The notes beneath the pieces were generated by a model, which was not told the origin of the DNA, made no database searches, and was given only the letters and a program-made list of their open reading frames with translations. From an uncultured SAR86 cluster bacterium (GTDB lineage Bacteria > Pseudomonadota > Gammaproteobacteria > Magnimaribacterales > AG-339-G14), in assembly GCA_902566955.1 (NCBI GenBank), contig CACFKX010000001.1, positions 1,813-65,812 on the forward strand: a DNA stretch of 64,000 nucleotides. Reading direction: 5' to 3'. Below are positions 1-64,000 of the stretch, piece after piece (within the stretch, counting starts at the first letter, position 1; each line of letters starts with the position of its first letter). Both the position numbers and the translations under genes were made by a program.

Positions 1-95
1 ATGGCTCTTTGCGTTTGTGCTCCGTATAAAGCTTTTCGAGGAACGTAAACTATTCCAATGCTATCTGATTCTTCTCTATAACCTTTTTTTGCCAT
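1..95 (-). CDS. fumC: Class II fumarate hydratase, N-terminal fragment (gene runs off window start)
   Basis: Reverse translation from ATG at 95..93 gives MAKKGYREESDSIGIVYVPRKALYGAQTQRA, matching the conserved fumarase N-terminus (DSxG...VP...GAQTQR). Confidence 0.5.
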   Translation of the reverse strand, partial: MAKKGYREESDSIGIVYVPRKALYGAQTQRA

Positions 96-172
96 GGGAC
101 TTATGTATATTTTATTGATTAGTTTAAACTAGTAAAATTGTAATATGGAAATTAAGTAGGTAGGAGAAATAT

Positions 173-979
173 ATGACAAATAACCTTAATATCGATGTCT
201 CAAAAGGAAAATTGGATCAAAAAGAAAAAGGTTCTTTACTTCCAATAGAATGTAAATCCATTGAGGAAACAAGAAGATATAACCTGGAAAGATTAGCCTC
301 AGGATTTAGAATGTTTGCTCATTTTGGTTTTGATGAAGGAATAGCTGGTCACATTACATATAGAGATCCTGAACACGAAGATCATTTTTGGGTAAATCCT
401 TTTGGAATGCATTTCAATCAAATTTGTGTATCGGATTTAATATTAGTAAACAAAGACGGTGAAGTGGTTTTAGGTGATAAGCCAGTAAATACGGCTGCAT
501 TTGCAATTCATTCATCACTTCATGATGCAAGACCAGATGTAAATGCTGCAGCCCACTCCCATTCTATGTATGGCAAAACTTTTTCAACCTTTGGCAGACT
601 TCTTGAGCCAATAACGCAAGATTCATGTGCTTTTTTTGATAATCATGTTCTCTTTGACGATTACACAGGTGTGGTTTTAGAAGGAGATGAAGGCAAGAGA
701 ATTGCTGCAGCTTTGGGCGACAAAAAGGCTGCTATTCTCAAAAATCATGGTCTTTTAACTACAGGCGGTACGGTTGATGAAGCACTTTGGGCTTTCTTGT
801 CAATGGATAGATGCTGTCAATCTCAAATTTTAGCGGAGTCCGTTGGACAAATGGAAAGAATTCCTGATGATGTAGCTCAATTGACAAAATCGCAGGTTGG
901 TTCAGATATGGCAATGTGGGCGAGTTATCAGCCTCTGTATGACTTAATGCTTGAGAAAGATCCTAGCTTCTTAAATTAG
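173..979 (+). CDS. Class II aldolase/adducin-domain protein
   Basis: 268-aa ORF; N-terminal GHITYRDP and metal-binding histidine region AAAHSHSMYG resemble the fuculose-phosphate aldolase/adducin fold. Confidence 0.6.
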   Translation: MTNNLNIDVSKGKLDQKEKGSLLPIECKSIEETRRYNLERLASGFRMFAHFGFDEGIAGHITYRDPEHEDHFWVNPFGMHFNQICVSDLILVNKDGEVVLGDKPVNTAAFAIHSSLHDARPDVNAAAHSHSMYGKTFSTFGRLLEPITQDSCAFFDNHVLFDDYTGVVLEGDEGKRIAAALGDKKAAILKNHGLLTTGGTVDEALWAFLSMDRCCQSQILAESVGQMERIPDDVAQLTKSQVGSDMAMWASYQPLYDLMLEKDPSFLN

Positions 980-982
980 ATT

Positions 983-2368
983 ATGTTTCTGGTTTACCTG
1001 CTTGGGGTAGTACTGTTTTTTTCCTTTCTTGCAAATTTTGCATTTAGGAAAATCTTCAAATCTTTAAGCTGGGTAGATAAGCCCGACGGAGTAAAGAAAC
1101 TTCACAAGAATGATATACCTCTTTCTGGAGGCATATCTTTCATATCATCATTAATTTTTGCAGTTCTAATCTTTGATTTCTTTGCAGGGGTAAATTTCAA
1201 TTTATCCTGGAATGGCTTTTTTGTTGGAGACTCTATTAAATATGATAGCTCGTTAAATCAAAATCTTGATAAGAAAATTGATCTTATCGGTAATGACTCT
1301 TTTGATATCGAAGTTATTAATGTTAATGAAAATTCCCAAGCAGTAGTAGTCATAAACAAGAAAACTTTTGAAACGGAGTTGATGGAAGTATATAAGAATG
1401 AATCTGGTTCTTTCAAAATAAAAGGTAATGGTTTCGAGGCAAACTCGGATTATGTTCAAGACACATTGTTACCTCCAAAAGTTACTGTGAATATCAATGG
1501 CAATGAGTCAACTTACTATCAAAAAATTAATGTAAATGTTCCACCTTTTTTTATATGGATGTTGATAACAGGAATCTTTCTTGCTTTTATTACTTTAATT
1601 GATGATTTATGGGGATTAAGCGTCCCAACAAGATTCTTATCCCAAGCTGTAGCTTGTTTAATTCTCATTACTCAGTCTGGTTTATATATAGATAATTTAG
1701 GAAATTTATTTGGTTTAGGTTTTATTGAACTCAATCCTGCGTTTGGAGTTTTATTCACAATTTTTTGTGTAATAGGAATTCTGAATGCTTTTAATTGGAT
1801 TGATGGCTTTAATGGAGGTTTGACCAGCCAATTTCTGGTAGGAATTACAGCACCTTTTATACTTTTATCAACGAATAATTCCCTTTTCATTGAACAGATA
1901 TATTTATTTCTAGTTATTTGTTTTCTCCCTTATGCGCTAATGAATTTGAAAGTCATGGGAAAAAGATTCGTAATATTTATGGGAGATCATGGCTCAATGT
2001 TTTGTGGATACATTGTGGCATGGTGCTTAATTTATTTTGCAATGGAAAGGGCTGATTATATGAATCCTATTACTGCTGTTTGGATCGTTGGATTTGTTTT
2101 ATTTAACGCTATATCTACAATAATTATTAGGCTTGTGAATAAAAGATCTCCTCTAACATCTGATAGAAGTCATATTCATCATGCGCTAGATAGACTTGGC
2201 CTAAAGGGTCTAAGAGTTTCATTCGTTGTTTTAATAATTTCATCTATGCTTGCTCTAACCGGTGTAACTCTTGAATTAATTGGCGTATCAGAGTTAGTTT
2301 CTATGCTTCTTTTAGTTTTTGTAAGTTTGATATTTCTAAGATATAGATTTAATTTAGAGAATTCCTAA
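983..2368 (+). CDS. Polyprenyl-phosphate N-acetylhexosamine-1-phosphate transferase (MraY/WecA family) with a large loop insertion
   Basis: Motifs DKPDGVKKLHKNDIPLSGGI, NAFNWIDGFNGG and MGDHGSMFCGY; many TM segments; about 120-aa hydrophilic insert after TM2. Confidence 0.7.
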   Translation: MFLVYLLGVVLFFSFLANFAFRKIFKSLSWVDKPDGVKKLHKNDIPLSGGISFISSLIFAVLIFDFFAGVNFNLSWNGFFVGDSIKYDSSLNQNLDKKIDLIGNDSFDIEVINVNENSQAVVVINKKTFETELMEVYKNESGSFKIKGNGFEANSDYVQDTLLPPKVTVNINGNESTYYQKINVNVPPFFIWMLITGIFLAFITLIDDLWGLSVPTRFLSQAVACLILITQSGLYIDNLGNLFGLGFIELNPAFGVLFTIFCVIGILNAFNWIDGFNGGLTSQFLVGITAPFILLSTNNSLFIEQIYLFLVICFLPYALMNLKVMGKRFVIFMGDHGSMFCGYIVAWCLIYFAMERADYMNPITAVWIVGFVLFNAISTIIIRLVNKRSPLTSDRSHIHHALDRLGLKGLRVSFVVLIISSMLALTGVTLELIGVSELVSMLLLVFVSLIFLRYRFNLENS

Positions 2369-2903
2369 AAATTTTTAAATACACATATCCTCCTAAAGCG
2401 CCAAGAATAGCTCCGTAAGACGCACCAGCAAAAACCTGATAAGGAAAGTGTTTTCCAAGATAAATTCTAGATATAGCTACAGAACAGGAAATTAAAAGAA
2501 AAATTAGAGAATATCTATTAACTTTAAAAATAGTTAATAAGAATAATGAACCTGCAAAAAAATTAGCAGAATGGTTTGAGGGCATTCCTGTAAGAGTTGC
2601 AGAACATTGGTTCAAAAGTTGACCCTTGCTATCTAAAAGATATGAATAATCAGAAAAACATGGCCTAAAGTCTAAAAAGTAACTTTTTAAAAAATTTGCA
2701 CTAAAATCGGTTATTCCAATGGTTAAAATCCAAGCTATAAAAACCCAAAGCAATTTCTCTTGAGATTTATAAAAAAAATAAGGGACAACAAAAAAGGCCA
2801 AAAATAATCCAAACAAATTATTACTAAGAGTTTGCATTAAACTCTCTAAAAGATTGCTTTGACCTCTCAGAGAGTTAAACAATTCCAGTAGATCAAAATC
2901 CAC
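2349..2903 (-). CDS. PAP2-family lipid phosphatase (possible undecaprenyl-diphosphatase)
   Basis: PAP2 tripartite motif: KSYFLDFRP, PSNHS, SRIYLGKHFPYQV; multi-TM; 3' end overlaps the WecA-like gene by 20 nt. Confidence 0.7.
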   Translation of the reverse strand: MDFDLLELFNSLRGQSNLLESLMQTLSNNLFGLFLAFFVVPYFFYKSQEKLLWVFIAWILTIGITDFSANFLKSYFLDFRPCFSDYSYLLDSKGQLLNQCSATLTGMPSNHSANFFAGSLFLLTIFKVNRYSLIFLLISCSVAISRIYLGKHFPYQVFAGASYGAILGALGGYVYLKIFRNSLN

Positions 2904-2908
2904 AAGAT

Positions 2909-3508
2909 TTACTTTAAGATTTCTTCCTCGACTTGTCCTAACCTGTCTTTTCCAAAAAACATTTCATTGCCAACAAAGAAAGTTGGAATTCCAAAGACTC
3001 CTCTTTCTACTGCTTCTGAAGTTTTATCCATCAAAGAGGATTTAATATCAGGATCATTCATCCCATCCATTAGCAGTGAAGAATCAAAACCCCAATGATC
3101 GTATTCAGCCTTGATAACCTCAGGATCATCCATTTTCTTTTCTCTTTCCCACATGGATCTTGTAATTTTTTGTACATAGTCCATAAGGAAACCTTCTTTT
3201 TCGGCTACAACAGCTGCCCTCATAATCTGAAGAGTAATCACTGGAAAATTTGGATTCATTTTAAAATCTGAAAGATTATGCTTATTTATGAATCTCTGCA
3301 TTTCTACACCATCATAATCAAGTTTATTTTTGATTCCTGCAAAAGCTACCATGGGTGGTTGATTATTAGTCAATTTAAAAATGCCTCCTAGTAGAGCCAA
3401 TTTAATGTTGAATTTAAAACCTAATTTCTCCTCAAGCTCCTTACCAGCCATCAACGAAAGATAAGCATTTGGGCTTGCAAAATCAAAATAAAAATCTACT
3501 TCCTTCAT
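2909..3508 (-). CDS. DsbA-like 2-hydroxychromene-2-carboxylate isomerase family protein
   Basis: N-terminus VDFYFDFASPNAYL and C-terminal GIPTFFVGNEMFFGKDRL are typical of the HCCA isomerase/DsbA family. Confidence 0.65.
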   Translation of the reverse strand: MKEVDFYFDFASPNAYLSLMAGKELEEKLGFKFNIKLALLGGIFKLTNNQPPMVAFAGIKNKLDYDGVEMQRFINKHNLSDFKMNPNFPVITLQIMRAAVVAEKEGFLMDYVQKITRSMWEREKKMDDPEVIKAEYDHWGFDSSLLMDGMNDPDIKSSLMDKTSEAVERGVFGIPTFFVGNEMFFGKDRLGQVEEEILK

Positions 3509-3542
3509 AAAAACTCCTTTTCACTTATTATTCTTTCAATTC

Positions 3543-3570
3543 TTGCAGCTTGCAAGGGCAATGATAGAAT
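3543..3570 (+). promoter_or_regulatory. Putative sigma70 promoter for the acyl-CoA dehydrogenase gene
   Basis: TTGCAG (3543-3548), 16-nt spacer, TGaTAGAAT extended -10 (hexamer 3565-3570); GAGGAG Shine-Dalgarno at 3577-3582 before ATG 3590. AT-rich background makes chance matches likely. Confidence 0.35.
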
Positions 3571-3589
3571 CTTTGTGAGGAGATAAATT

Positions 3590-4807
3590 ATGGATATAAA
3601 ACCAATACCTACACTTTCAGAAGAAGTAAATGACATAAGAACTAGAACAGCAAATATTGTTGCTGAACATATTATTCCCAATGAAAAAGATATTTATTCT
3701 GGTGGAGATAAATCTAAATCTCTCCGAGAGGATATTAGACAAGAAGTTAAAAAAGAAAAGCTATGGGCGCCTCATCTACCAGAGGAATATGGAGGAATGG
3801 GAATTGGCTTCATAGCTCATGCTTATATGAATGAAATTTTAGCCTGGTCTCCATTATCCAACAGACTTTTTGGAGTGATAGCTCCTAATTCGGGTAACCA
3901 AAAAGTGCTCCTTAAATACGGCTCAGAGGAACAAAAGAAAAAATGGCTACTTCCATTAATAGAAGGAGAAATGGAGTCATGTTTTTCCATGACCGAGCCA
4001 GATAATGCTGGTTCTGATCCTAGGTCAATAAAAACAACTGCAAAAAAAGATGGTGATCACTGGGTCATAAACGGTCATAAAGTTATGACGTCTAACGGAA
4101 TCAGAGCTGATTTCGCGATTGTTATGTGTAGAACAGAAGAAGAAGATGGATCTGGAGGCGTGAATTCGAGAATGTCTCAAATTATTGTCCCTACAGACTC
4201 AGAGGGATTCAATATTGTACGATCAGTTCCTATATGGGGGCATACTGGTGGAGATCACGTAGAAATTAAATATGAGAATGTCAGAGTTCCATTAGAGAAT
4301 ACTCTTGGTGCAAGGGGTTCAGGTCATCAAGCTGCTCAAGATAGATTAGGCGCAGGAAGGGTTTTTCATTGCATGAATTCTATAGGACAAATGTGGCGAG
4401 CTTTTGATCTTATGCTTAAGAGAACTATTGAGAGAGAAGTTCATGGTGGAAAATTAGAAACCAAACAACTTATCCAAGGTTTTATTGCCGACTCATATAT
4501 AGATATTCAAACTGCTAGGCTAATGACTATTCATTGTGCGGAAGTTATGGAGGCTGAAGGTAACCCTAGAGTCGATATCTCTGCGCTAAAAGTATACGTC
4601 CCAAATGCAATGCATAAGGTCGTAGACAGAGCAATTCAAGTATACGGGTGGAAAGGCGTTTCATCTGATCTGCCTCTTGCAGGTATGTATCAGGGAGCAA
4701 GGACATTGAGACTAGCTGATGGACCAGATGAAGTTCACAGAGTTTTAATTGCAAAGGAGATTTTAAAAAAATATCACGAAGGTCTTTCTTGGGACTTTGG
4801 TTTTTAA
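3590..4807 (+). CDS. Acyl-CoA dehydrogenase
   Basis: 405 aa; CFSMTEPDNAGSDP motif, middle beta-domain and C-terminal helical domain (ADGPDEVH) typical of ACADs. Confidence 0.8.
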   Translation: MDIKPIPTLSEEVNDIRTRTANIVAEHIIPNEKDIYSGGDKSKSLREDIRQEVKKEKLWAPHLPEEYGGMGIGFIAHAYMNEILAWSPLSNRLFGVIAPNSGNQKVLLKYGSEEQKKKWLLPLIEGEMESCFSMTEPDNAGSDPRSIKTTAKKDGDHWVINGHKVMTSNGIRADFAIVMCRTEEEDGSGGVNSRMSQIIVPTDSEGFNIVRSVPIWGHTGGDHVEIKYENVRVPLENTLGARGSGHQAAQDRLGAGRVFHCMNSIGQMWRAFDLMLKRTIEREVHGGKLETKQLIQGFIADSYIDIQTARLMTIHCAEVMEAEGNPRVDISALKVYVPNAMHKVVDRAIQVYGWKGVSSDLPLAGMYQGARTLRLADGPDEVHRVLIAKEILKKYHEGLSWDFGF

Positions 4808-4808
4808 A

Positions 4809-5261
4809 TTATTTTCTTACAGTATCCTTCATCTGCTTCAGGTATTTTTTATTGATATCTGCCATTTTTGCTGTGCAAGTGGCTGAAGCAATCAATTTGT
4901 CGTCTTGAAATAACTCTGAGGAGAGGAATCCAATTGATTTTCCGATCTTAGTAACTTTTGCTCTAGCTAAATATTTACCAGGAGCTCCAGATGATAAATA
5001 ATTGATATTCATATCAATTGTCATAGGAGATTTTTCATAATCCGTCAGCTCAAATGCTAGAAAAGCCATTGAACAATCAAGCATAGTGGCAACAAAACCA
5101 CCCTGAAGAATTCTTCCCCCAGTGTGGCAAAAGTCTGATGAAGCTTCAAAACTCATTAATAGCGTTTCTTCAGTCTTATCTATTTCCTCAACCTTAGCAT
5201 TAAATATGTCGAGATAGACAGGTCTATGATCTAAGTTATTTGATTGATTTGAATGCATCAA
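4809..5261 (-). CDS. PaaI/hotdog-fold thioesterase
   Basis: 150 aa; HTGGRILQGGFVATMLDCSM matches the PaaI/4HBT thioesterase active-site region. Confidence 0.6.
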   Translation of the reverse strand: MMHSNQSNNLDHRPVYLDIFNAKVEEIDKTEETLLMSFEASSDFCHTGGRILQGGFVATMLDCSMAFLAFELTDYEKSPMTIDMNINYLSSGAPGKYLARAKVTKIGKSIGFLSSELFQDDKLIASATCTAKMADINKKYLKQMKDTVRK

Positions 5262-6636
5262 TTGCTCTAAGTCTCGAAGATTTCAAGTCTACAATCATTT
5301 CTGGATAGTTTAAAGATGATCTAGTTTCTTTAGAAGGATTGTGTATCTCATTAGATGGACAGTCAATTAATTCAGGTACAAATTTTCTAATGAATTTACC
5401 TTCAGGATCAAATTTTTCGGACTGTGTAATTGGATTAAAAATTCTAAAATATGGTGCTGCATCAACTCCTGTAGATGCACTCCATTGCCAGCCACCGTTA
5501 TTGGAACAAAAATCACCATCTATTAAGTTTTTCATGAAGTATCTTTCGCCTTTTCTCCAGTCGACTAATAAGTTTTTACTAAGAAACATAGCCGTTATCA
5601 TCCTTAAACGGTTGTGCATCCATTTAGTTTCATTCAACTGTCTCATGGCTGCATCAATAATTGGCACTCCAGTTTTCCCTTCACACCATTTTACGAAAGA
5701 TGCTTCATCTTTTCTCCATGAAATACGATCATATTTTTGATTGAAGCTTTTTCCTTTTGATACATGAGTGAAGTGATAGGTAATGTACTTATAGAATTCT
5801 CTCCATATTATTTCGGTTATCCATGCATATTGACCTGTCCCAGTTTCATCCGGAAGCCTTTCGAGTACATGGTTTATAGCTTGTTTTGAGGAAATCAAAC
5901 CTATTGCAAATGAGGAAGATAGATTACTTGTTGCAGATAAACTTGGAATATCCCTCAATTCTTTGTAATTTTGAATTGAAGAATCTATGAAATTATCCAG
6001 CTTTTGAATTGCAAAACTATCCGTCAAGGGGAAATCATCGAAAGAAAAGTTTAGTTCCTGATCGTACGCATCTTGGAATTGGGGAATCTTATCTTGATCA
6101 AGTACTCTATTTTTTTGCTTTAGAGGCTTAGGAGTCTCGCTAAGAATGTCTGGAGTCATCAGGGATCTTATTTTTTTTGAATAAGGAGTAAATACTTTAA
6201 AAGGTAGTCCTGAATTATTTTTAACTACATCAGGATCTATTAATTGAGAATTAAATTCTCTATAACCTATTTGGTGTTGATGACAGATTTTCTCTAGACT
6301 TAAATTTCTTTGTTTTTCATTGAAAGGATATTCAGAATTTAAAAAAATTTTTTTGATCCCATGAGAGTTACAGAATTCTAAAATGTCTTCAGGTTCATCT
6401 GAAATTTTTTTGGAATATAAAATTTTCAATGAAATGTTTAAATTACTCAAGGATTCAGTGATTTTTTCTAGCCCCAAAAGTTTTAGTTTTAACTTAGCTA
6501 AGCTATCCCCATGATTTTTATTTTTCGTTTTATTAATAATAAATAAAGCAACTAAACCATTTTGATCAAGTGAAGCTTCATAAAGAGCTTTATTGTCTTT
6601 AATTCTGAGATCGTCTGAAAAAATGAAAAGATTCAT
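5236..6636 (-). CDS. phrB: Deoxyribodipyrimidine photolyase (class I CPD)
   Basis: 466 aa; WREFY, WMHNRLRMITAMFL, GDFCSNNGGWQWSASTGVDAAPYFRIFNP are FAD-binding domain hallmarks. Confidence 0.85.
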   Translation of the reverse strand: MNLFIFSDDLRIKDNKALYEASLDQNGLVALFIINKTKNKNHGDSLAKLKLKLLGLEKITESLSNLNISLKILYSKKISDEPEDILEFCNSHGIKKIFLNSEYPFNEKQRNLSLEKICHQHQIGYREFNSQLIDPDVVKNNSGLPFKVFTPYSKKIRSLMTPDILSETPKPLKQKNRVLDQDKIPQFQDAYDQELNFSFDDFPLTDSFAIQKLDNFIDSSIQNYKELRDIPSLSATSNLSSSFAIGLISSKQAINHVLERLPDETGTGQYAWITEIIWREFYKYITYHFTHVSKGKSFNQKYDRISWRKDEASFVKWCEGKTGVPIIDAAMRQLNETKWMHNRLRMITAMFLSKNLLVDWRKGERYFMKNLIDGDFCSNNGGWQWSASTGVDAAPYFRIFNPITQSEKFDPEGKFIRKFVPELIDCPSNEIHNPSKETRSSLNYPEMIVDLKSSRLRAIDAFKSIK

Positions 6637-6710
6637 AAAAATGGTGGTAGATCAGCGAGAATATTTCGCCCAACCTATTAAAATTAATACCCACTAACCT
6701 ACCATAATTT

Positions 6711-6731
6711 GGCGGGTCTATTAAACCCGCC
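6711..6731 (-). terminator. GC-rich hairpin, possible terminator of the upstream minus-strand gene
   Basis: GGCGGGT (6711-6717) pairs with ACCCGCC (6725-6731) around a 7-nt loop; the only GC-rich stem in the 194-bp spacer, but no clear U-tract follows. Confidence 0.3.
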
Positions 6732-6830
6732 ATGTTCAGGTAATAGGAGAGATTATGGGGGAGAAAGATTGCCTGAACAAATGCATTCTATATAAAAAAA
6801 AGGAAGGATGAAGTTATAAAGAGCTAATCT

Positions 6831-8003
6831 CTAGTTATAAAAGACTTCTTCAAATTTTATTCCAGAATTAATTAATCTGTCTAAAAGTGGATTGCCAAGC
6901 CCATAGGCAGATGTCAAAACTCCACCAAGATCATGTTCCTCAGAGACTGCCAAAGTTATAGCGGACTCACAAACCATTTGTGCTGTTGCCTTGTAACCTG
7001 GATCTCCTTCTCCGTAAATTTGAAAATATTTAATTTCTCCGTCCTCAGCTTCGACCTTAAATAATCCTTTGAACCAACCATTTTCTCTAGTTTCCTTATT
7101 TGGACCTTCACCGGGCTTGGGTAAAAATTTTCTAACAATATGTCTTAAAGGCGTAGAGATAACTAAAAAAGCAAAAATTAATCCGAAGCTCGCCATTCTT
7201 GCCGATCTTTTTGATGAATAACTTCCAAGCTCTTTAAAAATGAAATCGGTGCCATAGCTTTTTTGATCAGCATCATATAAAGCTGAACTTCGCCTTACTA
7301 CTCTTGTGTTTGCAAAAGACATCAATCCAATACCAGAATATGAATCTGTATTTTCTATTCGCTTAATTTCAAAACCATCTTTACTAAGTTTCCTTTGTTT
7401 TTCAGATACGCTATTTTCTGGATTTAACGAAAAAGGATCTCTTTTTTCTTTTGGAAGAGGCCCAATAGTAAACATTGTTTCAGTTGTGCCGCCGCTTATA
7501 CCTCCTTGACCCGAATGATAAACAGTTACCTTTTTGACGGGTTTTCCCATTTGTCGGACAGAGTAAAAAACACCCATATCTGAAGGTATAGAGTCATATC
7601 CACATGAAGGTATTATTCTTGTTCCCTCTTCTGAAGCTTTTTGATGATATTGGTTAATTAAATCTTTTACCCAATGATTCTCGCCGGTAATATCAGTGTA
7701 ATGAGTCTTATTTTCGACGCAAGATTTGACTATTAAATTACTATACCTGGCGAAAGGACCGGCAGTAGACAAGACTACTTTAGTTTTAGATACAAAATTA
7801 TCAATTGATTCTTTATCATCGCCAGAAGCAATAAAAATATCACAGTCTAAATTAAGCGAGTTTTTTAAACTCTCTAATTTTTTTTTATTTCTGCCTGCAA
7901 TGGCCCAATTTATGTTGCTGTAGTTTTTTTGAAGATATTCTGCACAGAGCTTGCCGGTAAAACCGGAAGCTCCGTAAAGAATAATTTGATACTTTCTTTC
8001 CAT
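6831..8003 (-). CDS. Saccharopine dehydrogenase-like oxidoreductase
   Basis: 390 aa; N-terminal Rossmann [12 protein letters not shown], then AGPF and [12 protein letters not shown], typical of the SCCPDH/trans-acting enoyl reductase family. Confidence 0.65.
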
Positions 8004-8009
8004 CTCAGA

Positions 8010-8086
<77 letters not shown>

Positions 8087-8091
8087 AGTTG

Positions 8092-11000
8092 TTAACCTCC
8101 AGGCGTTGTTCCATCTACTGTGAGTACAATGCAAGCTTCCACTATTTCTCCGTGATCAACACATGTTTCACCGCTGTTAAGCATGGAAGAATCGTCAGGT
8201 GCTGGACCTATGAAAGCAGAATCGTACACATTAGCCTGTTGATTTTCTAATCCAGCAGGATTTGTTGTGTAGAGATTGTTAAATGAAGCTGCGTTAAGAG
8301 GTTTGAGATAGTATTCTCCTCTAAGAACCTTGGATTTTAGTTTTGTTTCACCATCTTCACCAATTAATTCTGTGCCATCAGGTATAACATATGCTGGAAA
8401 GCCTCTTACGCTTTCTCTTTCTTCTTCAGTTGCTGTTCCCCAGTCGAAATATTCCCCCAAGTCAGTCCATGTTTTGACATTAAAGTTGGTCCATTCAAAT
8501 CCCCAAAGTCTTCCAAAACCACCGTATTCAAGAGTCTTCTTTCTACCGGCGTCGCTACCAAATTTTTCTGTATCTGGAAGAACAACGCTTACTGCTTCTG
8601 GTCTTGATATTTCTACGAGAGAAGCATCATCTCCAGATCCATCAAAGACTTGATAATTTGTCCAAGGATCGAAATGGATTTCATAGAATTCATTCATCTT
8701 CCAGAGCTTGGAATTACAATATCTAAAATAAACGTTTCTATTGTTTTGTACGGTTGAGTCTGAATGATATTCGTACTCATCCGGAGTACCATCATAATCA
8801 GTATCAACTGTTTTTTCGCACTCAACTTCGGCTTTATTATCCATATCGAATAAAGTCATGTGATTTTTCATGCCCCAACAGTCTGTGTCTACTCCATTGG
8901 GTTCTCTGATACAGATTTTTTGCTCGAATTTATCCCATGGATCGTTTAGCTCATACATTTGCGCAGGTAAGGCAAGAGGTGTCTTAGCTGAGCCAGTATT
9001 TGACACTGCTAATGAATCTCCGACAACTTCATACGTAACCACCTCAGTAGACATTACGCCTTCTTGAGTCCAGTTTCCCTTTTCAGATCCAGCTCTTACG
9101 TATGGACCTGTAATAAGATCGCCAGTACCGGCAATAATTGCGGGACTGGTATAAGGACTTGACACTATTCCAGATCCAGGATTATCTGCGGTTCCTTCAT
9201 TAATCTTGGCTAGGGCCTCAGTAAAGTAAGCCGTCATGCCTTCGCCCGAAAGACATCTTTCGATGCATCCTAAAGTCTTTCCTGTTAATCCTGAAACAGA
9301 TATATCTTTTTCAGTTCTTCTGCTTACTAATTCTGCAGTTGGATCTTGAAGTGAATCAGCTTTAATTTCGTAACCTTGACCTCTTCCATGGGCCCAAAGG
9401 TTTCTCCAAACTTGATAACCGTTAGAGCTTTTCCTATCATCATCCCAAACCTCTACGTATTCATCAGGAGTAAATGTGAAAGGAGTAATGTCTACTTCTT
9501 TGACCCATCTGTTGTTAACTTCTACGACTGCTTTATCAAAAACAAAACTTGGAATTGCTCCAGAACCTTCTGTGGCATAGGCTGCATCCCAATATCCTAA
9601 GAAAATATTATAAGGATTCCCATTTTCATCGGTAAGATCAGCTGGCAATCCTAGGTCTCTCCATCTGTCTAGGTTGCATCTATCATCTTCACCGTTACCA
9701 TTGTTGTCCATGTCATCATCTTGAAGAGTAGTTCCTCCGTTGTAAGATTTGTAATCATTCCACCAACAATTAACTCCCGTTTCTGATCTATCCCATTCAA
9801 TATGAAGGTTAAGTTCCACTCCTGAAAGGCTATTTAGCGATACTTTATCCACAGTCATCTTCCTGATACTTATTTTCCTTTGTTTTAAGTAATAAGAATT
9901 CGTATCGTCTGAATTAACCTTTTTGAACACAGTTGTATCAGTAAGGTTCTCCCTTTTTTTCTCATCAACGTGAGTTCCCCAATAATCTGCCCAAGCATAA
10001 ATTGGTTCAGTTCGATCTTCATCGTAGGGACTTTGAAACTCTTCTTCAGATTTCAACTCAAAACCTGGATTCTTCATATCGTATCTGAGGTCATCAGCAG
10101 CTGTGTAAAGTCCGTATTCCCAAACTGCAAGTTTTGCATCATCTGCACTTGTAGATTCGCATATCTCAGTCAGACCTTGAGCTGGACCGCCTTCAGCTAA
10201 CCAAGGATAATTCCCAAGATCCCAATCAATGTTTTTCCATTCTTCTGTAATATCTGTAAATGTATCTTCTGCACCATCTTGACCTACTCTTCTGGTAGCC
10301 TTAACTAATTTTTTGCAAGAGGCTTTGGTTGTTTCATCAAACGAAAAGCCGTAAGTTGCATCAACGGCGTAAGTCAAAGGATTTCGTGGATCCATGTCAC
10401 CGCAACCAGCGGAATCTCTATCTTGATAATCGATAAATTTATTATCGATAATACATTCCCACCAATTTACTTGCCAAAGTCCATCTCTACCATTTTCATT
10501 GTCTGTTAGTAATATACTTCTTCCATTAGGACCAACGAAAAGGACTTTACTGTCCATCGTGTCTAATTTACCTGAGCCCAATTGAGAACCAACAGGCGGA
10601 CATTTCCAAAATTTTTCCATGTGTCTGTACCAAGCATCTTGACCTTCCGATAAACCAAGTTCAGCAGCAGCAGCCCGCGCTTCTTCATCACTCTGGTAAG
10701 GAGCGTTTTGACAATTTGATTCAGCTACAAAATCTAGCTCTATGTCTCCGTTAGGATCATCTTCAGTTGCGCCTGACCATACTTTTGTTAACGCGTAGAT
10801 AATTTGATCGGGCTGGGCATCCCACATCCCTTCGTAACTTTCTTGAGCTTCGGAATAATCATTTTTTTGATAAAACCAAGATTTAACCTCTAAATAATCT
10901 TGTTGCTTAACCTCACTGAAAGCTGATTTGACATCGACTATCATCTCACTGGCAAGTTCAACTTCGTTGTTGTTATTATTATTGTTATTTCCTCCTTGCG

Positions 11001-11253
11001 CAGCATTTTGAGCATCAGCTCTAGCGCCTGCAACATCACATCGGCTATCAAATACTTGAGCCTTATAAGGGCCTTTATCTATAAATTGTTCAGCTTTGAT
11101 TTTTGAAATAATGCAGAGAATATTATTAGCAGTATTAAGGGTCTCTTCGACTTCGTTATTTGCTGTATAGATTTCAGCAGTATCTTGAGAATAAGTCTGT
11201 GAAAATATTAGTGAAGGTATTGTTAAAAGTAAGAAAAGTGTAAATTTATTCAT
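8092..11253 (-). CDS. Large secreted protein of unknown function (1,053 aa; Cys/Trp/Asp-rich)
   Basis: Long uninterrupted ORF. Start placed at ATG 11253, which has an AGGAG Shine-Dalgarno 5 nt upstream. Signal peptide [19 protein letters not shown], about 20 Cys, Asn8 run; no catalytic motif recognised. Confidence 0.8.
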
Positions 11254-11278
11254 TTGATCTCCTAGTTTATGAATGAGA

Positions 11279-11576
<298 letters not shown>

Positions 11577-11599
11577 TAAAATCGATAATACTACTAAAT

Positions 11600-11929
11600 C
11601 TATAGTTTGCTAGCTTTTTTAATAATATTCTTAATTTTGATTAATTCTTTTTTTAATACTATTTCTTGAGTTCTTGGTATTTTTTTATCTTTCAAATAAG
11701 TGGAAATTTTTTGAGGTTTTATGCCTTGATCTTTGATAAGTTTTTTTATTTTAATAAGAAGCTTTATTCTTTTTAAATCATATCTTCGAGTAGCATTTTT
11801 AGATCTTAACTTCGGTTCAAAATTCTCCCAGTATCTTATTTCTGTTTGCTTTATTCCAAGTAGATTGGAGACTTCGGAGATGGAATAATATTTTTTATTT
11901 GGAAGTGTTGAAAAATCAATATCAGTCAA
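11600..11929 (-). CDS. MerR-family transcriptional regulator
   Basis: 109 aa; N-terminal HTH YSISEVSNLLGIKQTEIRYWE; sits downstream of ihfA as in other gammaproteobacteria. Confidence 0.7.
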   Translation of the reverse strand: MTDIDFSTLPNKKYYSISEVSNLLGIKQTEIRYWENFEPKLRSKNATRRYDLKRIKLLIKIKKLIKDQGIKPQKISTYLKDKKIPRTQEIVLKKELIKIKNIIKKASKL

Positions 11930-12200
11930 TTTTATCTCTTAATTTTCGGCCAGGCTTAAACGAAATAGAAGTTCTTGCCGAAATTAAATACTCTTTCCCT
12001 GTTTTTGGATTTCTCCCTGGACGCGCTTTCTTTTTTAAAAGAGAAAAATTACCAAAACCGCTTAATTTCACTTCCTCACCTTTTTCTAAACTATTGGAAA
12101 TTTCATTGAAAAAAGAATTCACAAAATCTAAACAGTCTTTTTTTGGTAACCCCATTTTTTTATGTAGATGGTCAGCAAGTTCCAATTTAGTTATCGCCAT
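11922..12200 (-). CDS. ihfA: Integration host factor subunit alpha
   Basis: 92 aa; LSGFGNFSLLKKKARPGRNPKTGKEYLISARTSISFKPG is the IHF/HU arm; conserved position after pheT. Confidence 0.9.
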   Translation of the reverse strand: MAITKLELADHLHKKMGLPKKDCLDFVNSFFNEISNSLEKGEEVKLSGFGNFSLLKKKARPGRNPKTGKEYLISARTSISFKPGRKLRDKID

Positions 12201-12202
12201 TG

Positions 12203-14197
12203 TTACGATCTTAATTTAGCATTAAAAATTTTAGCCACATGATTAATTTGATTCTCAACAAATTGATCTACTTCTCTGTCTTCCAATGTGGCTCCAGTCG
12301 CTTGCCAAAAGATTCGAAAAGTAATGCTTTTTAAAGATTCATCTATTCCTTTGCCTTGATAAATATCGATCACTGAAACAGACCTTAAATTTGTACCTCC
12401 AGCTTTTTTAAGCTCTTTTATAAAATCGTTAGCAGGTATTTCTTTAGAGAAAAGAAAGGACAAATCTCTTTCGCTACCAGGAAACTTTGGCGGTTGAGCT
12501 ATCGCATTAATTTTCGGCAATTTTATAGAGTCTAAATTTATCTCAAACAAAACTATTTCCGGCAACTTAAGTTTTTTTTGAATCGCCGGATGCAAGACAC
12601 CAATTTTTCCTATAGATTTAGTTTTCATTTTTATTTCTGCTGATATTCCTGGATGCAAATGATTTGCAGAAGTTTTTTTATAAACAGGTTCAATATTTAA
12701 TCTCGAAAAAAACATATCCAGACTTTTTCTGAGATCGTAAAAGCTACTTTGAAAAGAACCGGACCAATCAGATGAAGATTTATCAAAATAGAGCAGTCCA
12801 GCAAGACTCTTCCAACACTTCTCTTTTGTAAAGACGTTCCCAACTTCAAAGATTCTGAATTTTTGAGCACCTCTATTGAAATTATATTCAAAGTTATTTA
12901 TCAATCCCGGAACAAGGGAGGGTCGCATAACATCCTGATTGCTCGACATAGGATTGGCTAGCTCAATTGAATCATTATTCAATCCGAGCTTTTGAATAAA
13001 AGATGAATCAACAAAAGCGTAATTAATCACTTCATTAAAGCCAGCATTAACAAAAATATCTTTGCTTAGTTTCTCCTTTTCAATAGAAGTATCTTCAGGA
13101 GAGGATGCTAATAATTTCAATCTTTTGCTAGGTAAATTATTGTATCCAATAATTCTCGCTATCTCTTCGATAATGTCCTCTTTAATTTCAATATCATATC
13201 GATGAGAAGGACAAGTTAACTCCATTATATTTCTTTTTGACTCAACTTTAAATTCTAGTGCCTTTAAAAGTTTTATAACCTTGGCAGTAGGAATCTCTGT
13301 CCCGAGCCTCGAATCAATGAATTCCTTACTTATCGATATTTTCTTTGCTTGATGGTTTTTAGATTTTTTAAAAATCTTTGAAAAGTCTCCTCCAAAGATT
13401 TCAGCATAAAGTTGTGCTGCAAAATTAATTGCATACTCTTGAATTTCTTTATCAACTCCTCTTTCGAATCTCAACGAAGCCTCTGATTGAAAGCCTAACT
13501 TTCTTGCATTTCCTCTAATACTTGCAGGATTAAAGCAAGCTGACTCTAAAAAAATTTCTTGTGTTGTTTCATCTACTTCGGAATTAGCACACCCCATAAT
13601 TCCAGCCAGAGCTATTACTTCTTTTTCATCGGATATTGTTAGGTAGTCTTTAGTTATCTCATGGGAAGAACTATCCAAAAGTTTCAACCTCATTTTTTTG
13701 GAAGGAAATTTGACATAAATTTTTTTGCCAATCTTTTTATTATCAAAAGCATGCAAAGGTTGTCCGGTATGCAGCATTACATAGTTTGTAATATCAACTA
13801 TTGGATTAACTTGGCCAATATCAGCAGCCTTTAAAGTTTTTTTGATGTGTTGAGGAGTTTTGCCTTTACTCTTTAATTTAATGGTTTGACCTAGATAGCT
13901 TGAACAGGCGCTATTATCTAAAGAAATAGTTTTTTTAGAAACGAGATTTTGTTGTTGCTTCTTAAACTTTGGAAGTCTTAATTTTAAATTATTTACTGCA
14001 CAAACATCTCTAGCTATCCCTATAAGGCTAAAACAGTCTCCTCTATTAGGAGTTAAATCTAGTTTGATTAGTAAATCATTTTTTTCTTTTTTTGATTGGT
14101 CAACTTCTAGCCCCAACTCTGTAAGCTGTTCTAGGAGATCTGTATCAGAAATCGATCCTGATACATATTGGAGTAGATCGGATTTATAGAATTGCAT
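12203..14197 (-). CDS. pheT: Phenylalanine--tRNA ligase beta subunit, short form lacking the N-terminal OB-fold tRNA-binding (B2) domain
   Basis: 664 aa versus about 795 in E. coli. N-terminus aligns, then jumps directly to the LTPNRGDCFSLIGIARDV (B3/4) region; B5, FDX-ACB and C-terminal regions present. Confidence 0.9.
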   Translation of the reverse strand: MQFYKSDLLQYVSGSISDTDLLEQLTELGLEVDQSKKEKNDLLIKLDLTPNRGDCFSLIGIARDVCAVNNLKLRLPKFKKQQQNLVSKKTISLDNSACSSYLGQTIKLKSKGKTPQHIKKTLKAADIGQVNPIVDITNYVMLHTGQPLHAFDNKKIGKKIYVKFPSKKMRLKLLDSSSHEITKDYLTISDEKEVIALAGIMGCANSEVDETTQEIFLESACFNPASIRGNARKLGFQSEASLRFERGVDKEIQEYAINFAAQLYAEIFGGDFSKIFKKSKNHQAKKISISKEFIDSRLGTEIPTAKVIKLLKALEFKVESKRNIMELTCPSHRYDIEIKEDIIEEIARIIGYNNLPSKRLKLLASSPEDTSIEKEKLSKDIFVNAGFNEVINYAFVDSSFIQKLGLNNDSIELANPMSSNQDVMRPSLVPGLINNFEYNFNRGAQKFRIFEVGNVFTKEKCWKSLAGLLYFDKSSSDWSGSFQSSFYDLRKSLDMFFSRLNIEPVYKKTSANHLHPGISAEIKMKTKSIGKIGVLHPAIQKKLKLPEIVLFEINLDSIKLPKINAIAQPPKFPGSERDLSFLFSKEIPANDFIKELKKAGGTNLRSVSVIDIYQGKGIDESLKSITFRIFWQATGATLEDREVDQFVENQINHVAKIFNAKLRS

Positions 14198-15168
14198 TAT
14201 CCTTTTGTGACGAACCTTAGGTCATTCTCAAATAACATTCTAATATCAGATATTTGATATCTGAGCATAGTCATTCTTTCTATTCCCAGACCAAAAGCAA
14301 AACCTGAGAACACTTTTGGGTTTAGCCCAACGTTTTTCAATACATTTGGGTGAACCATTCCACATCCCATTATTTCTAGCCAGCCATTCTCCCCCAGAAT
14401 ATCTACTTCAACTGAAGGTTCTGTGAATGGAAAATAGGAAGGTCGAAACCGTACCTTTGGATTGTCTTTAAAAAAAGATTCGACAAACTCCAAAATTTCA
14501 TTTTTCAGATGTGCAAAATTTATATCTTTATCGACAACAAGACCTTCTACTTGGTGAAACATAGGAGTATGAGTCTGATCTGAATCGCATCTAAATACTT
14601 TACCTGGACATAATATTTTTAAAGGAGGAGATTCTAATTCCATAGACCTTATTTGAACAGGCGAAGTATGAGTTCTTAAAAGGTTACCATCTTCAAAATA
14701 AAAGGTGTCATGCATGTCTCTAGCAGGATGATTCTTAGGAATATTCAATGCAGAAAAATTGAAATACTCTGATTCAATTTCAGGCCCCTCTCGAAGAACG
14801 TAACCTTTGTTTTTAAAATAATTTGATATTTCTTGAGCTATTAAAGATACAGGATGGTAACTTCCTACTTCTGGACTTAATGGCAAAGTAACATCAATTT
14901 CTTCTTTAGATAATTGTTCATCCAAAGCAGATTGTTCAATTTTTTCCAAAGACGAACTGATTGATTCTTCAATTAGAGTTTTAAATTCATTGATCGATTT
15001 ACCTAACTTAGGTTTCTTTTCAGCAGGAGCATTCGATAGCTGGGACATTAAAGAAGAAAGAATACCTTTTTTGCCAAGGTATTCAATTTTTAGGGAATTA
15101 AGAGAATCTTTAGAATCTGCTTCTTTAAATTTATTTAAGAAAAATTTTTTCTCTTGGGCTAAATCCAT
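14197..15168 (-). CDS. pheS: Phenylalanine--tRNA ligase alpha subunit
   Basis: 323 aa; class II aaRS motifs (HPARDMHDTFY, FRCDSDQTHTPMFHQVEG, GFAFGLGIERMTMLRY). Confidence 0.95.
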   Translation of the reverse strand: MDLAQEKKFFLNKFKEADSKDSLNSLKIEYLGKKGILSSLMSQLSNAPAEKKPKLGKSINEFKTLIEESISSSLEKIEQSALDEQLSKEEIDVTLPLSPEVGSYHPVSLIAQEISNYFKNKGYVLREGPEIESEYFNFSALNIPKNHPARDMHDTFYFEDGNLLRTHTSPVQIRSMELESPPLKILCPGKVFRCDSDQTHTPMFHQVEGLVVDKDINFAHLKNEILEFVESFFKDNPKVRFRPSYFPFTEPSVEVDILGENGWLEIMGCGMVHPNVLKNVGLNPKVFSGFAFGLGIERMTMLRYQISDIRMLFENDLRFVTKG

Positions 15169-15174
15169 AGCCCA

Positions 15175-15531
15175 TTATGCAGCAATATCTTTAACCTTTG
15201 AAACTAGAGATGCAAAACCTTCTTTGTCTTCTACAGCCATGTTAGCTAAAACTCTTCTATCCAAATCAATGTTAGCTTTTTTAAGACCGTTCATAAAAAC
15301 GCTATAGCTAAGACCATGCTCTCTTACTGCGGCATTAATTCTAATAATCCAAAGCGATCTAAAAGTTCTTTTCTTAACTTTTCTATCTCTATATGCATAT
15401 TGGCCAGCTTTTAGCACAGCTTGATTTGCGACTTTGAAAGTCCTGCTGCGAGCTCCCCTATAACCTTTGGCTAGTTTAAGAATTTTCTTGTGTCTTTTTT
15501 TGGCTTGAACGCCGCGCTTTACTCTACTCAT
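15175..15531 (-). CDS. rplT: 50S ribosomal protein L20
   Basis: 118 aa; [29 protein letters not shown]. Confidence 0.95.
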
Positions 15532-15725
15532 GATTTTTCTCTAAACATTCTTTTTACCAATTTTTCATCGCCAGCAGCAAGTTGAGTTGTTCCTCTGAGT
15601 TGCCTTTTTGATTTTGTCGACATCTTGGTAAGAATATGCCTTTTATTAGCTTGCTTTCTTTTGAGCCCAGAGCCTGTTTTTTTAAAACGCTTGGCAGCTC
15701 CTTTATGTACTTTAACTTTTGGCAT
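15528..15725 (-). CDS. rpmI: 50S ribosomal protein L35
   Basis: 65 aa; [20 protein letters not shown]. Confidence 0.95.
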
Positions 15726-15727
15726 TT

Positions 15728-16276
15728 TTAATTTTTCTTTTTAGTTGGTGACATAACCATTACAAGCTGTCTTCCCTCTGATTGCGGCTCTTGCTCAACT
15801 ACAGCCTGCTCAGAAAGGTCCGTTTCAATTCTTTTCAGAAGCTCAAGACCTAAATCCTGATGCATCATTTCTCTGCCTCTAAATCTCATTGTAATCTTTG
15901 CCTTATCTCCATCTTGAATAAATCTAGTTATGCTTTTTAACTTTATTTGATAATCATTTTCTTCTGTTCCAGGTCTAAATTTTATTTCTTTAATCTGCGT
16001 TCTTTTTTGTTTTTTCTTTGAAGCGGATTTTTGTTTTTTCTTGTCAAAAAGGTGTTTACCGTAATCCATGAGTTTGCAAACAGGGTGTTCAGAATCGTTT
16101 GCTAACTGAACCAAATCAAGGCTTGCAGCTGTAGCTTTTTTCATTGCTTCTTCTATAGCAACTATTCCCAACTGTTCCCCTGATTCAGATATAAGCCTTA
16201 CTTTTGAAGCGGAAATTTGTTGGTTAACAGGTTGTCTTTTTTTAAAAGACGTCTGCCTAGGTTTAGGAGAAGCTAT
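15728..16276 (-). CDS. infC: Translation initiation factor IF-3, with proposed non-canonical ATA start
   Basis: The frame stays open 35 codons upstream of the first ATG and encodes the conserved IF-3 N-domain ([21 protein letters not shown]). AGAGG Shine-Dalgarno lies 6 nt before ATA at 16276..16274; an in-frame TAG lies just upstream. Confidence 0.75.
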
Positions 16277-16305
16277 TTTAAACCTCTAACGAAAAATTTT
16301 AACAA

Positions 16306-18234
16306 TCAGACCTCCTTGGATCTTACTTTTCTCAAAACCATTTTTGAGAAGTCACTCTCTGTCATTGAAGATTGATTTTGAGATTCTCTATCTCTAACAC
16401 TAATAGAACCTTCTTCAACCTCTTTATCACCTACCACAATTTGATATGGTATCTTTTGTATAGAGTGGTCGCGGATTTTATAAGTGATTTTCTCATTCCT
16501 CAAGTCTGAAATGACTTTTATTTCATTTTTTTTCAACATCTCAGTGATTTCAACAACTCTATCAGTGTGTTTTTCCGACACATTCATCACTACTGCATGA
16601 ATAGGAGATAACCACAAAGGAAAAGATCCATCATACTGCTCAATTAAAATTCCTATAAATCTTTCAAACGATCCCAGAATTGCCCTGTGCATCATAACTG
16701 GCCTATGTTTTTTACCATCCTCTCCCACATAAGAAGCATCAAGCCTTTCAGGCAAATTAAAATCAGCCTGAAAAGTTCCGCACTGCCATTCTCTTTTTAA
16801 TGCATCGGTAAGAACAAAATCAATTTTTGGACCATAGAAAGCTCCGTCCCCTTCTGCAATCTCATAATCAATGTTCAATGCTTCTATAGCATTCTTAAGA
16901 GCCTTTTCAGCCTTATCCCAAATCTTATCAGAACCAACTCTTACTTCTGGTCTTGTTGAGAGCTTGATATCAATTTTTTTAAAACCAAAATCTTCATAAA
17001 CATCATAAAGAAGAGAAATAAATGAGGCAGTTTCTTCCTGAATTTGATCCTCAGTGCAAAATATATGTCCATCGTCTTGTGTAAAACCTCTAACTCGCAT
17101 AAGTCCATGCATAGTTCCTGAGGGTTCATATCTATGGCAACTTCCAAACTCTGCAAATCTAATCGGAAGATCTCTATAAGACTTTAGAGATTGATTATAA
17201 ATTTGAACATGGCCTGGACAATTCATGGGCTTTAGAGCATTGGTTCTTTTTTCATTTGCATGTTCTTCATCAATTTCCGTGATAAACATATTTTCTCTGT
17301 ATTTTTCCCAGTGGCCAGATTTCTCCCATAGTTTTCTGTCGATAACTTGTGGAGTTTTTATCTCGGAGTAATTTGCATTGATTTGCTTCTCTCTCATATA
17401 TTTTTCAACAGCAGTATAAATGCTCCATCCTTTAGGATGCCAAAAAACCATGCCAGGGGCTTCTTCTTGCAGATGGAATAAATCATATTTTTTCCCAAGA
17501 AGTCTATGGTCTCGTTTGGATGCTTCTTCTTTGATATGCAAATGATCATCAAGTTCTTTTTTTGAATTCCATGCCGTTCCATAGACTCTTTGAAGCATTT
17601 TATTGTTTGATTTTCCTCTCCAGTAGGCGCCGGCAACATGCGTCAGTTTAAAAGCTTTAATGAAACTCATGTTTGGAATGTGCGGTCCCCTGCACATGTC
17701 TATATATTCTTCGTGATGATAAAGGGCAACTTTTTCTGATTTATCAATGTCTTTGAGTATTTCAAGTTTGTAATCCTCTTTTCTACTTTTAAAAACTTTC
17801 ACAGCCTCTTTGTACGGAACTACTTTTTTTTCAACTAAGTAAGATGAACTAGCTAACTCTTTCATACGTTTTTCAATTTTTGCAAGATCTTGCTGAGTAA
17901 GTTTATGGTCTAAATCGATATCGTAATAAAATCCATTCTCAATGATTGGCCCAATTGCCATTTTAGTTTCAGGAAAAATTTGTTTTATGGCATGACCAAA
18001 TAGGTGCGCACAACTATGTCGAATAATATCTATACCCTGTTGATCTTTGTTGGTTAAGATTGACACTTCTGAGTTTTTTTCTATTAGATCACAAGCATCA
18101 TGCTCTACCCCATTGATAACGCCAGCCAAAGTTGCTTTAGCTAAACCTGGACCGATATCTTGAGCCAATTCAAATATGCTAGGAGGCTCATCAAAATTTC
18201 TCTTGGATTTATCAGGAAGTGTAATTTCTATCAT
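16306..18234 (-). CDS. thrS: Threonine--tRNA ligase
   Basis: 642 aa; TGS, editing-domain (HSCAHL), class II core and anticodon-binding domains recognisable. Confidence 0.95.
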
Positions 18235-18289
18235 TCATTGACCTATACGAGGGGCCTAAATTTTATTTTACTTAATTATCACTCTTTTT

Positions 18290-18883
18290 TTAAGGAGAAA
18301 GGTAAGATTTAACCCAATTTTTTCCTTTTGATTTAAAAAGTGTTCTTTCATGTCTTCGGAATTCTCCTTCTTTCCAAATTTCAATCTCCACAGGAGTAAT
18401 TTTGTACATTCCGCAATGAGCTGGAAGTTTAATATCTTTCTCATCCAAACTATCAATAGCTTCTTCAACTGTTTTTTGGAAGCTTTCAAAAGATTCAATT
18501 TCTTCACTCTGTTTTGAAACAATAGCCGAAATTCTTGAACCTTTTGGTCTCGAATTAAAATATTCTTCCGATTCTGATCTGGAAGCTTCAGATATTGATC
18601 CGCTGATTCTGATTTGAACTTGTAACTCTCTCCACCAAAAATTTACTGAAACATTGTTATTTTTTGAAATATCTTGCCCCTTTTTACTGTTGTAGTTGGT
18701 GTAAAAAAATAAACCATCATCAGTAAATTTTTTTAGTAATACGACTCTTGAAGAAGGTCTTTGATCTTCATCGACGGTTGAGACTGTCATACCATTCCAG
18801 TCTCTCAAATCTTTATCTCTGGCCTGCTCAAGAAAATATTTAACTTCAAGAAAAGGTTCTTGAGAAATGGAATCAAAATTCAT
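18290..18883 (-). CDS. pdxH: Pyridoxamine 5'-phosphate oxidase
   Basis: 197 aa; PSSRVVLLKKFTDDGLFFYTNYNSKKG and C-terminal WxxxxLSP. Confidence 0.85.
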   Translation of the reverse strand: MNFDSISQEPFLEVKYFLEQARDKDLRDWNGMTVSTVDEDQRPSSRVVLLKKFTDDGLFFYTNYNSKKGQDISKNNNVSVNFWWRELQVQIRISGSISEASRSESEEYFNSRPKGSRISAIVSKQSEEIESFESFQKTVEEAIDSLDEKDIKLPAHCGMYKITPVEIEIWKEGEFRRHERTLFKSKGKNWVKSYLSP

Positions 18884-19354
18884 TTATTTTCTTTGAACCC
18901 AAAAATCTAGCGATAAATATTTGCCTGGACCAAATAATAAAATGATTGACGTCATTAAAAAATAAGTAACTGACATCTCATAACCTCCAGCATCTGCATT
19001 CCATCCGTTTGGAGAATGATAATAAGTAGCTACAATCATGCAAACTAAAATAGGTACGGTTGCCCATCTTGAGAAAAGACCTATTAATAAGAAGACTGCC
19101 CCGCCTGCTTCAGCAATAACAGTTAGCCAAGAAAATAGGTCAGGTAGAATTAAATTGAGGTTATCTTTTCCTCCCGGACCCAAGAACTCTGAAAACCTAT
19201 CAATATTTGGTATACCATCTTCCCACGCTATTTTTCTGACCCCAGCGTTCCAAAATATGAAAAATAAGTAGACTCTCAAAAAGAATAGGCCAATGAAATC
19301 AAAGGCTTTAAAGTTACCTAAAAAATTATCTATTTTTAATATAAATCTAATCAT
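18884..19354 (-). CDS. DoxX-family membrane protein
   Basis: 156 aa, 4 predicted TM segments, FLRVYLFFIFWNAGVRKI DoxX-like N-terminus. Confidence 0.55.
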   Translation of the reverse strand: MIRFILKIDNFLGNFKAFDFIGLFFLRVYLFFIFWNAGVRKIAWEDGIPNIDRFSEFLGPGGKDNLNLILPDLFSWLTVIAEAGGAVFLLIGLFSRWATVPILVCMIVATYYHSPNGWNADAGGYEMSVTYFLMTSIILLFGPGKYLSLDFWVQRK

Positions 19355-20082
19355 TTTTTTTCCTTCTCTATTATCTCAAATGCAGCTTGTATTTCTATAA
19401 ATTTCTCTTTTGCTTTTTCAATTAATTCCTCTGGGAGTCCTTTAGAAATCAATGCATCTGGATGAAATTCTTTTCTTTTAACTCTATAGACTTTTTTTAT
19501 TTCTTCTAAAGTCATTCCTTTAGTAACGCCCAGAATTTCGTAAGCATTTGAAATTTTTCCGACATATTTGTTGTATAAATCCTTATAAACATTTTTATCA
19601 AACCCAAAGATGTTAGGGATTTTTCTCAACAGCTTCTCTTCATTTTCATGCATTTCCCCATCAGCCATGGCTAACTCAAATAAAAGCTCATAAAAAACCA
19701 AAAGTGAGTTTGGACTAGAGCCTAAAAGCTGATAAAGCTGCACTGCATATGCGTCAAAAGAAACGCTGTCTGATTTAGCTTTTTGAAAAATATTTATAGC
19801 AAAATTTCTTTCATCTTCACTAAAATTAAATTTGTTAGAAATAAAACTTTCTATTTTGGAAACTTCCTCCTCACTAACTCTTCCATCTGCTTTTGCTATT
19901 TTTGCTAGGCAGGCAAATAATGCTGTAAAAAAAGCTACTTGGTGATCTAAATTATTTGGATTTCTTCTAGATTTTGCTTGCCTTGTCATTCTTGAGCCCA
20001 TGACACTTCCAACAAGAGCACCAATAGGTCCAAGCAAAGTAAAGCCAATCATTCCGCCGACAATTCCGCCAATTAAACTCAT
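19351..20082 (-). CDS. djlA: DjlA-type membrane co-chaperone (TerB-like domain plus C-terminal J domain)
   Basis: N-terminal Gly-rich TM, central TerB-like region, C-terminal J domain YEILGVTKGMTLEEIKKVYRVKRKEFHPD. Confidence 0.8.
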   Translation of the reverse strand: MSLIGGIVGGMIGFTLLGPIGALVGSVMGSRMTRQAKSRRNPNNLDHQVAFFTALFACLAKIAKADGRVSEEEVSKIESFISNKFNFSEDERNFAINIFQKAKSDSVSFDAYAVQLYQLLGSSPNSLLVFYELLFELAMADGEMHENEEKLLRKIPNIFGFDKNVYKDLYNKYVGKISNAYEILGVTKGMTLEEIKKVYRVKRKEFHPDALISKGLPEELIEKAKEKFIEIQAAFEIIEKEKK

Positions 20083-20150
20083 TTTTTCTTAATTTTTATG
20101 CATTGCTATGGTTTAATGATTGTACATGGATAAGTTTTATTGGGGGAAGC

Positions 20151-20567
20151 ATGTCTGAATCAAATCCTTTACCTGTTGTTGATTATTTAAAAATTCCTGA
20201 TGATGGGGAACCTTATTTAGAGGGCTATCGTTGTAAAAAATGTGGATCTATTTACTTGGGTGAGAGGACTGTATGCTCTAAATGTTTTGCAAGAAACGAG
20301 ATGGAAGTTATCAAACTTTCTGAAACTGGAATCTTGCATAGCTACGCAATAGTTTTCAGATCGTTTCCTGGGATCGATGTCCCTTATATTTCTGCAATTG
20401 TAGATCTTGATGGAGGGGGGACGATCAAAGGAAATTTGATTAATATTGAGCCAGATCCTGATAAAATAGAATTTAACATGCCAGTTAAAGTAACTTACGG
20501 AGATGCTTTGGGCAGAAAAGATAAGGAAGGAAATTCTTATTTAAGTTATTTCTTTGAACCAGCTTAA
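20151..20567 (+). CDS. DUF35 Zn-ribbon/OB-fold protein (thiolase partner)
   Basis: CKKCGSIY...CSKC zinc ribbon followed by an OB fold. Start moved to ATG 20151, which follows GGGGGAAG. Confidence 0.7.
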   Translation: MSESNPLPVVDYLKIPDDGEPYLEGYRCKKCGSIYLGERTVCSKCFARNEMEVIKLSETGILHSYAIVFRSFPGIDVPYISAIVDLDGGGTIKGNLINIEPDPDKIEFNMPVKVTYGDALGRKDKEGNSYLSYFFEPA

Positions 20568-20580
20568 TTGAGGTGAAATT

Positions 20581-21723
20581 ATGAGTGATGTTTATGTAGT
20601 GGGTGTTGATATGATCAAGTTTGGAAGATTTCCAGACAGAAGTGTCCCAAACATTGGGGCTGAAGCAGCTTTGATGGCTCTAGACGATGCTGGTTTAGGC
20701 ATCCAAGACATGCAAGCTCTTTATTGCGGAAACTTAGGGCAGGCTAATGCAATGGTTGGTCAAAGAATCCTCCAAGAAATAGGTCAGACTGGAATGCCTG
20801 TTGTGAATGTTGCAAATGCTTGTGCAACAGGAGCCACAGCTTTTAGAGAAGCATGGATGTCAATAAAAGCTGGCATGTATGATGTTGTCTTAGCTGTAGG
20901 TGTAGAACAAATGGGAAAAGGACTTCTAGGTGGAGCTGGCGGCGGAGACGGCATACCTAAAGAGGGCCTTTTGGGCTCAGGAACTATGCCTTGTGTCTTT
21001 GCTGAGGCTGGAATGGAACATTCTAAGGAGTATGGTACTACTTTTGAGCAGTTTGCTAAAATTTCTGTAAAAAATCATCATCACTCAACAATGAATCCAA
21101 AAGCTATGTACCAAATCGAAACTCCTCTTGATGATGTTATGAATGCTGAAATGATTTCTTATCCAAACACGAAGTTGATGTGTTCGGTAAATGTGGATGG
21201 TTCTGCTGCTGCAGTTTTAGTTTCTGAAAAGAAAGCTAAAGAGCTTGGTATGGCAAGAGCAGTAAAAGTTAGAGCTTCAGCTATGGCAAGTGATCCTTAT
21301 ACAGATAGAGATCTTGTAATGCCAGATGTAAATGCATGCACTAGACTCGCTGCGAAAGATGCTTATGAGCAAGCAGGAATAGGTCCTGAAGATGTGAATC
21401 TTGTTGAGTTACATGATTGTTTTGCTACGGCAGAAATGTTGCATTATGAGAACCTTGGTTTATGCAAAGATGGAGAAGCCGGGAGAATGATAGATGAAGG
21501 TCATGTTGAGCTTGGTGGAAAAGTTCCTGTAAATGTTTCTGGCGGCTTGCTCTCAAAAGGTCATCCACTCGGAGCGACAGGAATTGCAAACATATATGAG
21601 GTTTGTACTCACCTTAGAGGTGAAGCAGGAGCAAGACAAGTAGAGGGTGCTCGAATTGGAATGACACATGTAATAGGTCTAGGAACAGCTTGTGGCATTC
21701 ACATACTTGAAAAAACTTCATAA
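20581..21723 (+). CDS. Thiolase-like (SCP-x type) acetyl-CoA acyltransferase
   Basis: 380 aa; NACATGATA active-site Cys region, C-terminal HPLGATG and GLGTACG; classic pairing with DUF35. Confidence 0.8.
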   Translation: MSDVYVVGVDMIKFGRFPDRSVPNIGAEAALMALDDAGLGIQDMQALYCGNLGQANAMVGQRILQEIGQTGMPVVNVANACATGATAFREAWMSIKAGMYDVVLAVGVEQMGKGLLGGAGGGDGIPKEGLLGSGTMPCVFAEAGMEHSKEYGTTFEQFAKISVKNHHHSTMNPKAMYQIETPLDDVMNAEMISYPNTKLMCSVNVDGSAAAVLVSEKKAKELGMARAVKVRASAMASDPYTDRDLVMPDVNACTRLAAKDAYEQAGIGPEDVNLVELHDCFATAEMLHYENLGLCKDGEAGRMIDEGHVELGGKVPVNVSGGLLSKGHPLGATGIANIYEVCTHLRGEAGARQVEGARIGMTHVIGLGTACGIHILEKTS

Positions 21724-21729
21724 TTTTAA

Positions 21730-22218
21730 TTGAAGTTTGGCTTAACAGGCGATACTCACAATAATTTGAAGAGTATCAGGAAAATTTGTTCAATTTTTAA
21801 TTCTTCAAAAGTTGACTTTGTTGTCCATACAGGAGACATAACTTTACCGAAATCTTTGGAGATGTTTTCTGAGCTTGAATCTCCTCTAATTGGGGTTTTT
21901 GGCAATAATGATCAAGGCGATAAAGATGAGCTTCGAAAAGTTAGCATCTTAAATGGATTTGATTTTTGTGACGGTCTAAGAGAAGAATGCATCGATGAAA
22001 AAAAAATCATTATAGTTCATGATCCAAATGATATTGATGAATCCTTTTATTTTAATGAATCAATAATTGTTCATGGTCATACACACAGATATAGAGATGA
22101 GAAAAAGGGTAATTCTCAGATCTTTAATCCTGGCGAGTGTGCAGGCATGTTCGAAGGGAAAAATTCAATCGGCATTGTTTCATTAGAGAAATCAAGAATG
22201 GAAATCTTAAAATTTTAG
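21730..22218 (+). CDS. YfcE/MJ0936-family metallophosphoesterase
   Basis: 162 aa, TTG start; GDTHNN, HTGDI, GNND and HGHTH metal-binding motifs. Confidence 0.7.
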   Translation: MKFGLTGDTHNNLKSIRKICSIFNSSKVDFVVHTGDITLPKSLEMFSELESPLIGVFGNNDQGDKDELRKVSILNGFDFCDGLREECIDEKKIIIVHDPNDIDESFYFNESIIVHGHTHRYRDEKKGNSQIFNPGECAGMFEGKNSIGIVSLEKSRMEILKF

Positions 22219-22511
22219 TTTCTTTTTTTTACCAAAAAATCAACAAATAGTATTATCAAAAATAATGCTATGAATGGTCTTAATAGTCTACTAATGTTTA
22301 AACTCTCTAACTCTAGCAAGTCAAAAATAGCAATTGAAATTATTGGAGCAAGGTCAGAGGCGCCAGGATAAAGGAACCAAGAGGAAATTAGTAAACTAAA
22401 AGTAAATGCGAAGATTAATTTTTTAAAATAAAAATTCCTTACAATTTTTCTTAAAGATAAAGATATAAGAATTGAAAGAATTAAATAAACTATCCAGGTT
22501 ACAAGAATCAT
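22215..22511 (-). CDS. Small integral membrane protein, unknown function
   Basis: 98 aa, about 3 hydrophobic helices; start overlaps the rnd stop by 4 nt, suggesting coupling. Confidence 0.4.
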   Translation of the reverse strand: MILVTWIVYLILSILISLSLRKIVRNFYFKKLIFAFTFSLLISSWFLYPGASDLAPIISIAIFDLLELESLNISRLLRPFIALFLIILFVDFLVKKRN

Positions 22512-23365
22512 TTTCCAATTTCGTTTAACAACTCACTCGAGAAGGTTTCATTTCCAAACAATTGATTTAAATAATTAATATCAGAACTTTCTATGCTAGA
22601 TAGAATTTTTTTTATATTTTTATCAGAAAATAAATGAGAAGGAGGAATGTTAAGTTGCTCAGATTTTTTTTCCCTCCATGATACTAACCTTCTCTCTTTT
22701 AAAGTTTTATTGGCATATTTCTTTAATCTAGAAATGGATAAACTCTGATTTCCAAGAGAAGCTTCTTTTCTAGATAAGTTAAAAACCTCATCAAGGAGAT
22801 TTTCTTTTTTTAAGAGCTTTAATTGTTTTTTGAATATTTCTATTAAGTATTGTGCATCTTTTGCTGCATAATCCAGTTGTTTTTCCGTTAGTGGCCTAAT
22901 AAGCCATCTTGAATTTGTCTCTGACTTATTAAGTTTAACGCCAAAGTATTTATAGACAATTTTTGCATAACTCAAGTTTTCTCCATTAGAAAGAAGTTTT
23001 TCAGCAACTTGAATGTCAAACGCATTTTTTATTTCTATTCCTATTGCCTTTGAAAGTAATGTTGTATCACTCCTAGCAGAATGGAAAATTACAAGAATTT
23101 CATTGTTTTGAAGAATTTCTACAAGTTCATCGAGGATCTCTAATTTTTGACAATCTATTAAGAAAATTTGTTTTAGAGTGGATATTTGAATTAAGGATGG
23201 AATCGGAAAGTATGTATTCCTCCATTCAAATTCTGTATCTATCCCAATTATTTGAATTTCATTCAAACTCCTTACCAAATGGGCTAGTCCTTGGTTTTCC
23301 TCTACTAGAACTACTTTCTTCTTTAAAAAGAAATAGTTAAAAAAATTTAAAGTTTTATTAATCAA
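22508..23365 (-). CDS. rnd: Ribonuclease D-like 3'-5' exonuclease (short form)
   Basis: 285 aa; DEDD motifs (IGIDTEFEW, HSARSD, YAAKDAQYL) plus an HRDC-like C-terminus. Confidence 0.7.
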   Translation of the reverse strand: MINKTLNFFNYFFLKKKVVLVEENQGLAHLVRSLNEIQIIGIDTEFEWRNTYFPIPSLIQISTLKQIFLIDCQKLEILDELVEILQNNEILVIFHSARSDTTLLSKAIGIEIKNAFDIQVAEKLLSNGENLSYAKIVYKYFGVKLNKSETNSRWLIRPLTEKQLDYAAKDAQYLIEIFKKQLKLLKKENLLDEVFNLSRKEASLGNQSLSISRLKKYANKTLKERRLVSWREKKSEQLNIPPSHLFSDKNIKKILSSIESSDINYLNQLFGNETFSSELLNEIGK

Positions 23366-23430
23366 TATTTTTTATTATAAATATAATAATCTCATTAAGT
23401 TATCAAAAATCAGATAAATAATTAATCTGT

Positions 23431-24069
23431 ATGGAAAATTTCTACGCAAAAAATTTAAATGAAGCAGCTGGTTTATGCTACGAATTATTAAAAGTAGAGC
23501 TAGAAAATGACTTGCGAAAATTTCTGTTAATCACTGGAGGTGGGTTTGGATTTGAATTTGCAAAAATCCTTAATTCAAAAATAATCAATATGGCTAATAA
23601 GCATTTGATTCTATCAGATGAGAGAGTTACACATTTATCCACCGAAAAAAACCTTCACATCATTATTAAAATACTCAATAAGTTGGGTCCTAAAAAAAAT
23701 AATTTTTATTTTAAATTTGATGAATTGAATTCTGATTACAAAACTAATATGCCGATCCTTCAGTTCATGCCTGATTATTCAATTTTAAGTTTAGGAGATG
23801 ATGGACATTTAGCTGGTCACTTCCATAATTCAATAAGAATAAATAAATGCTTTTGCTACACGGATGATGCTCCAAAAAAACCATCCAATAGAATAAGCTT
23901 TAGGGTGCCTTGGATCATGGCTGCCAAAAAAATAGTTATAGCCGCGATGGGTATACACAAGAAAGACGCTCTTCAAGAAATTATGGAGTTCAAGGGAGTG
24001 CATGGTGAGATTTTAAAAAAAAATGAAGATAAAGTTCTGATAATCTCTGACTTATTTCAGGAGACCTAA
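23431..24069 (+). CDS. 6-phosphogluconolactonase / glucosamine-6-P isomerase family protein
   Basis: 212 aa; LSDERV and LGDDGHLAGHF resemble the 6PGL DER / G.DGH.AS.F motifs. Confidence 0.55.
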   Translation: MENFYAKNLNEAAGLCYELLKVELENDLRKFLLITGGGFGFEFAKILNSKIINMANKHLILSDERVTHLSTEKNLHIIIKILNKLGPKKNNFYFKFDELNSDYKTNMPILQFMPDYSILSLGDDGHLAGHFHNSIRINKCFCYTDDAPKKPSNRISFRVPWIMAAKKIVIAAMGIHKKDALQEIMEFKGVHGEILKKNEDKVLIISDLFQET

Positions 24070-24956
24070 AGGAGATCTTTGATGATTTTTGAAACAAATT
24101 TTTTCGTATCTTTCCTTCTGATAGCAGTTGATAAAATAGCTTTCAAATAACCTTCTTTTTCTCCGCAATCGAAACATTCTCCAGTTAATTCAGAGGCATA
24201 AACAGTACTTTCAGTCTTAATCAAATTATTAATTGAATCAGTCAGCTCTATTTCTTTATTTTTTCTAATTTTTTTATCAGGAATAAAATCAAATATTTCA
24301 GGCAAAAAAATGTATCTACCAACCGCAGCATAGTTAGAGGGAGCTCTATCTATAGATGGTTTTTCAACTATTAACTCAATCTCTTGTATACGATTTTTAG
24401 AATTAAAGCTTTTTTTAAGCTTTGCAATACCAAACTTTTTTATATCGGCCCTTTTAACTTTCTCCAATAAAATATAGTTTCCAGGTTTTGACTCAAAGCT
24501 TTTTTTTAAGAAAGAGAGATTATCTTGTTTTAAATTGCAAGAAACATCATGCATAACCCTATCGGGTAAAACAACAGCAAAAGGCTTGTTCCCAATAAAG
24601 TTCTTTGCAATTTTAATTGCATGACCCAGACCGAATGCTTCACCTTGTCTCACTGAAGAAATTTCAATTTTTTGATTAGAAATACTTCTAACCTCTTTTA
24701 GTGAGGATCTTTTTATCCTTTTCTCTAAAGTAGCTTCTAGCTCAAAACTTTTATCAAAATGATTTTCTACTGAGTTTTTACTTGAATGGGTAACAAATAT
24801 TATTTTCTTAAAACCTGACAGGATTATTTCCTCAACTACATATTGAATTATTGGTTTATCAACAATTGGGAGCATTTCCTTTGGAATCGCCTTGGTAGCA
24901 GGCAACATTCTTGTTCCCAATCCTGCTACAGGAATTATTACGGTATCTAATTTCAT
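24066..24956 (-). CDS. galU: UTP--glucose-1-phosphate uridylyltransferase
   Basis: 296 aa; IPVAGLGTRMLPATKAIPKEMLPIVDKPIIQY and VEKP motifs. Confidence 0.85.
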   Translation of the reverse strand: MKLDTVIIPVAGLGTRMLPATKAIPKEMLPIVDKPIIQYVVEEIILSGFKKIIFVTHSSKNSVENHFDKSFELEATLEKRIKRSSLKEVRSISNQKIEISSVRQGEAFGLGHAIKIAKNFIGNKPFAVVLPDRVMHDVSCNLKQDNLSFLKKSFESKPGNYILLEKVKRADIKKFGIAKLKKSFNSKNRIQEIELIVEKPSIDRAPSNYAAVGRYIFLPEIFDFIPDKKIRKNKEIELTDSINNLIKTESTVYASELTGECFDCGEKEGYLKAILSTAIRRKDTKKFVSKIIKDLL

Positions 24957-24962
24957 TTGTAT

Positions 24963-25736
24963 TTAAAAATTTAATCTTTCAATATCATCCTCAACTGTTT
25001 TTTCCCCATATTGAATTTCTATAATTTTGCATTCTTTTTCTGAATTATTAATAATTTGATGCCATTCACCGACCTTTATTTTAAATGTATCGAATTTAGA
25101 TAAGTTAAATTCCTCAGCATTTTCAATTTCATCTTTGCTATGCTTGACCTTGCATGAACCTTCAGAGATAAACCAAATTTCAGAACGTTTAAAATGCCTT
25201 TGGAAACTCATCTTCTTATTTGGTTCTATTATTAGCTCTTTAACTTTAATGTTATTTTCATGAAAAAGATTTATGAAATGGCCCCATTTTCTTTGTTCAG
25301 TTCCATAATGCCAATTTTTAAGGATTGAACTACTCGAGTTCATTTTTTTATCTCCTCCAACTGAAAATAAAAATGATACTCCTTCAACTTTCATTTCAGG
25401 TATGTTTGTCTTATTCCTATCTCCACCATTACAAAAAATAATTTCGCTATCTTTATGCAAAATCTTAATTTTTTCCAATGCATTAATACACGTTCCCTCT
25501 TTATCGTCTTCAAAACCGATTACTTCATCCACAAAGTAAAGATTTTCTAATATTATTTTTCTCTCATTAAATTCTAAAAAGTATTTCCCTTTCTTCTTTT
25601 GCAACCACTCGTTACTATTCAAAGCAACAATCAAGTAATCTCCTTTCTCTGAAGCCTCTTTCAAATATGATACATGACCTGAATGGATTGGATCGAATCC
25701 CCCACTTACAACAACTATTCTTCTTCTATCAGCCAT
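24963..25736 (-). CDS. Fusion: cytidylyl/adenylyltransferase domain plus type II PMI-like cupin domain
   Basis: N-terminus GGFDPIHSGHVSYL (HxGH nucleotidyltransferase); C-terminus RKWGHF...KMSFQRHFKRSEIWFISEG...DDIERL, a cupin as in GMP/PMI C-termini. Confidence 0.65.
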   Translation of the reverse strand: MADRRRIVVVSGGFDPIHSGHVSYLKEASEKGDYLIVALNSNEWLQKKKGKYFLEFNERKIILENLYFVDEVIGFEDDKEGTCINALEKIKILHKDSEIIFCNGGDRNKTNIPEMKVEGVSFLFSVGGDKKMNSSSSILKNWHYGTEQRKWGHFINLFHENNIKVKELIIEPNKKMSFQRHFKRSEIWFISEGSCKVKHSKDEIENAEEFNLSKFDTFKIKVGEWHQIINNSEKECKIIEIQYGEKTVEDDIERLNF

Positions 25737-26511
25737 TTTTGATTGAATATTTTTTTGCTCTATTTATTTCCTTCAACCTGTAAAAAAATTTAGAAATCAG
25801 ATTCAATGGATTAAATTTAATATTATTTTTTTTTAAAGATTTAATACTTTCATAATTTTTTTGAATCAAAGCTTGAAATCCTGAATTACTGAATCCTCCA
25901 TCAGACATAATTACTATAGTTTCATTAATATAGCGATACTTAAGATTATGTTTATATAAACACCTCAAAACAAAATCAAAATCTGAAGACATAGGGAAGT
26001 CTAAATCAAAATTTTTCACCAAATTTAAATGCCTTCTTCTGAAATAGAATGAAGGATGTGGCGGCATAATCAAATATTTGAAGAAATCTAATTCAAAATT
26101 GGCTGAAGAATAGTGCCTTCGAGGATTCTTAAATTTCAAATCATCAACAATCAAAACATCACCAAATGTACAATCAATGTCAACATGAAAATTATTAAAA
26201 ATCGTTTCTAGGGTATTTTTAGAATTCAACATATCATCGGAATTAAGAAACCCGATAATTTCTCCATTGGATAAGGCAAGACCTTTATTCATTCCATCAT
26301 AAATCCCTTTATCAGGTTCTGAAATTAACTTTATCCTTTGATCTTCGAATTGTTTAATAATTTCTATTGTTTTATCTGATGATGATCCGTCTATTATTAT
26401 TAACTCAAAATCAGTATAAGTTTGAGATAAAACTGAATTTATTGAATCTAATATGGTTTTTTCTGAATTATAAGATACTGTAATCAATGAAAATTTCGGG
26501 GCATTTATCAC
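25729..26511 (-). CDS. Family 2 glycosyltransferase
   Basis: 260 aa; SLITVSYNSEKTILDSINSVLSQTY..ELIIIDGSSSD and DxD (NSDD). Confidence 0.8.
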   Translation of the reverse strand: MINAPKFSLITVSYNSEKTILDSINSVLSQTYTDFELIIIDGSSSDKTIEIIKQFEDQRIKLISEPDKGIYDGMNKGLALSNGEIIGFLNSDDMLNSKNTLETIFNNFHVDIDCTFGDVLIVDDLKFKNPRRHYSSANFELDFFKYLIMPPHPSFYFRRRHLNLVKNFDLDFPMSSDFDFVLRCLYKHNLKYRYINETIVIMSDGGFSNSGFQALIQKNYESIKSLKKNNIKFNPLNLISKFFYRLKEINRAKKYSIKNG

Positions 26512-27512
26512 GATGTTTTTTCTACTTGCTCATTAATCCATTCGTATGTTTTTTTCATACCTGTTTCCAAAGGTTGGCTAACTACCCAACCAATTTTTTC
26601 TTTAAACATTTTATTGTCTGAATTTCTTCCCCTAACTCCTTGAGGACAACTAAATCCATATTTTTTTCTGAATCTCTCACCTTCAATGTTATCAATTTTT
26701 AAATTTTTATTGGAATAGCTTATAGCCATTTTTGCTAAATTATTAATAGAAATCATTTCTTCAGATCCAATATTAACAGGACCTTGAAAATTAGAGTCCA
26801 TTAACCTTCTGGTAGCTTCGATACATTCATCAATGTAGAGAAAAGACCTTGTTTGGTTTCCGTCTCCCCAGACTTCAATCTCTCCATTATTTTTTGATTC
26901 GGAAACTTTTCTGCAAATGGCAGCTGGCGCCTTTTCTTTTCCCCCTGTCCAAGTTCCTTCAGGACCAAATATATTGTGATATCGTGCAATTCTAACTTCG
27001 ATTCCATAATTTCTTGAAAAAGCTAGCCAAAGCCTTTCACTAAATAACTTTTCCCAGCCATATTCTGAATCAGGAGCAGCTGGATATGCGGATTCTTCTG
27101 AACAGATTGGATTGTTTGGATCTGTTTGATTATATTCTGGATACATGCATGCTGAAGACGAATAAAAAACTTTGCTAATTTTATGTTTTACGCATTGTTC
27201 TGAAATATTGAGATTTATTAGTGAAGAATTATGCATAACATTAGCATCATTTTCTCCCGTAAAAATATATCCAGCTCCGCCCATGTCTGCTGCAAATTGA
27301 TAAACCTCGTCTATTGAATCATCAAAAATCCTTTCGCAAAAATCTTGGTTTGTTAAGTCTCCCAATAATTCATCATCTGCTACTGAATTTATGTTGATGA
27401 ATTCGTGCTTTTTTATATCAACACTTCTAACCCAATGACCTTCCTCCTTAAGCCTTTTGACCATTGCGCCGCCTATGAATCCTCCACCACCGCATACAAG
27501 TATTTTTTTCAT
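26508..27512 (-). CDS. NAD-dependent sugar epimerase, GDP-mannose 3,5-epimerase-like
   Basis: 334 aa; GGGGFIGG Rossmann motif, FAADMGGAGYIF (plant GME has AADMGGMGFI), SSACMYP. Confidence 0.6.
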   Translation of the reverse strand: MKKILVCGGGGFIGGAMVKRLKEEGHWVRSVDIKKHEFININSVADDELLGDLTNQDFCERIFDDSIDEVYQFAADMGGAGYIFTGENDANVMHNSSLINLNISEQCVKHKISKVFYSSSACMYPEYNQTDPNNPICSEESAYPAAPDSEYGWEKLFSERLWLAFSRNYGIEVRIARYHNIFGPEGTWTGGKEKAPAAICRKVSESKNNGEIEVWGDGNQTRSFLYIDECIEATRRLMDSNFQGPVNIGSEEMISINNLAKMAISYSNKNLKIDNIEGERFRKKYGFSCPQGVRGRNSDNKMFKEKIGWVVSQPLETGMKKTYEWINEQVEKTS

Positions 27513-27545
27513 GCTGCGATTATATATATAAAGATAATTTTGTGT

Positions 27546-28514
27546 TCAACTATCTTCTTTTAGCAACCAAGAAATGGTTTTCTTTACGCCCTCTTCCATT
27601 GTAATTTGAGCTTCTTCATCCTTTTTTTGAATCAAATTCTCCTCAAAAACCGCCTCTGTTAGCATATTGTTTAATCTAAAATTATTTATAGGAAAAGGAA
27701 TTCTTAAAATACTCATGAAGTCTCCTAAATGGGCAGCTAACTTTAATAGAAACAATGGGACTTCAATAATCTTTTTTGATCCAAACTGATTAGAAATCTC
27801 TACAGACCAGTCAGACAATCCTAATGGCTCATAATCATGAATATAAACAATTTTTTTTGAGAAAAAAGATTCATCATTAAAGATAAGTGTTTTAATTTGA
27901 CTCACTGAATTATCTATAAAACCATAGGATCTTTTAGTATTAATATTTTTAGGTAGAAAAAATAAATTCTTCCTAATCATATTAAAAAAGCCTTTATAGG
28001 GGTCGCCAAACCATGGCCCCCAAATTGAAGTCGGCCTAATAATAGTCCAATCTATTGAGTCCGAGATTGATTTTCTTAAGATAATTTCTGCGTTTGCCTT
28101 ACTCTCTCCGTAGATTGTTGAGGGACAAAAGTCTATATCTGTTTTGGGTTTGTAGCCTAGTTTACAAACCAACATTGAAGAGCAAAATATTATTTTTTTT
28201 ACTGAATTAATCTCATTACAACACAAGATAATATTTCTTGAGCCTTCTGTATTAGAATCGTAATCTTTCAACTTCTTTCCGCTTAGGTCAGTTCTTGCTG
28301 CTAAATGAATAACAATATCAGGCTTAAAATTGGTAAAAATCTCGTCTAGTGATTGCTTATCTTTTATATCAACTCTCTTAAAATAAGGATAATGATCAGA
28401 AATTTTTGGATCGTCTACATCTATAGTTAAAATTTCAACATCATCTGAAATAAGCGAACTCACTAGATTTGTTCCTATAAATCCTGAGCCACCTGTAACA
28501 AGAACTTTTTTCAT
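27546..28514 (-). CDS. NAD-dependent epimerase/dehydratase (SDR)
   Basis: 322 aa; VTGGSGFIGTNLV and a YGESK catalytic motif. Confidence 0.7.
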   Translation of the reverse strand: MKKVLVTGGSGFIGTNLVSSLISDDVEILTIDVDDPKISDHYPYFKRVDIKDKQSLDEIFTNFKPDIVIHLAARTDLSGKKLKDYDSNTEGSRNIILCCNEINSVKKIIFCSSMLVCKLGYKPKTDIDFCPSTIYGESKANAEIILRKSISDSIDWTIIRPTSIWGPWFGDPYKGFFNMIRKNLFFLPKNINTKRSYGFIDNSVSQIKTLIFNDESFFSKKIVYIHDYEPLGLSDWSVEISNQFGSKKIIEVPLFLLKLAAHLGDFMSILRIPFPINNFRLNNMLTEAVFEENLIQKKDEEAQITMEEGVKKTISWLLKEDS

Positions 28515-29722
28515 TTTAATATTTCCAAATAGTTCCTGATCATTTTTGATGCTGCAATTTCCCAGCTATTACTTTTTATAAATGAATGTATCTTTTCTTT
28601 GACGATTATTTTTTCATTTTTTGGCATGTTGAGAAAATGCAATGAATTTTTAGCAAATTGATCGATTTTAAGATCTGATAATCTACCTATACCGACTTTA
28701 TCAAGATCTTTCCAAGGAGTATTTTTTGATGTAACAACAGGGATACCATGACCTAATGCTTCTGCTATAGACATTCCAAAATTCTCTGATTTCGATGGAA
28801 GAACTAACAGTTCTGCATCATTAAAAAATTCTTCTTTAGAATCTCCTGATAATTCCCCAAGAAAATGAACGTTATCAGATATTTTTAATTTTTTGATAAG
28901 TTTATTTATTTGTGCTTTATATGACTGTGATTCAAATTCTCCCCCGATAAACAATGATGCTCTTGGAACTATTTCAGTAATTTGTTTCATCATTTCAATA
29001 GCTATATGCAACCCTTTGTGTTCAATTAACCTAGCTAAGAAAATTATTTTACTTTCATTATTCTGACCTTGATGCTTATCAAAATTTTCTTTATGCAACT
29101 TACTTGCGCTTTCTACATGATCTATACCATGTGGTATCACAACGATGGGTATATCAAATTTTTGTTTACTTAAAAGCTCTCTCTCTAGTTCAGATGTTGC
29201 ATGAATAATAGACGAATTTTTCATTAATTTTTTTAATAAAAAATTCCAGTATATTTTTTTTAAGAAATAATTTTTGGACAAAGCTTCCTCAAAAAGCATT
29301 CCCCTGGGTGAAATGATAGAAAATATATTTTTTCTTCTAGATATTATTAGTGAAATTAAAGTAGAAAACCTCCAAATACCATTTATATGGAAAATAATAT
29401 TTTCTTTAGTTTTTGATTTTGAGAAAATTTTTTTATAAAAAGAATATGAGAATAAAAAAAATTTATCAAAAAATATATTTGAGTTATGAATCTCATAAGT
29501 CAAATTAAATAGGTCAAGAAGATCATTTCTCATGCTTTCATTTCTATTTTTAACGATTTCTATCTCTACATCTACACCGAGCTCTTTAAGAGAGTGACAC
29601 ATCCTTGGAATGGAGCTTGCAGGTCCTCCAAAGGATATATCTAAATTTTCACAAATATAAATTACTTTCAAATTATGTTTTTTATTTTTAAAAGTTAACA
29701 AAAAAAAGTACAATTCTATCAA
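28511..29722 (-). CDS. Family 4 (GT-B) glycosyltransferase
   Basis: 403 aa; PSKSENFGMSIAEALGHGIPVVTS matches the GT4 EX7E region. Confidence 0.75.
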   Translation of the reverse strand: MIELYFFLLTFKNKKHNLKVIYICENLDISFGGPASSIPRMCHSLKELGVDVEIEIVKNRNESMRNDLLDLFNLTYEIHNSNIFFDKFFLFSYSFYKKIFSKSKTKENIIFHINGIWRFSTLISLIISRRKNIFSIISPRGMLFEEALSKNYFLKKIYWNFLLKKLMKNSSIIHATSELERELLSKQKFDIPIVVIPHGIDHVESASKLHKENFDKHQGQNNESKIIFLARLIEHKGLHIAIEMMKQITEIVPRASLFIGGEFESQSYKAQINKLIKKLKISDNVHFLGELSGDSKEEFFNDAELLVLPSKSENFGMSIAEALGHGIPVVTSKNTPWKDLDKVGIGRLSDLKIDQFAKNSLHFLNMPKNEKIIVKEKIHSFIKSNSWEIAASKMIRNYLEILK

Positions 29723-29751
29723 TCATTACTTGTTCGTAATACTCTTAAAAA

Positions 29752-31485
29752 ATGCCTAATATTTCCCTCGGTATATCTTATAACCATCCTGATTCGGCTG
29801 TTGCATTATGCGTTGATGGCGAAATAGTTGCTGCTGCAGAAGAGGAAAGGTTTAATAGAATAAAACATAGTGCCGAATTTCCTAATCTTGCTATAAAAAA
29901 TATCTTAGATTTTGTTGGTATACAGCCTGATGAAATTGATCAAATTTGCATTAATTCTAATCCTACTTTTTATTCAAATCTAAACAGGCTTTTTAGGGAC
30001 AGTTTTAAAAATAATTTAAGCAAATTAATCAACAAAAGTAAGGATATAAAATTAAAAGATCACCTCAAAAAATTAGATTTGCATGAAAAGCCTATAAGAA
30101 GTTTTGAACATCACCTTTGTCACTTAGCTTCTGCAGTTTATGAAAGTGGATTTGTTGAAGCTACTGCTGTGTCTATCGATGCCCTAGGGGATGGCGTTTC
30201 CGCATCAATGGCAAAGTTTGATAGTAATAAAAAATTGAAAATAGATGAAAGAATTTTTTTTCCTAATTCTTTAGGTTATTTTTATGAGACTATGACACAT
30301 TATTTAGGATTTCCATACTGGGGTGATGAGTACAAAGTAATGGGCTTATCTGCATATGGTGAACCTAAGTACATAGATTTGTTAAGAAAGTTCTTTTTTG
30401 AATTGAAAATTAATAATTTTGATTTAAAAATTAATAGTAAGCTGATTAATCAAAATAAAAATTTTAGTTTTATTTATGGCAATAATGTAAAAGTAAATTC
30501 TCTTGTTAATGCAGAGCTTGAAAAACTTTTAGGAAAGGCAAGAAATAAAGAAGAGAATTTAACTCAATTTCACAAAGACGTAGCTGCTTCAACTCAAAAA
30601 GTCTTTGAGGAAGAAGCAAATAAGCTCCTTTTTTCAGCATTTGATAAGACTAAATGTCCCAAACTTGCTTTGGCTGGCGGATGTGCCATGAATTCTCTCT
30701 GGAACGGAAAAATAACCGATCAAACTCCATTTGATCAAATATTTATACCTGCAGCTGCTGGAGATGCAGGTGGCGCTTGCGGAGCTGCTTACTTGGGAAA
30801 TTTTGAATTAAAATCATTTGATTCTAAAAAAACTAGAAATATCAATGCCTCTCTAGGGATTGGCTATTCAAATGAATTCATAAAAAAGACTATTGATAAT
30901 GTCAATTTCAAAGATGATATAAAAATTTCATACTTCGAAAATGACGATGAACAAGTTGATTTTTTAACTGATCAGATTATAAATGGAAAAGTTTTGGGAT
31001 GGTTTTCTGGAAGAATGGAATGGGGCCCAAGGGCATTAGGAAATAGATCAATCATTGCAGATCCAAGAAGAACGGATATGCAAAAGCTATTAAATCTTAA
31101 AATTAAAAAAAGAGAATCTTTTAGACCTTTTGCTCCATCTATATTGAGAGAGAAAGTTTTAGAGTGGTTTGAAAAAAGTGATGATGTCCCCTTCATGATG
31201 CAAGTTTTCAAAATCAGAGAAGATAAAAGAAAAATTATTCCATCAGTTTGTCATGCTGATAATACAGGAAGACTTCAAACAGTTACCGAAGACCAAAATA
31301 AGAGATACTACAAGTTGATAAATTCTTTTGACAACAAGACAGGTGTTCCTATTCTATTAAACACTTCTTTTAATGAGCAAGAACCTATAGTTTGCTCTCC
31401 AGAAGAAGCTATCGATACTTTTGTAAGAACAAAAATGGATATTTTATCTCTTGAAAATTATGTTCTTGAGAGAAGATCTAATTAA
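29752..31485 (+). CDS. NodU/CmcH-family carbamoyltransferase
   Basis: 577 aa; LGISYNHPDSAVALCVDGEIVAAAEEERFNRIKH N-terminus and C-terminal GPRALGNRSI...DNTGRLQTV...NTSFN. Confidence 0.85.
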   Translation: MPNISLGISYNHPDSAVALCVDGEIVAAAEEERFNRIKHSAEFPNLAIKNILDFVGIQPDEIDQICINSNPTFYSNLNRLFRDSFKNNLSKLINKSKDIKLKDHLKKLDLHEKPIRSFEHHLCHLASAVYESGFVEATAVSIDALGDGVSASMAKFDSNKKLKIDERIFFPNSLGYFYETMTHYLGFPYWGDEYKVMGLSAYGEPKYIDLLRKFFFELKINNFDLKINSKLINQNKNFSFIYGNNVKVNSLVNAELEKLLGKARNKEENLTQFHKDVAASTQKVFEEEANKLLFSAFDKTKCPKLALAGGCAMNSLWNGKITDQTPFDQIFIPAAAGDAGGACGAAYLGNFELKSFDSKKTRNINASLGIGYSNEFIKKTIDNVNFKDDIKISYFENDDEQVDFLTDQIINGKVLGWFSGRMEWGPRALGNRSIIADPRRTDMQKLLNLKIKKRESFRPFAPSILREKVLEWFEKSDDVPFMMQVFKIREDKRKIIPSVCHADNTGRLQTVTEDQNKRYYKLINSFDNKTGVPILLNTSFNEQEPIVCSPEEAIDTFVRTKMDILSLENYVLERRSN

Positions 31486-32903
31486 AATTGAAAATATATA
31501 AATTGATCTATTGGCCTTAAAAAGATAAATATTAAGACAAGCATTACAGAAAGTATAAAGATTTCGGAGTTTTTTACTATCATCAATTTACTTAATTTTT
31601 CTTTGATGAAATAAACAAGATAAAAACATATTAAAAGACAAAAAGTAACGAGATATACGTTTTCCCTCATTGAAAAAAATAAATAATTATTTAGCGAAAA
31701 CAACTTTCCCCACATCATTATTGCCGTTTCTAAATTTTCTGATCTAAAAGGTATCCAACCTAACATCATAATAGGTAAAGTGAACAAAGTTCCAATAAAA
31801 GTAATTATTCTATTTTTAAAGATTAAACTCTTTGAAGAAGTTAATATCCTTTGAAGAAAAACGAAGAAAGCGTGATATAGCCCCCACAGCACAAAAGTCC
31901 AATTTGCTCCATGCCAAAGACCCATAATTGCCCAAGAGTAAAATAATGCTCTATCGGAATTTTCAGGAGTCTTTTCTACAATTCCACCTGTTGATCTATT
32001 AACAACACTTGATCCAGTTAAAGGTAAATAAAGGTAGTCTCTTATCCAGCTTGATAATGATATGTGCCATCTTTTCCAAAAATCTCTTGGAGAGGTTGCC
32101 GAATATGGAAAATTAAAGTTTTCAGGGAATGTAATGCCCATCAATAAGGCAGCCCCAATTGCTATGTGAGAATAAGCGCTAAAATCAAAATAAATTTGGA
32201 ATCCAAACAAGAAGGATAAAGTTAATACATCCCAAGCTCCTATGTCTTCAATAGGAATATTGAATCCTGAATCAACAAAAGCAGAGATATTATCTGCAAG
32301 AACTACTTTAAGAAATAATCCATAAATAATTCTTCTGAGTCCATTACTAAATGAACTCAAAGAAAATACAGATCTATCTCTTAGCTGATGAATTACCTCA
32401 GATGCTCTTAATATTGGTCCTGCAATTAATTGAGGGAAAAAAATTACATAAGATGAGTAAAGTAAAAAGTTTTTTTCAGGTTTTATAAATCCCCTGTAAA
32501 CATCAACAACATAACTGATAGTTTGGAATGTATAAAAGCTAATGCCCAGAGGAAGAATTATTTTTAGAAAAATTAAATCAACTTCTAAGCCGAATAAATT
32601 TAAAAAACCTATTGAACTATTAGCAAAAAATATAAGATATTTAAAATAGAACAAAAGAAAAAGGTTTATGAATATGCTTAAATACAAAAATTTTATGTTT
32701 TTTGAAACGTAAATTTTCTTTGCTAAAAAAAAGTCGACAACAACAGAGAAAAGCATTACGAAAATAAATTCAAACTTCCAGAAACCATAGAAAATTAAAC
32801 TTGAAATGAAAATTAACAAAAGTCTCGGCTGTCTAGGCAGAGTCCAATAGAGAAGTACTACAGACGATAAAAATAATAAAAAAGTTATAGAATTAAATAT
32901 CAT
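31482..32903 (-). CDS. MBOAT-family membrane O-acyltransferase (AlgI/DltB-like)
   Basis: 473 aa multi-TM; FWKRWHISLSSWIRDYLYLPL with the conserved His, then LWHGANW. Confidence 0.85.
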   Translation of the reverse strand: MIFNSITFLLFLSSVVLLYWTLPRQPRLLLIFISSLIFYGFWKFEFIFVMLFSVVVDFFLAKKIYVSKNIKFLYLSIFINLFLLFYFKYLIFFANSSIGFLNLFGLEVDLIFLKIILPLGISFYTFQTISYVVDVYRGFIKPEKNFLLYSSYVIFFPQLIAGPILRASEVIHQLRDRSVFSLSSFSNGLRRIIYGLFLKVVLADNISAFVDSGFNIPIEDIGAWDVLTLSFLFGFQIYFDFSAYSHIAIGAALLMGITFPENFNFPYSATSPRDFWKRWHISLSSWIRDYLYLPLTGSSVVNRSTGGIVEKTPENSDRALFYSWAIMGLWHGANWTFVLWGLYHAFFVFLQRILTSSKSLIFKNRIITFIGTLFTLPIMMLGWIPFRSENLETAIMMWGKLFSLNNYLFFSMRENVYLVTFCLLICFYLVYFIKEKLSKLMIVKNSEIFILSVMLVLIFIFLRPIDQFIYFQF

Positions 32904-34024
32904 TTTTCAAATTTCGCGTTTGCAATACTTTTAGAAAGTTTATTAGATAGAATTTTATGACCTTGAAATTGAAAGTGCATAAAATCAAGTTCATTATTGC
33001 TTGATAAGCTAGTCGAATCTTTTTCCCCCCAATATTTTCCTTCAACTAAATTTTCTAAGTTCAAAAATACTGCTCCATATTTTGTTGTCAAATCAAAGGC
33101 CGTTTTTTTAAATTCCTCATACTCATTCAAATCATATGGAATATTTACATCATTTCTTATCGGTACGATATAAACCAGAATATTTTTTTCAGAAGACTTA
33201 GCTTCAATGATTAATTTTTCTAAAAAAAATAAATTTCTTTTATAAATTGCTGGAATTATTTTTCTTTCAGTTGAAGGAGTTATATTAAAAACTTTATTTC
33301 TAGTTTTATAAAGCATGCTGAAAAATGCTGCTCTTAATTTAGGTCTCATTTCCCATAACTGTGAATATTTATTTAACTCACTATCCAGAAATCTCTCGGC
33401 TTTATCTTGAAAAGAACCATCTAAACCATTAAAGTCTGACTCAGAAGAGCTATTTTTAAGATTTTTGAGTTCTCTTGAAGATTCTTCATCTAGGGAAGAA
33501 GTAAATCCATCCAAATAAAGCAATTCCTCAAAGCTTGATCTTAAATTGCCTTCTCTAAAATCATCCATTACCAATGGCAAAAGAAGCGTTTTTATATCAA
33601 GGTTCATATCTAGATACTTATACAAAAGATATTTTTCAATGTAGTTAATATTTGGCATTGAAAAAGTTGTAAGGTTTTTTCCTTGAGAATCGAGTTCATT
33701 AAAAAGTATTTCAGGGGCTGGAACTTGTCCTTCTTCATATTGATTTATTCCATGAAGTTGTGAATTACCAATCCATAAAATATTATTTGAGAAATCATTT
33801 GCATAATTAATGCATTTTTTTGAGTCTTTTATGCCTTTACAATGAATTGAGCCTTTTTTTGATTTTCCATAAATACTTTTTGTCGCCTTTCCTAAGGCTA
33901 ATTCATTCCCATCCTGAAATAGTTCAGACTCTAAGATTAGAATGTTTAAGAAGCTAATACTCAATAAAGAAAGAAGGGAGATAAAAATTATGTATTTAAT
34001 AAAGTTATATTTAAGACTCATCAA
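32900..34024 (-). CDS. Exported SGNH-like partner of the MBOAT (AlgJ/AlgX/DltD-like role inferred)
   Basis: 374 aa; N-terminal TM/signal, block I-like WIGNSQLHG, C-terminal DFMHF (DxxH); start overlaps the MBOAT stop by 4 nt. Confidence 0.45.
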   Translation of the reverse strand: MMSLKYNFIKYIIFISLLSLLSISFLNILILESELFQDGNELALGKATKSIYGKSKKGSIHCKGIKDSKKCINYANDFSNNILWIGNSQLHGINQYEEGQVPAPEILFNELDSQGKNLTTFSMPNINYIEKYLLYKYLDMNLDIKTLLLPLVMDDFREGNLRSSFEELLYLDGFTSSLDEESSRELKNLKNSSSESDFNGLDGSFQDKAERFLDSELNKYSQLWEMRPKLRAAFFSMLYKTRNKVFNITPSTERKIIPAIYKRNLFFLEKLIIEAKSSEKNILVYIVPIRNDVNIPYDLNEYEEFKKTAFDLTTKYGAVFLNLENLVEGKYWGEKDSTSLSSNNELDFMHFQFQGHKILSNKLSKSIANAKFEK

Positions 34025-34036
34025 AATACAAACGCT

Positions 34037-35278
34037 TTAATTTTTTTTTGAATAAAAAGTTAACTTATCTTTGAAAAGCCAATAACAAAATAAAATAAAA
34101 ATAGTAAAAAATAGTATGTTCTTAATACTAGCAATTACTAATACAAAATCATTTCTGTGGACATAAAAAGCTAAAAAACCAAGGACGTAAAGAAAGATTA
34201 CTGTTGATTCTTTAGAGGTATGAAATGCCAAATTAAATTGAGTAATTATAAATATTATTATTAGTGAAAAAATAAAAACACCAACAAAGCCACCTGCCTG
34301 AAAGATCTCTCCCCAAATTGAGCTTCCAAGCCCATAAGAAAAACCTGGATTAGCTCTTGCTTCTATAACAGTAGAAAATCTTGATTCTTGCTCTCCTATT
34401 CCAACTAAATCATCCACCACAGGAATAGAGCCAACTACAGCGCTATTAAAAGAGTAATAATCTGAAAGATTTTGAGATGAAGTTAATGAAAGATTCGAAG
34501 CCTGTTGACCAAACTCTGCCGAAAAAAAAGCATAAAGCAAAAATCCAGCCAAGTTATCGAATCTTGAGTCGAGCTCAAGAATTCTCGAAATAGTATCAAA
34601 ACTCAGCAATTTAAGGTCAATATAAGAAATTTTGTACAAAACAAAAGCAGTGAAAATTAAGAGCATTACCAGAATGGGAATAAAATTTCGCAATCTAAAT
34701 ATTTTTTGATTGTAGTAAAGAATGAAGAAACCACATGCCAAACAGACAGCCATAGCCGCCCGAAACCCAATGAAGACATAAAAGAGTAAAGGAATAATTG
34801 CCCAGAAAGCTAAAGAATATCTCTTACTTGTAAGTGCATATAAAAAAGTCATTGCAGCTGGAAAGTAAGTTATAAGATAGTATGTCATTCCAGTTGATCT
34901 CAAAAATTCAGCTTTACCAGAAAGTAAATTTCCCCAGCCGGCATAGGCTGCATAAGCAGTCGATAAATATGAAAAAATAAGCAATAGGTAGAAGAAAATC
35001 AGTTCATCCCCCTCTTTTGATCTGTCGTACTTCTTCTCCCTTGTCGAACCTATCTTTACATCATTTACAATTGCAAAAAAAAGCAAAACCATCAAAACAA
35101 TTGAAATTATGACTTTAGATTGCTCCGAGGCGGGAAAAGTATATGGAGGAACCCAGATCGTTCCAGAAATTATTTGCCAGTTATAAAGCAAAGTTGATAA
35201 GAGAAATAAAAGAAGAAAGTCGATTTTGTTTCTTAAAAGAAAGTAAATGCTGGTGATAGTTGCTGTAGTAGTTAACAT
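34037..35278 (-). CDS. Wzy-like O-antigen/capsule repeat-unit polymerase
   Basis: 413 aa, about 10-12 TM segments with one larger loop, no soluble domains; sits in a cluster with Wzx and Wzz. Confidence 0.55.
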   Translation of the reverse strand: MLTTTATITSIYFLLRNKIDFLLLFLLSTLLYNWQIISGTIWVPPYTFPASEQSKVIISIVLMVLLFFAIVNDVKIGSTREKKYDRSKEGDELIFFYLLLIFSYLSTAYAAYAGWGNLLSGKAEFLRSTGMTYYLITYFPAAMTFLYALTSKRYSLAFWAIIPLLFYVFIGFRAAMAVCLACGFFILYYNQKIFRLRNFIPILVMLLIFTAFVLYKISYIDLKLLSFDTISRILELDSRFDNLAGFLLYAFFSAEFGQQASNLSLTSSQNLSDYYSFNSAVVGSIPVVDDLVGIGEQESRFSTVIEARANPGFSYGLGSSIWGEIFQAGGFVGVFIFSLIIIFIITQFNLAFHTSKESTVIFLYVLGFLAFYVHRNDFVLVIASIKNILFFTIFILFCYWLFKDKLTFYSKKN

Positions 35279-38200
35279 TAGGAATTAATTTTATTTTCTC
35301 TAGAAAATAAATTTGCCATTAGAAAGTCATTTTCATCTTTAATTTTGAAAGATGACAGTGAATCGATTAATACATGTCCAGAACCAGGGCTGGTAAGAAG
35401 CCTATTTTTTTTATACCAAGAAAAGTTCACGCTATGAATTCCACCAATTTCCTCAAATATAAAATCCCGCTCTAATCGGAGTTTTTTATTGTTAGAAAGT
35501 GGCGACAACCCATTACCTTCATGAGTATAAAAGTTTGAATTTGAATTTAGGACGCTAAATGATGAATTAGTACCAAAAACTTCCATCACATCTAGTGAAC
35601 TCTTTAAATAGTTCAATTTGAAAAACGGGTATTCATAGTTGACTACTGAAATAAATTTAATATCTTTATTCGAAGGTGCAAAATTATTTAATACATCATC
35701 AATCGTTTCTTCAATTGGAATATTTAAAGCCGCCAAATCTGGCTTTCTATTATGAAAAATTACTTTATTTGACTTTTCTAAAACTTTTTCAATGCGTTTG
35801 TCATCTGAACTAACTATTATTTTGTAAATTTTTGAACTTTCTTCTATTTTTGAAATGAGATTATTTATGATTGTCGATTTGCCAAATTTTTTTAAATAAA
35901 GAGGATTATCAGAAGAATCTTCTCTAATAGGGATTATTACAAGGGTTTTTTCTTTTGATACATTAGGATGATTTGATAAGATTTTAGACCTTGTTGATAG
36001 GATTTTTTCTTGATTTTTTGTGAGACTTTTTGGATGTTGTCTGTAATAAAAAAGAGGAATATTTAAGTTTGTCACTTCATATTTATTAGCGATCTTAGTC
36101 CATATCTCGTATCCATCCTGTCTGTCATATCTTTCATCGTATCCATTTATTTCTCTAAGGACAGAAGTCCTTATCATAGTACAAGCTCCGTGAGCGGGGA
36201 GATCAAGTACTTTAACTTCATTCTTGAAATCATTCCTTTTTTCCTGAGCAATGACATTATCTTTTTCATCGATTAAGTAATAATCAGGAAAAACTAACGC
36301 ATAATTGTCATTACCTTCCAGCACATCGGCTAAGTAATTTAAGGCATTCTTATCAAAGAAATCATCGGCATCAAGCCTTATTATATATTTTCCCCTAGCA
36401 TGAGATAGGGCAATATTATTGGTTTTATTCAATCCTAAATTTTTTTGCAGGAGAATTTTGACTTTTGGATGATTTGAATATTTATTAATAATATTCACAG
36501 AATTATCTTTAGAGCCATCATCAATTATAATTAGTTCAAAATCACGGAAATTTTGATCAAGAACTGAAGAAATAGCCTTTTCAACATAACGTTCATAGTT
36601 GTAACAAGTAATATAAACTGTAATTAAAGGATCATTAAGATATCCTTTCCAATCGACTTTAAGCTCATATTTCTTTGGAATTGACCTCTGTATAGTTTTT
36701 GAATTTACGCTTCTGAGTTTTTTATTGTTTTTAAAAAAGTTGTAAATGTCATCTATTTCATAATTATAGGTTTTGCCTATCTTTTTCATTTTTATCAAAA
36801 ATTTATTAATAACTTTGAAATCAAGTTCTGTATCTAAAGTTAACCTTAGGGGTGGAAAATTTGTATCAACGTCTAGGCTTGAGGTATTAAAATGCTCTCT
36901 AAGGTTTAAAACAAAGTTTGTTAAATATTCAGAGCCTGAAGTATCTTCATAATTTGAATTTATGAATTTAAGTATTTTTTTACTAAAAATTTCTGCCTCT
37001 GTTCCACTTGGGAGTCCTTTAGCGTCGCAGTAATCTGAATTATTAATCTTAAAAGTATTAATTGTTTTCTTTAAAGATGCAGGATCCACCAAAATATCAT
37101 CACCAGTTATCCTTAAAATAATTTCATAACCTTCATTGTCATCAATAGCTAGCATCATTCTTTTGAGGACATTTTCTTCTGAACCTCTATAAACTTGTGC
37201 GCCATTTTTAGAGAGTAGATTTGCTAAATTGTCGTCTGTAGATGAATCGGTCGTACAAAAGACAACTTTATCTATTACTTTCCTTTTTGTTGAAACCTCA
37301 AGTCTTTTCAATAAGTGAATGATTGTCTCTTCGTCGTTTATCTTCAAAAGAGCTTTATTTGGAAGCCTAGATGAATTTGTTCTTACAACAACTACAGCTA
37401 AAGATTTTAATTCCAGATCAGCTTTGGTGACTTGAGTATCTTTTGAAACATCTTTTGTAATTTTCTTTCCTATTATTTCTTTGTAAAAAATATTTGGTTT
37501 ATTACATTCCAATCTTTTCATGATCACATCTGATTCTTTGATAATTGAGCCCTTTTTAATATTTTTCTTCCACACAAATACCTTCTTTGCTTTTGATCTA
37601 TATTCTTCTTCTGCAGGCGAAAAGAAAGGCTGGCTAATAAAATTTTTTTCAGATTTTCTTAAGTGTTTTATAAAGGATTTCATTTCTTTGGGTTCTAAAG
37701 ATGAAAAATAGTCAACACCTCTTAGACTGCGGTCCAAAGTGATGTGTTTTTCTAAGTATGAAATCCCCAAAGGGACAGTTTGAAGAGGAAGGGTATATGT
37801 CTCAAGTTTTTCTGCATCAGCATGATCCATAAAACCATATTTAATTTTATCTCCAAATAGATCTTTTAAAAATATTAGTTTATCTAGATTATTTTCATCA
37901 AAAGGAGTTGGGTAAGTTTGAAATCCATGCATCAAGATTAATTCTTTAGCCATACTTTGATGAATAAATTGTGAAATTGAATCTTTTAGCTCAGGAATAG
38001 TCGAGCCGCCTGCAGAAAAAAATATCTTCCCTTCGAAATCTCTCAACTGATCTAATAGCGGAATATTTCCTAAATCAGAGGAATGAATCTTTATTCCATC
38101 TAATTTTAAATTTTTTGCAAATTTCAAAGAATCAAGCCCAAATACATCAGCATAAATTTCAATTTTATCGTTGGAAATTGAATTAAAAATTTCTTCCCAC

Positions 38201-38412
38201 TCTTTTTTTGAAAAAGCTTGATTCTTAAAATGTTTAAATCGAGAATGTTTTTTTACTAAAAGTTCATCAGCTGAATAAATCTGAAATTTTATTGCGTCTA
38301 TTCCAGTTTTATTAATTTCATTTGCAAGTTTTATTGCTTGCCTGAAATCTCCCTGATGAGAATTTGCAATCTCACCTATAACAGATATTTTATTTTTCAT
38401 CTTAAGAGTCAA
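35278..38412 (-). CDS. Four-domain fusion: NeuB-like synthase (with SAF) + SpsF/NeuA-like cytidylyltransferase + GT2 glycosyltransferase + second cytidylyltransferase-like domain
   Basis: 1,044 aa. Residues 1-340: VIGEIANSHQGDF..AIKFQ..LEKHITLD plus SAF. About 345-560: VVVRTNSSRLPNKALL..ITGDD. About 590-810: TVYITCYNYERYVEKAISSVLDQNF..LIIIDDGSKDNS..RLDADD. About 820-1044: VIIPIREDSSDNPL. Confidence 0.7.
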   Translation of the reverse strand: MTLKMKNKISVIGEIANSHQGDFRQAIKLANEINKTGIDAIKFQIYSADELLVKKHSRFKHFKNQAFSKKEWEEIFNSISNDKIEIYADVFGLDSLKFAKNLKLDGIKIHSSDLGNIPLLDQLRDFEGKIFFSAGGSTIPELKDSISQFIHQSMAKELILMHGFQTYPTPFDENNLDKLIFLKDLFGDKIKYGFMDHADAEKLETYTLPLQTVPLGISYLEKHITLDRSLRGVDYFSSLEPKEMKSFIKHLRKSEKNFISQPFFSPAEEEYRSKAKKVFVWKKNIKKGSIIKESDVIMKRLECNKPNIFYKEIIGKKITKDVSKDTQVTKADLELKSLAVVVVRTNSSRLPNKALLKINDEETIIHLLKRLEVSTKRKVIDKVVFCTTDSSTDDNLANLLSKNGAQVYRGSEENVLKRMMLAIDDNEGYEIILRITGDDILVDPASLKKTINTFKINNSDYCDAKGLPSGTEAEIFSKKILKFINSNYEDTSGSEYLTNFVLNLREHFNTSSLDVDTNFPPLRLTLDTELDFKVINKFLIKMKKIGKTYNYEIDDIYNFFKNNKKLRSVNSKTIQRSIPKKYELKVDWKGYLNDPLITVYITCYNYERYVEKAISSVLDQNFRDFELIIIDDGSKDNSVNIINKYSNHPKVKILLQKNLGLNKTNNIALSHARGKYIIRLDADDFFDKNALNYLADVLEGNDNYALVFPDYYLIDEKDNVIAQEKRNDFKNEVKVLDLPAHGACTMIRTSVLREINGYDERYDRQDGYEIWTKIANKYEVTNLNIPLFYYRQHPKSLTKNQEKILSTRSKILSNHPNVSKEKTLVIIPIREDSSDNPLYLKKFGKSTIINNLISKIEESSKIYKIIVSSDDKRIEKVLEKSNKVIFHNRKPDLAALNIPIEETIDDVLNNFAPSNKDIKFISVVNYEYPFFKLNYLKSSLDVMEVFGTNSSFSVLNSNSNFYTHEGNGLSPLSNNKKLRLERDFIFEEIGGIHSVNFSWYKKNRLLTSPGSGHVLIDSLSSFKIKDENDFLMANLFSRENKINS

Positions 38413-39736
38413 TTTGAAATATAAGCTTTTCTAAAGACTTAGTATTATCAGCAAAACTAATGTTGTGACCATCTATGTAGTCATTGAAGTAATTCTTGCC
38501 TCTATTATCAATTAATATAGATTTTATTCCTAGAAAATTTGCTTCAAAGATACTTGATGAAAAGGCAGTCAAATGAAAGTCAGCAATTGAAAGTGATTCC
38601 AAGAGAGGATTTTTTGAAATTGTCTCAATATCCACAAATTCCATCTTGCTAAATAAATTTTTGTAAAATTCAAAATTCTTCAAAGATATTTGCCTCGGAT
38701 GAAGTCTTATCAGTAAGTTTATTTTTTTGTTATTTTTTTCTAAAAAATCAATGACAAATGAATTTTCAACTTGAAAGGAAGGTTGAAGTGTAATGAGAAG
38801 ATTAATTTTGTTTTCATTTCTCAATGATGACACCGAATCATCTAGTTTAATGTTCTTAAAGGTGGTTAACCATTTGTAGCCATCTATTTGAACTTTGTGT
38901 TTATTAGTAAGTTTGACCAACTTTCTTAAACCTATTGAAGATTTTTCATCCCAACAAGAAAAAATATTTGGTAAAAATTTATACCCATCTTTATCAATTA
39001 AATTCCAGTTACCAAATGCCGGGTTATGCTGTGATTGACCGCCATGCTGCATGCAAACATTAAGAAGCTTTAACCTATCAGCTGCAAGACTAAGTGCAAA
39101 ACCAAAATTATCGTAATAAATTGCTTGATATATTTTTTTTACTTTCAACCTTTTTAAGAATTTTTCTAAAAATTTTGATAAGAAAAAGATATATGCAATT
39201 CTCGACATAACCTTAAACCTTGATATTTTGAAATCAAGATTTAGTTCTTTTTTTGCCTCATAAATTAATCTGAGATTCTTCTGATAATTTGGATTTAAGG
39301 ATAAAAGTGGAGCTAAGATCACAGAAATTGCTTTAAGTATTTTAACTTGATACAGAATGCTACCGATCTTATAAGTGATTGAACCATCCATTAAACTCAA
39401 ATCTTCAAGGTTTAATATTAAATTTCTATTACTAATATTTGATAAGGATGACATTACTCTGTCGTAATATTTATTATCTATTTCAATGAAATAGTTAGAG
39501 TGAGTAACGATTAAGTTTTCTGGATTTTTAACCATCATCTTTGGTTTCTTTTTAAAATAAGATTGAGATTCTTCATTATTTATACTTTGCTTTGAGGAAA
39601 TTAGTGAAAATGCGAACAAAGTTCGTATGACGGGCCAAAAATCTTCACCAAAAAAGTAGAATCTTGATTGTCCTTTCGAATCAAGAAAAATTTCAAGATT
39701 TGATAAGCCTTCAGAAATTTCTTTGTTATTTCTCAA
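38402..39736 (-). CDS. Hypothetical protein; possible GT-B-like glycosyltransferase with HP motif
   Basis: 444 aa; no confident family. C-terminal half has LLIRLHPRQ and a SSSIFEANFLG pattern reminiscent of capsule/sialyl-type transferases. Confidence 0.3.
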   Translation of the reverse strand: MRNNKEISEGLSNLEIFLDSKGQSRFYFFGEDFWPVIRTLFAFSLISSKQSINNEESQSYFKKKPKMMVKNPENLIVTHSNYFIEIDNKYYDRVMSSLSNISNRNLILNLEDLSLMDGSITYKIGSILYQVKILKAISVILAPLLSLNPNYQKNLRLIYEAKKELNLDFKISRFKVMSRIAYIFFLSKFLEKFLKRLKVKKIYQAIYYDNFGFALSLAADRLKLLNVCMQHGGQSQHNPAFGNWNLIDKDGYKFLPNIFSCWDEKSSIGLRKLVKLTNKHKVQIDGYKWLTTFKNIKLDDSVSSLRNENKINLLITLQPSFQVENSFVIDFLEKNNKKINLLIRLHPRQISLKNFEFYKNLFSKMEFVDIETISKNPLLESLSIADFHLTAFSSSIFEANFLGIKSILIDNRGKNYFNDYIDGHNISFADNTKSLEKLIFQIDS

Positions 39737-39739
39737 AAT

Positions 39740-40747
39740 TTACTCAAAGTCTTCTAGACTAATCTTTTCTAATTTTGATAAATTTCGCTTAGTTTTTTTA
39801 CCTAGAATAAGATCAAGCTGATTAGCTTTTAGGCCTGCTTCAGGTCTAAGAAAAGTAAAATCATCTTTCTCCACAACAGTGTTTTCTCTCAGATCTCTTG
39901 AAGGATAAATTGATTTTCTAAATGATTTAATATGATCAGTTGAGATCTCTGAAAAAGTAGGTTTTTTTTCAGACAAACCTAATGAGTCTGAGATAAATTG
40001 TATTTTTCTCCTTAATTGTTTTACCTCATCTTTTGTAAATGAAACAGAATGGTCTCTAAAGGCCTTTCCTTCTCTTTTATCTGTAAAATGAAATTCTAAG
40101 ATTTTTGCACCTTTAACTAATGCATATTCTAATGATGAAAGATTGGGAGAATGGTTTGAATATCCAATTATATAGTCAAATTCCTTTTTAAGAGTCTCAA
40201 TAACGTTTAAGTTCAACTCGATATCTGGACAGGGATAAACGCTTGTGCATTGCATGATGCATAACATATTTTTACTTTTATATTTTTCGTTAGTATTAAT
40301 GAGAACGTCAACTGCATCTCTAATCTCTTTAAGATTGGCCAAACCTGAAGATATAATCACGGGCTTACCTCTTTTTGCCAGTTTTTCTAGAATAGGAAAA
40401 CAAGTTAAATCACCTGATCCAACCTTGTAAAATGTAAGATATTTATCAAAAATCTCAATTTGAGCATCGTTCCAAATTGAGGCATTAAAATCAACATTTG
40501 ATCTTATGCATTTTTCAGCAAGTTGTTGATATTGTTCATTGGTTAAAGAAAACTTATCAAAGTGTTCTTTCCTTTGCTTATCAATAGTTTCATTTACTAG
40601 AGTTTTACCGGAATAAATTTGAAACTTTATGCTATCGACTCCTGATTCAATTGCTAAATCTGTAAGATGATTAGCGTATTCAAAATCACCTTCGTGATTT
40701 CCCCCAATTTCAGCTATAAGTTTTACCTTATTCGTATCAAAATCCAT
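39740..40747 (-). CDS. neuB: NeuB-family nonulosonic acid synthase (Neu5Ac/legionaminic/pseudaminic/Kdn type)
   Basis: 335 aa; LIAEIGGNHEGDFEYA, SIKFQ, GYSNHS, LEFHFTDKR, C-terminal SAF domain. Confidence 0.8.
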   Translation of the reverse strand: MDFDTNKVKLIAEIGGNHEGDFEYANHLTDLAIESGVDSIKFQIYSGKTLVNETIDKQRKEHFDKFSLTNEQYQQLAEKCIRSNVDFNASIWNDAQIEIFDKYLTFYKVGSGDLTCFPILEKLAKRGKPVIISSGLANLKEIRDAVDVLINTNEKYKSKNMLCIMQCTSVYPCPDIELNLNVIETLKKEFDYIIGYSNHSPNLSSLEYALVKGAKILEFHFTDKREGKAFRDHSVSFTKDEVKQLRRKIQFISDSLGLSEKKPTFSEISTDHIKSFRKSIYPSRDLRENTVVEKDDFTFLRPEAGLKANQLDLILGKKTKRNLSKLEKISLEDFE

Positions 40748-40809
40748 TTTTTAATTTTATATTACTTTCTTCTTGAGTAAGTTAAAATTCAGATAAATAA
40801 AACTTTCTT

Positions 40810-40896
40810 ATGTATCTTGTTGCCGGTGGAGCTGGTTTTTTCGGCGAGGAAATAATTTCTAAACTTTTATCTCAGGGAGAAAAAGTTAAAAATTAG
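40810..40896 (+). pseudogene. Remnant of an SDR epimerase/dehydratase N-terminus (28 codons)
   Basis: ATG at 40810 gives MYLVAGGAGFFGEEIISKLLSQGEKVKN then stop: a Rossmann GxxGxxG start with no body, on the opposite strand in the largest spacer of the island. Confidence 0.55.
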
Positions 40897-41896
40897 TAAC
40901 TTTCGGTGAATCAATTAAAAACGAATAATCTTGATCTAAAATAGGGATTCCTTTTATTTTAGGATAAGCTCGCTTTGAGTCTCTGCAGTAATAAAAATCT
41001 TCGTAATCCAACAAGGTTTTTTTGGAAATTGGACATACAAACTTTATTAATTCTTCATTTGGTTCTAAATAATCCTTTTTTTCAATAATATAGCAAGCGG
41101 TATGATTTAGAGGGTTAGCACTATTTTTCATTAAAAAAGATTCCTTTATGGTGATGTCCTGCCTTTGCGACAAGAATTGATCTAGGCCTCTAAAATAATC
41201 ATTTTTGATCATTTTTAATTTCTGAGATAAAGAACCTTTTTCAAATGAAGGTTCAAAAAGGACGATGCTTTTTCGGGATACCCTTATCATTTCACTTAAC
41301 GCAATATTAAAAATTCTAGGCATCTGCTCTAGTGTGTGTCTTGAATAGACCAGGTCAAAAGAAGAATCTTCAAAAGGAAGACTAATTGCATTTGATTTGG
41401 AGAGATTGATATTAAATTCGTGCCTTTTTTCAAATTCTTCTAGGCCATGTAGCAATCTATTTAGGGAAAGATCAATCGCAAACATTTTTGAAATTGAGGG
41501 CCTATGGGAGTAAATACTTTCCATTGTAGTAAGTTCACCTGCTCCAACTTCTAAAATAGAAGAGAATTCAAGATTATCTAATATTGAATTGCATTCTGTT
41601 CTAATTAACTTCATGTTTTCAATGCTTGATATTTTTTTTACCTTATCGTTGACAACACAATATCTTTCTTTGCCTACATGATAATTATCTTTTATGTAAG
41701 AACCGCTAATCCTGTCATATTGTTCCTCAACAAATTTTTCATCTCTGACTTGTCCTTTAAATATATGAAAAGGTATTATCAATAAACTTGAGAGAAGAAA
41801 ATAATATTCTTCTCTCTTCCAAGAATCTTTCTGCATTAGTAGAAGATCTAAAATTAAATTTATAGAGTTATTAAATAGTTTTGTTCTAGTTTTCAT
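40886..41896 (-). CDS. Class I SAM-dependent methyltransferase fused to a Trm112-like C-terminal domain
   Basis: 336 aa; ILEVGAGELT motif I, FDLVYSRHTLEQM, C-terminal FVCPISKKTL...YPKIKGIPIL. Confidence 0.65.
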   Translation of the reverse strand: MKTRTKLFNNSINLILDLLLMQKDSWKREEYYFLLSSLLIIPFHIFKGQVRDEKFVEEQYDRISGSYIKDNYHVGKERYCVVNDKVKKISSIENMKLIRTECNSILDNLEFSSILEVGAGELTTMESIYSHRPSISKMFAIDLSLNRLLHGLEEFEKRHEFNINLSKSNAISLPFEDSSFDLVYSRHTLEQMPRIFNIALSEMIRVSRKSIVLFEPSFEKGSLSQKLKMIKNDYFRGLDQFLSQRQDITIKESFLMKNSANPLNHTACYIIEKKDYLEPNEELIKFVCPISKKTLLDYEDFYYCRDSKRAYPKIKGIPILDQDYSFLIDSPKVTNF

Positions 41897-41905
41897 AACT
41901 TGAAA

Positions 41906-42691
41906 TTAAGAATCGTAATATATTTCATAATTGTATTCTCTCTTCTTTTCAGTACCTCTCATAAAATCTTTTCTTTTGAAAAGAAAAATAAATATCACTG
42001 TTAACCACTCTTTCACATGATTAAATAAATTTAAATTACTTAATTGATCATCTTCACGCCAACTTAAAGGAAAGAATTTAAAACTTAGTTTTTTTGCAAC
42101 TGTATAGAATAAAAGATAATAATTGAAAGTTAATCCGTTGGGAAAATTCAAATAAAATTTATCCTTTAACATCTCTACATTGTATAAGTTTAAACCTGCA
42201 CCCATATCTTTTATGACTCTTCTTGAGATAACTGACCCAATTAAATTTATACCAATATTTCCATATATCCTAAAATTTGAATAACCTTCTAATTTTGACT
42301 GTTGCATAAATCTGGAGCCGAGCACACAATCTAAACCTAAATAACTTTTTTTATTTATCACGGGTAAGATGTCCCTTATATCGCCTTGATCATCTCCGTG
42401 CACAACAACTAAAAAGTTATAATCATTATCTACAGCATAATTGAAGGCAACTTTGTGAGAACCCCCTAAATTATAATTTTCCAAATTTATAACGATCGTA
42501 ACTGAAAGATTTTCAATTTTCTTTAATGCCTCTTTTGCAACAGCCACACTGTTATCTGTGCTTCCATTATCTACAATTAGTATCTTGTCAAAGTTTTTAC
42601 AAACATCGCTATCAACTTTATCTAATACTCTAGAAATCTGATTTTCACAGTTATACATTGGTATAAAGATTAATTTTTTTAATTTACTCAT
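41906..42691 (-). CDS. GT2 polyprenyl-phosphate glycosyltransferase (GtrB/ArnC-like)
   Basis: 261 aa; IFIPMYNCENQISRVL..ILIVDNGSTDNS, HGDDQ, hydrophobic C-terminal segment; adjacent to GtrA. Confidence 0.65.
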   Translation of the reverse strand: MSKLKKLIFIPMYNCENQISRVLDKVDSDVCKNFDKILIVDNGSTDNSVAVAKEALKKIENLSVTIVINLENYNLGGSHKVAFNYAVDNDYNFLVVVHGDDQGDIRDILPVINKKSYLGLDCVLGSRFMQQSKLEGYSNFRIYGNIGINLIGSVISRRVIKDMGAGLNLYNVEMLKDKFYLNFPNGLTFNYYLLFYTVAKKLSFKFFPLSWREDDQLSNLNLFNHVKEWLTVIFIFLFKRKDFMRGTEKKREYNYEIYYDS

Positions 42692-42708
42692 ATAAAAAGA
42701 ATTTAATT

Positions 42709-43128
42709 TTAATAAAATCTAATTTTATTTGTCATTAATGCATTCATAAAGAGAAAATTCATATACAAGGAGAATGGGATCACGAAAATTTTTGGATAAA
42801 GTGGAATTACGTCCAAAAATCCAGTTAAAAAAACGATTAATATGGATAAAATATAAACTCTAAAAATATTGAAAAATATATATCCAACGAATTTAGTCAA
42901 AAGAAATTTTGAATCATGAATAAATGTATATTTTGCTGAAGAAAAATAAACAAAACTGACAGCAAAGAAACCTGCTGTTACATTAGAAAAAAAAATTGAA
43001 ACACCAAGATATATTAATGTTGAAAAAATAACTAAATCTATGGTGAGACCTAATCCAGAAAAGAATCCGAAACTAAGTAAATTAAGAGATTTAAACTTAT
43101 TAATTATTTTGTTAATTAATAAATTCAT
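42709..43128 (-). CDS. GtrA-family small membrane protein (putative lipid-linked sugar flippase)
   Basis: 139 aa, 4 TM segments, GLGLTIDLVIFSTL..AVSFVYFSSAKYTF pattern. Confidence 0.65.
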   Translation of the reverse strand: MNLLINKIINKFKSLNLLSFGFFSGLGLTIDLVIFSTLIYLGVSIFFSNVTAGFFAVSFVYFSSAKYTFIHDSKFLLTKFVGYIFFNIFRVYILSILIVFLTGFLDVIPLYPKIFVIPFSLYMNFLFMNALMTNKIRFY

Positions 43129-43157
43129 AAGGAAATTTAAAAAAAAAGGTTTGTAAA

Positions 43158-43529
43158 TTAGATATTATGTTCGGATTCTAATCTACCATCGCCTCGATTG
43201 GTATCATCTTCAAGCCTTATTACGTCATCAACTTCAGGAGTGGAAACTTCTTGCAAAATGATGTCAGTAATGGCGATTACTCTATGTTTTTTTGGAGGTT
43301 TTACTGTAAAAAAATCTCCAGCTTTCATAATTTTTTTTTCAACAATACCCAAATCATTTTCAAGCCATACTTCTGCTTCACCTTCTATGATGAAATTTGT
43401 CTCCAATTTCTCCTTATGGTATTGATAACTTGTCTTAGTACCCGCATTGATATATATCCTTTTATAACAATACCTATCATTTAACTCGAGCCACTCTTCC
43501 TTACCCCAGGGTTTAGAAACTATTTTCAT
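43158..43529 (-). CDS. Cupin-domain protein (type II PMI-like)
   Basis: 123 aa; KPWGKEEWL...TSYQYHKEKLETNFIIEGEA...QEVSTPEVDDVIRLEDD. Confidence 0.65.
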   Translation of the reverse strand: MKIVSKPWGKEEWLELNDRYCYKRIYINAGTKTSYQYHKEKLETNFIIEGEAEVWLENDLGIVEKKIMKAGDFFTVKPPKKHRVIAITDIILQEVSTPEVDDVIRLEDDTNRGDGRLESEHNI

Positions 43530-44523
43530 AATGTTCAGTAACCTCCACTAACGATTCAATAATTGTTTCAGATAAATCTTCGTATTGATTTATTTGATCA
43601 AATATAATCTTATACTCGTCTGTTGCAAAATGATAATGGCCTGCAATATTTATACATAAGAACTTATTTTCTGGAGTATTATCTTTAAGCCATTTTTTCC
43701 ATTTTCCACCTTTGTAAACTATCTCTGCCCAAGATTCGAAATCTATCCCATAAGCAAGACATTTATTAATTATAATTCCAGTTTGGATTACTCCATATTG
43801 AGGGGCAATATTCATAGCATCAACGATGCCCTTTCGCTTAGCTATTTCTTCCGAGGTTAGATAATCTGCATTATGTTCTTTAAATTTAAGGCCTTTGGAT
43901 CTTATTAACGATGAAACTTCCTTGTTGAAATCTGAATTAAAATTGCCCGCTTGATTTATTTCCATAACCCAGCTTCCTGTTTGTACAACAAAGAAGTTAG
44001 GGTCACAAAATGAAGTGAAATAGTCAATCTCATTTTCTATTTCGTCTATTGAATTGAATGCAAAATTATCGCCTAAATTTTCATCTGTTCCAATTTCTAT
44101 TAATATCTCTTCATTAAGTCCTTTACAAAATTCAATAGCTTTTTTGGATTCTTCTAATTTTTCTTCGAAAGTGCCTTTGTGATGACAAAAGTCAATATGA
44201 ATGAGATCAAATCCATTATTAATATCTTCTTCGATAGTTTGATAAGTATCTTTAAGATCGAAATTGCCTGTGAAGCCAGGGCCGCAGTGATCCCTGCATA
44301 ATAAAACATCGCTAAAAGTATATTTATCTTTTAATGTTTTTAAATGTTCTGAATATTCCTTCGTAGACCACCCATTTACATATCCGCCAGAATGATCAAT
44401 CTGATTTTTAGATGCTATAAGCATTAACTGTTTTCTATTGAAATTTGAGTATCTATAAACTGCCTCTATAGCCTCTGAGCTCATAGGACCTATACCGAAT
44501 TGAGCTGTTATTTCTTTAGCCAT
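43513..44523 (-). CDS. GatZ/KbaZ-like (tagatose-bisphosphate aldolase accessory / ketose-6-P epimerase family) TIM-barrel protein
   Basis: 336 aa; LMLIASKNQIDHSGGYVNGWSTKEY resembles GatZ/KbaZ IEATSNQVNQFGGYTGMTP, plus CRDHCGPGF. By-eye similarity only. Confidence 0.45.
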   Translation of the reverse strand: MAKEITAQFGIGPMSSEAIEAVYRYSNFNRKQLMLIASKNQIDHSGGYVNGWSTKEYSEHLKTLKDKYTFSDVLLCRDHCGPGFTGNFDLKDTYQTIEEDINNGFDLIHIDFCHHKGTFEEKLEESKKAIEFCKGLNEEILIEIGTDENLGDNFAFNSIDEIENEIDYFTSFCDPNFFVVQTGSWVMEINQAGNFNSDFNKEVSSLIRSKGLKFKEHNADYLTSEEIAKRKGIVDAMNIAPQYGVIQTGIIINKCLAYGIDFESWAEIVYKGGKWKKWLKDNTPENKFLCINIAGHYHFATDEYKIIFDQINQYEDLSETIIESLVEVTEHYENSF

Positions 44524-44593
44524 AATTTATCTAGAAATGATCGATAATCAATAATTTTTGAATTATATACTATTTTATTTTCAGGGTTTTTAA

Positions 44594-46162
44594 TTAATTC
44601 AAAGATTTATGGATCATTGATCTCCCTAGGAAAAATAAAAGATGATCAAAAGGATCATGATGCAAAGGTGACATATTTAAATAGATGATACCTGTGATAA
44701 TTTTTATTTTTTTTAAATTAAGTCCATTATCTAGTATGAACCTTTCAAATATATCTTTAGCATCCATTAAATTACTATTCAAATCATATTGATAAAAAAC
44801 CTCGTCATTTGTCATCTCAAATGAAAATTTGTTATTTTTTATTGATTGATAAGAAAGAATCATTCCTCCGTAAAGTTTAGCTAAATCGTAATACATGTCT
44901 CCATATTCAATAAGTCCTGCGAAATCCTGCCTCCAATCTAATATTTTAAAATCGCCATTATCTTGAGATAAGACATTATCAAACTGAAGATCGCCATGAA
45001 ACCCAGTGGGAATTCCATTAGTAATATCATTCCAGTCTATTTTTGAAAATAGCTCATCCACTGACGGAACTTTTCTACCATTAATAATAAATTCTTTATC
45101 AATAATTAAAGTTTTTTTAAAAAACTTTTCTAATCTTTGATTTGTCTTATCTATATAGAAATTTTTGCAGGCTTTCTCAAATTCTTTCTTGTCTTTTATG
45201 TTTTTCAGTTTTTTTTCAATCCATAGATTATCTTTACACCAACTAAGAAAATTTAGAAGAATATGGTCATTTAGAACATCGTAAAGGACGTTTCCATCTA
45301 ACTTATTATAACTATAAAAATTAGGTGCACTATTTTCTATCTTTGGAGCAAGGCCTAAAAGCAATTTTGATCTTTTTACCCTGTTTTCAGCAATGTTTTC
45401 ATCAGCAAAATATTTTATGACTCTATTCTGAACAAAATATAAAAATTCATCTCCTTTACTAAAATCAAATTTCTTTTCACCTCCGGATAAATGGCTATTC
45501 GTGGTAATAAAATTCTCCAAAGTGCCCGTATCAAACCAAGTAAAGCCTATTGGCTCTAATTTGTTCTCCAAAAGAGATTTAAATCCATTTGATACCTGGA
45601 TTTCACCACTTATTGGTTGTTTATTTTGCTCTAAAGAATTGAAAAAAATTTCATAATCTTTCACACCAGCAAGGCCTATAAAGGCATATTTATTATTAGT
45701 TACAATCTTGTCATCTATCTGAATAACCAAATTATCTTTTATTTTAACTGTACAAAATTGTTCGGGGTTCTTTACAGGAGAAATTCCAAACCAATTCTTA
45801 TCTAATTCAGGAATATCCTCTAGAACAATTGTATCAGAAGCAAAAAATATAAATGGACATTGAAGAAAATCTCTACAAGCCAATAATGAATGTCCAGGAC
45901 CTGAACCAGGTCCTATATATTTATCTATTTCTACATAAGTAATATTATTTTCTGGATGAGCGAGATCTAAATAATTCTTAACTGTCTCTTTTTTATGTCC
46001 TACTGCAATTACAAACTCAGTATCTTGATCAAATTTTTCAATAATATGAGAAATAACTGCTTTAAAATTAATTGGCAATATAGCTTTACTGACGTTTTCA
46101 GATAAAGGGCCCATCCTGCTGCCTACTCCAGCCGATAAAATACATACTTTGTAATCATTCAT
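44594..46162 (-). CDS. Fusion: sugar-phosphate nucleotidyltransferase (N) plus APH/choline-kinase-like kinase (C)
   Basis: 522 aa; N-terminus ILSAGVGSRMGPLSENVSKAILPI; C-terminus HGDLQFDNVL (Brenner HxDxxxxN) and ILDWRQDF. Confidence 0.7.
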   Translation of the reverse strand: MNDYKVCILSAGVGSRMGPLSENVSKAILPINFKAVISHIIEKFDQDTEFVIAVGHKKETVKNYLDLAHPENNITYVEIDKYIGPGSGPGHSLLACRDFLQCPFIFFASDTIVLEDIPELDKNWFGISPVKNPEQFCTVKIKDNLVIQIDDKIVTNNKYAFIGLAGVKDYEIFFNSLEQNKQPISGEIQVSNGFKSLLENKLEPIGFTWFDTGTLENFITTNSHLSGGEKKFDFSKGDEFLYFVQNRVIKYFADENIAENRVKRSKLLLGLAPKIENSAPNFYSYNKLDGNVLYDVLNDHILLNFLSWCKDNLWIEKKLKNIKDKKEFEKACKNFYIDKTNQRLEKFFKKTLIIDKEFIINGRKVPSVDELFSKIDWNDITNGIPTGFHGDLQFDNVLSQDNGDFKILDWRQDFAGLIEYGDMYYDLAKLYGGMILSYQSIKNNKFSFEMTNDEVFYQYDLNSNLMDAKDIFERFILDNGLNLKKIKIITGIIYLNMSPLHHDPFDHLLFFLGRSMIHKSLN

Positions 46163-46626
46163 TGGCTATTATCAAATTCATTTATAATTTTTAAACATGC
46201 ATCCAGAACTGCCCCTTTTGCAGATTCTGAAGGAGTAACATAATCAGCCGCTATTTTTGCTTCAACTCTAGCATTCTGCGGAGCTATACCAAAAAGACAA
46301 TCCGATAAAATATTTGCATCATAAAAACCGTCTGCCATGTAAATTATTCTTGAAAGACCATATTTATCTTGAAGGTAATTATACCTCTCCTTTGATGACA
46401 CTAAAGAAAGATTAAAACCCATATCTTCCACAATTCTTTTAGAAGACACCGCAAAGCCTCTTTTATCAGCCGAGATAAATTCTATTTCTAATTTATCTTT
46501 TAACATTTTCAATCCATCATTATCATGAGGGCCAAATATTTTGTATTCCTTCCCTGACTCAGAATATAGAAATTGTCCAGTTGTCATAACCCCATCCACA
46601 TCCAAAACAAATACTAAATCTTTCAA
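46159..46626 (-). CDS. KdsC/YrbI-family HAD phosphatase (ulosonate-phosphate phosphatase type)
   Basis: 155 aa; VLDVDGVMTTGQ, GKEYKIFGPHDNDG, MADGFYD, GAVLDAC, parallel to E. coli KdsC motifs. Confidence 0.7.
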   Translation of the reverse strand: MKDLVFVLDVDGVMTTGQFLYSESGKEYKIFGPHDNDGLKMLKDKLEIEFISADKRGFAVSSKRIVEDMGFNLSLVSSKERYNYLQDKYGLSRIIYMADGFYDANILSDCLFGIAPQNARVEAKIAADYVTPSESAKGAVLDACLKIINEFDNSQ

Positions 46627-46628
46627 AT

Positions 46629-47429
46629 TTATCCTTCCTCTAAAATAGATTTAATTAAATACCGAGGTGCTTCTTTACCAGTATAAATTTCGAATTGTTT
46701 TGCAGCTTGGTACACACACATTTCTATTCCGTTTATAGTTTTCTTCCCTTTATCAGATGAAACTCTTATTAGTTTTGTAGAACGAGGATTTATAACAACA
46801 TCCATAATAACCTCAAACTCATCAAGTGTTTTCTCTAAAACGACCATCTCATGTTTATTATTCATTCCAACAGAAGTTGAGTTGATAAGCATATACCCTG
46901 ATAAACTATTTAATTGATTCCAGGGAATAAACTCTAAGTTCATTTGTGTCGCTAAATCTTTGGAAGATTTATCAGTTCTATTCGTGATAGTTATATCTCC
47001 TCCTAATTGTAAGACAGCTTTTATGATAGCTTTTGCAACCCCCCCCGCACCTACAATTACTACTCTTTTTTTCATTAGATCTAATTTTCCAATAGCTTCT
47101 TTAACTCCAAATAAGTCAGTATTAAATCCTTTTAGGGTTCCATCTAAATTTGAGATTGTATTAACTGCTCCAGTTGTTTCTGCAGATGAGTCTAGTTCAT
47201 CAATAAATTCCATCACTCTTTCTTTGAATGGCATAGATACACTGCACCCCCTTATATCCAAAGATCTAACTCCAGAAATTACAGATTTTAATTGAGAAGT
47301 AGTTGTAACTTTTCTTGGTAAATATAACCAATTCATCTGCAGATCCCTGAAAGCTTGATTATGAAATTTTGCTCCAAAATCACCAGGATTTGATGCTATA
47401 GATATGCACAGATTTGTATTCTTATTCAT
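46629..47429 (-). CDS. Shikimate dehydrogenase (AroE)-family oxidoreductase
   Basis: 266 aa; CSVSMPFKE, GAVNTI, GFNTDLFG, VVIVGAGGVAKAI, ITNRT, INSTSVGM. Confidence 0.75.
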   Translation of the reverse strand: MNKNTNLCISIASNPGDFGAKFHNQAFRDLQMNWLYLPRKVTTTSQLKSVISGVRSLDIRGCSVSMPFKERVMEFIDELDSSAETTGAVNTISNLDGTLKGFNTDLFGVKEAIGKLDLMKKRVVIVGAGGVAKAIIKAVLQLGGDITITNRTDKSSKDLATQMNLEFIPWNQLNSLSGYMLINSTSVGMNNKHEMVVLEKTLDEFEVIMDVVINPRSTKLIRVSSDKGKKTINGIEMCVYQAAKQFEIYTGKEAPRYLIKSILEEG

Positions 47430-49407
47430 AAATTTTCTCTAATTCTGCAAGAACACTAGCTCCATTATCATCTACAATATTTTTGATCTTAAGGTTATTG
47501 TTATCCCAAAGAGACTCAAAATTAAAATCAATTTTTTTAACACTTCTATTATTATCTAGTATATCTAGATTAACTTTTGAGTCCCAAGGCCAATTTGTTA
47601 ATTGATTCCCAAATCTAATTCCTTTCAATAGTATAGGTTCATTGGAGCCTGACAACTCAATACTAAAATCTTTCTTATGGGTATCAAATATAATTGGTAT
47701 TTCAGTCCAACCTAAAAATGGCCCTTCTAATATAAAAGATTGGTTTTTATAAATTACATTAAGTGCAGCGCTTTGATTTCCCTCTATATTTAAATATAAA
47801 TCTTTATTAAGAACAGATTGAGGATTGATAAAAATCTTATTTTTATTATTTATTAAAATATTTGAATTTAGGCCATTCTCTATTACTGGATTTTTTGTAA
47901 CTAAGAACCTTATATCTTTTTGCAGCCAAAAATCTTCCGATGGTGTATCTTTAATTAGTTCATTCCATATAAATCCTCTTTTTAACGAACCATGAGTAAG
48001 ATAAAAATAGTTTATTGCCTCTCCTATTCTATCTCCAATTCTTACACCAGTTAAATACAAAACTCTATCTTTTGGAGAACTAAGCAGAAGTAATTTCTCA
48101 ACCTGTGAAACATCCAAAGAAATGTTATCAAGGTTGATATTTTCTTTGATTTTATGTTTTGCTTTATCGATGTTATTAAACAAAGTAATGATAGATAAAA
48201 AAATAACAAAAAAACTCAAAATAATTTTAGGCAAGGAATATATATTGGCTTTCAGGTTATCTAATTTTATTGTCTCGAGTAAGATTTTTCTATTCTCACT
48301 TAAAAAAATCTGACTACCTATAACTCCTATAAATCCATAAAGAAATATATAAAAGATAGGAGAAATTCTATAAAGAATAGTTGATCCAGCATCCCCAGGA
48401 ATATTTGGAAAAATTAAAGAAGAAAGAAAAAGTCCTGACAAAATAAAAGACATTATTAAGACATTTTTTATATGGATATTCTCAATTAAAAATAAACCAG
48501 AAAGAGTAAGTATGATTGCAAGGGGAATACTTATAAAGTTTTCATTTAAAAAATAAAAAAAACTTTTTATTCCTTGCCAATTTCTTAAAAACATTTCTTT
48601 ATAAGAATTATTAACTTCATAAAGCGCCGTTAAACTTATCTCTTTAGAAGTAAAATCTATATCTACAAGTAAAAAAAGCCCAATCAATACTAAAGATATT
48701 AAAAGCTGAAAAAAAACTTTAAGATTTATAGAAAATTCTTTTAAAAATTCTTTTAAGGAGACAAACACTAAAGAAACCATTATGTATATAACTCCTACTG
48801 GATGGCTCATTGAAGAGAAAAATAAAGCTATAGTGCTTATCGAAGTATTTATTAAATAATTTCCCTTCATGACATGAAAAGACCATGCTAATAAAGCAAA
48901 AGAGAATGAGAACATTACATAATTTACTTGTAATAATCCATGTCCCATCATACTCCAAGCAATTAAAGAAATAAGCGCTATAGATGCAGGGACTATTCCA
49001 AAGAAATTGACTAAAAATAATACTATTGAAAAACATACTAAAAGCACTCCGAATAAATCTGTAATCAATTTAGAGTCTTCATAGGAAATTTCTAGTTGCC
49101 TTAATGTTGCAATAACTGACGAATATAGAGGGTGATAAGAAAAAAGTATCCTATGTTCCTGCCTATCTGCAAACATGCCCTTCTGGTTGTCTTCAAAGTT
49201 TTGGTTAGTTTGCAGATAAATATCATCCAGAGCCACGCAACTACTTTGCAAGCAATTCACAAGATTAGAAGCTTTTAAAATTGCGTGATAAGAATCATCA
49301 GGATCAGATGGAATTTTTCTATCGACCTCTGAAGAAATCATATAGTTGAACTGAAATGAACAATAAAAAATTGAGATTATTGTTAGAAATAACTTACTTA
49401 GATCCAT
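47422..49407 (-). CDS. Large polytopic membrane protein with C-terminal soluble domain; putative GT-C-type glycosyltransferase
   Basis: 661 aa; about 12 TM helices in residues 1-400, then a roughly 250-aa hydrophilic domain. Same unit as the GtrA/GtrB-like genes. No motif-level assignment. Confidence 0.4.
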   Translation of the reverse strand: MDLSKLFLTIISIFYCSFQFNYMISSEVDRKIPSDPDDSYHAILKASNLVNCLQSSCVALDDIYLQTNQNFEDNQKGMFADRQEHRILFSYHPLYSSVIATLRQLEISYEDSKLITDLFGVLLVCFSIVLFLVNFFGIVPASIALISLIAWSMMGHGLLQVNYVMFSFSFALLAWSFHVMKGNYLINTSISTIALFFSSMSHPVGVIYIMVSLVFVSLKEFLKEFSINLKVFFQLLISLVLIGLFLLVDIDFTSKEISLTALYEVNNSYKEMFLRNWQGIKSFFYFLNENFISIPLAIILTLSGLFLIENIHIKNVLIMSFILSGLFLSSLIFPNIPGDAGSTILYRISPIFYIFLYGFIGVIGSQIFLSENRKILLETIKLDNLKANIYSLPKIILSFFVIFLSIITLFNNIDKAKHKIKENINLDNISLDVSQVEKLLLLSSPKDRVLYLTGVRIGDRIGEAINYFYLTHGSLKRGFIWNELIKDTPSEDFWLQKDIRFLVTKNPVIENGLNSNILINNKNKIFINPQSVLNKDLYLNIEGNQSAALNVIYKNQSFILEGPFLGWTEIPIIFDTHKKDFSIELSGSNEPILLKGIRFGNQLTNWPWDSKVNLDILDNNRSVKKIDFNFESLWDNNNLKIKNIVDDNGASVLAELEKIYE

Positions 49408-49526
49408 TGATAGTGTATTTTATATATTAATCAAATTACATGGGTCTTTTTTAGAAGATTCTATTAGAATGCTATTATTCAATTGAACTTTAATCACAAT
49501 ATATTAATTTTATAAAATAGTTTGAT

Positions 49527-50339
49527 ATGAAGAAAATTAAAGGCGTTATTAAATTTATAATATTTCCTTTGAGAAAAATATTTACCAAATTATTTATTGA
49601 GCCTTCGGTTCTTGATTCTCATATAAACAGAAGAATTTGGCATGAAACAAATGCTTTTAGGTGGGCATCAGCTTATATAGTTAAAAATCAGATCTCGGGT
49701 GACTACTTAGAATTCGGTGTATGGAAAGGTAACAGTTTCATTGAATCTTATAATCAGATTGAAGAATATAGTCGAATGTTTTATGCGCCTGATAGTACTT
49801 TAGGAAAAGGGGATAAAGATCTTACAAACATGTTTGATGAAATGAGATTCCATGCCTTTGACAGTTTCGAGGGTCTATCAAGCTCATCAAATAGCAATGA
49901 ACCAGTTCAATATTTCAAAGGTAATTATAAAGCTGAAGAATCTTTATTTAGGAAAAGATTAGAAGAAGCTCAAATAGATATGTCTAGGGTCACAATTACT
50001 AAAGGTTGGTTTAATGAAACCTTGATTAAAGAGACTTCTAAAAAGTTAAGTCTAAAAGAGGTAGCTATTTCTTATATAGATTGTGATTTACATGAACCGG
50101 CTCTGGATGCTCTCAACTTTATAACGCCTTTCATCAAAACTGGTACCGTTCTGATATTTGATGATTGGTTCAGGAATAAAGGAAATGTGAATGAGGGTGT
50201 TCAGGGAGCAGTGCTCAGGTGGTTAAGAGAAAATGAAAATATTTTTTTGCAACATTTTTATAGTAGCGACACAAGAACTACTCTCTTTATAGTTCAAATG
50301 GATGCAGAAAAAACTGATAAAAATATTAACTCCGTGTAG
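49527..50339 (+). CDS. TylF/macrocin-O-methyltransferase-like SAM methyltransferase
   Basis: 270 aa; GDYLEFGVWKGNS and YIDCDLHEPALDALNFITPFIKTGTVLIFDDW. Confidence 0.65.
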   Translation: MKKIKGVIKFIIFPLRKIFTKLFIEPSVLDSHINRRIWHETNAFRWASAYIVKNQISGDYLEFGVWKGNSFIESYNQIEEYSRMFYAPDSTLGKGDKDLTNMFDEMRFHAFDSFEGLSSSSNSNEPVQYFKGNYKAEESLFRKRLEEAQIDMSRVTITKGWFNETLIKETSKKLSLKEVAISYIDCDLHEPALDALNFITPFIKTGTVLIFDDWFRNKGNVNEGVQGAVLRWLRENENIFLQHFYSSDTRTTLFIVQMDAEKTDKNINSV

Positions 50340-50346
50340 TTTAAAA

Positions 50347-51786
50347 CTACATTTTTAAACTTTTTACAAGAAGTTTCTCTAATTTTTCCTGAGCTTCCAT
50401 AGATTGAAACCTTTGTAAAATTAACATTGTTACTAATAAAGTTATTCCAAAAACGGATAAATTAAAAAAGTGCAAATCATCAATTAGAATGAAACTTTTT
50501 ACAGATATCGCAACTGATGTCATAACTATCAACCTTGGAATGAAAGTTATAAATAATTTGAAGATGAAATAATCTTTCATCATTAATAAATTTCTTACAT
50601 AAAATATAGAAGATATTAGAAAAAGCGTACTAATAAAAATATACGCATATATGTAACCTACGATGCCAAAATCTTTTGGCATAAGAAAATACAGAACGAT
50701 TAATAGAGGAGTTAAAACAGTAAAGCAAACAACTAGGAATAAGATATTGCCTTTAGCTTTTATAATTTCCTGATTAACCTTTTGGAAAGGTCTTATAAAG
50801 AACAAGAAAGAAAAATATGGTAACAATTCAACCATTAAAAACCACTCTTCTCCAAAAAGAAACAAAACTAAGTCATAAGATAAGAAATAGAAGAACAAAA
50901 AAAGCGGGAACATAATTAGAAAAAAACCTTGGTAACTTTGTTTAAAAGCTAATTTAAGAAATTCATTTGAATTTTCTCGTGTAATAACGCTAAAGAAAAC
51001 TGGATTAAAGGAGCCATTTACAAACCTTTGTAAGGCTTTTTGAAATGCTTGGCTTCTTGAAAAAATACCAAGAGATGCATCTCCAAAAGAAGGTCCAATA
51101 AATAACCTATCTGATTGCCTCTCAATATGATTGATAGTCTTAATATAAAAAAGAGAAGCAGTAAAAGAAAAAACTAAACGTACATACTTTAAAGAAAAAT
51201 ATTTGTCTATATTTGAATTAGATAAGTATTTAATAGAAATAAAATAAGTTAAGGATTGACTTACGCTTAAAATAACAAGAGCATAAACTCCAGCACCGTA
51301 CAATGCAGCAGTAATTGCCAAAATCGAAGACAATAATCTTGAAATTAAGTCACATGCAGTAATTGACCTAAAATCCTTATTTCTCTTAAAGAGACTAGTT
51401 GGCACAATACTTGCTGCTTGAAAAAACATACTAACCGATAATAAAGGTATGAGAATTTTTAGTTGCTCTCTGAGAAAGAATTCCGAAATTATTGGAGTAA
51501 GAGCCAGTAAAATTAAAAAGACGATAGAGCACAAAATAAAATTAAACCAAAACAAAGTTGAAAGAAATTTTCTGGTTATATGTTTTGATTTAACTATCGC
51601 TTCTGTTGAACCAAAGTCGACAAAAATTTGACTTAGCCCAACCAAAACAAAGGCCATTGCTATTAAACCAAAAGCTTCTGGACCTAATAGTCTTGCTAAA
51701 ATAATGGGAGTAATAACTGATGAGACTAATTTAGATAAATTGTTCAATGTGGACCAAAATAATGCTTTTGAATTATCAGCTTTCAT
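50347..51786 (-). CDS. Wzx-like MOP-superfamily flippase
   Basis: 479 aa, about 12-14 TM segments; N-terminus LSKLVSSVITPIILARLLGPEAFGL typical of the polysaccharide biosynthesis protein family. Confidence 0.7.
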   Translation of the reverse strand: MKADNSKALFWSTLNNLSKLVSSVITPIILARLLGPEAFGLIAMAFVLVGLSQIFVDFGSTEAIVKSKHITRKFLSTLFWFNFILCSIVFLILLALTPIISEFFLREQLKILIPLLSVSMFFQAASIVPTSLFKRNKDFRSITACDLISRLLSSILAITAALYGAGVYALVILSVSQSLTYFISIKYLSNSNIDKYFSLKYVRLVFSFTASLFYIKTINHIERQSDRLFIGPSFGDASLGIFSRSQAFQKALQRFVNGSFNPVFFSVITRENSNEFLKLAFKQSYQGFFLIMFPLFLFFYFLSYDLVLFLFGEEWFLMVELLPYFSFLFFIRPFQKVNQEIIKAKGNILFLVVCFTVLTPLLIVLYFLMPKDFGIVGYIYAYIFISTLFLISSIFYVRNLLMMKDYFIFKLFITFIPRLIVMTSVAISVKSFILIDDLHFFNLSVFGITLLVTMLILQRFQSMEAQEKLEKLLVKSLKM

Positions 51787-51792
51787 AAATTT

Positions 51793-52425
51793 TTATAATA
51801 AATTTAAAATTTTTTTAAGGCCGTGAAGATTTTCAATAACGTTTGTTTTTTTATTAAAATTATTTTTTCCAACGCCTATGAAATGAATGCCTGTTTCTTT
51901 GGCTGCTTTCATATCTTGAAGAGAGTCCCCTACATAGACAACTTCTCCTTGATAATATTGCCTACTAGAAAGTAACTGATTTATATGGGTAATTTTATTT
52001 TCTGGGGAGCCCGAAATAGATTGAAAGTATTTAAAAATATTTTTCTTAATTACGATTTCTAACAACTCCTCATGAGGAGTTGCAGATGACAAGTGAATAT
52101 CTAAAATATCATGATTATTTTCCAGAAATTTTAAGGCTCCTTTTATAAATGGAGCATCAATAACATTTTGTTTAACAAGGCTTGAAAATTTATTTGAAAG
52201 ATTTGTTAATGTATCCTTCGAATAACTTGCTTTGATTATATTTTTTTGAAAGTGATGAAATTTGTCTAATCTAGGCACTCCTAAATTTTCCCTATGATAT
52301 TTCTTCACCGTTTCCACAACTTTATTTCCATGATTCTTATACATTTGACCAAACGCCTCTTCCTTCACAGTCAAGGAATCGCACAAAGTTCCATCAAAAT
52401 CAAAAATTATGGCTTTTAGCCCCAT
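51793..52425 (-). CDS. HAD-superfamily phosphatase (phosphoglycolate phosphatase-like)
   Basis: 210 aa; IIFDFDGTLCDS motif I and VYVGDSLQDMKAA motif IV. Confidence 0.7.
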   Translation of the reverse strand: MGLKAIIFDFDGTLCDSLTVKEEAFGQMYKNHGNKVVETVKKYHRENLGVPRLDKFHHFQKNIIKASYSKDTLTNLSNKFSSLVKQNVIDAPFIKGALKFLENNHDILDIHLSSATPHEELLEIVIKKNIFKYFQSISGSPENKITHINQLLSSRQYYQGEVVYVGDSLQDMKAAKETGIHFIGVGKNNFNKKTNVIENLHGLKKILNLL

Positions 52426-52432
52426 TTAAAAA

Positions 52433-53335
52433 TTATTTTTTCTTAGAATGGTCTTCTAAAAATTCATATAAATCGTATATTGCTTCCTGGATACCTTGAC
52501 CAATATCATAGTATGAATCTAACTGTATCTGCCTGGCTGATTTCGGCCTGAAAGAGAAAGGTGTGAGAGAATAATGGGCATCATAATGTTCCTTCTTTGA
52601 ATATTGTATTTCTATACTTCCTCCAAATATCTCATTTATAGTTTCAAGAATTTCTTTAACTTTCATGGTTTGATTTCCTTTTATCATGACATATTCATTT
52701 TCATATTTCTTTTCTAAAATTTTGAAAACACACATTGCTGCATCTTTGACATGAATATAATCTCTCAGTTCGTTCCCAGTGCCCTTTCTTAATATTTTCT
52801 TTTTTGAAATTGCTGAATAAATAGAGTTCCTAATGAAATTAAATTCATTAGCTCTTGGGCCATAAAGTGATCCAAATCTTAGGATAGAAAAAGGTAAGGA
52901 ATATTCCTCCTGAAAATTTTCTATTAACATTTCGCAAGACTGTTTGGATGACCTATAAAAGGATCCTAATTCACTATAAACATAGACCGAACTGGCAAAA
53001 ATTATTCTTTTGATATTATTACTTTTAGACGACTCTAAAATATTTAGTGTTCCCATAACATTATCTTTATAAGTCTCTCTTGGATTATTTTTTGCATATC
53101 CTATGTCAGCAACTCCAGCAAAATGAAATACATAATCTTTACCTTTAATGGCTTTATTCAATAGAGAAAGATCGTGCAAATTACCTTCAATAAATTTTTG
53201 ATTTTTTGATAAATAGTTTGATTTTTTGACATCAAATATAGTGACTTCATGCCCTTCTGTGCTTAAAACATCTGCAACATGACTTCCGAGAAAACCCGAA
53301 CCGCCAAATATAATAGATTTTTTCTTATTTTTAAT
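52433..53335 (-). CDS. NAD-dependent epimerase/dehydratase with probable non-canonical (ATT) start
   Basis: The called ORF (TTG at 53179) lacks the Rossmann motif. The same frame is open to 53338 and encodes KNKKKSIIFGGSGFLGSHVADVL; no ATG/GTG/TTG is available. ATT at 53335..53333 overlaps the upstream TAA stop by 1 nt. Confidence 0.6.
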   Translation of the reverse strand: MKNKKKSIIFGGSGFLGSHVADVLSTEGHEVTIFDVKKSNYLSKNQKFIEGNLHDLSLLNKAIKGKDYVFHFAGVADIGYAKNNPRETYKDNVMGTLNILESSKSNNIKRIIFASSVYVYSELGSFYRSSKQSCEMLIENFQEEYSLPFSILRFGSLYGPRANEFNFIRNSIYSAISKKKILRKGTGNELRDYIHVKDAAMCVFKILEKKYENEYVMIKGNQTMKVKEILETINEIFGGSIEIQYSKKEHYDAHYSLTPFSFRPKSARQIQLDSYYDIGQGIQEAIYDLYEFLEDHSKKK

Positions 53336-54266
53336 TTTTTATCTCCCTGATGAGATTTTCGACAGCCTCTAATTCAAGAGTGCTTCTAGTTTCCTCCGCA
53401 TAAGCTCCGATATGTGGGGTCCCAAAAAAATTATCAAGTTCGAGGAGTTTATCAGATTTGTAGGGCTCTTCTCTAAATACATCCAAAAATACTGAAGAAA
53501 TTTGACCACTTTCAAGAGCTTCTCTTAAATCATCTTCATTAATTAATTCTCCTCTAGATGTATTCACTACTATTGGTTTTTTTTTCATTTTTAAGAATGC
53601 ATCTTTGTTAAGAATATTTTCTGTTTTATTACTCAAAGGTATGTTCAGAGATATGAAATCAGATTTTTCGAATAATTGGTCCAAGTTCACGTAATTAATT
53701 TTAAATTTTTTGGCAAAGTCTTCATCATGATATTCATCGTAAGCATAATAATTCAGACCAAATCCCTTAGATTGTTGTACGAGTTTTTTTCCTATTTTTC
53801 CAAGGCCTACTATTCCAAGATTTCTGTTAGAAATTAAATTTCCCATTCTCTTTTCCCATTTTTTGTCTTTCAAGCTATTCATCATTGGGGTCATATTTCT
53901 CGATAACATTATGAGGGCTGCAATGATGATTTCAGAGACTGATTCTACTGGCGAAGTTCTACAAGAGATAACTTTTATACCTTCTGATTCAGCTTTTTCT
54001 AGATCAATATTATCTGTACCCACTCCTAATCTTGAAATTACTTTTAATTTTGTACATTTTTCTAATAAATTTGAATTGTACTTCTCTGTTCCTGCAATTA
54101 CTCCGTCACATTCAGTTAAATATTTTAAAATTTCATTTTCTGTAAGTGTCCTACCTTTTTCATTAAAAAAGTAATCTATTGAATTTTTTTTGAGTAAATC
54201 TGTGGGATGATTATTAAGATCTAAAAAAGAAGAAGTAGCAATAAAAATTCTACGTTTCATTATCAA
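53331..54266 (-). CDS. D-isomer-specific 2-hydroxyacid dehydrogenase (phosphoglycerate dehydrogenase-like)
   Basis: 311 aa; GIVGLGKIGKKL NAD motif, NTSRGELI, TPHIGA. Confidence 0.75.
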   Translation of the reverse strand: MIMKRRIFIATSSFLDLNNHPTDLLKKNSIDYFFNEKGRTLTENEILKYLTECDGVIAGTEKYNSNLLEKCTKLKVISRLGVGTDNIDLEKAESEGIKVISCRTSPVESVSEIIIAALIMLSRNMTPMMNSLKDKKWEKRMGNLISNRNLGIVGLGKIGKKLVQQSKGFGLNYYAYDEYHDEDFAKKFKINYVNLDQLFEKSDFISLNIPLSNKTENILNKDAFLKMKKKPIVVNTSRGELINEDDLREALESGQISSVFLDVFREEPYKSDKLLELDNFFGTPHIGAYAEETRSTLELEAVENLIREIKN

Positions 54267-55182
54267 ACTTTAAACTCTCTACCATTCTTTTTAATCCATC
54301 CTTGAAAGAGACAAGATCCCATTCTCCCAAAATTTCTTTCATCTTCTTATTATCAGCTGTAATTCCAAAAATATCTCCTGGAGTTCCATCCAGGACATTT
54401 ATAGATTTTGATTCAGGAAAAAAATGAGATAGCTCTTTTAAAATTTCTTTAACTGTAATTTTTTTAGAGGTTCCGACATTTATTATCTCTCCATAACTTT
54501 TTTTAGAATTAAGGCATCTTATAAAGGCCTCAGCAACATCATCTATATAAATCAGATCTCTAAACCTTGACAATGAACCTTTAACATCGATTTCTTGAGA
54601 TTTGAGATATTGCGCAAGGTAGATACTTAGCATTCCTTGTTTTAAATTTTCCATATTTTGTCCTGGGCCATATACATTAAATAACCTTAAAGAGGTGCAA
54701 TTGATGCCATAATTTTTAAAAATATTTAAATAGTATTCACTTGCAAGCTTTCCAACTGCATAAAAAGATTTTGGTTTGCACTGGTTACTTTCTTTAACTT
54801 TTAATTGCTTGTTGACCCCATAAACGGACATCGAACTTGCATAAATAAACCTTTCACATTTATTTTCTAAAGATAATTTGAGCAGCCTAAGAGTAGAGGA
54901 TGTATTTGAATTTAGATCATTAATTGGATCTTCAAAACTAATTTCTCCCGACGATTGTCCGGCTATATGAATTATTGCCTCAATATCTTTTGAAGACAAC
55001 TTATTAATGATTCTTTCATCAGAACAATCCCCTTGAATGAATTCTGCTTCTTTTGGTAAATTATATTCAAATCCTGTTGATAGATTATCTACGATTAAAA
55101 CTTCATAGCCCCTTTCAATCAGTTTTTTTGCTACAACGGAACCAATAAATCCCGCCCCACCTGTGACAAGAATTTTTTTCAT
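54250..55182 (-). CDS. NAD-dependent epimerase/dehydratase (UDP-hexose 4-epimerase-like)
   Basis: 310 aa; VTGGAGFIGS, SSMSVYG, YAVGK. Confidence 0.75.
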   Translation of the reverse strand: MKKILVTGGAGFIGSVVAKKLIERGYEVLIVDNLSTGFEYNLPKEAEFIQGDCSDERIINKLSSKDIEAIIHIAGQSSGEISFEDPINDLNSNTSSTLRLLKLSLENKCERFIYASSMSVYGVNKQLKVKESNQCKPKSFYAVGKLASEYYLNIFKNYGINCTSLRLFNVYGPGQNMENLKQGMLSIYLAQYLKSQEIDVKGSLSRFRDLIYIDDVAEAFIRCLNSKKSYGEIINVGTSKKITVKEILKELSHFFPESKSINVLDGTPGDIFGITADNKKMKEILGEWDLVSFKDGLKRMVESLKFDNET

Positions 55183-55949
55183 TGATCGTAATCTTTAATG
55201 AGTTCATCTTCTTTCATTAAAATTTCAACTCTCTCTAGATCTTTTTTTGTATCAACACTGTATATTGGACCTTTTATTTCAGCTAGCTTTACAACCTCTC
55301 CGTGCTCAATAACTCTCATCATATCTACAGATTCTTGCTGCTCAAGAGGAGTTGTATTTAATTTATTGAATTTTCTTAAAAATTTGGCATCAAATGGAAT
55401 AATACAAACCTGTTTATACCAATCTACAAAACCTTCTTCTTTCTTTACTGAGGGGATAGGCTCTCTAGAAAAATAAATAGCATCATTATTTAAATTTTTC
55501 ACGACTTTAACTTCATTTGGATCATTAAATTCTTTTTTATCGAAGATTTTAGTTATCAAATTGACTACTTTTACACCTCTAGAACTTTTAAAAGTCTTAA
55601 TCGAAATATCAATCATTTCTGGAGTTACCATTGGTTCATCACCTTGAACCATGACGATAATTTCAAATTTGTTTTTTAATTCTTTTTCTATTTTTTCTAT
55701 TGCCTCGGCTGTCCTTTCAGTGCATCTTTCATGCAAGTCCGAGGTCATTACAACTTTCCCTCCAATGCTTTTAATGAAGGTAAATATTTCATCATCACAA
55801 GTTGCAACATACACTTCATCTAAAAGAGACGACATCTTAACTCTTTGGTATACATGCTCAATCATCGGTCTTCCTAAAATTTTTTCCAAAGGTTTGCCAG
55901 GAAATCTTGATGACCCCATTCTTGCCGGTATTATCGCGATGCTACTCAT
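55179..55949 (-). CDS. KdsB-family cytidylyltransferase (CMP-ulosonate synthetase-like)
   Basis: 256 aa; AIIPARMGSSRFPGKPL, HERCTERTAEA, VQGDEPM, YFSREPIP, VDTKKDLERV track E. coli KdsB motif for motif. Confidence 0.8.
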   Translation of the reverse strand: MSSIAIIPARMGSSRFPGKPLEKILGRPMIEHVYQRVKMSSLLDEVYVATCDDEIFTFIKSIGGKVVMTSDLHERCTERTAEAIEKIEKELKNKFEIIVMVQGDEPMVTPEMIDISIKTFKSSRGVKVVNLITKIFDKKEFNDPNEVKVVKNLNNDAIYFSREPIPSVKKEEGFVDWYKQVCIIPFDAKFLRKFNKLNTTPLEQQESVDMMRVIEHGEVVKLAEIKGPIYSVDTKKDLERVEILMKEDELIKDYDQ

Positions 55950-56698
55950 TTGAAATGCATGAATTCTTTAAGACCCTTATCAAAGATTTTAAAATCTAAG
56001 CTATATGCAATAAATCTATTTCCTGACTTTATTGCATTTCTAAGATCAGATATCTCAGGTTCTATTAGATGAACCCCACCAGGTTTTTTATATTTTTTAG
56101 CTATTGAATTAATTTCATTGATAGCTTTAATTAGCATTTTGTTTTTAAGATCTCCATGAATGCCCATAGAAGCAGAAAGGTCGTTTGGACCGATTATATA
56201 GCCATCTATATCCTGAATTTGAAAGATTTCATCTAAATTATTTAGAGCATCAATGTGCTCAATCTGAATTATTGTTACAAGTTCTTTTTCTATATTTTTT
56301 ATATATCCGATTACATCTCTTCCATATTTTTGTGCTCTCGCAATGCCCAAGCTCCTTTTTCCCTTTGGAGCATAATAAACAGAGTTAAGGAGATTAATTA
56401 CATCATCCCTATTATTAATCATAGGACATATTATTCCTTTAGCTCCAGAGTCTAGAGCTCTTTTAACTTGGTTGGGATCATTTGAAGTGAGACGCACCAT
56501 TGGAAAAGTGTCATTTGTATCAATGATTCTTATAATGTTTTGTAAACTTTCTAGATCGACTGCAGAATGTTCAAGATCAATAGCCAACCAGTCAAAGTTA
56601 CTATTTGACATCATTTCAGCCACGTTCAAATCAGGCAAAGTTATCCAAGACCCTAAAGATAGTTCTTGCTTTTTAAGCTTTTTCTTTAAATTGATCAT
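55946..56698 (-). CDS. HpcH/HpaI-family class II (pyruvate-dependent) aldolase
   Basis: 250 aa; LGSWITLPD..FDWLAIDLEHS, PMVRL, IQIEH, DGYIIGPNDLSASMG parallel to HpaI. Confidence 0.75.
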   Translation of the reverse strand: MINLKKKLKKQELSLGSWITLPDLNVAEMMSNSNFDWLAIDLEHSAVDLESLQNIIRIIDTNDTFPMVRLTSNDPNQVKRALDSGAKGIICPMINNRDDVINLLNSVYYAPKGKRSLGIARAQKYGRDVIGYIKNIEKELVTIIQIEHIDALNNLDEIFQIQDIDGYIIGPNDLSASMGIHGDLKNKMLIKAINEINSIAKKYKKPGGVHLIEPEISDLRNAIKSGNRFIAYSLDFKIFDKGLKEFMHFK

Positions 56699-57694
56699 TT
56701 ATTTTTTTCTTATTAAAAATTTTAGGTAGTCTACATATTTATATTCATTGTCTTTGTTTTTAAAGGAATCCTCAAATAGTTTTATAAACCAATGATATTG
56801 ATAATTTTTAATTTTTGTATACGAAACAACTTCCCATAAGTTTTGATCCAAAAAAATTTTTTCATAATCAGGAATTAAGTATCTATTAACTTCAGGATAT
56901 GGATCGCCATTTGTAATTGGCTCATTTGTATATCTATTTACCTTGTCATTTATTTTTAAAAAATCATAAAAAAATTCAAACGCGATATCTTCATCAAAGA
57001 TATTTTGTATATGAGGAACTCCTGAAAACTTTTTTCTATGTATGGCATAAGGTGAATTGAAAGCAGCAAATTCTGCGTAAAGATAACCGCCCGGTTTAAG
57101 AGATTTATAACATTTAAATAAAACTTCTTTTGGATCATGAAAATGCTCAAAGGCACTGAAGGAAGTAATTACGTCAAAATCTTTTATTCCTAGGTCTTCA
57201 TTAACTAAGTCAAGTGTTTTGAACTCTATAAATTTAAAAACATCATTTCTCAAATCATTTTTGTGAGGTAAAAAATCTTTATCAGAAAAGTCTAAACCCA
57301 CAGCTCTTGATAAATTATATTCTTTACATAAAAATAAATTTTCTCCATGTCCTGCACCAAAATCAGCAAGATTAGCTCCTTTCAGATTCAGTCCATTTTT
57401 TTCAAGAAAGTTGTATCTGTTCTTTGCGGATAGTAATAAATTTTCAAATTTATAATTTTCCTTCAAATCAATTTTCTTAAAATATTTATGTAATTCTTTC
57501 AATAAATTTAAGTTTCTATTTATCGGAACTTTGGAATTGCTTATAAGCTCGGATATATTTTTTGAATCTTTATTTCTATAAAAAAACCTATGTCTTAATG
57601 ATAATAAGTTTCTGATGTTGTCGACTATTCTTGGAGAAAAAAATCTGTAAATCAGAAATTTAATTTTACTTCTTAGATTGCTTGCTTGTTTCAT
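56699..57694 (-). CDS. Class I SAM-dependent methyltransferase
   Basis: 331 aa; LADFGAGHGEN motif I and LKPGGYLY. Confidence 0.65.
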   Translation of the reverse strand: MKQASNLRSKIKFLIYRFFSPRIVDNIRNLLSLRHRFFYRNKDSKNISELISNSKVPINRNLNLLKELHKYFKKIDLKENYKFENLLLSAKNRYNFLEKNGLNLKGANLADFGAGHGENLFLCKEYNLSRAVGLDFSDKDFLPHKNDLRNDVFKFIEFKTLDLVNEDLGIKDFDVITSFSAFEHFHDPKEVLFKCYKSLKPGGYLYAEFAAFNSPYAIHRKKFSGVPHIQNIFDEDIAFEFFYDFLKINDKVNRYTNEPITNGDPYPEVNRYLIPDYEKIFLDQNLWEVVSYTKIKNYQYHWFIKLFEDSFKNKDNEYKYVDYLKFLIRKK

Positions 57695-58925
57695 TTAAAT
57701 TTTCTAGATTTTCAATTAGTTTGTTTACATGATGTTCCCAAGTATGAAAATTTATTACATCTTTTCTCCCTTGGCTTCCTAATGATTCTCTTAAAGTTTT
57801 TGATTGAGACAAGGTCACAATTTTATTTACAAAATCTTCAATATCTCCTTCACTAATAAGAAATCCATTATGGTTATCTTTGATCGCAAAATTTACCTCC
57901 CCTGCGTTTGTTGCTACCACTGGTTTGGCTACTGAAAGATATTCTAAGTGTTTAATTGAGCATATATGAGGCCATTTACCCTTAAAATTAAATGGAGAAA
58001 TCAGAATGTCACAACTATTAAGTTCTTTTGGCATATCTTTCAAATTAAGTTGGAATTTTAGTTCAATGTTTTCACTTAGATTTTTATCAGAAACCATTTC
58101 TTTGACAAAAATTCTTTTTGAGATGTCCCCTATGAATAATTTGAAGTAGATTTCAGGATTTCTTGAGATCGTTTTTGATGCTATTTGAAGAAGCTCCTCT
58201 AAATCGTTATACCATCTAAATGACGATGCCATTCCAACAATGACTGGATTTTTTTTATCCTCTTTTTTTGATGATGGTTTAAATAGATTCTCATCTACTC
58301 CATTGTGGATAACAAACATTTTGCTTTTAAACTTGCAATCTACAAAGTCATGAATCCACTTTGCTCGAAGCGAGCTATCAATTGAAATCATAGTTGCATC
58401 TTCATATTGATTTATTTCAGACTTATTTTTTTTTACCTGTTGACCTTGAGCTGGAAAAATAATTTCTTCATTGCCGTTATTGAATTTTTGCATACTCAGG
58501 GGTTTATTAACTTCAATAATCAATCTCTTATCATTATTTCTAACTATTTTTGAAATTATGTGGCCAAAAGGTGAAGCTCGAAAATAAACAAAATCATAAT
58601 TATTTTTTCTCAATGCAATAGACAGATCCTTTTTTAAGGTTCTTGAAAAGAAAAATTTTTCAATTCTCAATCCAATTGAATTTGGCAAAATTGAAATTAA
58701 TGAATTTATAATTAATCTAATTTTTTTATTTGAGTAAGCTGTGTATTTTATAGCTTGATCAGCTTTAACAGTTGGCACCTCATCATCAGAAACTATCTCA
58801 ACCTTATATCCCTTTTTAGCTAGTGCTTTTATAACTCCTGCACCGGAGCTGATGCTTCCACCTACAGGATTTTTTTTGTAATAGAATGGGTTTGAAATTA
58901 CGTAAAGTATCTTTCCCTTGCTCAT
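57666..58925 (-). CDS. Family 4 (GT-B) glycosyltransferase
   Basis: 419 aa; HLEYLSVAKPVVATNAGEVNFAIKDNHNGFL, a GT4 C-terminal signature. Confidence 0.7.
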   Translation of the reverse strand: MSKGKILYVISNPFYYKKNPVGGSISSGAGVIKALAKKGYKVEIVSDDEVPTVKADQAIKYTAYSNKKIRLIINSLISILPNSIGLRIEKFFFSRTLKKDLSIALRKNNYDFVYFRASPFGHIISKIVRNNDKRLIIEVNKPLSMQKFNNGNEEIIFPAQGQQVKKNKSEINQYEDATMISIDSSLRAKWIHDFVDCKFKSKMFVIHNGVDENLFKPSSKKEDKKNPVIVGMASSFRWYNDLEELLQIASKTISRNPEIYFKLFIGDISKRIFVKEMVSDKNLSENIELKFQLNLKDMPKELNSCDILISPFNFKGKWPHICSIKHLEYLSVAKPVVATNAGEVNFAIKDNHNGFLISEGDIEDFVNKIVTLSQSKTLRESLGSQGRKDVINFHTWEHHVNKLIENLENLNETSKQSKK

Positions 58926-58935
58926 ATTAGGTTAT

Positions 58936-59757
58936 TCAAAGTAGTTTATGGTATTCAGATTCAAAAAATTTGTTTTGCTCGTCTGTTAAAAAAGATTTCC
59001 AACCATTAATTTTGCCGCCCCTAAACGTAGTTGAATTACCAAAAGCCTTATTGGAGATTTCTAATATCTCTTCTTCATTAAATTCAAGGCCTAAGAAGTT
59101 AGAAAGATCATATATTGAGTTAATTTGACTCTCGAGGTTTCCTCCTCCTTGTGGACCTATTATCTCCTCAAATTTTAATATTTTTGATTTAGGAAATTTT
59201 TCCCATTCTAATATTGATTCATACATTTTTTTTATCCCGCACATGTAACCAAATTCATTTTGATAACCTTTACAAATCTGATTGAATCTTTCCTGATCAT
59301 TGTCTATTTCTTTGAATAAATATCTATGTGCGTGATGCTGACTTCTATCCTTTATATGTCTTATCATAGAGAGAACCATATCTCTTGGATCTCTCGTTAT
59401 TGATATAACTCTATCTATGTTTTTTTCATTTAAATCAGAGGCTTTTTTTGAAAAAGGGACATGGCCAATTATGAACTCCTGATTATTAAGATTTTTAAAT
59501 AGACTTTTATAAGTAGATTGAGTGATATTCCTTGGGCTACTAACACTGACAGGAATTTCTTTTGGTTTGTTTGATAAAACATTTTGTAATAAATAAGCAG
59601 ACCTCCAATTAATTCCTCTTTTTTGATTTTTTCTGAAAAAAGGTTTAATTGCATAAAAAGAGTAGTTGAATGTTGAATGTTTAAAACCAAAAGCTTCCAA
59701 TATAGAGACTATGAAATGTGTACCTGAATGAGGAATCGTATTAATAAAAACTTTCAT
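58936..59757 (-). CDS. Sulfotransferase-family protein
   Basis: 273 aa; N-terminal IPHSGTHF (5'-PSB-like P-loop) and ITRDPRDMVLS (3'-PB-like RDPRD). Confidence 0.6.
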   Translation of the reverse strand: MKVFINTIPHSGTHFIVSILEAFGFKHSTFNYSFYAIKPFFRKNQKRGINWRSAYLLQNVLSNKPKEIPVSVSSPRNITQSTYKSLFKNLNNQEFIIGHVPFSKKASDLNEKNIDRVISITRDPRDMVLSMIRHIKDRSQHHAHRYLFKEIDNDQERFNQICKGYQNEFGYMCGIKKMYESILEWEKFPKSKILKFEEIIGPQGGGNLESQINSIYDLSNFLGLEFNEEEILEISNKAFGNSTTFRGGKINGWKSFLTDEQNKFFESEYHKLL

Positions 59758-59766
59758 ATTTTTATT

Positions 59767-61017
59767 TTAGTAATTGAGATTATCACTACTAATTTCATCA
59801 AAATATTTTTGAATGACATCAAATTTTTCATTGCCCCCATACATTATTTCGTTTAAAAGTCTTTCTTTACCAGGAGGCGGTGGAACTTCTTCCTTGTTTT
59901 TAATTTTATTAATCAATTCAAAAGCTTCATTTTCTGAACTCACACAATGAACGGCATTATATTTCTCATAAAGTGTTTCATTTGTATTTAAAAACGATGG
60001 ATAAATTACCTTTTTTCCTTGAATTAAAGCCTCTATTCCTATGGAGCCGCCAATAACAATCACAAGATCACTCCAATCGATCAATGCAGGCGAATGGATT
60101 TCGTTTCCAACCCAGTCTGCGAAACTTGGTCCTAATGTTTCCCTAGATTTATTTGAATCATAAAAAGATTTTCCTTCTCTGGTTGCATCCTTTACAACTA
60201 TGGACAATCCATCTAAGTGAGTTAAATTAGATAAAAAATTAAATATCTCTGTATTTTTTAAGTTATATTCTTTTTGAAATTGCATAAAAACAATCTTAAG
60301 TTTTTCACCGCAATCATCTTTTACATAATCGCCGCAAATATTTTTATTTATTTCAGACCACTCTGGATTAAACCTTAAACTCCCCCATACTTGTGTTTTT
60401 TCCGGAATGAAACCCCATTTAATCCATCCATCTCTTCTTGTAGGATTCTGAAAAACATAATAATCAAAATGCGAAGTGTCTTTCTGATCAATTTGATGGC
60501 CTTTCTGCAGTTTTTTTCTATATCCCTCTGTGACATCACTATTAACAAAAATATTACATCCATGAGGTAAAGCAAAAGTTGTTATACCTATAGCCTTAGC
60601 AGCAAAAAAATATTTTTCTATTTTATCGCCTCTTGCATACGGCGTGGACCACTCAAAAATACAAGCATTAATATTTCTCATTCTTAAAAAATTCATTTGG
60701 TCAGATATATTAAAAAAAAACTTTCTATAGATTTTTCCAAGGAAAGAATCGGGATTTCTGTAAGATTGATAAATTTTTCTTAAAGCTTTTGTTAGAAGAT
60801 TTTTTGAATTAAAAAAATATTCAAAAATTTCATCTTCATCGTAAATGACTTCTAAATTTTTTAGCCCTATATAATTTATTCGATAATCATTTTCTATTTT
60901 TAATTGAGTAGTAATTAAAAGTATAGGTTTTTGACCTTCTTTGACACACTTCCATATCAACGGAGAAAAATGATCTAGATCGTTATAAGCTCTTATAAAG
61001 AAAACATTATTTTTCAT
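59767..61017 (-). CDS. Hypothetical protein, possible GT-B-like fold
   Basis: 416 aa; only weak cue DLVIVIGGSIGIEALIQGKKVIY; no catalytic motif recognised. Confidence 0.3.
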   Translation of the reverse strand: MKNNVFFIRAYNDLDHFSPLIWKCVKEGQKPILLITTQLKIENDYRINYIGLKNLEVIYDEDEIFEYFFNSKNLLTKALRKIYQSYRNPDSFLGKIYRKFFFNISDQMNFLRMRNINACIFEWSTPYARGDKIEKYFFAAKAIGITTFALPHGCNIFVNSDVTEGYRKKLQKGHQIDQKDTSHFDYYVFQNPTRRDGWIKWGFIPEKTQVWGSLRFNPEWSEINKNICGDYVKDDCGEKLKIVFMQFQKEYNLKNTEIFNFLSNLTHLDGLSIVVKDATREGKSFYDSNKSRETLGPSFADWVGNEIHSPALIDWSDLVIVIGGSIGIEALIQGKKVIYPSFLNTNETLYEKYNAVHCVSSENEAFELINKIKNKEEVPPPPGKERLLNEIMYGGNEKFDVIQKYFDEISSDNLNY

Positions 61018-62069
61018 ATCTTTGAATAATACTCCTTATACCAATCAACAAAGTTTGATATGCCCTCCTTGAATTCTATGGTGGGACGGTAATTTAGGTC
61101 AGTATGTAGGTCACTAACATCAGCAAAGGTTTTTTCTACATCACCTGGTTGCATACCAACCATTCTTTTTTTTATTTTTAACTCTAACTTCTTTTCGAGC
61201 TCCTCGATAAAATCTAAAAGATTTATTGGATTACTATTACCTATATTATAAATTCTAAAAGGTGCGCTCGAGCTATTAGATTTACTTCCATCCTTTTTCC
61301 AATCAATATTTTCCTCTGCTGGATTTTCTATAACTTTTAAGACACCCTTAACGATGTCATCAATATATGTAAAATCTCGAATCATCTTGCCATTGTTATA
61401 TATCTCTATTTCTTCATTGTTGAGCGCTGCCTTTACAAACTTGAATAGAGCCATATCTGGTCTGCCCCATGGACCATAAACAGTAAAAAATCTTAAACCG
61501 GTCGATTTGATCCCATATAAATGAGAGTAAGTATGAGCCATTAACTCATTGCTTTTTTTTGTTGATGCATAAAGACTGATTGGGTGGTCGGTATTACCAT
61601 CAGTTCTTAGAGGATATTTATCATTCAAGCCATATACTGATGAGCTAGAAGCAAAAGAGAGGTTTTTAATTTTATGAATTTTGCAATTTTCAAGAATGTT
61701 CAAGAAACCTGTGATATTTGAATTTATGTATGAGTAGGGATCTTCTAGTGAGTACCTAACACCGGCCTGTGCAGCTAAATTACATACTGAATCAAGATCA
61801 GTATTCTTAAAAAAATTATTAACATCTTCCGTATTAGATAGATCTATTTTAAAAAATTTAAAATTACTAAACTTGTCAGAGTTGAAATATTTCTTGTTTG
61901 ATTTTTTTTTTAAGTCTATCCCAAGCTGTTTTAATCTTGCAATTTTAAGATTAACATCATAATAAGCATTTAAAGAATCTAAACCTATAACTTGATATCC
62001 CCTTTCGATAAGAGCTTTGGAAACGTGAAATCCTATGAAACCGGCAGATCCAGTTAATAATACTTTCAT
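61014..62069 (-). CDS. UDP-glucuronate 4-epimerase-like SDR
   Basis: 351 aa; LLTGSAGFIGFHVSKALIERGYQVIGLDSLNAYYDVNLKIARL, SSSSVYG, YASTK; next to ugd. Confidence 0.75.
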   Translation of the reverse strand: MKVLLTGSAGFIGFHVSKALIERGYQVIGLDSLNAYYDVNLKIARLKQLGIDLKKKSNKKYFNSDKFSNFKFFKIDLSNTEDVNNFFKNTDLDSVCNLAAQAGVRYSLEDPYSYINSNITGFLNILENCKIHKIKNLSFASSSSVYGLNDKYPLRTDGNTDHPISLYASTKKSNELMAHTYSHLYGIKSTGLRFFTVYGPWGRPDMALFKFVKAALNNEEIEIYNNGKMIRDFTYIDDIVKGVLKVIENPAEENIDWKKDGSKSNSSSAPFRIYNIGNSNPINLLDFIEELEKKLELKIKKRMVGMQPGDVEKTFADVSDLHTDLNYRPTIEFKEGISNFVDWYKEYYSKI

Positions 62070-62100
62070 TAAAGATAACCCTCTTCAAAAATCATTTATT

Positions 62101-63027
62101 TTAATTATTTCTAATGATAGTTAGAAAGGTTCTTATTCTCTCTCTATTCAAATCAAAGATGAGAAAAAATAGAGAGGAAACTATAAAACCAAGCAATGTT
62201 ATGGTTATACATAAAGTTGATCTAGCTGGAGCTATTTTTAATTCCGGAAGATGAGGTTTATCAATTATTTTTAGTGCGTACTCGTCAGAAATCTCTGAAA
62301 ACATTAAAGATCTTATTGTTTGCTCCATTATCCGTGAAAGGATATTTTTTACCTCGATAAGATTAGATTTGGATATTTGATCCTCTAAATAATTTATAGA
62401 TGCATTCAGATCGTCAACTTCCATAGATTTAATTGTTTCATTCAAAAGGTTGATGACTTTACTTAGATGAGCTCTTGCTATTATTGGCGATTCACTTTGC
62501 ATTGAGGCCTCAATAAATCCTGACTCAATATTTTTCTTAATGGAAAATTTGTCTAGAAATTTTATTTGTGCGTCTAAAAAAGAGGGTTTTTTAGTACCAG
62601 TGATTGAAGAACTATCAGGCAACCAACTCATGGTTTTTACATCAAAAACTTCATCATCAAGTTTTATATTTTCATTTGGTCTATATCTCTTTATTGCAAC
62701 CATTTCAGCTATAAATTGGTCGTCTTGATATAAAAGGAGGAAAAATTCTTTTGATTTTGAAACTTGAATTGCTAAATTTGACTTATCTGATCCATCTAAG
62801 TTCAGATTAATGCCTGCAATTGCTGATAAATTGCCCAAGGTACCCATGCTTGATGAAAGGTTATTTTCAGAGTGCTTAGCGGGAACTAAAATAGAGTCGG
62901 ATTTATAAATATTACTTAAACTTAAGGCATAAATGACTGAATAAATAGCAAAAGCTAAGGTAATTAAAAAAATATAATATTTTCTCTTCAAAGAAAGTAT
63001 CAAGAGTTCTCTCAGATCAAAATGCAT
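62101..63027 (-). CDS. wzz: Wzz-like chain-length determinant protein
   Basis: 308 aa; N-terminal TM after DLRELL, coiled central region, P-rich segment then C-terminal TM (PELKIAPARSTLCITITLLGFIV). Confidence 0.7.
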   Translation of the reverse strand: MHFDLRELLILSLKRKYYIFLITLAFAIYSVIYALSLSNIYKSDSILVPAKHSENNLSSSMGTLGNLSAIAGINLNLDGSDKSNLAIQVSKSKEFFLLLYQDDQFIAEMVAIKRYRPNENIKLDDEVFDVKTMSWLPDSSSITGTKKPSFLDAQIKFLDKFSIKKNIESGFIEASMQSESPIIARAHLSKVINLLNETIKSMEVDDLNASINYLEDQISKSNLIEVKNILSRIMEQTIRSLMFSEISDEYALKIIDKPHLPELKIAPARSTLCITITLLGFIVSSLFFLIFDLNRERIRTFLTIIRNN

Positions 63028-63039
63028 AATGATTTACTT

Positions 63040-63126
63040 TGGTACCCGGGGCCGGACTTGAACCGGCACGAAGTTGCCTTCGAGGGATTTTAAGTCCCTT
63101 GTGTCTACCAATTCCACCACCCGGGC
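63040..63126 (-). tRNA. tRNA-Leu (anticodon UAA), type II with long variable arm
   Basis: Reverse complement GCCCGGGTGGTGGAATTGGTAGACACAAGGGACTTAAAATCCCT...GGTTCAAGTCCGGCCCCGGGTACCA; anticodon loop CTTAAAA; near-identical architecture to E. coli leuZ; 87 nt. Confidence 0.9.
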
Positions 63127-63129
63127 AAC

Positions 63130-64000
63130 TTAATTAGTTTCATCTCCTACTATGGCTCTTCCTTTTAATTCTTCCCAATCTTTTTCGGGTCGAACTTTTA
63201 AATTTGTGTTCCATGCTCCCTTGAGAACACTTAAATTTATACCGATTTTATCACCAAAATTGATGAGTGCTTGTATATCTTTTGGGAAACAACTACCTCC
63301 AAAACCTTTTTTGCCATCTGGGCCAGGAACCTGAGTATGCGAGTGACCAATTCTCCCATCTCTAACAAAACCCTCTATAACTGTAGGCCAATCTGCATCT
63401 ATTTCATCTGAAAGTAATTTCATTTCATTTAAAAAAGAAACTTTTGTTGCGAAATAGCAATTACAAACATATTTGATTAATTCTGCAGTTTCAAAATTTG
63501 TTCTAATGACAGAGATAGAATTACCAAACCTTGACTTATATAGATCTTCGACTTTTTTTGTTAATTTATCATTACCGCCTAAAATGAATCTTGTCTGACT
63601 TATAAAATCAAAATTTGCTGACCTCTCAGTCAAAAACTCTGGATTGAATACTATATTTAATTTTGGAAATTTCTTTTGAATTTCTCTTGACGTGCCAGGA
63701 GTTATTGTTGATCTTAATAAATAAATACAATCAAAATTTGAGGACCTCACAGCTTCTTCATTAATTTCATTAATACAGTTATGCAATACATCCAAGTTTA
63801 TAGACCCATCAGCATTGGAGGGTGTTGGAACTGAAATAAATGCATACTCACAATTTATTACAATATCTCTCAAGTTATGCGTAGACCTTTCAGGATTTTT
63901 ATCGTGTATGAGAATATCTGCATCATATCCTGTAGACTGACCAAATCCATTTGCTACAGCCGAGCCAACAAAGCCCTTACCGATGATCCCTATTGAGGTT
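63130..64000 (-). CDS. ugd: UDP-glucose 6-dehydrogenase (5' end beyond window)
   Basis: GFGGSCFPKD active-site Cys motif. The frame stays open upstream of the called TTG to the window edge and encodes IGIIGKGFVGSAVANGF (Rossmann). Confidence 0.8.
   Translation of the reverse strand, partial: TSIGIIGKGFVGSAVANGFGQSTGYDADILIHDKNPERSTHNLRDIVINCEYAFISVPTPSNADGSINLDVLHNCINEINEEAVRSSNFDCIYLLRSTITPGTSREIQKKFPKLNIVFNPEFLTERSANFDFISQTRFILGGNDKLTKKVEDLYKSRFGNSISVIRTNFETAELIKYVCNCYFATKVSFLNEMKLLSDEIDADWPTVIEGFVRDGRIGHSHTQVPGPDGKKGFGGSCFPKDIQALINFGDKIGINLSVLKGAWNTNLKVRPEKDWEELKGRAIVGDETN

Follow-up and report, generated by a model that had tools for sequence, protein, structure and literature searches.

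The canonical nonulosonic-acid (NulO) systems, NeuB/NeuA/NeuC (E. coli K1 and N. meningitidis), PseI/PseF/PseG and LegI/LegF/LegG, follow a three-gene logic in which NeuC, LegG or PseG carries out the aldose-releasing step. That logic is shared by three components of the SAR86 locus described here, namely a second NeuB paralogue (NeuB_B), a cytidylyltransferase and the domain pair D3D4, with the difference that the NeuC/PseG slot is occupied by a GT-A protein and not by an Epimerase_2/NeuC or PseG homologue. In the Bacillus subtilis sps operon (PMC7439481), the SpsE, SpsF and SpsA families are encoded together, as are the families of domains D1 to D3 here; D1 and D3 match SpsE (1vli) and SpsA (1h7l), respectively, directly in both sequence and structure, and D2 is of the SpsF/KdsB-like type, as in Bacillus. 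Legionaminic acid can be transferred without the GT2 protein SpsA, which is encoded beside SpsE and SpsF and carries a site of the DxD type (PMC7439481). Unlike the locus studied here, however, the sps operon consists of separate genes, its SpsA lacks a C-terminal NeuA-like domain, and a second NeuB paralogue is missing. It also encodes an aminotransferase, an acetyltransferase and the PseG/NeuC-type hydrolase SpsG, and none of these three was seen at the SAR86 locus.

Among solved structures, the closest or nearly closest relatives of D1, D2 and D3 are, respectively, the Leptospira borgpetersenii structural-genomics proteins 6ncs (NeuB-like), 6oew (cytidylyltransferase) and 6p61 (GT2), and since all of them come from one organism, the NeuB-CTP-GT2 association recurs outside marine taxa. 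They are, nonetheless, separate proteins with 23-29% identity, 6p61 (228 aa) lacks D4, and no published function was found for any of the three. The tandem GT-A polymerases K4CP (chondroitin) and PmHS2 (heparosan) are aligned by Foldseek over ~530-570 columns of the model, but both of their domains are active GT2-type domains with a DxD motif, whereas the second Rossmann-like domain here is NeuA-derived and has none, and an RMSD of ~20 Å indicates that the domain arrangement differs.

The four-domain gene and its surroundings

The window (a stretch of 64,000 nucleotides) contains, on its minus strand, an ORF at 35278..38412 that the earlier note had described as a single uninterrupted frame with four parts in order, a description that holds, with the Pfam and NCBIfam domains and the quoted motifs all present (Table 1); the plus strand is full of stops here. 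An alternative TTG start at 38412 would give 1,044 aa. The real product is likely the 1,040-aa protein starting at the ATG, 1 nt past the TAA of the upstream gene (taagATG), since every full-length member of its 90% protein cluster has that length.

Table 1. Features of the locus (all on the minus strand).
Feature	Position	Residues or length	Remarks
Four-domain gene	35278..38400	1,040 aa	ATG 38400, TAA 35280..35278
D1, NeuB-type PEP-condensing ulosonic-acid synthase with SAF (NeuB_A paralogue)	37405..38400	1-332	
D2, SpsF/KdsB-like CMP-ulosonic-acid synthetase	36646..37404	333-585	
D3, GT2 (GT-A) domain	35956..36645	586-815	
D4, NeuA-derived pseudo-cytidylyltransferase	35281..35955	816-1040	
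GT-B protein, candidate CMP-NulO transferase	38402..39736	444 aa	directly upstream, translationally coupled
NeuB_B, stand-alone second NeuB paralogue	39740..40747	335 aa	usual partner of the D3D4 unit; Pfam NeuB, E 1.4e-56
Wzy-like polymerase	34037..35278		downstream, TAATG overlap; Pfam O-ag_pol_Wzy, E 4.7e-8

The stop codon of the gene overlaps the ATG of the next one (TAATG), and because this overlapping neighbour is a Wzy-like polymerase, the gene is placed in a Wzx/Wzy-type surface-polysaccharide operon or island of this SAR86 gammaproteobacterium. The cluster also contains a KdsC-like phosphatase.

All four domain assignments are supported by Pfam, NCBIfam, PDB profile matches and Foldseek. 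D1 matches the Pfam NeuB TIM barrel (residues 29-252 from the ATG, E 1.7e-40) and SAF (274-330, E 1.8e-6), with 1xuu and 8h2c as Foldseek matches. Its residues E10, K38, Q40, K104, H193, E217, H219, D230 and R296 do not vary among 49 homologues and correspond to E25, K53, Q55, K129, H215, E234, H236, D247 and R314 of N. meningitidis NeuB, so that all the catalytic residues of the canonical enzyme are kept. D2 matches CTP_transf_3 (residues 335-482, E 4e-23) and PDB 6oew (E 3e-15; Foldseek TM 0.89). It has an intact P-loop (R340-S343-R345-K349, nt 37354..37383) and the ITGDD motif, with the P-loop residues, G433/D434, D523 and D527 invariant. Judged by these residues, it is strongly supported that D1 has everything that a NeuB-type synthase needs for catalysis and that D2 is equally complete as a CMP-ulosonate synthetase, and the two should jointly produce a single keto-sugar acid and activate it with CMP. 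This sugar is probably neither Neu5Ac nor Pse, since neither D1 nor NeuB_B reaches the NCBIfam equivalog cut-offs for NeuB or PseI.

The D3D4 pair

D3 matches Glycos_transf_2 (residues 594-750, E 1.8e-29) and has DDGS (627-630), DxD (677-680, nt 36361..36372) and a putative base, D762. The DDGS/DxD set, typical of enzymes with NDP-sugar donors, is invariant across homologues, and the invariant DxD implies that the donor of D3 is an NDP-sugar. The best solved relatives are the C-terminal GT domain of K4CP, which is also the best sequence match (E 4.7e-32), and Leptospira 6p61; the nearest characterised ones (K4CP, TuaG, EpsE and PglI) are ordinary sugar-to-sugar transferases. Over 74 loci, D3 has the highest median identity (55%, versus 40% for D1, 40% for D2 and 28% for D4), with identities of 42-60% from Archaea to Proteobacteria. 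It thus behaves as an enzyme with fixed small substrates, and as the most conserved domain it fits poorly the role of an acceptor-specific CMP-sugar transferase.

D4 is a homologue of NeuA, as shown by its matches to NCBIfam PseF-like (residues 822-1031, E 1e-9) and, with profile A2, to the PDB entries 9t4z (CMP-Kdn synthetase, 2.6e-23), 6ifd (6e-20) and 1eyr (3.5e-15). The earlier note was therefore right to see a second NeuA-like domain at the C-terminus, but a second working cytidylyltransferase is not what the residues suggest. Among 47 family members, the GGSK...K(N) loop of NeuA is variable (28 have Ala at the Lys position) and variable residues stand where SADIDT has its two metal-binding Asp. 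With the catalytic Lys and both Asp lost, D4 is classed as a pseudo-cytidylyltransferase and is in all likelihood dead as an enzyme of that kind. It retains, nonetheless, the NeuA fold, the dimerisation segment, a large part of the sugar pocket and the two Arg that bind the nucleotide, and at least 10 of its polar residues are invariant or near-invariant; P824, R885, H960, E977 and H1009 are found in 47/47 members and R826 in 46/47, and P925 is also kept. With both Arg conserved, a cytidine nucleotide (CMP-NulO, CTP or CMP) is the probable ligand of D4. CMP-NulO may not be bound in the fashion of NeuA, since the invariant Glu977 aligns with an Arg of the RRQD motif of NeuA enzymes, and this Arg contacts the sugar carboxylate. 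The invariant His pair gives a hint of a possible chemistry of its own.

D3 and D4 lie on a single polypeptide in 71/71 loci, and D4 occurs almost only behind a D3-type GT2. Relatives of the pair (E<=1e-20) number at least 2,634, in Bacteria and Archaea. In the loci analysed, D3D4 lies between or beside the CTP and NeuB genes, often with overlapping ends, and it also occurs in minimal cassettes with no other polysaccharide genes. NeuB_B orthologues (42-52% identity) adjoin D3D4 in most of 84 loci. That D3D4 is a separate evolutionary unit, travelling with the second NeuB paralogue and an active cytidylyltransferase, is strongly supported.

Possible roles of D3D4

On balance, we lean slightly towards an enzyme acting within the sugar-nucleotide pathway. 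The best explanation overall, although a tentative one, gives D3D4 such a role, most likely as the enzyme that splits an NDP-sugar and so provides the aldose. The GT2 domain would transfer the sugar to water, the freed aldose would be condensed with PEP by the NeuB paralogue(s), and D4, with its cytidine nucleotide bound, would couple or regulate the cleavage or dock D3D4 to the active cytidylyltransferase. NeuC (Epimerase_2) and PseG families are absent from the cluster in the window and from four Pfam-annotated loci, and they do not figure among the leading families of the neighbour proteins (47 type-II and 87 type-I). The entire Methanoplanus cassette consists of a TIGR04396/BFO_1060-like GT-B protein, CTP, NeuB and D3D4, in which every enzyme with a nucleotide-sugar site other than D3D4 already has an assigned role. 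A functional analogy may be drawn with mammalian GNE, in which CMP-Neu5Ac exerts feedback inhibition on the first committed step, in that an NDP-sugar-cleaving first enzyme would sense the CMP-activated end product; GNE is, however, a GT-B-like epimerase plus kinase with no homology to D3D4. In its specific form, cleavage plus cytidine-nucleotide sensing, the model is a possibility that we hold with clear reserve. The nearest characterised relatives of D3 transfer sugar to sugar, and at least one locus (L026) carries D1D2 and NeuB_B with no D3D4 within 24 kb. Moreover, we know of no NulO pathway in which a GT2 is devoted to hydrolysing an NDP-sugar, and if the product were a Kdn-like sugar made from mannose or Man-6-P, no NDP-sugar cleavage would be needed; the cluster does hold the KdsC-like phosphatase.

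The same kinship with bona fide sugar-to-sugar GT2 enzymes, together with the conserved DxD and catalytic Asp, fits an unlikely alternative, namely that D3D4 decorates the NulO itself: D4, with its retained fold, Arg pair and sugar pocket, would hold CMP-NulO, free NulO or a NulO-terminated acceptor, and a hexose or hexuronate would be attached to it by the GT2 domain from an NDP-sugar, forming a fixed disaccharide unit. A fixed donor and acceptor would account for the high conservation of D3, and the obligate D3-D4 fusion would be explained. On the other hand, Glu977 replaces the carboxylate-contacting Arg, the minimal cassettes would be left with no source of aldose unless the sugar came from free mannose, and to our knowledge neither the glycosylation of a CMP-activated NulO nor the transfer of a CMP-disaccharide has a precedent.

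Just as improbable, in our estimation, is that D3 is an ordinary repeat-unit glycosyltransferase and D4 a structural or docking module, for instance a pseudo-partner that pairs with the active cytidylyltransferase and keeps the enzymes in one complex. The Wzx/Wzy operon and the coupling to the Wzy-like gene speak for it, as do the dimeric nature of NeuA enzymes with the dimerisation segment kept in D4, and SpsA, the nearest precedent, presumably adds a different monosaccharide (PMC7439481). The identity of D3 between Archaea and Proteobacteria would be unusual for lineage-specific glycan acceptors, though, the minimal cassettes offer no other polysaccharide genes, and the conserved polar residues of D4 exceed what a passive scaffold needs.

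Less probable still is the model of the earlier note, in which one polypeptide makes, CMP-activates and transfers a keto-sugar acid; the GT2 domain or D4 would then be a new kind of NulO transferase. That all three steps take place on one polypeptide is doubtful. Synthase, activator and transferase do form a common cassette logic, hundreds of genomes have the unit fused with NeuB and CTP domains or next to them, and D4 probably still binds a cytidine nucleotide, with His960 and His1009 invariant; sialyltransferases often use a catalytic His. Nevertheless, the DxD indicates a diphosphate NDP-sugar donor and not a CMP-sugar (an argument also made in PMC7439481), D3 is too conserved for an acceptor-specific transferase, D3D4 sits within the NeuB/CTP block, SpsA is dispensable for Leg transfer, and a variable, often duplicated GT-B family, kin of proven Pse/Leg transferases, accompanies the cassette. 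We thus consider it likely that the GT2 domain is not a NulO transferase.

That transfer would instead be done by the adjacent 444-aa GT-B protein, which we regard as a better candidate than D3D4. Its sole NCBIfam match is the BFO_1060 family GT (E 4.6e-7), a weak one (29 bits against a cut-off of 200) that is also found in 19/40 relatives (best 5.8e-12), and the QHG and R-x-HP motifs are invariant in its family. The BFO_1060/TIGR04396 superfamily supplies candidate transferases in at least 20 of the loci, and the window has two. In Tannerella forsythia, founding members of the BFO_1060 family are genetically required for Pse/Leg addition (PMC5420450). The likeness to these transferases (Tanf_01245/TFUB4_00887/BFO_1060) is weak and concerns the neighbour and not the four-domain protein, comprising a GT-B/TagB-like fold, an HP motif and a position beside CMP-NulO genes. 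The AF2 model (pLDDT 90.5) has polysialyltransferase with CDP (5wcn) as its top PDB fold match, followed by NeuC-type hydrolysing epimerases, and since the latter fit almost as well, the roles of D3D4 and this neighbour could be reversed.

Distribution and origin of the fusion

The same four-domain architecture is found in ~70 protein clusters (967-1,055 aa, 38-56% identity) from Marinimicrobia, Flavobacteriales, Cloacimonadota, Pirellulales, Arcobacteraceae, Ca. Pseudothioglobus and others, so it is not rare, although, in line with the earlier note, no characterised member turned up in papers or the PDB. Other lineages have D1D2 and D3D4 as separate neighbouring genes; with gene boundaries shown as slashes, the arrangements are D1D2D3D4, D1D2/D3D4, D1/D2/D3D4 (Nanoarchaeia) and D1/D2D3D4 (Methanosarcinales), besides small-CTP, NeuB_B and D3D4 in Bacteroidota and Methanoplanus. 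While the two-gene state of many lineages might suggest that the long ORF is an assembly chimera or the product of a sequencing frameshift, this reading was tested and rejected, its probability being negligible: contigs of two independent runs (18 kb, run X1; 9.9 kb, run X2) cover 34800..39000 with substitutions only and 0 gaps, at least 10 independent members of the 90% cluster have 1,040 aa, the diverged clusters keep length and order, and the fused forms make up one clade in a rough NJ tree. The probability of 1,044 stop-free codons at the local composition is ~2e-41. We are thus highly confident that the fusion and the four domains are real. Two bifunctional genes, NeuB-CTP (D1D2) and GT2-NeuA-like (D3D4), have fused naturally into this one, which joins two gene pairs of a widespread, uncharacterised NulO-type pathway.

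Reading frame and glycan island

The gene encoding the four-domain protein (D1 to D4, with D1D2 and D3D4 as its two halves) is an uninterrupted ORF on the minus strand, the plus-strand reading of the same interval having been dropped because it gives stops only. It yields 1,044 codons from a TTG start at 38412, or 1,040 aa from an ATG at 38400, the latter being the length of all full-length members of its 90%-identity cluster. This ATG lies one base after the stop of the upstream gene (taagATG), and at the other end the stop of the fusion gene shares bases with the ATG of a Wzy-like gene (TAATG), so that the gene is translationally coupled on both sides. With the composition of the ORF, stops would on average be ~12 codons apart, and 1,044 open codons would arise by chance with a probability of ~2e-41. 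The possibility of an assembly artefact, raised in the earlier note, is ruled out by the equal length of the cluster members and by contigs of 18 kb and 9.9 kb, from two independently assembled public runs, that cover 34800..39000 gap-free, with substitutions only and the ORF intact.

The gene lies inside a glycan island of ~40 kb that encodes Wzx, Wzy-like and Wzz proteins, several GT1/GT2, epimerases, a carbamoyltransferase, an MBOAT, a sulfotransferase and methyltransferases. GC is 0.28-0.31 across the island (24000..64000), versus 0.33-0.41 in the housekeeping part (1..22000; ThrRS, PheT and others). The phenylalanyl-tRNA synthetase of the window shares a 90%-identity cluster with proteins named SAR86 cluster bacterium, which places the organism in the SAR86 clade of marine gammaproteobacteria. 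The gene order is that of a SUP05-clade genome, with proteins only ~43-58% identical; in Ca. Pseudothioglobus it is nearly that of the window over ~20 kb, the fusion protein being only 43% identical. Both the GC contrast and the SUP05-clade gene order agree with a hypervariable island that is exchanged horizontally.

Elsewhere in the island (see the table), an HpcH/HpaI-type pyruvate aldolase, a KdsB-subfamily cytidylyltransferase, an epimerase, a 2-hydroxyacid dehydrogenase and a HAD phosphatase are encoded in a run that looks like an aldolase-based route (from pyruvate, not PEP) to a CMP-activated 3-deoxy-ulosonic acid, and that is also present in Ca. Pseudothioglobus (L081) and partly in loci L045 and L067. 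Another run, which is an insertion relative to the Pseudothioglobus cluster, appears to be a phosphosugar or keto-sugar branch, its KdsC-like HAD (155 aa) being also Kdn-9-P-phosphatase-like. The short GT2 encoded with a GtrA-like flippase is nearest to the polyprenyl-phosphate sugar synthases PpgS, ArnC and AglJ, and a comparable set (GT2, Wzx-like and YfhO) occurs in the Bacteroidota D3D4 loci L079 (Catalinimonas) and L084, which together hint at a lipid-phosphate-sugar, outside-the-membrane glycosylation step tied to the D3D4 pathway. The island polysaccharide is probably carbamoylated, acylated and sulfated.

Features of the window, domains of the fusion protein and radical-SAM genes of other loci (positions in the window unless a locus is named)
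Feature	Position	Strand	Remarks
Four-domain fusion gene	35278..38412	minus	
D1	residues 1-332		NeuB barrel and SAF domain
D2	residues 333-585		SpsF/KdsB-like cytidylyltransferase
D3	residues 586-815		GT2 domain (GT-A, inverting family)
D4	residues 816-1040		NeuA/PseF homologue
444-aa neighbour	38402..39736		GT-B protein directly upstream of the fusion gene
NeuB_B	39740..40747		stand-alone second NeuB paralogue
GtrA-like flippase and short GT2	41906..43128	minus	adjoin a methyltransferase and NeuB_B
Possible phosphosugar or keto-sugar run	43158..47429	minus	class-II aldolase-like protein, small cupin, 522-aa nucleotidyltransferase, KdsC-like HAD, shikimate-dehydrogenase-like protein
661-aa ORF	47422..49407	minus	no Pfam or NCBIfam match
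374-aa ORF	32900..34024	minus	no Pfam match
Aldolase-containing run	51793..56698	minus	
Cytidylyltransferase of that run	55179..55949	minus	KdsB subfamily, above curated cut-off
Pyruvate aldolase of that run	55946..56698	minus	HpcH/HpaI type
Second TIGR04396/BFO_1060-like GT-B member	59767..61017	minus	416 aa, local HMM E 2e-11, no Pfam match
O-carbamoyltransferase, MBOAT acyltransferase, sulfotransferase	29752..32903 and 58936..59757	plus (O-carbamoyltransferase)	within the cluster
Radical-SAM gene	L080 8994..10016		
Radical-SAM gene	L022 8628..9986		
Radical-SAM gene	L026 10986..12380		
Radical-SAM genes	L001, L006, L007, L041		

The four domains and the fate of NeuA motifs in D4

The four domain assignments of the earlier note are borne out by Pfam, NCBIfam and profile matches and by an AlphaFold model of the whole protein (confident, mean pLDDT 87), for which Foldseek returns NeuB/PseI, SpsA/GT2 and NeuA/cytidylyltransferase structures in the respective parts. 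D1 passes the Pfam thresholds of both NeuB (PF03102, 139.5 bits, cut-off 22.1) and SAF (28.8 bits, cut-off 21), and its region matches 1xuu, 8h2c and 3g8r with a TM of 0.76-0.84. Its residues E10, K38, Q40, K104, H193, E217, H219, D230 and R296 are aligned with E25, K53, Q55, K129, H215, E234, H236, D247 and R314 of N. meningitidis NeuB, the metal ligands and catalytic residues of that enzyme, and all nine are invariant in 49 homologues. In NCBIfam, D1 remains under the equivalog cut-offs of N-acetylneuraminate synthase (TIGR03569, 182.5 vs 399.65) and pseudaminic acid synthase (TIGR03586, 139.3 vs 340.25), as does NeuB_B (237.3 and 171.7, respectively).

D2 scores 82.7 bits with CTP_transf_3 (PF02348, cut-off 22.6), resembles 6oew (TM 0.89) and has a P-loop whose R340, S343, R345 and K349 are invariant among homologues. 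D3 scores 103.3 bits with the Pfam GT2 family (cut-off 23.3), resembles 6p61 (TM ~0.9) and carries the DxD metal/diphosphate motif, the nucleotide-binding DDGS and the catalytic Asp of GT2 enzymes, with D627/D628 (DDGS), D677/D679/D680 (DADD) and D762 (the Asp of a QDG motif) invariant or nearly so; among solved structures it is closest to the C-terminal transferase domain of K4CP, the chondroitin polymerase, and to a Leptospira GT2. Of the systems described so far, the B. subtilis sps operon and NeuABC-type triads come nearest, together with three unpublished structural-genomics proteins of Leptospira (6ncs, 6oew and 6p61), which rank first or nearly so among the solved relatives of D1, D2 and D3.

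D4 matches the NCBIfam PseF model end to end (positions 3-218 of 222, E 1e-9), and a profile of 47 D4 sequences matches the CMP-Kdn and CMP-Neu5Ac synthetases 9t4z, 6ifd and 1eyr (E 2.6e-23 to 3.5e-15). When these 47 sequences are aligned to NeuA of V. cholerae and ‘Pp’, neither the GGSK...RKN loop nor the SADIDT metal site corresponds to conserved columns; in the window’s own D4 these stretches read IPIREDSSDNPLYL and SSFKIKDEND. The catalytic-Lys column holds Ala in 28 sequences, and also Pro or Val, and the columns of both metal-binding Asp (D209 and D211 in N. meningitidis numbering) vary among R, G, K, E and F. P824, R885, P925, H960, E977 and H1009 occur in all 47 sequences, and R826 in 46 of them; R826 and R885 are aligned with the two NeuA Arg that hold the nucleotide, and E977 with an Arg of the NeuA RRQD motif. 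Each domain is a member of a well-known family, with the exception that D4 does not have the P-loop Lys and the two metal Asp of CMP-ulosonic-acid synthetases. Because these columns are unconserved, D4 is predicted to be a pseudoenzyme as to cytidylyl transfer, with a conserved polar site of its own, and would be a clean example of a pseudoenzyme domain taken from the pathway’s own activating enzyme. A search with the D4 profile for other architectures returned almost exclusively D3D4 proteins and fragments.

Distribution of the two halves

A survey limited to a single genome per species yielded 79 loci, onto whose ORFs the four segments were mapped. D3 and D4 lie on one polypeptide in all 71 cases, and the remaining arrangement varies: D1D2D3D4 is fused in Pirellulales, Arcobacteraceae, Omnitrophota, Cloacimonadota, Ca. 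Pseudothioglobus and the window’s SAR86; D1D2 and D3D4 are adjacent, often overlapping genes in Pelagibacteraceae single-cell genomes, Rhodospirillaceae, Nitrospira, Parcubacteria, Scalinduaceae and others; D1, D2 and D3D4 are three genes in a nanoarchaeon; D1 is accompanied by D2D3D4 in Methanosarcinales; and a small cytidylyltransferase, one NeuB and D3D4 occur without D1 in Bacteroidota, Methanoplanus endosymbiosus and others. In all these types the NeuB adjoining D3D4 is an orthologue of NeuB_B (42-52% identity), not of D1, so that the conserved core is NeuB_B, an active cytidylyltransferase and D3D4, and D1D2 is a second branch, frequently adjacent to the core and fused to it in the window.

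Stand-alone D3D4 proteins number at least 2,634 at E<=1e-20, and the full fusion about 70 protein clusters. Examples of stand-alone orthologues of the window's D3D4 (35281..36645) are encoded at L079 12536..13918 in Catalinimonas sp. 4WD22 and at L082 10001..11401 in Methanoplanus endosymbiosus. The fused forms make up one clade in a rough NJ tree of D3D4, which suggests a single fusion event followed by horizontal spread. The fusion is already in databases, unnamed: source annotations call it only ‘N-acetylneuraminate synthase family protein’, ‘SpsE/SpsF’ or ‘hypothetical’, and the D3D4 unit only ‘glycosyltransferase’. In agreement with the earlier note, which knew of no characterised enzyme with such an architecture, literature searches on NeuB-CTP-GT2 fusions and GT2-type nonulosonic acid (NulO) transferases, together with a paper on NulO-synthase phylogeny, gave no match to it and no experimental work on the fusion or the D3D4 unit. 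The widespread GT2-pseudoNeuA module and its NeuC-less NeuB_B cassette are a more interesting result than the fusion itself.

In most loci with D1D2, a radical-SAM enzyme is encoded directly upstream of the D1D2 gene, either a ~340-aa SPASM protein or, in SAR11, a ~455-aa protein with DesII/BlsE-like matches, and Radical_SAM is the commonest family among 47 neighbour proteins (12 matches). This position suggests that other lineages subject the D1D2 product to a further, radical-based modification. The window has no radical-SAM gene, and the 444-aa GT-B gene occupies that position; the ~455-aa SAR11 gene, between NeuB_B and D1D2, was considered as a member of the 444-aa family and rejected on account of its DesII/BlsE-like matches.

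Transfer of the keto-sugar acid and the role of D3D4

The earlier note placed synthesis, activation and transfer of the keto-sugar acid on one polypeptide. This reading is supported in part: D3 is probably not the NulO transferase, for several reasons. Its invariant DxD set marks a metal-bound diphosphate-sugar donor, and CMP-sugar transferases generally have no DxD, as the authors of PMC7439481 also argue. D3 is moreover the most conserved of the four domains, with a median identity of 55% (range 42-60%, Archaea to Proteobacteria) versus 40% for D1, 40% for D2 and 28% for D4, and such conservation fits fixed small-molecule substrates better than lineage-specific glycan acceptors. D3D4 also lies within the NeuB/CTP block, often between both genes, and in B. 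subtilis the deletion of the GT2 SpsA, encoded with SpsE/SpsF, leaves spore legionaminic acid unaffected (PMC7439481). Pfam, NCBIfam, PDB-sequence and Foldseek searches of D3 and D4 gave no match to the sialyl-/NulO-transferase families GT38, GT42, GT52, GT80, Maf and BFO_1060-type.

The last reason is that the family of the 444-aa neighbour offers a better transferase candidate. This protein, for which Pfam and PDB sequence searches were empty and which was first suspected to be a membrane protein or an unknown, was placed only by its NCBIfam match, by a profile of its family and by a Foldseek search with its AF2 model. Its sole NCBIfam match is the BFO_1060 family glycosyltransferase, a model also matched by 19 of 40 relatives, and QHG and R-x-H-P motifs are invariant in the family. 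Genetic work on Tannerella forsythia shows Tanf_01245, the BFO_1060 orthologue, to be required for the addition of Pse/Leg derivatives (PMC5420450). The AF2 model is confident (pLDDT 90.5) and its top PDB match is a polysialyltransferase-CDP complex; NeuC and other UDP-GlcNAc 2-epimerases follow with nearly the same scores, and the fold by itself would be compatible with reversed roles, the 444-aa protein being the hydrolysing enzyme and D3D4 the transferase. Over the loci, jackhmmer from the 444-aa protein recovered the Ca. Pseudothioglobus locus and, weakly, L083, and no others. The wider GT-B superfamily was recovered from the Methanoplanus gene that precedes CTP-NeuB-D3D4, a full TIGR04396 member that also matches BFO_1060 (E 7e-27): TIGR04396/BFO_1060-like members are present in at least 20 loci, sometimes two per locus. 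The second such gene of the window could encode a CMP-sugar transferase for another activated keto-sugar of the island.

What, then, may D3D4 do? To our knowledge, no characterised de novo pathway to Neu5Ac, Leg or Pse can do without an enzyme (NeuC, LegG or PseG) that releases the aldose from its nucleotide. No Epimerase_2/NeuC or PseG family was found among the 36 annotated ORFs of the island or in the Pfam-annotated loci L080-L084, nor among the top families of 47 neighbour proteins from split or fused loci and 87 from Bacteroidota loci. Sugar aminotransferases are rare among neighbour proteins (DegT, 3 of the 87) and acetyltransferases and methyltransferases common. Two NeuC candidates in locus L026, which has no D3D4, were aminotransferases and so speak neither for nor against a mutual exclusion of NeuC and D3D4. 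The Methanoplanus cassette contains only the putative transferase, the cytidylyltransferase, NeuB_B and D3D4, so that, by elimination, D3D4 is left as the only conserved enzyme that has a nucleotide-sugar site but no step assigned to it.

For these two reasons (the lack of NeuC/PseG matches and the elimination), we tentatively favour a model, itself short of even chances, in which D3 would supply NeuB by cleaving an NDP-sugar, water being the acceptor, and D4 would bind a cytidine nucleotide, either regulating this committed step or docking D3D4 to the active cytidylyltransferase. Mammalian GNE is subject to feedback by CMP-Neu5Ac, which serves as an analogy only for such a role of D4. D3D4, made of a GT-A and a NeuA-like domain, has no homology to GT-B-type NeuC/LegG (Epimerase_2) or to PseG; it may work like the NDP-sugar hydrolases of NulO pathways and is not a member of their families. 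Several points stand against this model: no such GT2 hydrolase is known to us, NDP-sugar cleavage would be superfluous for a Kdn-type sugar that derives from mannose, and the model gives no reason for two NeuB paralogues. Furthermore, E977 and the two invariant His suggest that D4 has a ligand or chemistry unlike that of NeuA, and the nearest relatives of D3 are true sugar-to-sugar transferases. One main alternative is that D3D4 adds a sugar to the NulO or to its CMP derivative, with D4 as the part that holds this substrate. In another, D3 would be an ordinary repeat-unit transferase with D4 as a scaffold. The view that D3D4 is itself the NulO transferase is the alternative that the DxD set and the GT-B family speak against.

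In the most far-reaching reading, which is less likely than not, D3D4 would be a new enzyme family for a committed step of an unrecognised NulO pathway that thousands of Bacteria and Archaea have in common, with the SAR86 fusion as a ‘Rosetta stone’ to the second NeuB-CTP branch. That step would be carried out either by D3D4 in place of NeuC/PseG, as an enzyme of GT-A fold that carries its own cytidine-nucleotide sensor, or by new chemistry through the invariant His/His/Glu of D4, and marine SAR86-type bacteria would then display the resulting keto-sugar acid.

Nonulosonic acids shape the recognition of microbes by phages, grazers and immune systems, and their pathways are usually predicted from NeuB/NeuA/NeuC-type genes. 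Here, a distinct NeuB paralogue is found alongside a large conserved module of a GT2 and an apparently dead NeuA, whose relatives number at least 2,600 and extend from SAR86, SAR11 and Bacteroidota to methanogens. Both the single clonable ORF and the three-gene Methanoplanus/Catalinimonas cassette give a practical handle, as they could be expressed to identify the sugar. If D3 is an ordinary glycosyltransferase, the finding shrinks to an interesting, unremarkable gene fusion; if D3D4 supplies or modifies the sugar, the current gene-content rules for NulO type miss a whole pathway class, one that would be abundant in the surface ocean.
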